A DNA stretch of 64,000 nt from Balanoglossus misakiensis (taxonomy: Eukaryota > Animalia > Hemichordata): the NCBI GenBank assembly GCA_040954595.2, contig CM082596.2, positions 4,732,181-4,796,180 of the forward strand. The letters run 5' to 3'. The notes under the pieces were generated by a model, which did no database searches, had not been told where the DNA came from, and saw nothing but the letters and a program-made list of their open reading frames with translations. Below, in pieces: positions 1 through 64,000 of the stretch (position 1 is the first letter of the stretch; every line of letters starts with the position of its first letter). The position numbers and the translations under genes are program-made.

Positions 1-1961
1 TTTTTGGCATCGCGCATATAAGATAATCGCGTCCGTCAACCGCGATGATACGATTCACACATAGACCTTTATACAGAATGGAAGCAGAACTTATTACGTG
101 CGGAGCATTTAGAATGAAAAAAGTCCGAAAATGTTAAATAACCTCTTTGTGTTTGACAGAATCGCAGAAAAATACACCCAGGCGATCCAGCTGCCGCTAG
201 AGTCATTCGCAAAAGTTGTTTGTGCATAACGAAGCCGGGCCATGAGCCGGTAAATGATTAAGGTGGAGCCATGTGTCACTAGCAACCGCCAGTATTTTCA
301 ATTTGCGCAATAAAAGCTCTCCATAGACAGACAAGAAAAATATGTTGGTAGATGCACACATTTGGATATTAATGAGTGCCAAAGTGACCCTCAGAGCGAC
401 CTCACGTCGCAACTGGAGCGTGTCACAGATGGACGACACCCATATTTGACAGCACTGGTATCAGCATTGTATGTTGGGCACTGGAGGAATTTCGACTTAG
501 AAATACAATACGTCGCAGATATGATCATCCCCATTTGCACCCGCAAATTAATGACGCCAACCTTGCAGTTTAATCATTCATGTGTGACTGAGCTACGCTA
601 AATATGCTGAGTTTGGTATTCCTAAGCTGTCGGGCATTGGCACGAAATATTCACGTGACCCCTCGTTGCTCTGCCGCGATTGGTTATAATAACTTGTATA
701 TCAATACGGAATATTTATCTCGCGAAAATCGGGGGCCTCTATCACGATCAGATGTCTGGACTTGCGGATATCCCGGTGCAATTATCCGAAAGCGATAACA
801 CCATATCACAATTAAGATCTATCTATTTCACAATCAAGTCATTTATCAATAATTTCTATTTATTAGGAAACGAACAGACGCAGTGTTATATCTTCCCACA
901 TCATATGCTGCTGCATGTCCTTTTCAACTTTTAATCTGTCTGAGTCGACAGATTGGGACTCTACATCCGTGCAACCTATTTGAGTCACGTTGGGGAAAAA
1001 CTTTGCATTTCTTACGTATACAGTGCATCTGACTTGCGGTCTTTTTCGATAGGGTACCATCCCTATAAAACACCAAATACCTAAATATCGCCCCTCCCAA
1101 GGACAAGATAGTTCGGAGCATCATCGATTTAAAAAAGATGGAGGGCGTGGAAGGTTCAGAAATATGAGTACGATAGGTTACAGATGACAGAGGCTGTGTC
1201 TGACGCGACGTATTCAAAATACTTGTATGTGTAAACGCATGTCAGAGATAATTTACGTGCACAACATTGCAATTGAAGTTATGAAACCTGTCAGGCAGAT
1301 GTGTCAATGGAACCGGCTGTGGTAAATTGTGTCGTCACTGACGGTTACATGACCAGCTTGGTATCTTCCACTGCGCAGTGGTTTACCGCCGGTTAACATT
1401 CCTTGCCGAGGTCAGACGTCCTGGACCACAAACGGCATTCCGATAATTTTCGTTCACGAGGGGAGCCATAAAAGTATCACATCTTTCGACCTCGATAATA
1501 TTGATAGTTTTTCCATATTTGTTTTGCAAAAGATGTAATGACATAATAAAAGAAGCCCAAGAAAGTTCGTCCAAGGAAAAAAAAAGTTTAACATAACTTC
1601 ATCAAGAACGGATCGTATCTAAAGTGAAGCAAGCCTCATGCAGATCACTTGGGACATGGTGGGAAAAGATATGCTGGGAATGTTGGCGATACACTGGATT
1701 CTAAGAGTGTTGCCTGGATATAATTCTCTCGTCACGGCGAGTGCTGATCGCGTGCCGTCTCGCAGACTTTAGTTTAAATACAGAGCAAAATTTCCCCGAA
1801 AATGCTGAAAATTTTTGAAACGCCTAAGAGTACCGTCCCTTTAAACCAAATTGCTGGCGAATCATAACTTTTCCTCGATTTTCGCTAGACATTTGTTTGT
1901 CCGAAAAACATCAACGGCCACACTGCATTTTTTTCTAATTTTCCGATGCAGTTAATCCAAG

Positions 1962-4900
1962 ATGGCCAACCTATTCCAGAAGAAGTACAAATCGGAGGAA
2001 GACTACCCCGAGTTGTCTAAGCACAACAACCACATGTCCAAGTGCATGACACCGGAGATCTACGCTAAACTCAGAGACAAGACAACGCCCAGTGGGTATA
2101 CTTTGGATCAAGCTATCCAGACCGGAGTGGACAATCCAGGTTAGTGGTAGTACTGGTCACATCAGAAATAAAACTTTCTATATGTACGCAAAGAAAACTA
2201 AATATGATTGAACGCGAAGAAGTGTTGCATTGTAATAGACAGATCAGTTTGAAGATGGAATTATACAATTAATACAGAAACGTTCGACACCCTTTTTTGT
2301 TGCTTTAATTCTCTTTTTTCTTCATGCCTCCAGGTCATCCCTTCATCATGACCGTTGGCATGGTAGCCGGCGACGAGGAGTCCTATGACGTGTTTGCCGA
2401 CATCTTCGACCCCGTCATTTCAGCTCGTCATAACGGCTACAAGAAGACCGGTACGTCGCGTTTTCTTCCTGATCCGTTCGGGTCAGGGAACCAGACTATC
2501 TCCGTAGTTTCTTGCTTTTCACAGCGACCATGTTCGTTAATTTGATGCGCACTTTTGCATAGCTCTAAACTGCGTGACGTTAAACAGACCGAATAAATGT
2601 CGGCAAATCTGTTCGCTTTTAGACTTAATTGAGTTTGAAAAATCGATGGTATTTTATGGTTGATTGGCCATTCTGTCATTGACACGCAAATATAATGGAA
2701 AATCTGAGTGGGACAATTCCAAAGTGAATGTCATGTCACCCAGAGACTGTCTGCAGTTTAAATTGTAACGTCTGTATCCATGACATTGGGTGGCGTGAAT
2801 GGTTCTTTTTAATTAAAAGGGATTTCTTTATTCGTATTTGCTTGCGAAGACAGTACAAATGGGAATTCTGTGCACAATCCTGTGATCCTTTGAACAAATA
2901 TAATTTGGGCGTACTTCTTCAACACACAAAATTCAAACTAGTCAGTTGGACTTCCAATATAACGAAAACCATAATTTGAAGAAGAAAACAATCCTATATT
3001 AAACCAAAATTATAATTCCACCACGGACGAATGCCAAGGTGCACTTTGAAAAAAAACGCCGATGCCTTAACTTAGGCCGTTGTTTTCTCAGACAAGCACA
3101 AGACCGACCTGAACCCCGATCATTTGAAAGGAGGAAACTTCGACGAGAAGTACGTGCTGAGCTCCCGTGTCAGAACCGGGCGCAGCATCAAGGGGTACAC
3201 CCTCCCTCCCTTCAACACCAGAGGGGAGAGACGCGCTGTCGAGAAGATCGTCGTCAAGGGTAAGAAACTAAGACAGTCACGTGATGTTTCTGAACACAAA
3301 CTGAAAATTCTAGTGGTCGACTGAATCACTGATATTTGTAAATAGGATGAAATGAGACTACCACTCGTACACAAAATGTTCACGTGTTTTCGTCATTCCT
3401 TCATTTTCTGACCAACGCACTTTGACAAGAGGCTTACAATGTTGGCATTGGACTTGATACATTGTAAACATCTCCATAGTTGTCTTTTCATGATAGGACG
3501 CTTACCCCCTGGACAACACCCCAAACCCCAGTGACAATATGCTCAGGGATAGGCGGGCGTCATTGTCCGATGGGTGAATGTCCAGGGGGTGACTGACCTA
3601 GAGCACTTTCCCGCATTTGTTTTCACAGCTCTTGGTGGACTGTCTGGTGAACTGAAAGGCAAATACTACCCCCTGCAAGGCATGACTGACGAAGACCAGG
3701 AGAAACTCATTGCTGATCATTTCTTGTTCGACAAACCTGTGTCGCCACTGCTTACTGCATCCGGTATGGCACGTGACTGGCCCGATGCGCGCGGTATCTG
3801 GTGAGTTGACTTTATTTTAAGGGACGGACTTAAAAGGTACACCATCACCTCCAATTTACATATTCCCCATAAATGACTGAAATGGCGAATCTGAGTTTTG
3901 TGAGGAACATATGGTAGCGCCCTTTTTATCGCGTGTGCCACCAACTGAAAATCTGTGATTGGCTAGATCTCAATTTGCTATGGTAACTGTGGCTAAATTT
4001 GCATTAGGTGACCGATCGACAAATACCTTTTACAACTACTGACACATCAATTGTAGCTGTATATAAACACATGTAGGTACTATGCACCTTGTTCCTCTTC
4101 TCTGATATCCAGAGGTATCCTTACGCAAGCATCTCCTTTTTTGTGGTAGGCATAACGACAAGAAGACCTTTTTGGTTTGGATCAACGAAGAAGACCACAC
4201 ACGTGTTATCTCCATGCAGAAGGGTGGCGACATGAAATCTGTATTCGCACGATTCTGCAAGGGACTTAATGAGGTGAGTATGACCACAGTTTCACTCCCT
4301 GTATTATAGGGCTTAAGGCAGTGTGCTGTCCTAATATTAACAAGATGGCGGCGACCATAGTCTGTGTCGCAGATCGGGAAGAGACAGCAAATTGAGTAAA
4401 ACTACCAATGTGAATGCAATTCAGCATACTTGGTGTAATTGATTCATTATATTGTGAATTATTCGCACAGATTGAAACTCTCATGAAGAAGGAAGGCCAC
4501 GACTACATGTGGAATGAGCATCTGGGCTACGTGCTGACCTGCCCATCCAACCTGGGCACCGGTCTACGTGGTGGTGTCCACATCAAGATTCCCCTGGCCA
4601 GTAAGCACGCACGATTTGAGGAACTGCTGAAGAAAATGAAACTCCAAAAACGCGGCACAGGTGAGGAGATTGGCATTAGTGGTGACTTTAGATCAATTTG
4701 CTGTTTTGTGTAATCCATGGGGCTTTTGTCGTTAAAAAATACGGGAAATTTGGCATCTCCAAATTCACTCTGTTCATTTATGTGATTGCATTTACAGGTG
4801 GTGTGGACACGGCCGCTGAGGGCGGTATCTTTGACATTTCCAATGCCGATCGTCTTGGATCCTCAGAGGTTGAGCAGGTGCAGTGTGTCATTGATGGCGT

Positions 4901-4970
4901 CAACATCCTCATCGAAATGGAGAAACGTCTGGAAGCAGGCAAACCCGTGGATGATCTCATCCCCAAATAA
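1962..4970 (+). CDS. CK: Creatine kinase (cytosolic-type phosphagen kinase), 7 coding exons, 373 aa
   Basis: GT-AG exons 1962-2139, 2334-2450, 3092-3259, 3629-3800, 4150-4273, 4471-4660, 4798-4970 splice in frame (1122 nt). Motifs: [14 protein letters not shown] (CK-type GS loop), [40 protein letters not shown] splice acceptor at 1950-1951 before the ATG implies an upstream non-coding exon (not located). No mitochondrial presequence. Confidence 0.95.
3830..4032. mobile_element. MITE-like element (~200 bp), copy 1, in CK intron 4
   Basis: Degenerate terminal inverted repeats (ttaaaaggtacaccatcacct ... aggtgaccg..aaatacctttta). The interior is the reverse complement of 6561-6750. Confidence 0.75.
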
Positions 4971-5459
4971 AAAACAAGAGTCCAGTTGCCATCATCTCGC
5001 GCTGTATCGCTTCTCTGAGCGGAAGTGAACGAAACATTTCTTTACCGTGTGTTGTTGTGTGTTCCCATTTTATTTTTTTATATCTATGACATTCTTGGAA
5101 ATATTCAACATCTAACCTGAAATACCACTTCCGTCATAAACCGTGTGCTGTTTAGTTGTCACGACGCATTTAGCAATAAGCAACTTCAAAGGTCAGATTT
5201 TATTTCGCGCTCTTTTAGACTAGGAAGTGATGAACATGACACTAAGTTGCCCGTTTCTTCAATTTGATTGAATTTTCACGACATCTGACGTCACTGCCCA
5301 CTTCTTGGAGTACTTCTTATCACTGTCGCTATGCAACAGGACAGATCACAAATCACAGACGACAAAGTAACCAGTACTTTTGGGCAAGATATATTACCAC
5401 ACGTGTAAATTGTACGTACTGTGTAAATATACAACCCAGACATGTTTATCACATTAAAA

Positions 5460-5465
5460 AATAAA
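5460..5465 (+). terminator. Probable CK polyadenylation signal
   Basis: AATAAA ~490 nt after the stop, followed by a GT-rich tract (tgtttgtgtcttgtt). Confidence 0.55.
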
Positions 5466-6560
5466 TATAAACATATGTTTGTGTCTTGTTATTGTCTCGA
5501 TAAGAGAAAAACTCGTTCTGTGTGATCCCGGCAAAACACTTAGGCCTACTTAGCCTACTCTCTGGGCTATTTTAAATGTAAGAAAGAGATTAGCTCCAGA
5601 ATGTGGTACAGGCACATACATTAATAATCAAAATGACCTGATATGTTGTCGAATATTTTTTGATTGAATAGACTATCTTTGATGATGATTCCGCAACCTT
5701 TGGAACTTGGGTAGCTTTCAGGTAAACATTAGCAACAGTGAACAAAATCCAACTTGGTGATATACTGAAAAGTCACCCATGCAAAGCTGTGATCTGGCCA
5801 CATGAAAAAAGTCCTCTCTTTAACCATGTATGGGCATATGTAAAATAGGGCAATTGAAGAACGAGGATACGGTTACCAGTTGAACTGTGGGATGCGGAAA
5901 GGGCAGTGAGTTCTTGACAGTTAACACTTTAGGTCATATATGACAACGCTAATCCAATATGGGACCACGAATATCGCCTGCGTCACATCAGTGTTCGACA
6001 CACGCACTGTGGCGATTAGGTCATGTGATCGTGGTACAAACAGAACCACGTGCCTTCATACGCGTATGGAAATACGTATATTGTTGGTAAAAGCACGTGG
6101 CTTTGTTTGCATTAGCATTTGAATCTGTCAATTCAAACTACACGTTAAACCTCATCGGTGTGGCTGTCTCCTATATTCTGACATTTCCACATGAACTTGA
6201 CTGACAGAAACGTGTTGCAAGGGATCCTCCCTGAAGTTCCAGTGTAGGATAAGAAAAATGTGTTATCAAAAACAGATGCTTTAGGTAATCACTTCATACG
6301 ACCCTCACAAAGTTTATCCAGTACTGTCTGTTTTGCTGTTGAGTTTCGACACCTGTTTCAGTCGAAAGCATACTCGTTAATTTTATTTCTGGGTTATGCA
6401 TACAAAATACACAACTGAGAAACAAATACAACAGTGTCAAGGGCAAAGGCATTGACGTCACGACCTTTCTAAGGTCGTGCCATCATTGGGCGGCAAAACC
6501 AAATGTAGGTCATGAAATTGTAAGCTTTATAACTGCGATGCGACACACCTGAAGTGTGGG

Positions 6561-6750
6561 TTAAAGGTATACGGTCACCTATGGAAAATTAGCTATAGTT
6601 ACTATGGCAACTTGAGATCTAGCCAATCACAGATTTTCAGTGGGTGGCACACGCGAAAAAAGAGCGCCACCATATGTTCCTTAGAACGCTCAAATGCGCC
6701 ATTTCAGCCATATATGGGCGTATGTAAATTGGAGGTGACTGTATACCCAT
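6561..6750. mobile_element. MITE-like element, copy 2, inverted relative to copy 1
   Basis: Starts ttaaaggtatacggtcacct and ends aggtgactgtataccc (TIR pair). The internal segment ttgagatctagccaatcacagattttcagt matches the reverse complement of copy 1. Confidence 0.8.
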
Positions 6751-7197
6751 AGATATGGAATTCTATTCTGTCTCTCACTTTAACTTAAAGACAAGGGTAT
6801 ACATATATTGAGTGCTATATGCGAGCAAAGTCCATGAAAGCTTGTCAGGAAGATGGGATGGATTCTGAGCGTTAGGAGAAGTTATATGGAGTTTGGACTA
6901 CATGCGGATGTTTTTATTTTGCTTACGTTTCGGTGTCATTTGCTGATCATGGCATCAAAAGTGCATCTCGGGTTATTGTCGGCAACATTTCAAAAAACAC
7001 CATGCACTGACCCTTCAGTATCTAATCAATTGACAAAAATAACACCTGCCCAATCGTCGTAGTCATGTGATACGACTACTTTTTACGTGTAACGCACAAA
7101 ATAAAGAAGCAACGACCTTCTTTGTGTATCTATTGAATGAAAAGAAACACGATAAAACAAGGCATGCAGCCGTGCCATTCCCACGACCGAAATGTGC

Positions 7198-7251
7198 ATA
7201 TATATACCTAACACGGCGATTTGGGCTGCTCACATTCTATAGTGACCTCAG
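7198..7251 (+). promoter_or_regulatory. TATA-like box and short non-coding first exon of the C-type lectin gene
   Basis: ATATATATA at 7198-7206, strong donor CAG|GTGAGT at 7251/7252, and an acceptor at 7403-7404 just before the ATG at 7421. Confidence 0.55.
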
Positions 7252-7420
7252 GTGAGTATCAACATATTGAAATACCATTCCTAATTTTAAAAGATCAAAG
7301 GCATATTTAACACATAAACATTTTTTTGAAACGTAACCATTTTGGAGTTCAGGTAAAGTAAAGCGTGTCGTAAAAAGCCTAACTATTTTGTCTCTTTTTT
7401 CTAGGTACATTAATTTTATT

Positions 7421-9105
7421 ATGATGAAGAGTATCATTGGATCAGTTTTTGTGGCTTTGGCCGTCCTCACTGGACACGGTAGGACCACACTTATTTTTAC
7501 ATCATCTTTTTTATCGGTTTCAGTAATTTAAGGGACATTAGCTGTAACTTTTACCTGTATTTCATGCATCATACTAAAATACTCAATACTCCATTTGTCA
7601 ACACAGCCTGTATGTGTGTAACAACCATTGTATGATGATTTTTATGTATTATTTTATTGTTGGGGCATTTATTTATTTATTTATTTTTCATTGACAGTGT
7701 TGGCCCAATGTCCACCAGACTATGTTCCCTACGACACTCACTGTTACCGAGTGATTCTAATTGGACACATATATAAAGATGCCGACGGGATTTGCCAGAA
7801 CAGCGCAACAGGTGCCCGACTGGCCTCCATTCACTCACAGGAAGAAAACGCATTTATACAGTCAATTCTGAACGACGATGCGTGGATTGGTTATGATGAC
7901 CTCGCACAGGTAAGACCCGGGTCGGGGTGGGGTAAGACTAAGACTGTCAGTTGTAGGCTATAAGGCTAGGTTTATTCAACCGACAGTTATGACAAACAAG
8001 GTCGTTGTCTCGCAGTTCCTGTAAAATTGCCAGTTTCTATCAATGCTAGTTTTATTTCACTGATTCAGTGATTGTCTATCAGTTCGAGCCGATTTCACAA
8101 CTCATTAATGAACAAAGAAGTCACACTTCAAAAACAGGAAATTCCAGAACGACACTTCTAGCAGCTGCATTTCCAATGTACTCAGTTACAGTTAAACAGC
8201 TCTGCAAAGCTCTGAGCATGTTGTCCCGCCCGTCCTCAATACAGAGTGACAGTGAGAATGATAAATCTTGGGAACATCGATAAAGTTGAATAGCGGTTGC
8301 ACGTGTTTAGATATCAGTCCACCACTGTTATCGCTGGGACGACCGTCTCGCGTGGCCGTTCCCCATGAACGCTCAACTCCCAGTCCTCTCACGTTCCGCT
8401 ACAGGGCTCTTTCCTCTTGGTACATTAATTAATAGGCCCTCATTAGTTTGCGAAGGTGGGGGTGGGGGGGGGGGGGGTGGATGTGCGAAGTGGGAGGGGG
8501 ATGTACATGAGAGAATCTAGGAGAATCAGCCGGGATTGATTCTGAATACCACAAGGAACGCCATCATCGGCAAAGAGGGCAAAAATAAACTGGGTCGGGT
8601 CACACCAAGATAGAATGAGCCTATAATGGCATATGTCAAATGCTACACTTTCAGGAAGGCACCTTTGCCTGGTCTGACGGTTCAGCTGGAGTTTATGAGA
8701 ACTGGTCTAATGGTCAACCTGATAATGGTGGTGTTAGTGGCAATGATCAAGACTGCGCGGAAATTACAGTTCAAGGTGAGTTGACGAGCAACAAAAAAAA
8801 TCAATTTCAGTTAGCTTAAACGTATATGATCACCAGTGCAATTTTAACTAGTGAACCATGGCAAATTCCAATATAGCCTGAAATTGCAAATTTTCAGTGA
8901 GTGGCACACAGACACACAAAGTTTACAACCACGTAATCACTTGACCCTGCATTTAACCAAGCATATGTTAATTAAAAGTTCTGTCTTAATATCACAGCTG
9001 TGCTTACATTGTTAAAATCTTTCATTTTCTGCAGGTGTTTGGACTGACGTAGAATGTGACACAACCCTGCACCAGTCTATATGCAAAGTTCCGATCGCTT
9101 TGTAG
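7421..9105 (+). CDS. Secreted single-domain C-type lectin (long-form CTLD, QPD motif), 153 aa
   Basis: Exons 7421-7478 (signal peptide MMKSIIGSVFVALAVLTGH), 7698-7909 (CPPDY..HCY..C..LASIHSQEEN..WIG), 8655-8775 (FAWSDGS..YENWSNGQPDN..DC) and 9035-9105 (WTDVEC..ICK..TAG). Total 462 nt, in frame, six Cys. Confidence 0.92.
8457..8500 (+). repeat. G-rich tract with G-quadruplex potential in lectin intron
   Basis: Long G runs seen directly. Confidence 0.7.
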
Positions 9106-10290
9106 AACATAGAATATTGAAGCCGTGCACCATAAAGCCTGCCGTTCTGTTATTTTTTACAGAGCTTATACATAAAAGTGTTCTTTTCAAAAACTGTTCC
9201 AACTCCATTTCACCATCTTCTTACCTCACGATTGTTACAAATCATGTCTTAGCATGATTATATCAATAAAGAAAAATCAAAACCACAAGGAGTATCAAGG
9301 TGTATCTATCACAGGATCACTGTGCCATTTATGCACCCCTGTACTACAACTTGCAAATTTCTTTTTTAAATAATTTTTTCGAGGAGCAGATCTATCATGA
9401 AAACATACACTGTGATTTCATTGTACTTCTGATTGCTTCTGAGATGGATTTACATAAAAATGTCATTTTCACTCTCTTGTAAGGGCCTTCTAATGCTCCT
9501 GTTAACTTACATGTGGTCCTTATAATTATCAATAAAGAAAAACACACTGAAAACGATTTTTTATCTGGTTTGTCTCTATGCACACACACGCACATGGCAC
9601 ACATGGACAGTCAGACAAACAGAAATTGGTATAACATACGGTATTACCTCTTGTGTTGACACACAGGAGTTGAAATAGAGAAGTTTTTTTTTTCTATAAT
9701 TTTCTCCTACTCTAATTAGTAATACAGCAACAAAAGTTGTAAATATGAACCAAGTTTTCTTGGTAAACAAGAGTTACACATAAATGTAATTATATAATAG
9801 AAGTTTAAATGTGTCTCTGTTAAATTAATGGTAATATTTGATTGTACATATATATACAATCAACGTAGATCACAGTTGATCATGTCAGCTATTTACATAT
9901 GTACAAAATTAGATTTAATATAAATTCTTACAGACCAGAACATGCATACACAACTTGGAACTGAATACTCTGAACATCTACTGAAATAGGAAACCTAATT
10001 TGAAACATATCACTGATCTATGGACGGCATTTTTCAAAGGATTATAAACCGACAGAATTCTGTCAGTGGGAGATTTCATGAACAGCTATCACAAATTAGA
10101 TAAGTATTTGCCTTTCTGTACAGCTAGGCAGGACATATTTGTAAGTAAGTATATAAGAACAGATAAAGGCTATATCAGAAAAGGCAGAGGGATATTGTTT
10201 TCTGTGAACTTTCTGCAATTTGGCTGTTATGGACGGTGAATGTAATTTTCAGGCATTCCCATGATAGAGTGCCCTCTATCGGACGAGCCA

Positions 10291-13200
10291 TCACATTGCT
10301 GTTGCAGTAGCTGTATGTGATAGGGAGGGAGGGGAGAGGGGGTTGGGGAGGGGGGGACGGATGGAGGGAAGAGAATATGGAGTTGGAGAGAGATGTGTGT
10401 GTAAGTGAAAGAGAGAGAGAAAAGAGAGAGAAAGTTAAAACAATCGTCGGCATCTTTTATGTTCATGTATTTAATCTATTTGAGCAATATAACAACCCGG
10501 GTCATGTAGGCTACGAGATTTCGACCAGCACGGGCACTAGCGACAAGTTGTTGGTGACGACGTCGACGCACATATGAGGAGCTGAATTGGTCAAAATCGA
10601 GGGCCACTTGGACGTGTTCCATCAGTGGCGCATAGCTGCTATTTTCGCGTGCCTGCCAACCAGATCGCTCTATTTGCACCATCAACATACTAATATTACA
10701 CTTTGTGCAGTTTAAGTTAGAGGGGGTGGGGGTGGGGGTGGGGCTGGGTGTCTGAGGCTTACTTAAGCAATTAAGTTAGATTTTTTATATTGAACTTTTG
10801 ATGTTGCCCCTTACGGCATTTATCCAACAAGTGTATCGCGCACAAGCACATTGACTTGGTAAAAGATGCTGACTTACCTGTTGCCCGAGTAGAATGGGTC
10901 ACCGACGAGCTTTCATCAGGACGCACTGCAGTTCGGCCTGTCCTCTGCGTAATAAATAAATTATAATGAATTTGCATGTTATTTCTGTAACGGATCTGAT
11001 CAGTGGCTTAGGCTTAATGACTGTTGACATGAGTATTGGTGTGGGTTTGATTCCTGCTGCTGACTCAACGTATCCAGAAAAAAAAGAGCTATTGGCTATA
11101 TATTTTACATTGGTAATTGTAATGTTCCTTGCAAGCATAATTCCAGAAAATACATGAGATGCTTACCATAATTTTTGTGAAGAAACTGCTTTCTCCTTCC
11201 GACTGAGAGACGAGTTTTTGGTGACGTGTATTGAGGGCACCTTTCACCTAGAAGACAAGATGATCTCTTAACATTTTAACTCTTAACATACACGCATGTC
11301 ATTCTGCATGATTGTGCATAAAGAATGAAAATTACAAGTTCTATTGGGAATACCTGTACTAGAAAAACATGAAAGTCAAAATGTCAGACACACGCAATGT
11401 AAAGCTGGCGAGGTTGGAAAATTAAAAGTCTAAATGAAGGCCTTCAGAGGTCGTTTAATTGACTGCGCATGTACCGGTACTGATTCCCATCCGCTGTCGA
11501 TGTCTATTTGACCCCAAACGATAACATGTCTCGTCAAATCTGTCTTATATTGGGCTTGGATTTTTTTATTTGCATATAGCACACATTAGGAAGACTCACC
11601 TCGTCATTCATAACGCAGTGGAACACGAAAATGAATAGTCCCTGGAGACAAAAGCGAACAAAAAAAAGTGTCGTTAAAAATTGAGATCACCCCAAAACTG
11701 GCGCTAGGCAATACCTAATGAAATGACACTGACTTGAAAGAATCGTTTTGTATCCACCTTGTCTGGATTGTCACATCAAAGAATCCTATTCACTAAACAT
11801 TTTACATCCCGGTGACTTCATTACGGGGTTCCGTTGACAGCTCATAACTCGAAAAATTCCTTCCGACCGAGGGAATTCAATACAAAATGGGCAATTAGAC
11901 TCAAATCAGTGACTGTCCTGTGGATGACTGAATACGTAATGGATATATGCATATTGTGGAAGTCGGAATGACGGACTGGGTGCAGTCATTCGATGAAGGC
12001 AATTAGATCGATGATAAAATATCATATTTGATTCAATGGCAATTCAGAATTTTGACAGCCTATCCTGGCTAATTACGCTAAAAAATTCATACGGTTTTAA
12101 AATCAGTTCCATTCTCTTCAACGTGGTATGTACCATCTGTTCGCGATTGTACTATTTCGCTCGATCTTCACAAAACGTGGCCTTTTTATGGTATAATAAA
12201 GCACATACCGACAGGCTATTTATTCTGAGCACGGCAATTAAAATTACCTTACGTTATAATCGCTATCTGACGTGGGAATTATGAGAACAAGTATAGTCGG
12301 GAAAGATATGAATGTGATATTGTGGGTTCAGAGTACGATAAGCGATTACGACGACAGTTAAATGGCCCCTGAATAGAAATATTCCACAAAAAGCGTCCGA
12401 GCTTATACGAACAAGCCCCAGAATAATTTCAGTTGTTTTCCATTCCGTTTTTCTCAGACAGTCAGAGACATACAGACTCATGGATTGACTGACTGACAGA
12501 CAGACAGACAGACTGGCAGACCAGTCACCAACCATACATTTATGAATGAGAAAGGCATACATTTTCCTACCTGCAGTGAATTAAGCAGGGCGAATATATA
12601 CTGGAAAGCTACGGTAGATTCATCAATGGACAACAGACCAAATGCCCAGGTCAGCCCCAGCAGTGGTAATAGTAATGCCGTCGCTCGTAACCCAGACCTG
12701 TTACCGTCGATCAAAAGAAAAAAATAATTATTGTATTCATACATTACAAACTATTACCTTTATAGATTTGTGAAAGACAATCAGACTTTAAACTTAGCAG
12801 TATGAGAGATGAAATAATGAATTCAGATGATGAAATGACGTAACACACCTAAATTTCTGCACTTCTGTCTTGTCCTTGTTAGATTTGACACTCATGAATA
12901 CCCGAATGACCATAATCAACACCACAGTGTTTACCTGCAGGTATTAACACACAAAAAATATTGAATTTATACATTGTGTTAAAAGAGAGAAAGAGAGAGG
13001 GGGGCGAGGGAGGGAGGGAGGGAGAGAGAGTTGGGATAGGGACACAAATGCAGCCGATAGTCTGGTATAACACGTCAAATCTTACAGGGTACACAGTGTA
13101 GCTATTGTGTCTGATACGCACAGGAATTAAATAACTTGTTTGCAAACAAGTCACGTGGCGATATAACCTGTTGTCTGATGTAATCTCTCATCAATGCATA

Positions 13201-16200
13201 CAGTGTTTGTTGTGCCTAAAGACGTACAAAGATCCTCGGAGGGACGCTACTGGCGTGTTCTATGTGACCAGCTTAATAAAGACATGATTTGATGTGCCAA
13301 TTGCAAATTTTGGTAATTGTCGAGAGATTTCACTAAACCTTGACAAATGAAGGAAACACCTTGGGTGTTGTAAATAATCCCCTTTCCTTCTAACGTATCA
13401 CAATTTCATCAAGGAAATTGATCTCGCGGGAGATAAAGATATCACTGGTCTCCTGTCGGTCTCACGGCATCGTTTCTTTGCGATTCCTCAAAAGATACGC
13501 GTTGTGCCAGTTTTTTCAACTCTAAGAAAACAACCACGTGATGGGCAATACTACGAGACATGCAATCATTCACCCTTTCTCCGTTGCACACTTTGCATCA
13601 CCAAGTATGCGTTCTGTCATCTTTTCTCAGAAACAGAACGAATTCTGACGGCGCTCTGAGAATCTTTGACGCTCACTCAACTGCAGATTCTAACGAATTG
13701 ATGTGATTTCTTCAAATTTATGTACAATCAACACAACAATCTGTTGCCAATGGCTAATCACCGAAACATAGCAAACAACATAAGCATAAGTAATACGGTA
13801 CTCAAATTGTTTTACATGTACTTACAAGGATCACACCAATGGCAGGTCCCACAAAGGCCCATATGGTAAATCTCTCTGCAGACAACCAGCAACTAAAAAT
13901 AAAACCAAACTTAGTAAATGCATAGGTAAGCAGGTATGTATGCGTAAGTTTTGGCAAAATATCATTACAGACTACTGAAACAGGAATATGAAAATAGATT
14001 GCTACATATACGTCATGCGTGTTTGGAAGAATTTTCATCACGTATTATTAAAATACAAAACGCCAGATTGTGACAATATGCACAACTTAATACAAACAGA
14101 TGATTAAATTAATCTGGCGTGTTCGGAACTCCAATTCTGTTTTCCAGAGGAAATTATAAAAAAACACTGCAACATTCATTTCCTTGTCGGAAGTCTACAC
14201 AAACACGTCCAACGTCAGTTCAGCCGACGGGCAAAAATCTATTGCTATAATGAAAAGAATGAACGCCATGATCATGTACAAATGCCAGATTAAAGGCGTC
14301 AATGACGTCACTGCAGCTAAGCACCGCAAGGAGATGTTATATACTCAGTGATAAACCAATCTCTTTCATTTTATTTCTTTTCTACTATAGCGGTCCCCGA
14401 TAGGAAAAAGAGAGCATCCCAGAATGTCTGCCGAAAACAGCAGCATTCTTTGCAATCGATTCACTTACTGAGTAGCTGTGCCATATCCATGGTGATCGAT
14501 GCCCAGCGTCACACAAACTACCAATGCGGGAAGACCTGTCATGAGAAAAGACCACAGGTGATTTCATTTCTGTGAAAGCGCACCAAAGTCAATGCAGAAT
14601 TTGATAAAATCAAACTATTTTTGTGCGCATGCGTGATGCCAGGAAAATTAAATACGCACTTTTACAGTGAGAGATTTCAGTGAGAGATTTCATCCCCATC
14701 TTTAAACAGGGAATCATGATATTAAAAGACATGTCGGAACATCAAAACAACCATTATTAAAAACAGAGAACATTGCTCAGAAAGGTACGTGTGCGTGAAT
14801 GCGTCTTTGATTCAACGCATAAAAAGGCTTTTCTGAAACTTACCCCAACCCAGCAGACAGAAATGTAGAACCCGGATGTTGGAGTCAAAAACCTTCCGTA
14901 TTTTGATGAGCAGTTGGATTCCTTGCACTAGCATCCAGCAGAACACAGACAGGTAAAAGTAGTGTAAGAGTATGGCGATGACACTGCATAGCATCTGTAA
15001 TGAGAGACACACAGTCAGGAATTAAAGGCACAGTATATCTGTAACATTTGATAATATATTCAGGATTTTTGTCTGTCACCTACTGGTACAGTTTCTAGCT
15101 TGTTCTACTCCGTACATCATGTTGATTTGCCAAAGGGAAGTATTCAGCTTGTCACTACACCAATGTACGGTATGCAAGGTTATTGTTGACAACTGAATTT
15201 TAGTCCGGACTAAAATGCAACATATCAACAAGAACATGGTACTTTACAAGCACACATAATTAGTTGAGAAGCTCATGGTACACAGGTATAGGTTTTAGTG
15301 AGTAGAACAAAAATAGTAATTGATTTTGTGAAATAATCATCAAATGTTAATGTTGTTTGAAAGAATTCTGACGACTGTTTGAGTCGGAGTAATGGAAAGT
15401 GGCATCTCTGTTGATTCTTGAAATCGACCAATCTCCCCAGGATGTCTTTGTCAATCAATCAAGCACTGGCCCTGCAGTGCATCAAGCCATTTGCCTCAAA
15501 AGTTCCGAATTTAAAGGACGTTGTTTGAAATTCAAAGGGGATTTGCCTGTAAGTGTGTTGAGATTGGATGCAATTAATCAAGGGCTGTTCGTTCGCATTC
15601 ATCCAGATAAGAGCTTGTGTAACACATCGATTTGAGATAATTTCCTGGGAGCTTCTAATCCCCTTGTGTAGGATTAATCAGACAGCGTTGTATAGCTGAA
15701 GCTTAGACCGTGTTAGATCTTTCATACCAGACCACTTACGTCGTTTTGTGTAGCGCTGACCCCAGTGACAAAAAGAACTTCGGCCAACAGCAAAGCCACA
15801 ATCAAATTCTTCAATATCGTTATACGGGAAGATGACAATTCTCTGGATTAAAACAAAACGTCATGTAAATAACATAGCTGATCAAACACTCTACAGATAT
15901 AAAAAGCTGTCATTCAGGTAGATACAATGTCTACTTCGAACACCTGAAAGCTAGGTGACTACGTGAAGGGTATTGACCATGCATTCTCAGCTAAGCCATC
16001 TCACTTTATGTTCGGATTTTATTGTTGCAATTTTATGACCAGTGGCAGCACCCGGCAGTTGTACTTGATTCTTAAAAAGTATTGGTAGTTTATAGCTGTC
16101 TTTTATGATATTGTTTGGTATAGATGTTCAGCTACATGGGCTTTTTATGGTATTGGCCATCTATTCAGCTAGATCTTAAAGAGACACTGCACTTTATACA

Positions 16201-19200
16201 TTCTTCTGATTGGGCTAAATTTCCCACTTTGAGAAAAAGGTTGCTTTGTCTCAAACTGAGGAAACGCGGTGAAAATCGTGACTGGCCATTAACCCCCAAC
16301 CCTTTAAGATGTTGCACGTCATAAAGTTTAGATACTCGGCTTTATGAAAATGTACAGTTCCAGCACTGTGTATGATGGAAACACGGCTGTGTAAAACTTC
16401 ACGCAGGTACGTACATCATGCTGTTATTGACGCGAGACACGTTTCGTATTGACTATCTATTTGGCCACATGTTAACGCAAGTATTGTAGGGCAGATTGAC
16501 ATCGACTTACCTGAGGAACAAGAGAAGAACCAAAGCCAACAACAGGCATATCAATGAGATGCAACAACCAACGTACGTGATTATCTGCAAAGCCAGTCGA
16601 TCTGTGTCGGATAACTGAAAGACAGGAACATGAGTAAAGATGTGTTATTACAAACATGCAAAATATTCATGCATTGCGATATTTCCATTCATATACCAGC
16701 TGGCACTTTTGCGTTCGCACATTTGGTGCTTTAATTTAAGTGACTTCCCATTTCTCTAAATCATCAAGTACCGGTATATGGATTCTGTACATTCGTATAA
16801 CGTCCCCAGTAAAACACCTCTGTCAAAGGCATAGCGTCCCAACTGCGGTCATAAAGTCTCCCTTTAAAAGCCAACAGACTACCGCCAGTCAGAAGCGCTG
16901 TGTCACCATGCCAACAGAGGATAGTTGACGCAGTTTTATCGACTTCAGCAGCGGTGACCTACCTCCACGGGGGTGACACTCATCAAAACGGCGAAGTTTG
17001 TCAGGTGGTTGCAGTGGCACTCGGTGACCAAGCCAGTGAAGCTGACCAGTTCGCAACCCTCTGATGCCCACTGGTTGCTATGGAGAAATACACAATATGT
17101 GTGACATTCAAGTCAGTTCTCAAAATAACAACTAAAGGATAGTTACACACATGCAGGCTGTGTTAATTGACAAGCTAAACAGTGTGTTCAAACACACATC
17201 AGAAAAGTGAAAACGAAAACACTGGCTACACATTCAAAAGAAGATCTAAAAGTTGTGGACATACAAAGAGAGCTAGGCCATGATCATATATCAAAAGTTA
17301 TAATTACCACTGGCCCCATGCTTCTTTTTCATTCATCACCTGTGTTTGTGTGCTGCCATGGAGACGACCTAACCCCGTTTCTTATAATCTAACCTAAATG
17401 AAGTCGCATGGATCATCTCGCTGACTGTCTTCAATCCACCCTCTCTATGCTCACACTATTGTGAGCTGATTATCTTTTTTGCAGGTTGGATAGGCTCAGA
17501 AGCTTTGGACTTGCTCTATTCTGTTCCAACACTACACAAGTTTATCTTGCAATTATGACAGTTTCAAAGGAAACATATGCCAGTAAAATTGGGTTTATAT
17601 TCAACAAACGTGAAGGTGATCTATTAGTGGCAAACCATCGCCTGATGCTATAAAAAGATGTTATTATCCCGGTGGGGTATTTAAGATTAACATGTGTATA
17701 GCCTGATGTAAAAATCGTCATCTTGGCTCAGATACAGCAGTGGCTTACAACATATAGGTTTATCTGCTCGTCGGGGAGGATAATGCACTGAAGGTTTTTT
17801 GATAAATTCTATCTAACTCAGGTGGGAGTCTATTGAATGCGAATGAACAGCATACTTACTTGGCACCAAGGAAGACACACTCTGGCGCAGAAAATGAGCC
17901 CTAGTGAATAAGAGAATTATGGACATCAAAACTTGATTTCCTCTCAGAGGACAGATATTATCACGCGTGACGCGGATTTGGCATTGAAACTCCGCGGATA
18001 CTGAACACGGTTTGTGACAGAAAGCCGTAAATATTCTATAATCCGCCAGTGATTTGCTCCAAGTACTTTTCCATGCTTATTTTTGGCTTTGTGGAGTGAT
18101 CTCATTATGAGTGATGACGTCAGGAGCCCTTGCGCTCATGTCGTGCGTATATAGATCAAGAGCGCCTGGCGATCGGGCATGTGACGAATAAAGGGAAGTG
18201 CAAACACTGGCAAGTGGTTGAAATATTATACACGTGGAGGGACTTACATTGTTCATTTTCAGGTACATTCTGACATCATTCTTGAATGGACCATCTACAG
18301 ATTCCCCAATGTCAATGCTGATTATGGCGCTGTTCACTAATATCGTCGTTTCACTAGAAAAAATAAGAAATGGGTTGTATCAATTTGCACGTGCAAAACA
18401 TGTTCTGAACGTGTAGTACTGTAGTTACAACGTAGACATTGAATCCTTCGACATCGTCTGAAATTTGAAAATTAACAACCCTACTTACTTGCTCTCACTC
18501 TGTACACGATTGTTGACAAGTCTGGGCAATTCATACACCACTGTTGCAACCACTGTGTGACTGGAGGCCTCTGTGGATTTACAAGACGCAGAGAGAAAAT
18601 TGTTAATATAAAGACTATATGCAGTAGGGAGCGATATCTATTACAAGTCTATAGCAATGACGTTACCATTTTATGCAGCGTCAGTACCGCCAATTAGACA
18701 TTTGAAAACACAGGAAACAGTCCACCCTTTTCATGTTTCCAAACCAGTTAAGATGACTTACAATTTTGAACACCAGTGCACTTTAAAGCTGTTACCACTG
18801 TTAAATAAAGCGAGTATTTGCCTGTATGTGTAAGCACGTGACAGGCATGCCTAAAAGGATTCTCTCAGAGGTAACATACACACTTTTGCTTTTTCAACGC
18901 AAACTTCATTCACAGAAGCTACATCCAAGCGAGTTTGTTGAGCACTGGATGTTATTTTAGTATTAGAATACACCGTCACATTTCTACATACCTGGACGGA
19001 ATGCAGAAGCCGGCACAACCACTAAATCATCGCCTCTGTTTAGTTTGATGTAGATGTCGTCATCACCCAAGCCAACAAGCCCTTGCATTTCTGTGCATAA
19101 AAAACACACCACAAAATATTCATGAAAAAATTGCTGTTGCCTTTACATCAACACCGTCATTCAATGAAGTGCGATGATTTTCTTTCTGTCCACAATATGG

Positions 19201-22200
19201 GACTGTTTGGCAAGAATATTATTCTTTCATTTGTGGCATATGCTGCTGATATTAGAAATTATTGTTGAGGATTATACCGCGTAAGGTTCATCTGTTTGCA
19301 AATTTATTTTAGTTTTAATCGGGAAAGTACACATATCACACAGACATGGTTGAACGTTGGCAATCTTCTAAGTCTGCCAAGGTTGTTTAATGACAAAACA
19401 AAGATAAACCACATATGGACTCACTTACCCATGTTTTCCTCTAGTATGGTAAAATCTTGAAATTCTAAATCCGAGAGAAGGTTATCAGCAAAGTTGTCCA
19501 CAGTATGCATCAGCCGAAAACTCACGTCCGAGTTGTTCTGGAGATAAAACCACGAAAAAATGAAGCTAAATTTCTTTGATGCACACTAAAGGCTTTTAAA
19601 ACTTTAATAAAAGATACATTTTATCATAGCGAATAATCGACATCAGGGTGAATATATGTTCACTGCTTGATAATGGCTGCCTTTTGATAACCCCCGTAAA
19701 ACAACAACGGGCTTGTAAATTAAAGTTATAGCTTACAAGTCTTGAATACCTATCGGAAAGATATTGATGTCAAATGATACATACCGCGACCAGGACGTTC
19801 CAAGCATCAGACTTACTCGGGTGCACCAGCTCGTTGATGGTCTTCACAAAACTCTACAAGAGTGGAGAAGAGTTATCACCATCGCTCATGAACCAACACA
19901 CTGAATCTATTTAGTACAACTTGAAATTTGCATAGTCTACAATCAAAGCAATGATTAAAACTGATTGATTGGAAAAAATAATGGATACCAATTGTCTGAT
20001 GGTAACCATTTCCCACTTTCTGGTACTTACATGGGATGATTAAAAAATATCCAGATAAATATACTGAGCATCAAGGAAAGGTTTGGAATTCAGAAAACCC
20101 TTGTCTCTGATATTTTCAATAATTTTAAACTTGTTTACCTTCTGGAAAAAGATGGTGAGTATTTTCAATTTCTAATTTTTAAGATGAAACATTGGGGTGT
20201 TCATATAACTGAGAATGGACAGGTTCGAAATGTTCTAATTTTATGTGAATCAATAAGAGGAGTTGTACGGTACTTACAGTTCGGATAGCCTCCTTCTCCT
20301 CCAGTGTTGGCATGACGTCAGCATTCATGTATGAATGCAGTCCTGATATTTGATCCAGAATGTCCAGCGTCAGTGACAGTTCTTGTGACGTCATGTTCTG
20401 GTTGGCTGTTGTCAGCGACGCCAGTTCCTCTGTGTTCGTAGAGACGTCAGTAGGTGTAAGTGAGTCGCTTGCAAGCTGAAAAGGAACGTGCGGATTATAA
20501 GGTTGGAATGAAATAGGTGGCGTTTTCTGAAAGGAATTAGTGAAGGATAGTGCGTAAAAAAAGTGCAGAAACAACAGAGTTTGACAAGAAGAATCATTCA
20601 ATACAAGGGAAAATATCAAGGGAACTGCTCTTGCAATAATTACAAGTTCAAGGTATTATGTGCCTTTTCTGAAATCTGTCCCCAAGGGGTAATATACCTT
20701 AAAGGGGAAGCATGGAGAGAACTGCCCTTCCGACTATATATACACATCACACGTTTAATTAAACAACCCATTTGGCTCGCGACAAACAATCAATGTGTGT
20801 TTCTCTGTAACTTTGTAAAATCAAATACCGCAACTGTTTGTACACACTGTTGCAACCTTATGCAATTTCCAATCAACTTTACTTTGTTACCTCGATGTAA
20901 ATTTTCTCCAGTGACGTCATGTGCTCGTTCGCCACATCAATAATAGTTGATGACTGTGTTGACATCACAGTAGATATGGATGGCAAAGTTGTGACTGTAA
21001 ACAAAAAATACTGGCATTAAAGTATGCACATGATCACATCCTAAATCATCGCGTTCCGTTGATCAGAAGAAGTAAATCGGATTGCGGACAGATAAAAACA
21101 AGGGATTCATAATGCACTGGTATTTGATATAGTTTTTTCCAGATTGGGAAAATATTCAATATCACATGGAAATGTGTTTCTGGAGATCACAGCAACCGCT
21201 ATTTGTGATATCAAGATTTGAGAACAACCCTATTTTTTTAAATGTCACACTGGATATTATTTTTGTGTATATGTAACTAATATGCCAATTGTGCATGTTT
21301 CTCTTTCCCAACACGGCCGAAAATATTCTGATTTTTGGGTACAACCCAGAAATCAATTTTGTGAGGCCCTTTTGACGAGGCCCTTAGGGATATGTATGTG
21401 CCGATCGCGAGTATCACTTACCGATGACCGGCGGAATGCCATCTTGGTAGACAGCGAAGATGTCTAACTCGTCCAGCCCCACTTCCCAGATGGCCAGCTC
21501 GTCGTACTGAGCGACACAATTCTCCAACTCCTGGGTGTTTCCATTCAGATAGATGGTGTTGTCCACATTGCTGCCTATGACGTCATCAACTCCAGACGTT
21601 ACAGCGCCGACTTCTTGACCATTTACAAAGACAGTCAACGCTGTTGTTATGCAAGAGAATAGACATTTAGCAAAATATGAGAAAAAGTTAAAGACTGATT
21701 TTGAAGCGCTTTCTACCCTAATAATGAAGTTCAAAGATGGATGGTACAAAGTATGTTCATGTACCATCAAAAACCTTTACATTGGGGAAGCTTGTCTGCT
21801 AAATGTAAAATTGAGGTTTCACGCTCGCCTTCTCAAGTTGGTGATAACACCTTACCTCCTGATGCCGTTGCATTCCAAACGAAGCCTATGTGATTCCAGT
21901 AATCCGTTGACTGGACCGTTGATATGTCTGCGTCATAACTCCAATACTGCGCTCCGTTGTGGACGTAGAACTTCAAAAGGCCGCTCGCAGATCCCAGGTA
22001 TTTGATCTGAGCGAGATAAATACACCCTTTTCATAAGTTGAGCGCTGTCATGCAGCCATCAGGACTTTGAACTCAAAGCGAGGCCAATTGGGAAAGTTGA
22101 CCGATCTACTGTGTAAATATAGGTTAACATGTTTACCTGTTACACCTGGAACTATTATATAGACAGATACTTTATCAAAGAGTCCTAAAAAAATTAAGAG

Positions 22201-25200
22201 ATACTTTCACACAATAATGTATATGTGCATATAAGCTTACAAAATGACTCGTCGTTAAAAAGATACCGTCACAAGAGCCAAATTCTTTTACAAGTAGTCT
22301 AACCAGAAAATGGTCTTCACAGTAGAATTATGATGAACGGCTACAGTACATTCTCAGAGAACCAGTACTGAATTTGACCGATTTCTTCAACTCACATGAA
22401 TTCCACGACTTCCGCCCGTGTCGGCTCCCGTTGTCATGACAGTGCAGGGGTCGGCCTGGGTACTGTTGATATGGATCCACATTGCCACCGACAAACCGGT
22501 GGTGCACACTTCGGGAGCGCCCAGACAGCTGCCCGACACGTCACCCAGGAGGACCACAGCCATGCCATCGATACTGATCGAGTTGTTGACAACACCTATA
22601 AGTCAACCAGTTACAAGAAGTTAGAAAATAAACACACAAGAAACAGTATAAAATTGAATATGGAAATACATTTGGACCACAATATCAAGAAATGACGTCA
22701 AATGTTCCGATGAGTGAAAATGCGCCACATGCAGTCACTTTCTGAACACGCCAAATGTGGTATTTGATACGCATGTTAAACTGATTTTTTTCTGATGTCA
22801 CAATTCGTACCTTCGGCCAGTGAAACATACTGTGTCTGAGTTGTAACCAAACCATTGAAGACGTTTTGACTGTCTGGAGTTGTCAGAATGCCCGGTATAG
22901 TTGGATGGTCGTAAAGCTCATTGAAGGTCCAGAAACCCAACGCCGAGCTGAAAACTGAAAGGAAACAAGACATATATTTAAAGTCGGTAGCTTATAATGG
23001 CCATCATTTCAAAGTAACTTGCGGCCATTTTGAATGTCAAATTTGAGACAATTTCGCTCGTTCAAAATTTGCACGGTTGCCCCTCAATTTGTATTCTCGA
23101 ATAGAGAGAATAATCTAAAGTGGCCTTGAGCAAAATGCTGAAAAAGTATGAGACTTTGATTTTTGAGGCGCAACTACCTTAAACCGATGGTATCATAACA
23201 ATTCCCTAATGACATTCTGCAGGTGCAAGCTTACAAAAAGAACATGTTGTCCCCTGGTGTGCCCAGGGCTGTAATGACTGAGCTGAACAAAACAGCGTTT
23301 CTGCGAAATGTTCGACCAGTATTGATAACGCTCCTGTCATAAACGGCAAATAAAGATTGACATTTGGAAATGCGAATCTGTCAAATTATCGGGAAAAGGG
23401 GTCAGCTCATCTTTTGTCAAACATTTCCAGGTCTCTGCTCATTCCGAATGGATAGACTTACCACGGAAAGACATTGAAAGGAAACATGTTTAATGTTATT
23501 TTACACGACTATAGATGGTTGCCCTGCTATTACTTAACAAATTGTTCTGCATTTTGTATTGACTGAATTTTTTTTATCAACTGTTCATTTCACGACCAAA
23601 CCTTTATGGATCCCGATATTTGTCTCTGAATTGCATCGGATCAATAAATTGCTGATAAAATTTCAGAGGAACAAAATGGCGAGGTGATGAATACAATCAT
23701 GAATGGATAGTTTTAGGGTGTAGACACTACGTCCCTGGCTAAGCGGACGATAACTCCGCTACAGAAATGTGTGAACTGAACTACTTCCAACTTTATTAAC
23801 CAGCAGGAGATTGGGGGCTCTAGTGTTGATCACGCATTGTTCACACTTCGCGCGGCAGTGACATTATTATAAAACGACACGAACTCGAAAAGATTTACGT
23901 TTGCAATTACGGCAATAATAACAAAATACCATGTTACCATGACTACAGTCATTTCCAAAATCAATTTTTCTTCTGTAATATGCAAGGTCACGTATTATGA
24001 ATGTAATAGAAAGAAAAGGCGCGAAATCTCATTTGGGATTAAAACAATCTGTAGCGACTATATCTTCAGGAATGCTATGATGACATCACAACGAAATCGT
24101 ATTCACCGTATTCAAGTGTATAATTCGTGGAAACTTGATAGATTTCAGCTTGCGTTCAATCAACTGCACAATGGTCACCGGCTCAGAAAAAAAAGGTTGT
24201 TGGCAGGTATTTTTCTTGATATACAAGAGAGTTTTGTGAATAGAGGCAATAAGCTTGAGCTTGCGAGACTATAGAGGGGGACCGGTGGTCTTCAAAATAA
24301 ACGCTAAAATGTTCTCGATGAATGATGCCCAATCAGGAACAAGTAACAAAGTAAGAATCACTAAGTTATAGTCTGTGCGTTATGTGTCTGACAGAGAGAC
24401 ACGAATTTCAGCCAAAGTGACAACATCTGTTACATCTATTTTTATTTGCAACGTTCACTTGGCACTTTACTCGTAATGTTTTCATCGCGCATATCTCCCG
24501 GGAATGACACAAATCAAAGTGTAATTAGATTTTGCTTTTCCAGGTTTAAAAGGTGAAAGGTCTCTGATTGAAGTCATCTCTCAAAGCATCGGAATAACTA
24601 TCTCGCCTTGTTTTCAAATATGTAATACAGGGATGCCTGAAAATTGTTTTTAAATTGACTGGAAAATTCTATTTGTGAGAAGATGGGTTGCTGTTCTGGA
24701 AGCTCTCAATGTCTGTCTTTCTTTCTCTTGCTCTTTGAATTTATTTATTTATTTATATTTATTATATATAAGGACTCAAGTTTATCGCATATTGATTCGC
24801 TGAGCAAAATTGGAAGCAAAATATTTTTGTTTCACTGATGTGTTACAAACAGGAACTCCGTGGGAGGAAGGTCATGCAGTGTTTTCGCTCCTAGTCATAG
24901 ATTGTATTTGCTTTATTTCAGTTTGCGTAACGTAAAATCACAGGAGAATTATCTGGACTATAAAATGATCGTTTCAGACGGACATGAACTGAATAAACAC
25001 AATTTGCAGTTTGGGTTCTACTTGCAAATGTCTCACACTGCTTTGGGCAAAAACGTGAACAGGAATTGTGGCTTAATGAGATATCTTATCTTAACCATTT
25101 AGTAGAGGCAATAAAATGCAGTTCTTGGCAAACGACGTGTGACTCTTAATATGTTTTTTTGCTAGATGGAGCTGGCGACACAGAGAAACTTACGATGTAA

Positions 25201-28200
25201 AATTTTCTCTATGCGTACTTGTCTTTTGTGCCAGTTGAGTTCAGAGAACATTTTGTGAGTCTGTATGCCTGTTTAAATGCCCTGACTTTTTGCTGAAACA
25301 CCAACGTAAATTTCAGGAAGCCCCAGAGCGCGAAATCGACTAATAGCTTTCACGTTTGGTTTCGATTGTAAAGTGGGTGCCAAATTATCCTTGAAATTTG
25401 AAATGCCAGAGATTAATAGAGTATTCATTTTGGTCGTTGGAAGCGTAGAAAGCCGAGATTGGATGCGCACAAGTTGAATGTCATCATTAATGAGAACGAG
25501 TCCACAGAGCATCTGCACTTTTCCAGTTTGTCAGTTAACGTCCCAGTAGATATAACCACGCCAATTTCCTCTGAACACAATTTGTGGAAGCAACGGCCTA
25601 TCTGCTCTTAATGAGAGATGTACGTTGGCAAGGAGGTCTCGACCTACATATGTTTCCTCGTGCGTCACTGATGCCATCGCTGCGAAATGATCTGAAGATT
25701 TAGCTAGATTTTGTGGGATGTGATAAAAGACAAAACGACGCATTCGTACGAAAGCTTGCCATGTCTTCAGGCCATCTTTTTGGATGACTATGCGCATTTA
25801 CAGTCAGCAAATTACGGTACATATACAAATGAACACTTGCGGCCACCCAGTTCATTGGTCGTTCGATCTGATCATCAATGTGAAAAATAAGGCGATTATT
25901 GTATTTTGTGAATTCAGTAGTTTACACTTTTTTTAATACGTGTATTACTATTAATGATCACGGGTAAGGAATACGTGTATTAATAATATCCGGTAAAGAA
26001 CACGTAGTGTATTTGTATAACGGTTTAATCAACATACATGTACAAGACATCTCACAAAGATATCAGTAGGCCTATAGCCTTACTGAAAGCAAGCGCCTTT
26101 TCTGTTTTGCCAGATTGATCGATGATGATCGAGAACTTAGAGTTCAACCCCTCACAATGTCTTGTTAAAACTAAATTGAGCGAAATCGGCCATGAAAACG
26201 CAATGACCTACACAATCACGTCAAATAAAGACTAATATGACTGTGAACATCTGCTCCCAACTCATGATATTCGGGTCACTTGCGCCTATAATACACAAGG
26301 GCTCAAATCATATACGATTTTTGAATTTTTCCTAAGCAGACACCATGGCATTCACATCAATAATAAAACACTGCATTAGCTCGACTGCTCTTTCTGTAGT
26401 AGGGAGATTTATAACAGGCCAAGTATCGACAAATGTCACCATCAAGGTCTTGGATAGTTTACGATAGCTATTGGTTTTCCAGTTAAAACTCACAGGGAAC
26501 TGGCAACCTATCTTACTTAACAGTACTGTCGATAGTTGTAAATTCAAAGAGATGTTTGGACGGGCAATAACCGTACCATTACAAGGGGGAAATGTTTCAG
26601 GGAACATTCCATGGTTCTCATTCCATGGTTTCTATGGTAACATTTGCAGAGCATTATTATTTTCAAGACACTGACACATGGGATGGTCACGGAAACGGAC
26701 GATAGTCGTCGATAATTCGATATCAGCTTGAGCAAGTGTCAATTCGCTCAAGTATTTTTTCCTGCGAAGGTACAAACAAATCCGATCTCAATTCGACAAC
26801 TGATCACGCTCGGCAAACTGGCTGTCTATGTCGATCGATTGTCTATAGATTTTGCCTGGGTAGGAGGACTATTACAACCGCAGGTAGTTAAAACACCACC
26901 TCCCTAATATGAAATCCCTGTTCGCTTTCCCCAAACGCTAAAATACCCAATAATTGTTTGTTTTCATTAGTCTAATGGATGTCAACAAGGGTTACCAGTG
27001 GAACGTTTAATGCATATACGCCATACTTTGACTGACAACAATCGACCATATACACAGATCTTAAGTCTGCGACGGAAAAATCTATCCTCCGATTATCTGT
27101 TCAGGTGTGGAGAATAATTACTAAAATGGGAATTTATCTTCCTTTACAGACTCAGCAATCTCGACGATGGCATTTTATCAACGGTTCTTGTGGAGCGTGA
27201 TATTACATGAAGGGTGTCGGTCGATTTGTCGTTGGACGGGTTTGATGTTTTTAACAAATTTGTGTGTGTTATCATTGTCAGACCAGACAGAAAAGCCTGT
27301 TGAACACACAGCAGTATGCAAGCTCTATCTTGCCACTCAAATATTTCTACAGTGTGAAGTTTCAAACTTGGCAATTATGTTGATGAAATACTTTGTAAAA
27401 AGCACTGCCTCAAACGTGTTTTCAAATTTTCTATGATGTTTTCAACACAGACATATGGCAGATAACGGAAATGCAATATGGAAAGGAAAACAAACAAATT
27501 TGTGACGATGTGTGGTAGCATTTAAATGGTTAGTTTGACGGAAACTGAACATTAATTTGTAGATCTTAATACACAAAAATACACAAAGTAGGGACCACAT
27601 TTCAGTTTAACGTAAATTAAATGAGATCATTTCCTAACTTGTCATGGTAATTTTGTATTCATACAAACGCCATACTGCGCAGTATTTGACGTTTCAGGTA
27701 ACATAAATACAAACCATAAGTTTCCAAGAAAATCAATGGAATAAGAATGGACTGGAAATAGCCGTATCGTTTGAAGCTATCTCGTTGGATCTGATTGGTT
27801 GATATGAACTATATGATTTAGTACAATGAATGCAATTGGTTGATGCATACAGGTAAATTTCAGCACGATGAATCTGATTGGTTGAAATGCACTCACATGT
27901 CATTGATGTTTTATGACCTCTTGGCAGAGAGATTTTGGGAGTGCAAGTAACAATGTTTCATCTGTTATCTTCATGCTCAGGATGTAGATATCAATTTTAT
28001 AATAAAACGTTACCAGCTGAGTGGAGATGAGCAGTCCTATGTTTAACGTGCGCAAATCCTTACTTATCCACTGATGAGTGAAATACTACGACATCGTTAA
28101 AGATCAGCATGACCACTCCACACAGATCTGCGTTTAATGTGTTTTATATGCAAAAACGGTTAAGTACACGATAGCGAACCATCTGGTTGCTGTGTGTCGT

Positions 28201-31200
28201 ATACATGATCAATTGTCCAAACCGTCATAACATTTTCAGGTAAAAATGACACCGTCATCAAAACAGAGCAGATCCGAGGAAGTTTGTAAATCGTTAACCG
28301 AACACGTTCTGCAAGTCAGCACGAGAGCCGATAGCAAATAAAACCCATGATCAACCCCTGCCAGTTTGACGGTGGCCATTACGGTAATGTTTGATGCGTT
28401 GGCAGACTATAATGCAATTTACGCGCACATGCATCTCGAGATGCCATCCAGTATACTAGTATGGAGTCTCACAGCCATTACAATTAACACATATTGGACA
28501 ACTGGGCCAATTTTACGTTGGCAGCTGAAAGTTTCGATTGATGCTCTTAAAGAGATCTGTTTCTGCCGGGCCCGTCAATTTAAGGTTGACGGCGTGGCGC
28601 CTGCGATCAGATGACCAGTCACGCCTGCATGGAAAATACCCAGGGTATAAACTATATCCACGTGCACATGTGCAGTTGAGACGACACTCCCCCTTTAAAG
28701 GAAAAGTGCAGGCCAGTCAAAATCGAACAAATTACTTTTGGGAAAAAAATCAAGATGTTTGGGAGATTGATTCGAAACTTTTCACTATATTACGACAAAA
28801 AAACCCTGCGGGTTATCACGAACTCATCTGCCCGCGATCGCGTGTCCAGGCGCGTCATAACCATGGAGACTTGATCGCACGCTCACGAGACCACACACGC
28901 GTCCATAAAATCTCCACAGCCATTTCCTTAACGAAGTCTATTTCGCTTTTATTTGTGAAGATAATGCAAAATGTCATCACTGGATGCATCAAGTTTTACG
29001 ATTACCACTTTATCAATAAATCTTCTCAAAACAAACCGGCAAGAAATATCTAACTTTATTACACTCATACGAGAATTTATGACAGCATATTCTGGAGGGA
29101 ACAAAATCCATAAAACCATCATATAATTTCATCTAAATGATACAATGCAGATCTGACTGTTCGTTATTGGTTTTCGGGACTTTGAATTTTGACCTGTGTA
29201 ATTAGACATTTGAAAGTGCGTGATCACAAACACTAAAGGTTGTTATTGGGCTACAGCAGGTATACGGTACAAAGAAGTGGGATAATGGCAAGACTTTGAT
29301 CTTCCTTCAACATATCTGTATCAAAGAAATTACTTCCATCAGCAGCTGTCTTGGGCAACTTTACATCTGACAGCAATTGTCACAGGACACCGTTTCATGA
29401 AATGGCGAGCTGCTGTCTGGACTATACATTATCCGTTCTTTCATCACAATTTACTCTTATTTAGTTCTATTTGCCGACTTTAAAATGCCAGCGTGAGGTT
29501 ACTGGACATGATTACACACCCCTTGACGCCCGTATACAAGAGGTGTAATTGACAACAATCTTTTCAATAAACTAGACAAAAAGGAAGAAGGTGTCCTTTT
29601 TAACGATTCGAAGTAGGTCTGACCTTTTCACTTGTCAGCCAAATCTTTGTTAGTCCTCATACGTACCATCAGCGGAGTTCTCTCCTCTGTCTTTGTCTCT
29701 GTCTTATCTGTTTCTGTCTCTCTCCTCTCTCTCTCTCCCCCCTCTCTCTCGCTCTCTGTTGCTATCTGTTGACGCGTACCTGCAGCCAACGCCTGGATTT
29801 TTTTATTTCATCCGGTGGAAGTACACATCTAGCTTTATGGCGCCCTATAATATCTCATTGAATTTCCGTTAACGTGCACGTCGCGCATAATAATCGACGC
29901 CAAAGCGAAGATATCTGAGCTGATGTGTGTATATTTGAGCTGCATTCAGGTACAAGCAAGCACAGGCGGTAAGACAACGCGAGAATATAACAGAGAATAT
30001 AACAACCCCGACCGATCTGTTCGACTTGTTCAGCAGGAGTTTTGAACATGACAGGAACAGTTAATTAATGATTTCGACATAAGGTATACTCCTGCTTTCT
30101 TTAGAGCGTTGTCTTGTTAATTGCGATTTCCCGTTTCGTAGGAACTTTCAACAGGCCACAAGATTTCTTCTTGACGTTGTGTATTCGTGACTCTTAATGG
30201 GTTTACTGGGATCATTTGTCGTCCTGTGGAGTGGGGATTTTCTTAGAGGTAATTTTTCATGCCCGATTTTCTAGCTTAGTAGGACTGGCTGGCACGCGTC
30301 GCAACCTGCCCCGACCAGTGGAACACATGCCTGTCTATTTTTAATACTTCCCGTCGTGAATGCTGCACGGCATTCTCAAAGTATTTTACTTCGGCAGCTG
30401 TCTTTAAGGCTTCCTTCATTGGATTTACACCTTTATGCGCAGTATCGGAATAAAATCGTTAACGGCATTGTAAAAGTAATCTTGTTTTCACAGCACTGGT
30501 AAACTCGCTAATTCTTGCGGGATGGGAAAATGCGGTGTGAACGTACACAAATTCATTGGATGTAACACAAGACACGCACACCATTACTATTAGTAAACGA
30601 AAGGTTAATATACAGGTTTTAAGTCAGTCCCTGAGAAGCATGCAATTTAATTTTGCGGGCACATTAGAACTCTATTACAGAATCATTACAACATCACACT
30701 CCTGATAATTGCTAAGTGTCTTTTGAACAACATCCGTTGTGTGATACTGTGCTTCTTTGAAATACCTGTGTTTGGGGAACATCAAGGGCACATTCAGGGC
30801 GAAGTGGTAATCGCTTTGCGAAGAAATGGAAACCTAAACTCAATTAAATCACCACAAATGCGGTGTAATAGCAGACAGCTATGGTCCAGCGCTGCATGGA
30901 CATTATTTTGTGCATTAGAAGTCGTTATATCTGGCCAAGGAACTGTTCACAACTAATTCAGGTAGACGATAACAGACCCGTGCATGTTGGGATATGTCGT
31001 ACCTGGAAAATAAACTCATAAATCTGTGCGCAGAGCTAAATTAGATTCGTTTGATGCCATATTTCGTGAGTTTCCTAAAGTGTTTCAGATTGACATTTAG
31101 AGCGTCGTGGAGAAAAGTGATGTAATCGTATTACGAGCTTATACGCTGGGATCTCAGCGGTCAAGCAATTCTGGGACAGCATGTCTGAGATATGAGCTAT

Positions 31201-34200
31201 ATGACAAGTTATGAGGATTAAACGATCTTTATGTATCCTCTACGAAGAAGATTTCTGTCGCCTAGACAAAATATTATTCCGTTTGTGACAGCAATTCTGA
31301 TCAGATGATGCAGATAAGCACCAGTAAAGATCCTGTATAGTCTCATCAATTTTTAGAACGTCACGACTAAACTAAAAACTAATGCATCATTTCTGCACTT
31401 ATTTCCTGAACAATCCCTAAGATATTTTTTTTCTGAAATAGTGATGCGTTTTGACGCCAGTAAGATTGACTTTACACATTTTTGAAGACACTTCATTAGC
31501 GTAAGTATAAATAGCAACTATATCCTGTTAATATACTACTAAGCCACAGTCTTTGAGAGTTGAGACGTTCTTGGAATTTTTGCCGTGAAAGGAGTCTGCC
31601 TCCGGTAATCCAAATGATGCGTCATACAGATCATCTCTATTTACCCGTCTTAATTTACTCATTCAAATAATACATCACATTAAAAAATAAATTAACTCGC
31701 AAAGTCTACGATAGCAATTTCTCCACAAATCTGACGGTGTAAATGAATGCTAAGGACATGCCTATAGTGAACAGGAGGTGCGCATTTGTGAAAACCTTCT
31801 AAGAGACACAACTTTATTACCATTGCATTTCTCCATCTCGTAAGTGAAGTCAGCCATATTGTCTCCACGGTTTCCGAACATCATTTTGTCGCAACGGATT
31901 TCCCCCCACTGCAATTTCAAATTTCCTTGCGAGGATAAACTGTGCTTTTTATTAAAATGCCTAACCCTTGTCTACCCTAAATCAAATTTATGACTTTCTC
32001 TAGTGGAAGTCGGTTCTTCTGATGAGAGTTCCGAGAAATAAAACATATTGAGAGTTACAAGAGACAGTAGACATTGAGTCATTTATAATATTAAATTATC
32101 CTCTTCATGATAAGGAAAGCTTTTTTATTTTCCCCCGTTCTCGACTAAACTCCAATCTTACGCTCAGATAAGAAAAAAAGAAGGAATACTAAGACTATAT
32201 AATCTGATTTGATTATAAAATGAATACGCAATCTTTTAAAATATTTCCGGTCAACTGAAAGATGTTATGTTTGTCCTACGAGCAGAAATTAAATTAAGAT
32301 GTTGGCCTCGTCCCCAATGAGTTGCACTACGCACCAGGGGTAACCATATTCAAGTTCGTAATTTTGTAACACATTCAATGAGCGGACATCGGGAACACAT
32401 TCGTTATCAATAGCAGATGACTTTTGTATTCTTGCTAGTTTCATAATGTGTTAACATGACTTAAAGAACCAGAAAATAACAGAAGAATGCGCTCTTAATG
32501 TAAGTGCATGAATAAGGTAACATTTGATTAACCGTACTACGATTTAATAAGCCTGTATTATAGTGTGTGATTCCCACAAGCACTGAAAGTGGCAAGATTA
32601 TTGATAACCCATCCTCACTGAATGTCTCTGATTACTTGGGCGTGAGAAGGTTTATGCACTGCACGCAGAGAACACCCATCTAAAAATTACCGCCGTCAAC
32701 TCTGGCTAAATGGACCAATCTTCCCCAGCAAATGTCACCGTCACGTCCCTTAATTAAAAGTGAAATCTCAGTATGGTGGTAATCATGTAGCAGAATGGAA
32801 AGTGGATGGAAAGCTAAACCACTTCCTCGGTGGAGTCATTAGTTTCGACAGGTAACAAGAAAGCGAGCCGTGTACAGCAATCTGGCAGGAGCGTGTAATC
32901 AACAAAAGTGTCTGAAACGTCGTTTGCAGAAATAAAAAAAGCCGCTCTGATTCGCCCATACGCTTTCCTTGATTCCGACGCTTCTTGCGCGTCAGAGCAT
33001 TATGGTACGCACTCTTGCCAGAACAACTTTGACTTGAACACTTCATTTCATGAACAGAACAAGCAACAGATGTTTGGCATTTCGATGTGCGCAGCAAAGG
33101 CTAAATGAAATGAAGGACCCATCGCGTTTCATTTGGTTTATGCCACATTTCCGCAGCGAATTAACTTTTGACTTTTTGTTGATGCTTGGCAGTCTGACTT
33201 GTTAGGAGCTGGCCGGCACGACGTCAACCCGGAATTGGACAATGTTTCGCAGACTACCATATAAATGACGTGTGCAAGTTAGATTTGTACTCACACCTTT
33301 CAGCTCATAGTTGCGAGGCGTACGGTATATATGCGCAGAAGCATGTGATCACGTCGAATTCAAAGATTTATCACTGATCTGACGTCAAATGCACTGTGTC
33401 TCACAGATGTTCACCAGTGCAATATCCAAATTAAATGGCAAACATTCGGATTTTGAATGTGGCCACAGATTTCAGATTCTGAGAGAAACAACTCGCAAGA
33501 AGATGTCTGTACCTTGTCTAGGGGTGCAACTACAGTGCCTACAGTTGGGTCTAGAGGGAATGTTTACCCCAAAACAGAGCGTCAGATCAAGATCTTCTCT
33601 CGTTTCAGATAAACATCGGCACCAGTCGATCATGTCACTTCAGCAACCCGCAGACATGTACAAGAGAAACAAGCATGATATCTTTTCCGGTGACGTCACA
33701 TGTACCGGAAACTTATAACCTCGAAATGCCCAGATTTATGTTCACAGAAAACTCAATTTAACCATATTTGAGTTGACGGCACAATTGACGGATATCCAAG
33801 GGCGTCACGTGGTGTTTGAAGCCATATGATTCTGATTCCCGTTTGATGAAACGTACATTTAGACGTAATTTGATGAATGGCACCTCCCTACTCAACGGGT
33901 TAGATGTAGTGATGGATGACACTCGCATGCAAATTAAATTACATCGTGTTGGCGTGTATAGTCCGCGTCAAGTGCATTGTCTTGGCTCTCGTACATATTG
34001 TCTCGGCACTCGTACATACAATGTGCATCCACTCAAAAGACGTAAACAGGCTACATTCTGAGTTGGTTTGCTATAAGCATCCTTCTACTGTAATTAGTCC
34101 TACAACTACCATCCTCCCGTCATTATGTATTCAATTAACCGGGCCACGCAAGGACTTCTGCGTCATCCCTTATGTCTTATTGACAAAAGTCTATCAATCT

Positions 34201-37200
34201 TTACGAGTGTTTTTGCTCGGGGTACATGAATGTAAATGTCTTCGTCATAAATAAAGGGTGGTAATTCGGACTTTTGCGATCTCAGTGGCTTGGTTTTACT
34301 GCCACGGAAAAGAAAACTTGCGCTTTAGAGTTTGTATGGCAGATAGTTGACGCGAACATTTTAAACCCATAAAGCTCTCCTGGGTCATACTGAACTACGT
34401 AAGGTATAACACCACTAATAAGTCAAACAAAATGAGCTTACCAGCATCTGCTTCTACAGCTGAAACCTGCAAGACAAAAAAAGATAATTCACAGTTAGAT
34501 CCAACATTGATATTTTAATCACATGTCTACTATTAAAACAATGCAAGCTGCACTACATTTCACTGTAACCCCGTGATTCTCTTTACCGTAGGTGTGTGAA
34601 GTTCAAGTACATCGTTTAAGGTCACATCTATGGTTACTGTGCACTTGGGACTTTCGTTTGTTTTTTCAGTGTACACTTTCGCAGGAAAGGGGATAATTTG
34701 ATTTACAGAGACCTGTAGGTGTACTTTTGCATTGTGATCACTCTAGGGAAAGTGGTGATGCTATTTCCTGGAAATAAAAACCGGCTACAGGACAAAACAA
34801 CACATGCCTGTAAAGAAATCATCGTGAGCGTAAACTCCTGTTCAAAACAATCGAGGTACAACTTTTGAAGATGACAATAATCTCATATAACATCAAGACT
34901 ATGTCACAGATAGTGCATATCATGTTTTTTTGTTCCTCAGATAAGTCGAAACGTATTTAATAAATTTCTATATCACACTCCGGCTTGCCATGGAAACCGC
35001 GGCGAAATTTGCATATAGGCGACCGCATATACCTGTAAGCCAGAAGACCATTGTATCTAAGGTGGAACATGGAAACTAAATTGAGGTAAGGGATCACACA
35101 ACCCCTGGCCTTTTAAGCCGCTTTGGGGGTTATTACAGGGGAAAGTGGCACGACACATATTTGTGTAAGACTTGGCAATGGCAGAAATAAAAGGAGCTTC
35201 TAATGGGAGCCGATTGGTACTATTACTTTAAGTGGTGCGATTTGGTTCCATTACAGGCACTGTGGAAGAAGATTAATAAACCTGTGGCTGAATCGTGAAG
35301 TATGTGAGCAAACTTGAAGTTAGAAGAGTTGGTTGAATGCATGGATGGATGCAGTACAGATGGATGGTTGCATGGATAATTGAAGGAAGGAAGAACGGAA
35401 GGGATGGATGGATGGATGGACGGATGGATAAATGAATGAATGAATGAAAGGAGGAATGAAATAATGAAAAGATTGATGGATGAATTGATGGTTGGGCGGA
35501 TAGATGGATGGATGGATAAATGAAGGAAGGAAGGAATGTAAGGATGGATCAATCAATCAATCAATCAATCATTGAAGGGAATGGGAACCAACAGATATAC
35601 CAAATTCCAATGCTATAAGTCTACTTGCAATGCTGGAATGATGGGCAACCCTGCCTGTTCATAAAATTATCAAGACACGACTTGCGTCTAAATGACAGTG
35701 ATAGCGAAAGCATTCTCAGTGAGAACAGCCCTATAGTTTTATCATGTGGAAGAGATACCTTATCCCCCGTTCTACGATTATACATGCTCAATAAAATACG
35801 CCCATTAACAAGTAAGTACTGTGTATTTTATTTAGGAAACGCATCGTATGAAAGCTAACCCACATTTCAGGGAATAAAATGCCTTTCTACTATCATTTAT
35901 CGATATTCTTCGTCAGACCATTCCTAACAGATGTTTCGTGTCTTTGTAAACATCAATTTTAAGATAGACAAAGCTTAAAACGATGTTTGATAACCTGCTA
36001 TGGCTATATATACTCACAAGATATTACTGCCACGGATTTCTTTCTACTTTAGGCTATGATTGCCAATATGTATACATGTACCGGTAGTATAGGAGAGTTG
36101 ACAAACATAAACGTATAAATGCCTTTTCAAACTCACAGACGCAAACCCCACTTATCATCATATCACCCTTTAAAACTCAACATGCAAAAATCGAGATTTC
36201 AATTCGCGGTGAAAATACGAGGTTCATCGTAAAACAGATACACGAAGTTGATATACGTCATTCGGCCATTTTAGGAATAATAGACAAAAAGATGAATATT
36301 CGATTTCTATTTGTAGATTTTTTTCAAAAAGTACATATAGCCTGGGTGTGAGAGTAATCAATATACATCTTGGTATAAACTGAAACACATCTGGACACAC
36401 ACTGGAAGGCTGCCATTCAAGAGCCGCAAGATGAACACACAATTGTCAAAATCCAATCTCCATCGACGACGTCAATTCTTTTTTATCTGTTGTGAAATTA
36501 GACACCCAATCTCTGAAATCGATGTGAGTGAAAGAAATCGAATTCAGGTCTAGCTCTTCGTTGAAATAAACACGCGGTTGTTTCATCTCCGTGACATTGC
36601 ACATTTGAAAGGGAATTCAGAGAGTGTTTGGCGTTGATGAAAGGTGTAGATTGAGAGTGTGCACCGAGAGATTGACTGCGCGAAATGTTAAAAGAACGTA
36701 CCCGGCATTGAAATACACATGCCTCCCAATATGACCTTTCATCGGGAGAAATATAACATATCGTAACTCATCTTAAACACGGATCTGCTAGTGCATGTTT
36801 CAGTCATTAGGTGCACTCATTTTTTGCAATCTTTCACCAAATTCCAAAAGACGACATTTTCTGAGAATCAGAGCGAATTATTTCTACGATAGTGACGTCA
36901 AAACAGGTGAAAACAGCCATCATTTGCATCTAGAAGTTTTCGATTTTCCATACAGGGAAGGTTAAATAGAAATGCACAGTTGAAAAGAGTATACGTCGTG
37001 AAAGGCATATTAAACAGCGAGGGAAGAGATCTATGCCGCTTTAAATTTAATGTTAATGCGTTATTATCCTATCAAATGCGGATGGGATAAACAGTGATAT
37101 TTAATTGGATTTCCGACACGCGATACGCAGGCCTTACTACCAGTGTTTCCTCAGAGAAAATAATTCTCTCCTCGATGCGTTTTTTTTGTCGCTGTACTAT

Positions 37201-37473
37201 AGAGCTAGGAAAATACTAGCAGGTGGAAATGCATGCTTGCTGACGGCAATAAGGATAGCCATATCAAATATACCAATCACTGTGCGCTGTTGTTTAAAAG
37301 TTTAACTCTACAACAGAACTGGGTTTTTATACTTTACAATGAAGAAATTTGCAGTAAGGGGGTTGAAAAGAGTCTGAGTTTCCGATACACGAAAAACGGT
37401 GCTTTGCACTACTTACCTTCGAAGGTAAAAACACAAACAGCAGGAAGATGAAGTGATAATGAAAAAAATACAT
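10291..37473 (-). CDS. ADGRD1: Adhesion GPCR, ADGRD1/GPR133-like (signal peptide, pentraxin/LamG-like domain, GAIN/GPS, 7TM), 26 coding exons, 877 aa
   Basis: Minus-strand GT-AG exons, all phase-compatible (2634 nt): 37417-37473, 34442-34466, 22811-22954, 22396-22595, 21856-22006, 21422-21640, 20891-20994, 20278-20475, 19785-19853, 19429-19537, 18992-19090, 18489-18570, 18248-18353, 17860-17900, 16963-17077, 16511-16614, 15740-15842, 14844-14994, 14469-14535, 13826-13892, 12849-12934, 12571-12697, 11600-11641, 11167-11247, 10878-10944, 10291-10310. Motifs: [97 protein letters not shown]. The first two exons and the last exon are less certain than the core. Confidence 0.88.
10321..10432. repeat. 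Purine-rich/(GA)n low-complexity tract forming the polypyrimidine tract of the last aGPCR intron on the minus strand
   Basis: GGGA/GAGA runs directly beside the minus-strand acceptor at 10311-10312. Confidence 0.75.
12484..12520. repeat. (GACT/GACA)n microsatellite
   Basis: gactgactgacagacagacagacagact seen directly. Confidence 0.8.
27788..27893. repeat. Three imperfect units ~41 bp apart, each containing ATTGGTTGA (CCAAT box on minus strand)
   Basis: gatctgattggttgatatg (27788), gaatgcaattggttgatgca (27828), gaatctgattggttgaaatg (27870). Confidence 0.6.
29678..29760. repeat. (CT)n-rich microsatellite
   Basis: Seen directly. Confidence 0.8.
35335..35572. repeat. Compound tetranucleotide microsatellite (GGAT/GAAT/GAAG/CAAT)
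   Basis: Seen directly. It explains the low-complexity ORFs at 35223-35556. Confidence 0.9.
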
Positions 37474-40400
37474 GTTGAAGTCTATATCACCATTTCAATG
37501 ACATTTTGCGTGGGAAAGAACTTTTATGCTGTCGTCGCGATCGCCTCCATCCAGTGTAATGTAGTCTGCGCAGCTGCAATCGCATGCCTTAAACCTGTAG
37601 TCACGTGATACACCATTATCCGTGTGTATCTCCGAGCAACGGAATACATTTACTGCGGGTACCTGCTGAGTGTTTTCGAAAGCCAAATCCTATAAAAAGC
37701 GAATGAAATACTAGGAGTGTACTTGAACGATAATTCACTTACCGAGTGGTTGTTGAATAGCTCGGTATTTTTGACGATGGGCGGAAAGAGCAATATAATC
37801 ATTATCTGAACACTTGTGAGCCTCCATCTTTGATTAAAGGACGCAGCCACACGAGAACATAATCTTCCCTTTTATCAAAGCGTTCGGTGTTTGCGTCTGC
37901 ACAGCGATAGCATTTTGTCAGTGGACTTGAATTCGATAAAGCGTTGCTTTTCAACGAATTTAAGTATAAGAATTGCAGTCAAACAAAAAACGCATTCGTT
38001 ATATGGTTATCGCCTGGTTCTAATAAACTTCTTTTTCGAGCCGAATAATCAAATTTGTGGTGTAGATGTAAGTTTGGTGCTTTTAAGTTGGTTATGAATG
38101 GTAAAACAATGACATCCCACGGCACTGCAAAGTTTCTGTGCAAACATTCTAACATTGGTCAATAGATGCAGCACGTTGAGAGAGTACGAAACTAGGACAT
38201 TGGTTGAAAGTGTTCAATCACATCTTCAACTGCGTCATGGGATTTGAACAGTTGTCGTGTTGCGGTGTAATTGGTTACCATGGTGACTAACTGCTGGAAA
38301 GTTAAAGCAGCGAACTTAATATGCCGTCTTCAGTTATTTTATTTGATGTTGCAAGAACTAGGCTGTCATTGAAAAGAAATTGCGACTCCAGATTATTCTT
38401 AGCCGTTGATAATACTTGCTTGTTATAATGGTCGTTTTCGTTACTACAAACATACCTTATATCATCACGACTGTGTCTGCCAAATTTTATTAAGAACAAA
38501 GTGCAAACCACCATAAATAATTTAATATTCGAAGATGGATTCGCGTTCAAGTATACTTTCATTGTTACTTCGTCCAGTCTATACATGAACTGCCCTATTT
38601 CAGCACAATGTATAAGCGCATATGATAAAGTTTGGACTTAAGTATGACTGATTGTTCTGCTACGCGGGATAACAAGACCCGTCTCCTGCACACATCGTTT
38701 TTGCCAACGCGTGTATTGAAATAAATGCTGGAAAATCCACGTTGTGCGACCTCTGTACACTATGAGTTATATCGAGGTGGTCCTCTATGATCGCGTGACG
38801 GAGGCAGGAGTTAAACCGAGGAAGGAAAACAAGCGAGCTTTCAGACCTGCCGGCGACAGCCGATCAATCAAACGACGCTGGTGTCATTTCCCATGGTGCT
38901 GTAACACTGGGTGGGAAACACATTGGCTGTGCTCGGCTGCCGCTCGGGCCACTTATACACACTCAGCAGGCAAAGAGACAACTTGATACATTCAAAGTCA
39001 CGCGACAACTTGTCCGATCACCGTTTCCCAGTGACTTGATGTGGTAGTTTCACCTGAAATTACTTACCAACATCAATCTTTTTTTTCAGTTAACCGTTAA
39101 GTATCTTTTTTTACTATTCTGACATTATACACATGCTGTTTTCATGATCCGAAACTTATTACCGTTTTAATGATTTGTGACGCAAGTTCTTCCTGTGTCA
39201 TGCACATGCTATAAAATTTCTCTGCAAAGTTTACAGGTGTTGACTATTGAAACGAGGTAAAATAGTATACCGATACATCCCATGCAGTTACCAAGTCATC
39301 TTATCATTCACAGATGAAATAATTGGACGTTATAATGGCTAGGAAATGATATACCATCAGTACCACTTAAAACTGCCTAAACAGTTATATAACCCCCTTT
39401 GGCATACGTTCTCATTCAGCCTTGCCCTGTGAGGTTGACGTGTTCTGCCTGGCGATACTATTGAAACCTCAACACCTGAGCACAGGGCTTTCTTTTATCA
39501 TAAACACATCTCTTTTGAAAAACGATATTACATGCGCTGCCATGTGAATGTCCTCCCGTTGGCCGCATTACTTAAGTATGATACATTGCATCGCATTGTT
39601 TCGTTTCAGCGCTGTTAGCTCTCCCTAATTGATCTCCGTTTCACTTTTCGCGGTTTTATACTAAGCACCTCGGATTATCTCCAAGTTTTCAAGCTCGTAC
39701 ATATATGCATTACGTCTGATTGCAACCGGAGGAAACTCATTTTCCGTGCACCAGACATAAAAATTGCCACTTTGAAGAAGTCTCGCGCTGAGTGCATAAG
39801 TGAACATCGCAAGTGGAGTTTTTCTCACTACAGCGATTTTGCATTTAGTCAGTTTTCAAGCAAGTGAATCGTATCAAACAAAAACGTTGAATCTTCTGCA
39901 TGTGGTATTGTTGTAGATTTCAATTTAAGTTCCGCTAAAATAAGATCTCTCTGCTCCCAGCCTAATCACTGTCGTTAACTCAGTTGCCTAATGTTAAATT
40001 TGAAGATGGGTTGAGACTTGAAGCAAAGGTATCTGTGGTAACCAACACAAACAAGTTATCGGACGGGGATATTGATTACGGTCATGGAAGTTAACTACCG
40101 TCAGTAAGTGGGCTCTTTAATCTTCTAAAATCTTTCCACTTTAGCTAATAAGAGCCTGATTCACCCACTCCGCCAGCGTTCATTGTGTAATTCTGGAAAA
40201 CCGGGAGAAATGTCGAAGTTGACTCGCATTTTTTACGGGATCGTGGCAATTACTCGACATTAGGAAAGCCGCACGACCAATTGCAATATTGCCAATTGGT
40301 CTGTAATTGCGGTTTCATGTTCGCGCCTTTAAGACAGGTTGGCTAAGTAACAGCACATTCATATTTCCCGCCTTTAAAAGACATGGTGCGCTTATTTAAC

Positions 40401-43400
40401 AGAAATCGAAGGGCTTTGTGTTACTGGGGCTTCTTGTGTACTGCGCAGGGTTTTTCACAGATGAGTTGTTGTAATGGATTAGATTCGGTCACACATTTTG
40501 GACGTGTCACTCATTAGAACGAGTTGTTTTCATCTTTATCCCATGCGGAAGGACTTCCCATCATCAATACGATAATAATTGGTTTATAATGCAGAAAAAA
40601 AAAACCCGTATTAACATGAACAAATACCATTAAAACAGGAATGTATATTCCCACTTTCTATTTAACCTCGAGCGTGGACAAATTAGACACAATGCCGCAA
40701 CTATCATCCTTCGCTGAGACACAATTTCCATGTTACGCATTACATGACTCGCCTGGGAATAAGCGCCGACCTTGACACTGAAAGGAGATTACGGCGTTGA
40801 TGTCCCTGTCACTCTAAATTATCTTTCGTGCAAGACAATCTCAGCCCTTGTCACGGGACATTAAGCTGCACGAAGTCTTGCCAGAAAACAAACTACATCC
40901 GTAAGCAGCCCAGCCGCTTATAATCACAGGTATTAAAACGAATGTAAATGTTTTCAAGCTAACAACAGTCTTCACGCGAATGACGTACACGATCGAGTCA
41001 CCTGTTTTTGTTGACTAAACCAACTTGTATTATGACATGGTCCACTGAAGACGGATGATCTAATAAACACAGGAATACGTACTTAATCCTCCCTGTAATG
41101 TATCTATCATTGATATTTGCTCGGCATAGACATATCCCTAGAATGATGAAATGGGAAAGCTCAAATGAATAAATGTTCCTGTCTATTGGCTATGACACGA
41201 GCTTTGTTGTACACGCTACGTAGAGCAACCCGTAAGCGGTATTCCTGCTTTCAATATGTTCCACTTTTTCCCTCTATTTAAAAAATCTTCTAAATTCTTG
41301 CCGTTGGTGTACATGCAATCTCAGCACATGTGCGCGTGAACGTGTAATTCATCAATCTACAAGTTTGAAGGAAATTTACTGACGTCAAATTAAGTTTTCT
41401 TCGATTAGATTCCACGAAAAGTACCGACCAATTCTTTAAAATACTTCAAGCTCTGTGTGTTGACGACAATATTTACTTTTCAATCCTAGCAACGTCTGCT
41501 TTGACTGTCCATTTTCTTAAATGTATATTTGGCTTGCAATAAATCAATAATATGTGGATATACACACAAATTACAGTCTGGATAAATCTGTCAAGTTTTT
41601 TTGCATGAAAAAAAACTTGCTCTTTTTTCATATTTGCCGACAAACCTTTTGATGAGACGCAAATATTCACTGTTGGTCATTTGCTCATTTTAAAGTGAAA
41701 GAAAATGTAATAGCATAATCATATGCCAGATATCAGTTTACTATCTTGCTACGATAATTAACACGCGAGATTCTGCAATGAGCGGAAAATAATCTATTGA
41801 TGCAACATTTTTTTTCTTTAATTACCTTCAACAGTCAATGCTATTGCAGAAACATGTTTGGCTGACTGGTGGGCTAGGACTGAATGCGTGTGGACAGAAG
41901 GATCCAGCCTACCGTATAACATTGACTCTTTCCACATAAAGTGAGTTGAATGCAAGCACCCTGCCATAAAATTAGTATGCACACCAGGCAAATATGGGTA
42001 ATTGTTATAGATATGGTTTCAATGTATGTATCAATCAATCAATCATGACGGAAAAAATAGACAGGCCATGGAAAATAATGCGAATGACTCTGATGATGAA
42101 GCTTTGTTTTTTTTAGAACTAAACTAAACTGAATATTGATTTTAATTGCCCAGATTAGGGTGAATAAAGTAATATTAAGTTGAATTGAACTGATTTGTTT
42201 TGAACGCAGGAGATAACTCTCAAGGTGACCTTGCACATGTCTGTATCAAGAACGGTTATTACTTATTGTCCCAGCTTCCTTGTTTATCCCAGTTTATGGC
42301 TAACAAATAGTTGTTAAGCCCCAAAGAGCACTTTAGCTGGCTTACAACACGTCAGTAAAACATGACCAATCACAAAGCGCAGTCTGCTCTCCAGGAGACT
42401 CCTGTCACTAGTGTCAGCCAATTATCGATGGGAACGTGTGCAGCTGTACAGAGATTTCCATTGGTTGACAGCGGCCACACGCAATGATTACAGAATTACC
42501 AGGTACTTTCACAAATTCAACTGTCTGACAACAATGCGCTCGAATATTCATGTACGGCAGCTTTGGGCATAGCCAAACATCATCATGCCTCTGACACGCT
42601 GACATTACTGATTGCATGCGTATCGTTGGTTGCCTTAATTTTTATACCGCCCGGCCCCGTCTGTCTAAAACGTTTACGTGCAATACTGGTACCCGTCTCG
42701 AAGGTGGGGGTGGGGTGGGGATGGTGTGGGGTAGTATTTTCAAACATTGCCGACTATGCCTAGTGTGTCTTGGGCCTTATGAAAAAGTGTAGTGTTTGTC
42801 ATGAAATGTGATTCGACATTTCAAGATGGCTGCCCCCATCGCAAGTTTTGCAGAGGAAGTTGTTCAGTTGGCGTGGTGGCCAATAAAGGCGATAAGTGAC
42901 TTTAAAACCAGAAGAGCGGGGAGGGCAACGACATTCGAAACACTTAATCTTTTCGACTGGGGTACAGCAAGTCATTTCTTTTGCCGAAGACTCGCTTGTA
43001 CCTCCGTGTCACTACGAAATTAACGACTTAGACTTAAAAGATGGCTGCCAATCAGACCCCCTAGCTAGATTACATATCCGGGCGCATGCTCCGTAGTATG
43101 TACACAGCAAGTGAAATTCAGCAAGTGCTGGATTCCTTCAGAAAATGACACCGTGTGCCTCTGTTCGCATAATACTAACCTTGAACCTAATTCTGGGGTA
43201 TTCCTGATGTGTCCACTAGTCGCGCACAAATCCAAACTATGGGGTAAATCCAAAAACAAGGTCCAAAAGGCAACGCACACAACTGACCGCATGGTCAAGC
43301 AGACGACATGTCCCAAAGTACTACAATCACGTGACTAATTGAATTGCGCCCCCAAGTGTCTACCAATTCACGTCACTGATCAGTGGATTTATCTGGCTCC

Positions 43401-43690
43401 TTGCAACATTTTAGGGTCCCAGAATCTCGATCCTCGCATCCCAATAGCCTGATCCGATCACTAGTATTCACAATCAGCAATACACGAACTTCTTTTCCTC
43501 GATTAAAAACAAAATACAGATCGGGCTTCAACACAGGTGGCGTCATAGTAGAGCACCCGTCACCAAGGAAACTCCCTAGCCCTGACATACAAAAAAAACT
43601 GCGGAGAGAAACATCTAACTGTGCACCTATTTCGCTGACATTACCGTAGGCCCTAAAATGAAACACGTACATAGGTTTATAACATATATG

Positions 43691-43746
43691 TTTATTAACA
43701 CCCCGTATATATACACTGTATAATATTATAAGCCCGAGGGTTTATT
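43691..43746 (-). terminator. Two candidate AATAAA poly(A) signals for the DUF6973-like gene
   Basis: Plus-strand TTTATT at 43691-43696 and 43741-43746, 300-360 nt past the stop at 44048. Confidence 0.5.
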
Positions 43747-44047
43747 TTTTTTTCTACAAGTATTCGATGACACAGTCTGCGCTTTAAAAAAAAACATATT
43801 TTTGTCCCCCAAATATTGCTCAAAATTACCCTTGAATGGTCTATCTTTTTAAATGATTATAGGTGTATTATATGCGAATAAACTGTTCTAGAGACTCCAC
43901 ATTTTGTAGTACCCTTAGATGATACTAATAGTATTGCTACAACAGTTGGAATAAATATAGAAAGTGTCGACAGAGTGAAGTTCTCGAACGTCTACACTTT
44001 TTACCTGTCCATGCATGTACTAAGTGTTGGTATGCATATAAACGAAC

Positions 44048-45546
44048 TTATTTTTGTATCAAGGAAGCGTTGTACTTCTTATCTTTATCAAGAAAATCAA
44101 ATGAGAATATTTTGCTCCTGAGGGCTTCTTCTTCGCTGATAATTCGCTCTCTGCTGTAAGCAGGGTCCGGTTCGGTCTGCAACACTCCACCCTCAAAGGC
44201 CTCGCGGATCACATCCATGTCGTCCCTGTACACATTCTCGTGGTTTTCGGCCAACACTCGGCCCATCCACTTGTTGTACAGGTCCATCAGACTTTCGGCG
44301 AGCTCGTCTTCGGCCCGACCGGTCAGCTGGTGCGCGTCCCCGAAGTCCTTCGCCAGTACAGGGCCAAACTCTCGCGTCAGGCGGTACATCCAAAGGGCGT
44401 GGTAGACGGCAGTTTGCGCGTGCTTTCCGTTGCAGTCAGCTACAAGAAAATAAAATCGGGATGAAAAGTTGGTATAATTTTAATGCAAGCGCCTTTTAGT
44501 TTTAATAGACAAAGAAAAACCTACATGTTGACGAAAACCTTCACAAGACTTGACTAAGACAAAGTCATACAGATATAACTTATTTGAATGCAAAAAGGAT
44601 AGAGAGCTTGTTGCCCACGTACCAATGAGGAAATTAAGGAAAGTTCAAAATAGTTCACAAGTGATTTGATCTAAATAACAAAATTATTGTCAAGTGATAT
44701 CCTTAGCTGCATAACTGCTTATCATAAGTAACAGTCGGCTTATATCAGGAAAGCGCATTTTCTTTTTTGCCAGCTACAACTCAGTATATAGAGCTCACAA
44801 ATTCTTTCCCAAACTTTTAATTGCGTTTTATACGAATAGAATGTAATCTCCTTTTCTGTAAACACGACTGACATACATCCCTACACCTATTCACAGGTGT
44901 TTTGTAGGGCATATAAGAGATGGATAATAAAATTATGTTGATGAGCAAGATGGCGCGCGTGCATAGATACGCACTATTTGTATATGAATAACACTCACCT
45001 TGATACGTGATGGTATTCGCATCGATTTGACTTTGTTCGCCTACTTCAGCCACGCGTGTGGTTCGTACGGGGTGAAACAGGGATAGTGTGTCCTTCTTCA
45101 TTCCCCGAAAGTCGTAATTAAAGTGGTTGTACGCCTCGCTTTTTGTCAGTCCCGGTTTTGGTCTCTGAACTGAATGAAACAGAGATATTAGGTCTATGAA
45201 CTCAATCACCATAGATGCGCGCGCTCTGTATTGTTGTGTATATTTATCCTTGAAATAGGTCGATCGTAACTGTTTGATAAAAAAAGATTTCACACCGGCT
45301 TTGCTTCTATTGCAGTCTAGTTTACACCACACAATTGTACGCATGGTTGTGTCCGTCGACCTCCCATAAACAATTAATACACAGTAGCGTTGGTGTGGGA
45401 AATCGATCACGTACATGTACATTACACAGGTAAATAGAATTATGACATACCCCACTTAAAAAGCTAGACTTTCAGTTACATTTTGTAGTTGTGCAGATCG
45501 ACAAATAAAAAAAATATCACGTACCTGATTTTCGGATCCACGACAT
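44048..45546 (-). CDS. DUF6973 / minimal-Wnt (Lipocone superfamily)-like protein, 3 exons, 194 aa
   Basis: Exons 45525-45546 (MSWIRKS), 44999-45169 and 44048-44439, joined by canonical phase-1 GT-AG introns (585 nt, in frame). Core sequence: LFHPVRTT...QTAVYHALWMYRLTREFGPVLAKDFGDAHQ...ESLMDLYNKWMGRVLA...IREAFEGGVL. This follows the remembered bacterial pattern HP...DAFRHAxW...TxxFG..A..F.DAHE...MDLxNNxxGR...GxL. The gene structure is solid; the family call is by motif recognition only. Confidence 0.75.
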
Positions 45547-46712
45547 GTTTAGAGTTCCGAGACACGGCGAGGGAATATTTCTATATCACAGTAATATGCA
45601 CAGTACCAGTGTATGTTGCTAACACGGCCACAGAATCAACCGTACGACAAAACACTGTTGACAGTACACACACGACGACTATTGTGCGCGTGAGAAAAGC
45701 ATGAAAGCGGGCGGTCACCGTTCACTTTTGTCTGCAGGGCAAAGATTTAAAGAGTGGATCCAAGACCTTTCAACAGATTCAATGGGTATACGACCTCTGA
45801 AGAGACTCGATTTCTACGCCCATAGGCTGTCTTTGTCACGTGATTTCAGATATTATATCAATTACTGGAGATTAAGGATATTTGAGCCTTGTGAATAGTA
45901 ATGGTATAGTTGAACGGCGGAAAACTTAAACCGTTTCTGCGAACTAAACGAATAAAATGTGACAACAATAAATACAAGCGGCAGAACTACTGATACCAAT
46001 ATAAGGGCTTTCATTTAATAATGTTTCCTCGTTTCTTATAACTTTAAAAGATGAGATTGTCTTTGTTCATTCTAACAACAACAACAAAAACAACAACAAA
46101 TTTCTTGAATATAGTACTGTCAGCATGATGACGTAAGCTATCGAACTCTCAAAATAATTTACAGCTTAATATTTCAAAGAAGTGATAATGGTATTGAAAT
46201 GGCATGGGGATTCATCTTGTTGCTACGGACACACCCCTCTGGTGAACGTCGAAATATGCGTATGTAATCGCTGAGGGCGCCCCATTGTCAACAAAAAGGG
46301 GGTAAGAGCCATGTTGTTTGAATGCTTTGTTTTAGACTATGTATGAGTGGAAAATATTGCATCTTAGAATTACTCGTTATTCACTGGTAAATGAAAGCTC
46401 GCACACAGTACTTCACCAGTCATTTAGAACTTGCTCAGACATTTTACTTCTGAGAATATATGCAAATCTGACATGATTTCTGTCAGGTCACTTCAGTTCA
46501 AATCTTCTCCGTGTCAAATTTAAATCTTTTGAAATGTCAAATTACAAAACCTGAATTACATGTACTCCATGCAAAAGTAGTCTATATAAAGAAAGAAGAA
46601 CGAAAATAACTGAGGTAAGCTTTGTGCCAGTTCAATTCTATGTGCACACTGAGTTTTGACGGAAAGAAAACCTGTCCTTTTGCAGCATTTGGTTTACTTC
46701 ACGGAATCCATT

Positions 46713-49520
46713 TCAGTCAGCCTCCAGCAAGAATTTCGCCATCAACGAGAAATGATCCGAGGAGAGCCTCCCGTTCGGCAGCCCGCCCATCAGCGACGCC
46801 TGGCTGTCGGAAAACAGCGAGAGCCTGGCCAGCTGCTTCAGTTTTCCCTCCGGCCTCTGGGAGTGGTATCCCGACTGTCTGTGGGTCGCGTCTCGGGCGG
46901 CGTCGCGCACCGAGTAGAAGATGTAGTCCACGGTGCAGTTGGTGCGCTGGTGGTTGCTGGTGACCTCCTGCTGGTTGTCCGGCGTGCGGTGTTTGTAGAC
47001 CGATTTCAGGTGGTACGAGTGACCGATGGTGTTCTTGAAGCCGTATTTGTGTCCGTTCGAGGAGGGCACGTCCTCCCACTCGCCACTGTCGCTGTCAGCC
47101 GCGTCCTGCCCTCCTGGGAAAAACACGAACCAAAAACAACGTGAATTTAAACAAGGTGATACACGCAGCGGTTTTCAAGTTTTTGATGTGGACGGACATA
47201 CAGACATACATCCATCCATCCATCCACACATACATACAGACGCAACCGATCCCATAAGGTCCCATGGTACATACCAATGGGACCCAAAAACTCTCAGAAT
47301 GATTTCACTCTTTACATGCTGCACGCTGCAACTGGGTACAAATCAAGAGCAGTAGAGAACCACTGACCTCTGTCCCACTTTCCTCCCCTGGTGTCCACTG
47401 TGTTGACGTACTGGCACCTGTCGGTCACCCCCATCTTGGGACTCCACAGCGGCCGCAGCAGGTGACCCCAGTGGGGGCCGTCGAACTGTCCCGAGACGGC
47501 CGTCCGGTGCAGGTAGTCGTACTTGAGCTTGCCCTTGTTGATGAACTTGTAGAGCGGCGAGTACGGCTGGCTGTTCAGGTCGCCGCACAGGATCACCGGG
47601 TAGTACTTGGCGTCGCCGCCGCGCGCGACTTTCCGGCAGGCCATGTTGTCGATCTCCGCAAAGAGTATGCCCAGCTGCGCGAGCTTGACGTCGCCGCGTT
47701 TGGGGTTGAACAGCAGGTGAGTGGTGGCCACGCAGACGGCCTGATACCTCTTCTTCTTGCTCAGCGGTTGCAGGAGGACCACAGTGCCCACATTGTCTCT
47801 ATCCAGCGGGAAGACACCCGGCTTGTAATATTCCACCAATTTATGTTTAATCAGCCGGAAGAGAGAGTTCCTGTAAAATATAGCACAGCCGTCTTGTTTG
47901 TCCCCTGTGCGTTTCTTGTAGATGCCATCGTAACCTGAAGAGAAATGCACAAGTGGTTGAATAATTCTCAAGCAGTACATAAAAGGCCAGGTGTCAACCT
48001 GTCGGCAGGTATGGGTCCCATACACAGTTTAAGAATGTAATATTTCGGCATTTTTTCGCATTCATTTGTATACAGTTGGTGGCAGGCATTTGCTAGCTAA
48101 TTTTTCATTTCTGTTGTCTCTTTGACAGATATTTACATGACTAGTGTATATGTATGTACTTCTACTCACCCAGTATGGCTAACTGTGGCTGAAAGAAATT
48201 ATTGAAGGGATCTTCTTCAACTTCTTGAAGGCACATGATCTGAAAAACACAGAGAAAATGTTTCAACAAACATCACAATAATCAATTGCTTGGTGACATA
48301 CATTTAGATAAAATGGGAGTGCCACACCAAGGGCAGATAATCTGACAAAGAGTTTGCTCTGGAGGATGGTAGCGATACTCACATCTGGATTTAGATCTTT
48401 GATCTCCTTGAGTAACTTCTGCTTTCTGTAATTCCAGGCCAGCAGATCCAGCGGACAATGAGAGTACAGGTCCATGTTGGTGTCAAGAAGTCCCTGGGCA
48501 AGCAGGTTGTAGGACAAGACGCTGAACTCGAACCCACGCACGTGTCTCTTCTCTTTCTCCCTTCCCAGACCAGTCAGGATCCACTCTCTCTTGAACAAAT
48601 CAGCATTCTCTGTTGGTTGACCTGGACCTGAAAGAAATACAGCTTTAGTGTGTTGTGTGCATAGATGCATGTGTACATCTGTGTGCATATCTGTCTACAA
48701 TGTTGACAAGTGATATGAAACAAAATGACTGAAAATCATCAAATGTTAAAGCTAATGGCCAACAATTTCTCTTACCACCTGACTGCTCCCCATCATTGCT
48801 TTTAACATCCTGACTGACTGTTGTTGCATTTTGTCCATCATCCGACGTACACAAATCCATGGTGCACACATTGTAGTTATCTTCATTTGGCCTGGTGCTG
48901 CCAGACTGGTTGGATTTCCCTGATTTGCGTACTGCTAGTTTATTGTCTGTGGGTACTTTCGATGATGTAGAGGGTACGGCATCTTTGGAGCCTTTGACCG
49001 TGGGAGACCACCTGGGTTTGGAAGCGGTGGGGGTTGTGTCATCCGACTCTGAAATGTGCCGCGACCTCTTTCCACTCCTCTTGAGTTTCTCCAAAGCATC
49101 TGATGTCAGTCCTTGTGCGTGACATTGTATGCTTCCTGCGGGTTCTACAGGTGTACTACTGGAATAGTAGTTGGCACACGCAGGCTGGTGCGTGACGTTT
49201 CCGCACGTTTGGAAGTGTCCTGCTGACGTGCTGGGATTGGTTTGCGCCCACGGGCACGGCATGCGGTAGGCATAGCCGCCCCTTGCAGCGGTGGTTGCGT
49301 ACGTGCCAGCAGTGAGAGGCTGGCTGTATCTGTAGAGCGGGCCGCGCGGTCTGGCTGAATCGTTATTCATAGCAAACTCTGTGTACGCCTGGTTCCACAT
49401 TGATGTGAAACGCGGGGCGTTCCACGGCCAAGGTATTCGCTGGTTAGCACTCATGGCCTTTGCATGCCGACCTAGTCTTATGGCGAGAGTTCTATACCTT
49501 TCTAAACACCCTCTGTGCAT
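46713..49520 (-). CDS. ANGEL2: Protein angel homolog (ANGEL2-like EEP-fold 2',3'-cyclic phosphatase)
   Basis: Exons 48776-~49510 (low-complexity N-terminus), 48383-48627, 48170-48239, 47368-47934, 46713-47113. Motifs: FSVLSYNLLAQ, MCLQEV, KKRTGDKQDGCA, THLLFNPKRGDVKLAQ, CGDLNSQP, TVDYIFY, SSDHFSL. Start is uncertain: ATG at 49799 in an upstream exon, 49520 or 49454. Confidence 0.92.
47195..47240. repeat. (CATA/CATC)n microsatellite in Angel intron
   Basis: Seen directly. Confidence 0.75.
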
Positions 49521-49774
49521 TTAAAAGAGGAAACAGAGTATGAAGAATCGAATAATTACAAAATAATAACACCGTCTTGTCGAAATCCAGGCGGTAGTCT
49601 GCTCCACGTTTTTATATGGACATGCTATATACTGTCTGGTAGAAGAACGAGATACCGTATATGAATTTTGATGAGGCAGCGTCGAACGCGTTTCTGGTGA
49701 CGTTATTTAAAGGTATTTACAGTCTATCTGGTTTGTTCAATCTTACACTTTCCGCCAAAATACACTGTACTTAC

Positions 49775-49877
49775 AACCACCTTCGACATCAGACGCCATG
49801 TTCTTAATGACCTTTGACCGTAGTAGTTTCCTTCGTTATGGCGTTGGTGGCGCCCACCATAAACAAAGATGGCTGCC
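49775..49877. promoter_or_regulatory. Compact bidirectional promoter between Angel (-) and GEMIN6 (+)
   Basis: Minus-strand exon 1 ends at a GTAAGT donor at 49774. Divergent ATGs at 49797-49799 (-) and 49869-49871 (+) each lie in a YY1-like motif (AACATGGCGTC; AAGATGGCTGCC). Confidence 0.7.
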
Positions 49878-50235
49878 TCCAGTGAAAACGACGTGAAAGG
49901 GGACACAGATTTGTCGTCTGCTCGAGCAAGTTTCGGCCAGTCTGAGAGTCCGCAGAAATTACTTTCGCTAGTATACAAACAAGTTAAAGTTGAAGATGCC
50001 GACGGCAAACATCATTTGGGTTGGGTTCATACCGTTGACCCTGTGTCGAATAGGTAAGTTTAGCTTGTGGTACCACCTTACCCTCTCCGATCGGACGAGA
50101 CACGCCCCCCCCCCCCACGCGACTGAGGTGGAAAACCACATAAACAAGAACTGCCGTAGTCGACAGCGCAATATAGTATAAGAATGTTCTGGGTCTGGTA
50201 AAATGCACTGTCGATAACGGCACGCACTTAACCAG

Positions 50236-50284
<49 letters not shown>

Positions 50285-50793
50285 GGTGGTGGTGGTGGTG
50301 GTGATGATGATGCATGGTGGTGATGATGATGACGAGGGGCTTGTTGCGATGCAATAATAACTTGTCCATGAAAATAAACCATTACAGTAAATAACCAAGT
50401 ATCACCATTATGCATTTCAGCATTGTACTGGTCCAGTTTAGCAAAGATGGTGGCGATACCAAGATAGCTGTAGTCCTTGGGCATGCAGTGAGACATGTGG
50501 ACATCCTGAATGGCGATGCCGAATCCCACCGGGACCAGCTGGACAAGCTGTTTGCAAGAGACGCCGGAACGAGCTACACCAAGAATGAACTCCAACAGCG
50601 GAAAGCCAGTCTCAAGGAGTGGCTTGAGAAACACAGGATACCAGTGACCGAGTCTGGAGAAGACGGGAGTCTGTTGTCCGTCTCCGAGGCACTATTCATT
50701 GAACCTCCATACACGGCGGACAGCTGCATCAGCACCAATGAAATCATACTTGGGCGTATACAGTCACTAATCAGGGCGAAGCCAGAGTCATGA
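49869..50793 (+). CDS. GEMIN6: Gem-associated protein 6 (SMN complex), 2 exons, 185 aa
   Basis: Exons 49869-50053 and 50421-50793. Motifs VYKQVKV..GWVHTVDPVSNSIVLVQF, GHAV, RKASLKEWLEKHRIPV and IEPPY..C.STNEIILGRIQ match Gemin6. Confidence 0.93.
50236..50332. repeat. Compound (GAT)n(GGT)n trinucleotide microsatellite in the GEMIN6 intron
   Basis: Seen directly. It is the source of the poly-His/Pro/Ser antisense ORFs. Confidence 0.95.
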
Positions 50794-50813
50794 TGCTTTA
50801 ACAGTGGCCACTC

Positions 50814-50873
50814 AGAGGTCCAACTTTACCATAGAAAACAATGGATTTGGATCAAACTATGCTGGTGAAAGGG
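50814..50873 (+). repeat. Short interspersed repeat, copy 1 (GEMIN6 3' UTR)
   Basis: agaggtccaactttaccatagaaaacaatggatttggatcaaac..ggtgaaaggg recurs at 52721-52766 (internally deleted) and inverted at 56486-56546. Confidence 0.7.
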
Positions 50874-51427
50874 CCCATTCAGAGAAACACCCATAGAAAT
50901 CATCTCTGAACAAGTCAACGAACAGAGAAAAAAGTGCTCAAAGGAGTGATGTACATGTACATCTTAGAACAAAAATATTTACGCATACATTCAGAAACTT
51001 TGACAGCAAGATCCTTTATTTGTACCTTTTACAAAATCCTTTCGATCTTGTTGAATGCGAAGCACAAAAGGTGCTGGGGTGAAATACCTGATAAATGCGT
51101 TTTGGTAACGTTTCTTGTTTACAATATCAAAACAAAACAAAAGTAAAATACCTATAAAGTTTGTCAGTAAATGCAAAAGAAAATACAAAAGACAAGTAAA
51201 TTATCTTAAGTCTGTCACTAAATGCCAAATGTAAAAGAACAACGGGAAAAAAGAACAGGGAAAAGCCAATTGGTGAACTTTACGAATGGCAAGAAATGTT
51301 TGGCTAGTTGGCTACACAAAGCAAGAAATATTAGTCTCTACATAAATTCATAACAAAGCTGGACCATTGAAATGTCAGTAATGCATGAGATAGTGTTATT
51401 GTAGATACTTTGTATTATTACAGAATC

Positions 51428-51487
51428 AATAAACATAAAGTAAAGTGATATATGTCAATATGATGAGTTTGGTGTGTTGTATTTATT
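51428..51487. terminator. Facing poly(A) signals of GEMIN6 (+, 51428-51433) and probably LRP2 (-, 51482-51487)
   Basis: AATAAA on + followed by a GT-rich tract, and TTTATT (minus-strand AATAAA) ~50 nt to the right. Confidence 0.5.
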
Positions 51488-52720
51488 GCATAGTGTGATG
51501 GCTTATTTGCATGTCGTTTGTAATGGAAAGTTCGGGGAAGTGAAAGTTAAATTTGCATATTGCAATTATTATAAGTTCAATTTGCATGCACCAACTGGAA
51601 CTAACCTTCTGTGATCATCAAAATACACGAAATGTACACACTGAGAAACCTTTCACAAGACAGAATCTTCTAAAAATGACATATGGGAAGAAATGTAAGA
51701 TTGTTTTAACATAACTGTAAATTCTTCACAAAGGAGTGTTCTGTAGAATTATGCTCTGTTAGTCCTGCGATCTGTGCAAGAACTTTCTAACTGCAATCTA
51801 TCCCCATGCATTCTGCATATCGCGATTATCTACATTCATTTGTAAGGAAATTTACTTATCAAAAATATCATATTTCCCTGATTAATTGGTTCAGTTGGAA
51901 TCATCTTTCCTTGCTGCAAATGACAATACATACAAAAAAACACAAAGTTTGAAGTTAAAGGTGTACAAGAAAGTTATGCAGAAAAAGTTTACTTAAGGAA
52001 TATTTTACAGGAAAAATTCAAAAGTTTTTTCTCTTAATACTGGCATGCAATGTGTGTTTCAGGGTAAATGGCATTAAAATTACTTCGAAACAGGACAGTC
52101 ATTTGAAGCTACGAACAGAATGATCAATATCATTTCTCCAGCCTGTTTCTGCTTATAGAAAAATTGGCCAATCACCAACATCTAGAATACACATAATATG
52201 CAAATTAACATTAACATATTCATATAAATTCTACATGTAAAAACACTGGGATTTTGTAACCATGGATTTTTTGTTCATAACTAATTGATATGTTTCTTTT
52301 TTTTTTTCATCCTCAGCTTACTCATATTGACATCAACGCATAATATAAATGTACAAAATGAAAGTCTGTCAAATTTGATTACATTTGCATGGAAAGAAAC
52401 TGGAGAAATTGTAAATACTCCAATATGTGAATTGCTTGGTTGATAAAACTTTTCAGAATGCATCACATGAATGATTATCGTGTGCATAAAGCCAGCTTTA
52501 TAATACTGGTCTTCGAGATTTTACGGCAATGTCTCAAAAACGTAGTACCAATTGTGAAAATGACAGCATTAAGGGATGAATCTTCTTGACTTGGTGACCT
52601 GGAAACTTTTGTAAATTTATAATGAATGACCCAACTTGTCATAAACGTGTATAGTTTGGTAACATGTGACCTAATGTTAAACAAGGGAATGCAGGATATC
52701 ATACCCCCGCTGCCCTTTTT

Positions 52721-52766
52721 AGAGGTCCAACTTTACCATACAAGACAATGGTGGTAAGAGGGTTAA
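52721..52766 (+). repeat. Short interspersed repeat, copy 2 (downstream of the LRP2 stop)
   Basis: 20-nt identity (agaggtccaactttaccata) with 50814-50833. Confidence 0.65.
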
Positions 52767-53576
52767 TTAGCTTGATTGAGGCAATGACTGCATAAAGGGT
52801 TGCTGACCCATTTCAACCTACAAACTGGGCAAGCGATACCTGAAATATGATTGGACAATGAAAGTGAGCAGTGTTGTAACTTGTGCATCAGAAAAGAAAA
52901 TACTACATGTACATACAAAATATATCCTCTATATCTAACGTATATATCTCTACATTAAGTTTCTTACTGTTCAGTATAAAATTTGTCGCAGTATAAAAAT
53001 ACAATTAACTGGTTTTGCTGAAACGCAACGCTGTATCAAACAGGCAAATTACATTTGAATATATTTTTTCCAGCAGACACTAAAACGCCCAAACCAGAGC
53101 GTGGCAAGCTCCAAGCTGAACGCCCCTCCCCCTCCCTAAGACTAGACTCTCTCATGGTAACCCAGTTTTATACACTGGTCCGTTCCTTCACAGCCAAACC
53201 TGTGTTAGTGGTCACCTCCATAGAGTGTAAACTTGTCAATAGTGGCCACTTTGTCCCTGCCTCCTCTGAAATATGATCTATAAAATTCTACAGCATTCTA
53301 TAGATTCTTGTGATTGTTTTATTGAATTCAAAAGAAACAGGGTCCAGACCTACTAATAATGTAGGCTATCGAATTCTACCAATGACCAGTTTAGGAAAGT
53401 TACATGACTGGTTGCTACAGATAGGCTTGTCTGTACTGCAGGGCAAGGGCATTTGATTGGTGGGGGTGGAGGCAATGAGAGAGTCTACCCACCCCTGTAA
53501 AACAATGCCAAGGCTCTTAGATTGAGAAAGGCTTTACTGTACAAATTTGCGAGAATTAATTTTCAAACTATTGCTC

Positions 53577-56500
53577 TTAATGCGACGTTTTTTCGACTAA
53601 CTGGGTGGTGTCCTCCTCGTTGTCTTCCGTCGGGTTGTACGCGGGAGGGCCGTCTGGCGGGAGGGTCGGTTCCTTCACTTTCGGCAGGGGGTTGGTCATC
53701 GACGGTGGGGGCAGTTTTTCTGAAGCCGGTAACGGAATGTCCACCGCGACCTCCTCAGCTGCTCGGGCATTCCCGGAATTCAGAAGCCCGTTTTTGTCCG
53801 GGGCTGGCGATGCCGGAATGGTGGGGTCCTCGGGTGTTTGCAACGCCACGTCGTAAATCGGGTTGCTGAAGGCTGTCGAGTTCATGGTGTCTATCTGGAA
53901 TTCGCCTTGCAGAACAGGCTCCTGCAATTCAATGTTAATCATGCTTTATCAAATGTACCCACACGTGTACTTACATACAATACGTAGGAATGGGAATTAT
54001 GTTTATTTACATAGTGAAAAAAATTGCTGATAGTCGTCAAACAGCTGCTGTGGACAATTCACTTTTAAAAGCATGCATATCCTACAGCATTAGGTTTCAT
54101 ATATTCAGCGTCACTCAAATCCCATAAATAAATAAAATCTCCGAATTTGACAGCAGCCTGTTGGCACACTCACCCCATTAGCAGTGACATCACCTTCATC
54201 ACTCAGATAGGAAGGCGTTCCTAGATCCACATTCATCCCACTACGGAAAGACACACTCTGGTCCGTGCTGTACTTGGCTCTAAGAAAAGAATTCCAAGAA
54301 GAATAGACATGATTATTACACCGCATGCACTACAGACAAGTGGCCACTATACAGAGGCAGCCACTAACGCAGGTTAGACTGTATACAGCTGAAACTAATA
54401 AGACATCACACTCACCTATGTGTTCTTCTGTAGTAAATGAGAATAGCCAACACAATAGCTACAAGTATGACTACAAGTACTGTAAACACTGCTATCATCA
54501 CTGTGATATCTGCAACAAAACGCAAATATTACTTTCTTTACTTCTGCAAAACAAGATACATTTGATACGCTTGACAGAAGTAATCAACAATTCTCAAAAG
54601 CTGAACCTTGTGATGATATTATCCCCATTTCAGTACATACCTTTTCGAGTACTGCTTGCTGTTCTTGCTTGCACCCCACATACACTACCAAGCCAGCCCT
54701 CTGGACACCTGTGGAGAAGAATTCACCGAAATTACAAGAGTGAGAATCTCATGACCAACCTGTTTCACAATGGTATGACCTACAGGATAATGGCTCATTC
54801 CATTTTATGGGCTGAAGGGGGTGGTCGGATCACTCACCTGCATAATATAGTGTCATTGACGGACTTCTCACAGATGCCACCATTAAGGCACGGACATTTG
54901 ATCGGGTCCTCTCGTGGCTCTTCTTTGGCTGTGAACACAAATCACGGGATACAATTATTGAACCATCCAAGCACAGTAACACCATCAAATTACAAAGTTA
55001 AAACTGTTGCATACAAGTCTAGAAAGGTTGACATCACATTTGATCATCAAGATTCGATTAATTTTACAAACGCTATGAAGGTGTACTCTTTTGTGCAAAT
55101 TTCAGGTCGGAAGGAATTTAAGTTATTCTACCTCCTTTGCATAGTTTTTGACTGCCTTCTTCAAACTCATCACCATTGGGACAAGCACATCTGTAGCTGT
55201 TCGGCACCAGTAGGCACAGATGGCTGCACATACCAGCTTTGCATCTTGTTCTCTCTGCAGAAAAAAAGGCGAAAATGTACACAATCTGTAAAAGTGAAAG
55301 TATTGTCATTCCTTTGAATGTTGATTTTTGGGATTCATACACGCATGGTCAATGCGGACCTGAATACACTCCTTGCAGGCTTAGTTACAGGTAACTGACA
55401 AAGTAGACGGGTCTGATGTCTCCACACACACTGGGACTTACCCTGAGGGTATCTCATGTACTGTACAGCTTTGAGCGACACCGGTAGTGTGAGGTCAGCC
55501 ATGAGTGTCGTTGGAATACCCCTGCCCAGCTTGTCGAACTGGAGGATGGCCGTGTCGTTGGTCCAGTAGAGGTGACCTTCAAAGACTTCTAAGTAGAATG
55601 GATGCATGAGAAAATCTGCAGGGAAAAAATGAAGTGGACATGACAAATATAAAATGCGTTACTCGATCAGATGTTCTAGCTAGATTTCAGAAGAAAGTTA
55701 TAGGTGCAATTCAAATCATTATGATGCATGGGAAAAAAAACTGACATGCTGAAAGACGTACCACCTGCTTTCAGTATCTTCCTGTTGGAGCCATCAAAGT
55801 TCATAGTTTCAATGATGTTTTCTTTCCTGTCGCACCAGTATATTCTGTCTCCGTTGGCAAAGTCAATGGTGATACCCGTGGGCTCGACTATTCTGTCGGA
55901 CACAAGTGTGGTTTTATTCTCGCCATTCATCCAGGCTGCTTCTATTTTCGGGAAAGCTCCATTGTCCACCCAGTACATCCATCTGTGACAGAAAGTCATA
56001 AATCAAGTACTGGTACACAGTAGTCTCAAGGGCAACACCCACAGTAATAATACGATACACACATGGGCCACAAGAACTGACTGTTATCGACATCACATTT
56101 GCCTAGAATACATGTTGCCTTACCCTCGCCGTGGATTGACAGCAATGGCCCCGGGTCGACCGAGGTTTGTGAGCAGGGTCTTCCTGTACCGGCCATCCAA
56201 CAGAGAAACTTCAATACTGGGTCTCACCACTTCATCCCCAGCATCTGTCCAGTACAGCAACCTGAAGAAGAAACAAGACAACTTGATGCAGTGTGGAACA
56301 TCCATTTACATAGAGATATGACAACCTTCAACACACATGCAAATGCTGTGCTCACAGGCTTTTCGTGCAATTCTATTACCATGCCACTTCTGGCATATTC
56401 TGCCAGCACTTACGCTTGGCACTTAGCATTTCAAAATCCCCACTGTCAAACAATGGCACAATAGAATTTTGATTTAACCACCTCACCCTTTCACCACAAT

Positions 56501-59500
56501 GGTTTGATCCAAACCCACTGTTTTTCTATAGTAAAATCAGACTTCTACCGGTACAGTGGAAAATGAGTTGAGAGGTTTCACTGATATTTTTGTTGGTGAA
56601 TTAACATCATCCAGGATTGACAACCTACCTGCCGACCCAATCTACAGCAATGCCTTCAGGTCGTATCACATCTGGCAGATCCAAATTTTGCGAAAAGGCA
56701 ATCTGATCTATGTTATCAGGTATGTAGGATCTCTTGAGTGTTCTCTGTGATGTATCTGTCCAATATGCAATTGCTGGAGCAAAAAAAAAGTACAAAACAA
56801 TTATTGTCGAAAAGTTCACTTTATGGATTACAGCTGTCCCGACACAAAATTGGTGTCTTCAGCCAAAAATCAAAATTGACAAAGAACTTGTACGAACTGT
56901 AGGACTTCGTAGCTCTTTGAAATTTGTATAATGAGTGTGAAAAACTCACTGGCCGTAATGGCAGGTCAGTACAATATTGACATAGCACTGACTAGTCACA
57001 AAAATAACATACTTTGGTTCAGTTCATCCACAAAATAATCCAGAGCCCAGGTTCGTCTCTCCCCAACCACAAGGTTGCCGTAAATGTTGCTGTTTTCAAA
57101 GTATCGCCTGATTTCTGATCCATCTGTGTACAGAAGGGACTTGGGCTCACCTGCAAACAAAGACAAATGTTTTTCATTATATCCGGTGAAATACACAGCA
57201 TACGAGTCTAGTGTGTGAGTGGGAAAGTTTTTTCTGTATGATGCATTGTTATTTGCCTTGATAAAAATCGAATACATGACTGACTTACCCAGCGGTCGGC
57301 AGTGCGAACCATCACCAATTTCATCCACGTAGCCGCTGGCACATTTGCACGAGAACGAACCCTTAGTATTGGTACAAACTTGCATACACATTGGATCCAG
57401 ACACTCATTTACATCTGTGAAATATAACAACATGATGAAATTTAATACTATCATGTTAGTTACAAGGGCAACGAGACTTCTTCATAATGTGCATATGCTG
57501 GCTATAGTAATCAAAACAGCGACCATAAGATAGATCAATGGTTACATGCAAATACATGTCGCCTGGTACATGATAGGATAGGATATTGGCTATACGGTTT
57601 GAATATAGGCTACATAGACTTGGGACAGCTAGCACAGGACTGATGAGATATAGGAGATCTCTGTGTCACTCACCCTCACACTCTCTCTTATTGGATGGTG
57701 AGGGTCGATAGCCAATGCCACAGCTGCAGAGATAGCCATCGGCCAAGTCATGGCACTCGCGTTGACAGCCACCATTGTTCAAGGCACACTCATTGATGGT
57801 GCCATCGGATTTATCTGAAAATGAGGAAAAGAAAACACATGAATGGAACAATCGATATATCTACTGTACTCGACACACGTAGCAGAGAATGCCGTATGAT
57901 ACACCATTTAACAATCCCTCGGTCATCTCGCTGATACCAATAATCGAAAGCAGTTGGCATCTGCTTTGAACAACATGTAACAAAACAGACACCACTTCTC
58001 TAACATTTGCTGTCAAACTAAAATGACAAATTCTCAACAAAAAGCCCAAGACAGAATATCACTAACTATTCTGACAATCTACACATCATAATTCACTCAC
58101 GGCATCCAAGCTCATCAGTGGCATCCCCGCAATCGTCGAAAGTATCACACACATCGGAAATCGGCACACAGTGTTTATTTGCACACTTGTACTCATCTGC
58201 TGTACACTCTCGGATGTGCTGACCTGAAATTTCAATAAATTACCAATTTTAACATTAGTAATCGACAGATGCTTATTCAAATCACCTTCTGACATTCAAA
58301 TCAGGTCACGCATCGCTTCTCTTGATTATAATGGCCAACTTATTTTTTTTTCCAATATAGATGCTTATACAATTACCATTAAATTGCAATTTACTTACAT
58401 AATTCATGAGTGTTTTCATCGCTAGCATCGCCACAGTTGTCAACATTGTCACAGAGTCGATATCGTGGAATGCATTTGTTGTTATTGCAGCGGAATCTAG
58501 ATTCCTCCGGACAGTCTATGGTTTCTGTGGTGGGAAGACGAACACAAGAATCCATTTTTGAAAGCACCTTAACATGAATCTTTTCACAAAAACAACGTTC
58601 TTATTTTGTCAATTACTCTGCCACAACACTAGGTACTACAGTATACATTTCTCACCAAACCAACAACTCCATTCTTTGCAAATCAATCATCTTACCACAG
58701 ACACTCTGAGTTTCATCGGAGCCATCACCACAATCATTGTCACCATCACATCGCCATGCCAACAGGATGCAGACAGAGTTGTCACACTGGAACTTGTTGG
58801 CAGGGCAGTACCGTCCTCCTGGATATCTTGTAGCTGTGGAAACAAACAAACAAAGAGATTACTTATATTTCTCTTAATGAAAGATGTTCTATAGACTTTA
58901 AATTTAATAACATTGTAGAGATTTTGACATTTCAATCACAAATCCTCATCAAACCTTGTCACACTGACAAACCCGGGTGAATCCACTATTTCTAGGGGGT
59001 ACACCATACTTACGGCATCCACTTTCATCCGAAGCATCTTCTCTACAATCCTTGTCACCATCACAGCGATAAGAATTAAGAATGCAGTGACCACTATTAC
59101 ACTGGAATTTATCAGGCGGGCATGTCAGTGTATCTAAGAAACAATGAAACAAAAATACAATCTTAAGTTTTGCATTTTTTTGCTACCAATTCGTAGTGAC
59201 CAGAATAGGAAATAAAACAGTCTGAACAGGGCAAAAGGAAAAGCAAAATTGTTGAGTAACATGTGTTAGAAACTTACGGCACTCCAGTTCATCAGACCCA
59301 TCCCCGCAATCATCGTCATGGTCACAAATCCACCGACTTGGAATACAGGCACCATTATAGCATGTGAATTCACTCTCACTGCAAGGGCGTCTTGCTGAAA
59401 TTAAAATAGGACAGCACGTAGCAGCAATGTGAAAAGCATTAGGTTTAATTAGGTTTTATTCAAACCAAATCCGGATCTCAAAATTATGCGAAAAGGCCCA

Positions 59501-62500
59501 ATGCAGGGTAATTTATTTGACTGGCATCTGGACCAATCAGAAATGATATTCTATTTCATTCCATCAGCATCTGAGCCAATCAGAAGTAGTGTTCTATCAC
59601 ACTTACAGCAGCCGTATTCATCAGAGCCATCTCCACAATCATCATCCCCATCACACTGCCACCTGTTGGGAATGCAGTGATGGTTGGTGCAACGGAATTC
59701 TCCATCATTGCAGTCACGCGATTCTGACAGAAGACAAGAACACGAAAAAAGAGTTTCACAAATTTTGGAATAAATGCAAAAAGTAAAAACTCCACTGAAA
59801 CCATGAAGATGTCACAAATATTTTGTCCATGAACTCATAGATAGATATTGACAGAGGTTTGCTATTAAAACTTGATCACTGATAACTGGTCTCTTCTGGT
59901 TATAGTAACTATACATTTGCTCATTTACCGCATACTCCAGCTTCTTCATCACTGTTGTCACGGCAATCGTTATTCCCGTCACACACCGCCCATTCCGGCA
60001 CACAGCGATAGTTGGATACGCAACTGAACCATGATGGCTGGCAGGGCCTTCGTTCTGGCAAATGACGAATCAAGAAATCAGCATCTCAAAATAAACGTAA
60101 CAGTTGCAAGTGTGCTTTCCATGATTTCTGATTGGCAATTTCAAAGGGTCAGGCCAGGCCAGGACCAAAGCCAATACTCACTGCAAACATCAGCTATCTC
60201 ATCCGACCCATCTCCACAGTCGTTGTCCCAGTCGCAGTACCAGGCGTCCGGAATACAGTTTCCGTTATCACATGTGAATGTTCCAGGCCCACACGTGCGG
60301 CCACCTGCAAGAAAGGGAGATCAAATTTGTCAGTCTATTGATAAAATTGGTAACTAACAGACTTTGGAGTCCATCCTATGCATTTTGGAGGCTCACATTC
60401 ATTTCATTTCATTTCACATCCACATATTACCCAAAATCTTTACTCAGGAAAAAGCCTGCATTTAAAAACCAAATCTAGATGTCCACAGGCGAGACTTACG
60501 ACAGAAGGTTTCCTCTTCATCTGAGTTATCCCCACAATCGTTGTCGCCATCACACTCAAAACTTTTAGCGATGCAGCGGTGATTGGCACAGCGGAACTGA
60601 GTGCGGCCACAGTGGCGAAGGTCTGTAAGAACAATCATGTTATCCTGTCATTAAAATGCTGTGGCATATGATACACGTTCATGTGTTTGTTCCACAAATG
60701 GGATACCATCACACACTCAACTAATTATAAGAAAAGTAATGGTCCTGACTTTTTTCCAGTCACATTTAATACCGTGCCTCGCACATAAAATGTATATCCA
60801 TCCATACATCAATGTCTACAGTATACTCTGTCACTGTCAGACAGACAATGAAGTGCTGGGAAGACCAGAAAGAAGACCCTACCACAGTTTATCTCATCTG
60901 TGTTGTCGCCGCAGTCATCCTCGCCATCGCAGATCCATTCCGGCCTCGTGCAGTTGAAGTTGTCGCACTGGAATAGGCCGGGACTGCAGACTCTCAGAGC
61001 TGCAAGTGAATTGAATAGTCAGTCAGAAGAGTTTGAAATTCCATCACGTTTGTCGACCTGTATACAATAATCACACCAACAAGATGAGCCAATTGTTACA
61101 TCCATATACTACATTTCAGGCCACTCACTCGTGACACACGGCACAGACGTTGACTGGAATGCACTGGTCTGATACATACTTCATTTGGTTATAATTATAG
61201 TAATTTTCTACATAGATTGATGTTTCCAGTATCAACTTACGGCAACTCGCCGGCTCATCAGAACCATCCTGGCAGTCCGCCTCTCCGTCACATTTCCACA
61301 GCAACGGAATGCACTTGCTGTCATCAGCACACCTGTACTGACTGCTGCCGCAGTCGGCCATGCACGTTCTGCTATCATCCATCAACAAGAAGTCGTCGGG
61401 GCAGGCACAGCTGAACGTCGCCCCTCCGGGGGAGATGAGACACAGATGGGAACAGCCACCGTTGTTGGTTCCACAGGGGTTAGCCACTGGAGAGAAGAGC
61501 ATTTTGAGTAGATCAACTCTCAGTACATTTGAGAATATATAGCATCTGAGGATTTCTATTGGCTGAATGCTCTAACTTTTTGATCACATGAGCGCTGAGC
61601 ACCAATCAGAATTGACCTACTACAGATACCCATCCTAACCACTTCCTTTCAACTTACTTTCTGGCTGTCTCATTGGATGATACACATGGACATCCATGGG
61701 CCTGTGTATGGTTGTCTGCAGGACCTGTCTGTCTTCTCCTGTGAATTTATCCGCTTTGTAGATGGTCTTGTTGTTCCAGTCCGACCAGTACATGTAGTTT
61801 TCGAACACACTGATGGCAAACGGATGGCCAATGTCTGTGCTGGTGACTTCGTGGCGGTTGTTGCCGTCCAGATCAGCAAACCTGAAAGATGAAGGATTCA
61901 AAATTCATCTTTGTTAGGTCTAGCTACCAACCAGACTGGGCAGATGAAATGCGTGTGTTTGTTTATACACACAAAGGAGAAGTTGACTACTTACGCTATG
62001 TAGTCAAAATGTGCATCAGCCCAGTAGATCCTATCAGTGGTGTAATCGATCGTCATGCCATTTGGCCACCCCATCTTGTCATCTTGAATGACTACACTTC
62101 GGTTCGTACCGTCCATTCCTATACGTCCAATGTGTGCATAACTGAGACTCCAGTCAGTCCAATAGAGATACCTGAAAGTAGATAGATAGTAGATAATGAT
62201 AACAATGTTGCTATTTTTAATACTAAAAATGCCTTTTTTGTTCTGCTTCTGATGATAAAATGCTTGGGAACAGTCAATCCTCTATGAGAGAGACACAAAG
62301 ATGTTTTTTCCAAAGCTGTTATGACCATCATACAGATGATGCAATCTGTGAAGAATTTCACGCCAGCAAAATTCTGTATTGTATGGTACAGTTCACAAAC
62401 AAAATAAGGTGCCCTGAGAAGGTGAAATGCATGATCTCTTATTAAATGAACTCACCCTTTCTGTGGATACACTGCCAACGCTCGTGGTTCTGAGAGTCCA

Positions 62501-64000
62501 GACGACACCAGGACTTTACGACTGGATCCGTCCAACTCTGCAACCTCTATCATGTCACTGGTTCTGTCCGCCCAGTAGATTTTCCTGAAATAGCCAAAAG
62601 GGATAAACTGATCAAGTGTTGTCACACAGTGACATATTCTGTACTTTTGTTCTTTTCTAGGCCACTGTCATTTAATTGTTACATATTACATATTTAATTT
62701 GTTTAGTTTTATAGACTGACTGTCATATATAATTAGAGTTTTTGAGTTTTGCAAACAGACTGAGTAACCAGCATTTTGAATATTTTGCTTTCAAATATAT
62801 TTTCAACTAGAACTCTCTGTACCTTCCCACCCAGTCGATAGCAATGCCTTCGCCATCGGGAATATAATACTGGACAACCGTCTCCAATCCGGTGCCGTTG
62901 AGGAAAACCCTCTGGATTACATGTTTCGGAACATCTGTGAAGTACAGGCGCTCCTCCTTGATGTCAAAGTCCAGCGCCACCACATTAGTCAGACCGTCCA
63001 GGATGAGGTCGTAGTTTCTCAAATCAAGCGATAACTTGCGGATGTAGTAACGGTTGCTGAAGATGAGATAGGGCCTGACATCTGAAACAAAGTGACATTG
63101 CGCATGAAATTCGATCGGGGTGTATGTTACGTAATTTAGCACATCATGTGGAGGCCAAAAAAAACAAACCACATATCATATCATTATCATATAATTATAA
63201 TAGAACTAAGAAGTAAAAGGTTAAGATTCCATCTTCCTTGAGCAATTTAGTGGAGAAAAACCATATTCATACTGAGATCTTAGGTGAACATATCTTCCTA
63301 TAGAGGTCGAAAGTGAATGGTTAGTCTTCATAATCAGACAAAGCTGCACACTTCATTGACTTCAAAAGAACTCACCACTTTGGGCTTTACATGTTCTTCC
63401 ATCTGGTTCCTTCTGGTATCCCTCCACACATTTACAGATGTATGACCCTTGGGTGTTTTCGCACTCCTGGCTACACACACTTGGTGTTTCCATACATTCA
63501 TTGATGTCTTCAGAGAAATAAAAGAAAATACCCAGTCTGTCAAAAGACAGTTGTTTCTGAAATTTCTACAAAAAACATTCGACTAAGAAGTTCCCCTGTA
63601 TATTATGACATAACTGTTGACTTGGACCATTATCATATTTCTAATATTTTTCAGCGTTCGATGATTGCCTGTCACTACACATTAGGAAAACCTGTTCTGT
63701 AGTTTAACACAATTCAATAATGAAAAAATATTTGCTCTCCATCATGCACTCTTTATGAGAATTTCACTCAGAGAGATAAGTAACAATATTGGTATTGCCA
63801 GTTTTTGGAAACACAGTTCCTATATATACATGTATACATGTACATACCCCTGCAGGCCCTTCCATCTGGCATCAGTGCGTACCCACCACGACACTCGCAG
63901 TAGAAACTGGTCGCCGTGTTCACGCACTCATGCTCACACTGATTGGAAACAACATCTGCACACTCATCAATACCACAATGTCTTTCATCTGATGAATCCA
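53577..64000 (-). CDS. LRP2: LRP2/megalin, 3' portion (5' end lies beyond the window)
   Basis: Exons include 63848-64000, 63376-63507, 62823-63081, 62456-62584, 61995-62171, 61658-61881 (EGF + YWTD propeller); 61241-61486, 60883-60999, 60500-60622, 60182-60304, 59929-60054, 59607-59723, 59278-59394, 59014-59133, 58696-58833, 58399-58524, 58101-58223 (11 LDLa repeats, as in megalin cluster IV); 57674-57814, 57289-57414, 57013-57150, 56629-56773, 56124-56261, 55762-55982, 55442-55615, 55132-55254, 54838-54928, 54641-54708; TM 54416-54509; tail 54174-54279 and 53577-53921. Megalin-like tail motifs: [26 protein letters not shown]. Confidence 0.93.
56486..56546 (-). repeat. Short interspersed repeat, copy 3 (inverted, LRP2 intron)
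   Basis: Its reverse complement agaagtctgattttactatagaaaaacagtgggtttggatcaaaccattgtggtgaaaggg aligns to 50814-50873. Confidence 0.65.

What the first reader, a model, noticed from the sequence alone, without database searches (positions are those of the whole stretch)
44048..45546. Intron-containing animal gene for a bacterial-type minimal-Wnt / DUF6973 (Lipocone) protein
Seen: a clean 3-exon gene (phase-1 GT-AG introns, poly(A) signals) that the ORF track splits into pieces. It encodes 194 aa with QTAVYHALW-x4-TREFG-x3-A-x2-FGDAHQ-x13-MDLYNKWMGR. Known, from memory: bacterial DUF6973 proteins have DAFRHAxW..FG..AHE..MDLxNNxxGR. That helical core is homologous to metazoan Wnt (ETAFVxAI ... 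MNLHNNEAGR) and is placed in the Lipocone superfamily of predicted lipid head-group-modifying enzymes and conflict effectors. This protein lacks the signal peptide and Cys-rich fingers of animal Wnts, so it is not a canonical Wnt. Inference: a horizontally acquired, intron-gaining, probably cytosolic Wnt-core protein among ordinary animal genes, perhaps an immune or membrane-lipid effector. I recall sporadic eukaryotic min-Wnt reports, possibly including an acorn worm, so novelty needs checking.
Basis: partly seen in the sequence, partly recalled or inferred. Interest (0 to 1): 0.88.

Follow-up and report, generated by a model that had tools for sequence, protein, structure and literature searches.

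The report
Signal-less bacterial Wnt-core gene, acorn worm
This is an intact three-exon gene, likely from an acorn worm, for a small protein with the core fold of Wnt that likely came from bacteria. Unlike the published secreted versions, it has no export signal and has lost several conserved pocket residues, so it likely works inside the cell as a binding protein rather than an enzyme or toxin.

Summary
In detail: three exons, two phase-1 GT-AG introns, 194 aa. The protein is DUF6973/Min-Wnt. It passes the Pfam cut-off. Its predicted fold best matches the bacterial effector BteO, then WNT8A.

Orthologs exist in Ptychodera (72%), Glandiceps (61%) and Saccoglossus (51%); all begin MSWI with no signal peptide. 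Transfer of Min-Wnt from bacteria to Saccoglossus is already published (eLife 2025, PMC12419801), described there as secreted and catalytically active.

Three things are added here:
(1) This gene belongs to a signal-less clade (100/98) within one acorn-worm clade (97/96) among bacterial sequences.
(2) The pocket is eroded. The near-invariant Glu102 (108 of 108 non-animal hits) is Gln, and D74, R77 and N121 are also lost. Two of the six residues essential for BteO toxicity are gone.
(3) Secreted paralogs, mostly degenerate, are fused to PGRP, pesticin, Tae4 amidase, trypsin or lipase.

Best reading: a cytosolic, probably non-catalytic ligand binder with an antibacterial-immunity role (0.45). 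It is a new variant of a known kind. Expression was not tested.

The parts
45525..45546 (-). Coding exon 1 (Met1-Ser7), start context AAACATG, ends in a phase-1 donor
   Evidence: all three orthologs begin MSWI
45170..45524 (-). Intron 1, 355 nt, GT-AG, phase 1
44999..45169 (-). Coding exon 2 (residues 8-64): N-terminal arm and helix H1 of the Lipocone core
   Evidence: helix 41-64 in the ortholog model
44440..44998 (-). Intron 2, 559 nt, GT-AG, phase 1
44048..44439 (-). Coding exon 3 (residues 65-194, TAA): helices H2-H5 plus an orthogroup-specific C-terminal tail; Pfam DUF6973 match
44390..44413 (-). H2 motif TAVYHALW: family D74 and R77 lost, H78 kept
44327..44338 (-). H3 motif DAHQ: D99 and H101 kept, near-invariant E102 is Gln (codon CAG)
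44258..44296 (-). H4 motif, residues 113-125: E113, D117, N120, G124 and R125 kept; R114 is Ser, N121 is Lys
43691..43746 (-). Two AATAAA hexamers (43746, 43696), possible poly(A) signals; weak evidence

Best explanation
This is an intact, spliceable gene, likely of an acorn worm, for a signal-less Min-Wnt (DUF6973, Lipocone) protein of likely bacterial origin whose pocket has lost several conserved residues, so it likely acts inside the cell as a non-catalytic binder, probably in antibacterial defence. Shown: the gene structure, family membership, the predicted fold, the missing signal peptide and pro-piece, the pocket substitutions, and orthologs in three acorn-worm genera. Inferred, in order: (1) one transfer from bacteria into an enteropneust ancestor, then gene duplication; (2) a split into a secreted branch (signal peptide, acidic pro-piece, furin site, Cys pair) and this signal-less branch; (3) loss of D74 and R77 in the whole orthogroup, then of E102, R114 and N121 in this species, while the scaffold stayed conserved; (4) the cone-shaped pocket still holds a ligand, most likely a bacterial envelope molecule or lipid-linked intermediate, or a protein loop as BteO does, which makes the protein an intracellular sensor or buffer rather than a toxin.
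For: Family: Pfam DUF6973 34.7 bits against a cut-off of 27, E 1.5e-8. The family profile hits BteO (E 4e-10) and Wnt-5a and Wnt-7a (1e-4 to 8e-4). Fold: the ortholog model (pLDDT 87) matches BteO Z 12.4, WNT8A Z 9.2 and WntD Z 5.9, with the next row at 5.5. The window's exon-3 model matches BteO Z 9.1 and WNT8A Z 7.9, next row 5.9. Cytosolic: N-terminal hydropathy maximum is 0.08-0.59 in the 6 signal-less proteins and 2.4-3.6 in 11 of the 12 other paralogs. Origin: the 17 animal-type rows form one clade (97/96), the signal-less rows 100/98 and this orthogroup 100/97. Every eukaryote named among the hits is an acorn worm. Pocket: among 108 non-animal phmmer rows, E102 is found in 108, D74 in 100, R77 in 97 and N121 in 104. 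The window protein keeps 4 of the 6 positions whose alanine mutants abolish BteO toxicity and OmpA binding (PMC12541434; numbering mapped); five secreted paralogs keep 6 of 6. Changes private to this species fall on family-conserved polar columns (6 of 14, against 3 of 65 elsewhere; Fisher p 0.0007, or 0.019 at the strictest threshold). Immune context: P. flava paralogs carry the domain fused to PGRP amidase, Tae4 amidase or trypsin; a Glandiceps paralog is fused to a lipase; an unnamed one to pesticin plus PGRP. The paper describes a precedent: an inactive Lipocone (Met-TelC) fused to an amidase in human PGLYRP2.
Against: No ligand, localisation or expression data exist for this protein. H78, D99, D117, N120 and G124 are kept, and the three orthologs keep E102, so the orthogroup may be catalytic. 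I could not see the paper's Figure 2, so I cannot say whether D99 or E102 is its 'H3 glutamate'. A VanZ-2 row of the paper's table reads DEFHQ, so Gln at this place may be tolerated in an active Lipocone (my motif alignment, untested). 11 of 108 non-animal rows also keep only 3-4 of the 6 positions. The immune role rests on secreted paralogs, not on this branch. A conserved, apparently single-copy orthogroup at 51-73% identity looks more like housekeeping than an arms race. The neighbours are ordinary genes. Support for one animal clade fell to 47 in a 31-row quick tree, and the AU test (p 0.43) cannot say whether the signal-less branch is nested in, or sister to, the secreted one, so loss of the signal peptide is not shown. 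Two of the six 'polar' changes are not pocket losses: Y101H returns to the family consensus and D130N lies outside the motifs.
Confidence: 0.45

Rival explanations
1. It is an active cytosolic Lipocone enzyme with changed specificity, acting on head groups of host or bacterial lipids.
For: H78, D99, D117, N120 and G124 are kept and the orthologs keep E102. The paper predicts this chemistry for the superfamily and notes that residue identities vary between families. A VanZ-2 row has Gln at a similar motif place. Non-random change at pocket columns could reflect re-tuning.
Against: E102 is found in 108 of 108 and R77 in 97 of 108 non-animal rows; the equivalents are essential in BteO. The only characterised family member found here, BteO, was reported as non-enzymatic, though lipid II was not mentioned in that paper.
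Confidence: 0.25
2. It is a domesticated protein with a non-immune housekeeping role (a scaffold or lipid chaperone), its bacterial function gone.
For: The orthogroup has 70 of 177 columns invariant in four species, including the N-terminal arm. One copy per species was found. It sits among housekeeping-type genes, and its GC3 of 0.62 is inside the neighbours' range of 0.56-0.86.
Against: Paralog fusions point to antibacterial use of the domain in this lineage. The pocket changed in this species while the scaffold did not.
Confidence: 0.15
3. The copy in this species is under relaxed selection and on its way to decay.
For: More private changes than P. flava with Saccoglossus as outgroup (18 vs 6, p 0.023).
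Against: Not significant with Glandiceps as outgroup (19 vs 13, p 0.38). The frame and splice sites are intact, and the changes are concentrated rather than scattered.
Confidence: 0.1
4. The protein is secreted through an unrecognised upstream exon: a hydrophobic 50-aa ORF at 46014-45862 could splice in frame to the start.
For: Only 2 of 398 ATG ORFs in the window are as hydrophobic. A phase-2 donor at 45865 and a phase-2 acceptor at 45581 would join in frame.
Against: The donor is weak (-1.0, against 6.1 and 8.0 for the true donors) and the acceptor tract is poor (0.53 pyrimidine). There is no furin site or acidic pro-piece. All three orthologs start at the same Met.
Confidence: 0.04
5. It is a stripped-down canonical animal Wnt, or bacterial contamination of the assembly.
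For: It shares the Wnt core fold.
Against: Pfam Wnt is not matched at E up to 10. Identity is 33-35% to non-animal proteins over about 140 columns against 15-21% to WNT8A. Introns, animal neighbours and orthologs on chromosome-scale contigs exclude contamination. No animal Wnt was in my trees.
Confidence: 0.01

Closest known systems
Min-Wnt family, SAW clade of the Lipocone superfamily (Burroughs, Nicastro, Aravind, eLife 2025, PMC12419801); Pfam DUF6973/PF22322
   Same: Five-helix core, H2 His, H4 Asp-x2-Asn-x3-Gly-Arg, stand-alone domain; transfer to Saccoglossus is reported there.
   Different: The paper calls the eukaryotic versions secreted, catalytically active and primarily stand-alone. 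This orthogroup has no signal peptide and an eroded pocket, and several paralogs are fusions. Its Saccoglossus ortholog was not found in the paper's readable Min-Wnt table; Figure 5-source data 2 could not be read.
Acorn-worm orthologs: P. flava XP_070571024, G. talaboti XP_077991867, S. kowalevskii 'HemiSP-like protein 416' (A0A1L7H7H3)
   Same: 51-73% identity, same MSWI start, D74 and R77 lost.
   Different: They keep E102, R114 and N121 and have Tyr at 101. All are uncharacterised in the records seen.
BteO, Bacteroides fragilis T6SS effector (PDB 9UU0; PMC12541434)
   Same: Best sequence-profile and fold match among solved structures; same pocket motifs.
   Different: BteO is a periplasm-acting antibacterial toxin that binds the OmpA C-terminal domain. 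The window protein lacks the equivalents of R143 and E168 and has no export signal.
Metazoan Wnt
   Same: Core fold (WNT8A Z 9.2 and 7.9) and a degraded ancestral pocket.
   Different: No signal peptide, no Cys-rich fingers (1 Cys), no insert between H2 and H3 for the lipidated serine; no Pfam Wnt match.
Met-TelC / PGLYRP2 and serum amyloid A
   Same: Bacterial Lipocones recruited by animals for immunity; Met-TelC is mostly inactive and amidase-fused, and SAA is reported to bind OmpA.
   Different: Different Lipocone families, and both are secreted.

Membership tests
Min-Wnt / DUF6973 | Match to the Pfam profile above the curated cut-off | tested here: met
   34.7 bits against 27 with exon 3 alone; orthologs 38.5-49.5 bits
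Min-Wnt / DUF6973 | Five-helix Wnt core without metazoan inserts | tested here: met
   Ortholog model helices 41-64, 70-89, 91-105, 111-129, 138-147; BteO Z 12.4, WNT8A Z 9.2; window exon 3 Z 9.1 and 7.9. Z values are moderate for helical proteins but the top two rows are the expected relatives.
Min-Wnt / DUF6973 | H2 His, H4 Asp, downstream polar residue and Gly | tested here: met
   H78, D117, N120 and G124 are present
Catalytically intact Min-Wnt | Full family pocket motif (D-A-F-R-H, A-H-E, D-L-x-N-N) | tested here: not met
   T74, Y77, Q102 and K121, against D 100, R 97, E 108 and N 104 of 108 non-animal rows
Catalytically intact Min-Wnt | Lipid head-group cleavage or exchange activity | not testable with these tools
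   Predicted only for this family in PMC12419801; needs an assay
Secreted eukaryotic Min-Wnt (as published) | Signal peptide | tested here: not met
   Hydropathy maximum 0.22 in residues 1-45, against 2.4-3.6 in 11 of 12 other paralogs. A simple window test, not SignalP. A weak alternative upstream exon is not excluded.
Metazoan Wnt | Signal peptide, Cys-rich hairpins, lipidation loop between H2 and H3 | tested here: not met
   1 Cys and no hydrophobic N-terminus; H2 and H3 directly joined; Pfam Wnt not matched
Horizontally acquired gene | Animal sequences form a clade among bacterial relatives and are absent from other animals | tested here: inconclusive
   One clade at 97/96 in 60 rows and 94 in 182 rows, but 47 in 31 rows. 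The tree is unrooted, the donor is unresolved, most non-animal rows are unnamed, and no Wnt, rotifer or fungal rows were included. It agrees with the published claim.
Expressed spliced gene | Junction-spanning RNA reads | not testable with these tools
   No run was listed

The most novel reading that the evidence does not exclude
Acorn worms have replayed the origin of Wnt a second time. A bacterial Wnt-core toxin was captured once and split into secreted active forms, degenerate targeting modules fused to cell-wall-lytic enzymes, and an ancient cytosolic branch (this gene) that dropped catalysis to become an intracellular receptor for bacterial envelope ligands. That would be a new class of animal pattern-recognition protein and a living intermediate between bacterial toxin and inactive Wnt.
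Probability: 0.2. Interest if true: 0.8.

Novelty: new variant of a known kind. Interest (0 to 1): 0.5.

Why it matters
Wnt is thought to descend from a bacterial toxin that lost its active site. This acorn-worm family holds intact, partly eroded and fully degenerate versions of the same core side by side, with and without export signals. That makes the step from enzyme or toxin to ligand binder open to direct comparison. It also qualifies the published picture, in which animal Min-Wnts are secreted, active and mostly stand-alone. Matching the family to BteO gives it a solved structure and a mutational map, and suggests that BteO's essential groove is the predicted Lipocone active site.

Tried and rejected
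No whole genome is held for this window, so paralog count and synteny in this species were not tested; within the window there is no second copy. No RNA holder was listed; this is not evidence on expression. Foldseek against PDB gave no match at E <= 0.001 (BteO rank 1, E 0.15). tblastn of the ortholog against phage records gave no match. The first bacterial-genome scan failed because the alignment was too diverse; it was rerun with a closer alignment, whose patterns select for intact motifs, so motif counts were redone on phmmer rows only. The AU test on a secreted-only clade was uninformative (p 0.43). Literature: 'DUF6973' gave 0 papers; hemichordate + PGRP + immune + Ptychodera flava gave 0; the 'hemiSP' search was swamped by 'hemisphere', and the term was not found in the supplements of PMC4729200, so the source of that name is unknown. 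Earlier scan notes held nothing. No complex prediction was run. dN/dS could not be computed without ortholog DNA. The full window protein was not folded; the 72%-identical P. flava ortholog and exon 3 stood in. Contamination and degenerate canonical Wnt were rejected (see rivals).

Full report
OBSERVATION. Three minus-strand exons (45546-45525, 45169-44999, 44439-44048), with GT-AG phase-1 introns of 355 and 559 nt, give an open 585-nt frame of 194 aa. The donors score 6.1 and 8.0 on a simple matrix, above the 99th percentile (3.6) of 453 local GT sites. The spliced protein aligns without gaps to a 194-aa Ptychodera flava protein, 140 of 194 identical and spread over all three exons, and at 113 of 186 to a Glandiceps talaboti protein. 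A Saccoglossus kowalevskii ortholog, 'HemiSP-like protein 416', is 51% identical. All four begin MSWI. The window is therefore likely an acorn worm. The two AATAAA hexamers are weak evidence. No RNA run was listed, so splicing is supported by homology only.

SURROUNDINGS. Of 48 ORFs scanned, 12 matched Pfam at E <= 0.01. They show an exonuclease/endonuclease/phosphatase gene ending at 46713 just upstream on the same strand (ANGEL-like, my recall), Gemin6, an LDL-receptor-related gene, a phosphagen kinase and a C-type lectin. These are ordinary animal genes. GC3 of the gene (0.62) is within their range (0.56-0.86). There is no second copy in the window, and no whole genome was available.

IDENTITY. 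Exon 3 alone passes the Pfam DUF6973 cut-off (34.7 vs 27 bits) and does not match Pfam Wnt. The ESM Atlas agrees: 28 of 30 feature hits for the ortholog are DUF6973 clusters. A 97-sequence family profile hits BteO (9UU0, E 4e-10), Wnt-5a (1.3e-4) and Wnt-7a (8e-4) among solved structures. The AlphaFold model of the P. flava ortholog (pLDDT 87) matches BteO Z 12.4 (130 aligned, rmsd 3.9), WNT8A Z 9.2 and WntD Z 5.9, with the next row at 5.5. The model of the window's exon 3 gives BteO 9.1 and WNT8A 7.9, next row 5.9. Foldseek alone was not significant.

RELATIVES. A full HMMER search found 250 representatives at E <= 0.001, of which 150 were listed. I looked up names for 20 of the top ones and got more. 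Every named eukaryote is an acorn worm; most other rows are unnamed metagenome proteins. The best named bacterial loci are Alphaproteobacteria, from a scan seeded with a 14-sequence alignment.

TREES. I used 182 of 232 sequences (43 too short, 7 duplicates; the frameshifted record P0004 was left out). FastTree groups 17 animal-type rows at 94. IQ-TREE on a 60-row subset gives that clade 97/96, the six signal-less proteins 100/98 and this orthogroup 100/97 (the bootstrap had not fully settled). A 31-row quick tree supports the animal clade at only 47, and an AU test (p 0.43) cannot tell whether the signal-less branch is nested among secreted paralogs. The trees are unrooted and contain no animal Wnt, rotifer or fungal sequence. 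One transfer into an enteropneust ancestor is likely; the donor and the direction of signal-peptide change are not shown.

TWO BRANCHES. Most other paralogs have a signal peptide, a pro-piece, a furin-like site and a Cys pair before the domain: 11 of 12 have a hydrophobic N-terminus, and P0008 lacks one, perhaps as a truncated model. The signal-less proteins begin where the mature domain of those begins. One caveat: a hydrophobic 50-aa ORF at 46014-45862 could be spliced in frame to the start, but only through weak sites. Several secreted-type paralogs are fusions: to PGRP amidase (P0106 and P0159, P. flava), Tae4 amidase (P0066, P. flava), trypsin (P0095, P. flava), lipase (P0009, Glandiceps), and pesticin plus PGRP (P0077, unnamed). 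Five of these six keep only 1-3 of the six key positions.

POCKET. Among 108 non-animal phmmer rows: D74 100, R77 97, H78 108, D99 101, E102 108, D117 107, N120 107, N121 104. The window protein has T74, Y77, Q102 and K121 (also S114 for Arg) and keeps H78, D99, H101, D117, N120 and G124. In BteO, alanine at R143, H144, H167, E168, D187 or D191 abolishes toxicity and weakens OmpA binding (PMC12541434). By the alignment these are window positions 77, 78, 101, 102, 113 and 117. The window protein keeps 4 of 6, its orthologs 3-4, and five secreted paralogs 6 of 6; 97 of 108 non-animal rows keep 5-6. Changes private to this species sit at family-conserved polar columns (6 of 14 vs 3 of 65, p 0.0007; 4 of 11 vs 5 of 68, p 0.019 at the strictest threshold), whereas P. 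flava and Glandiceps have none there. One of the six is a return to the family consensus. A faster overall rate is seen with one outgroup (p 0.023) and not the other (p 0.38).

MECHANISM. I commit to a cytosolic, non-catalytic binder, probably in antibacterial defence (0.45). The fold and the substitutions are shown; binding, the ligand and the immune role are inferred from BteO, from the fused paralogs, and from the published parallel of inactive Met-TelC in PGLYRP2. Against this: His, both Asp, Asn and Gly remain, the orthologs keep Glu102, and a VanZ-2 row shows Gln at a similar motif place. An altered enzyme (0.25), a non-immune housekeeping role (0.15) and relaxed decay (0.10) remain open.

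WHAT IS KNOWN. PMC12419801 (I saw the abstract, passages, sections 5, 7, 33 and 42, and searches of its supplements; not the figures; file 3 was unreadable) states that secreted, catalytically active Min-Wnts were transferred to fungi, rotifers and Saccoglossus and expanded there. Its Min-Wnt table holds a secreted Saccoglossus paralog and a sequence resembling the second signal-less group, but my motif and accession searches did not find this orthogroup. The main text has no hit for pesticin, Tae4 or trypsin, and PGRP appears only in the references. The unread file may list some of these. PMC12541434 (passages, and parts 2-3 of 7) does not mention Wnt, DUF6973, Lipocone or lipid II. PMC4729200: search listing and a supplement search only. 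PMC12445918: listing only. 'DUF6973' gave 0 papers in the searchable library, which lacks most subscription journals.

VERDICT. The gene is real and correctly identified, and the transfer to acorn worms is already in print. The signal-less, pocket-eroded orthogroup and the fused paralogs appear undescribed in what I could read. New variant of a known kind; interest 0.5.

Noticed in passing
PDB 9UU0: BteO, published as a non-enzymatic effector without recognised homologs among known cell-wall hydrolases, matches the Min-Wnt/DUF6973 profile, and its six essential residues are the family's pocket motifs. The paper does not mention Wnt or lipid II, so a lipid-II-type activity may be untested.
   Followed up: partly
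proteins P0066, P0077, P0095, P0106, P0159, P0009: Secreted acorn-worm-clade proteins fuse a mostly degenerate Min-Wnt domain to Tae4 amidase, pesticin plus PGRP, trypsin, PGRP or lipase; the PGRP fusion parallels human PGLYRP2. The Tae4 and pesticin domains may be further bacterial acquisitions.
   Followed up: partly
window 46014-45862 (-): A 50-aa ATG ORF with a signal-peptide-like hydrophobic start (2 of 398 ORFs are as hydrophobic), between the upstream gene and this one; only weak splice sites link it to the gene.
   Followed up: partly
protein P0004 (XP_002739942): The Saccoglossus RefSeq model goes out of frame after the MDL motif, while P0158 from the same species is intact; probably an assembly or model error.
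   Followed up: partly
proteins P0005, P0006: A second signal-less group (Glandiceps, Ptychodera), sister to this orthogroup, has Asn in place of the H4 Asp and keeps only 2-3 of the 6 key positions.
   Followed up: partly
window 46713-49520 (-), 50395-50793 (+), 55679-63175 (-), 58562-58894 (+), 4414-4713 (+), 7622-7963 (+), 21414-21776 (-): Neighbours by Pfam: an EEP-family nuclease/phosphatase, Gemin6, an LDL-receptor-related gene, a weak PIG-X match on the opposite strand inside that span, a phosphagen kinase, a C-type lectin and a weak laminin G3 match.
   Followed up: no
window 45850-45560 (-): Likely promoter region: raised CpG at 45700-45501 (o/e 1.44), a TCACGTGA palindrome at about 45842 and a TATA-like TTTAAAT at about 45751 (read by eye).
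   Followed up: no
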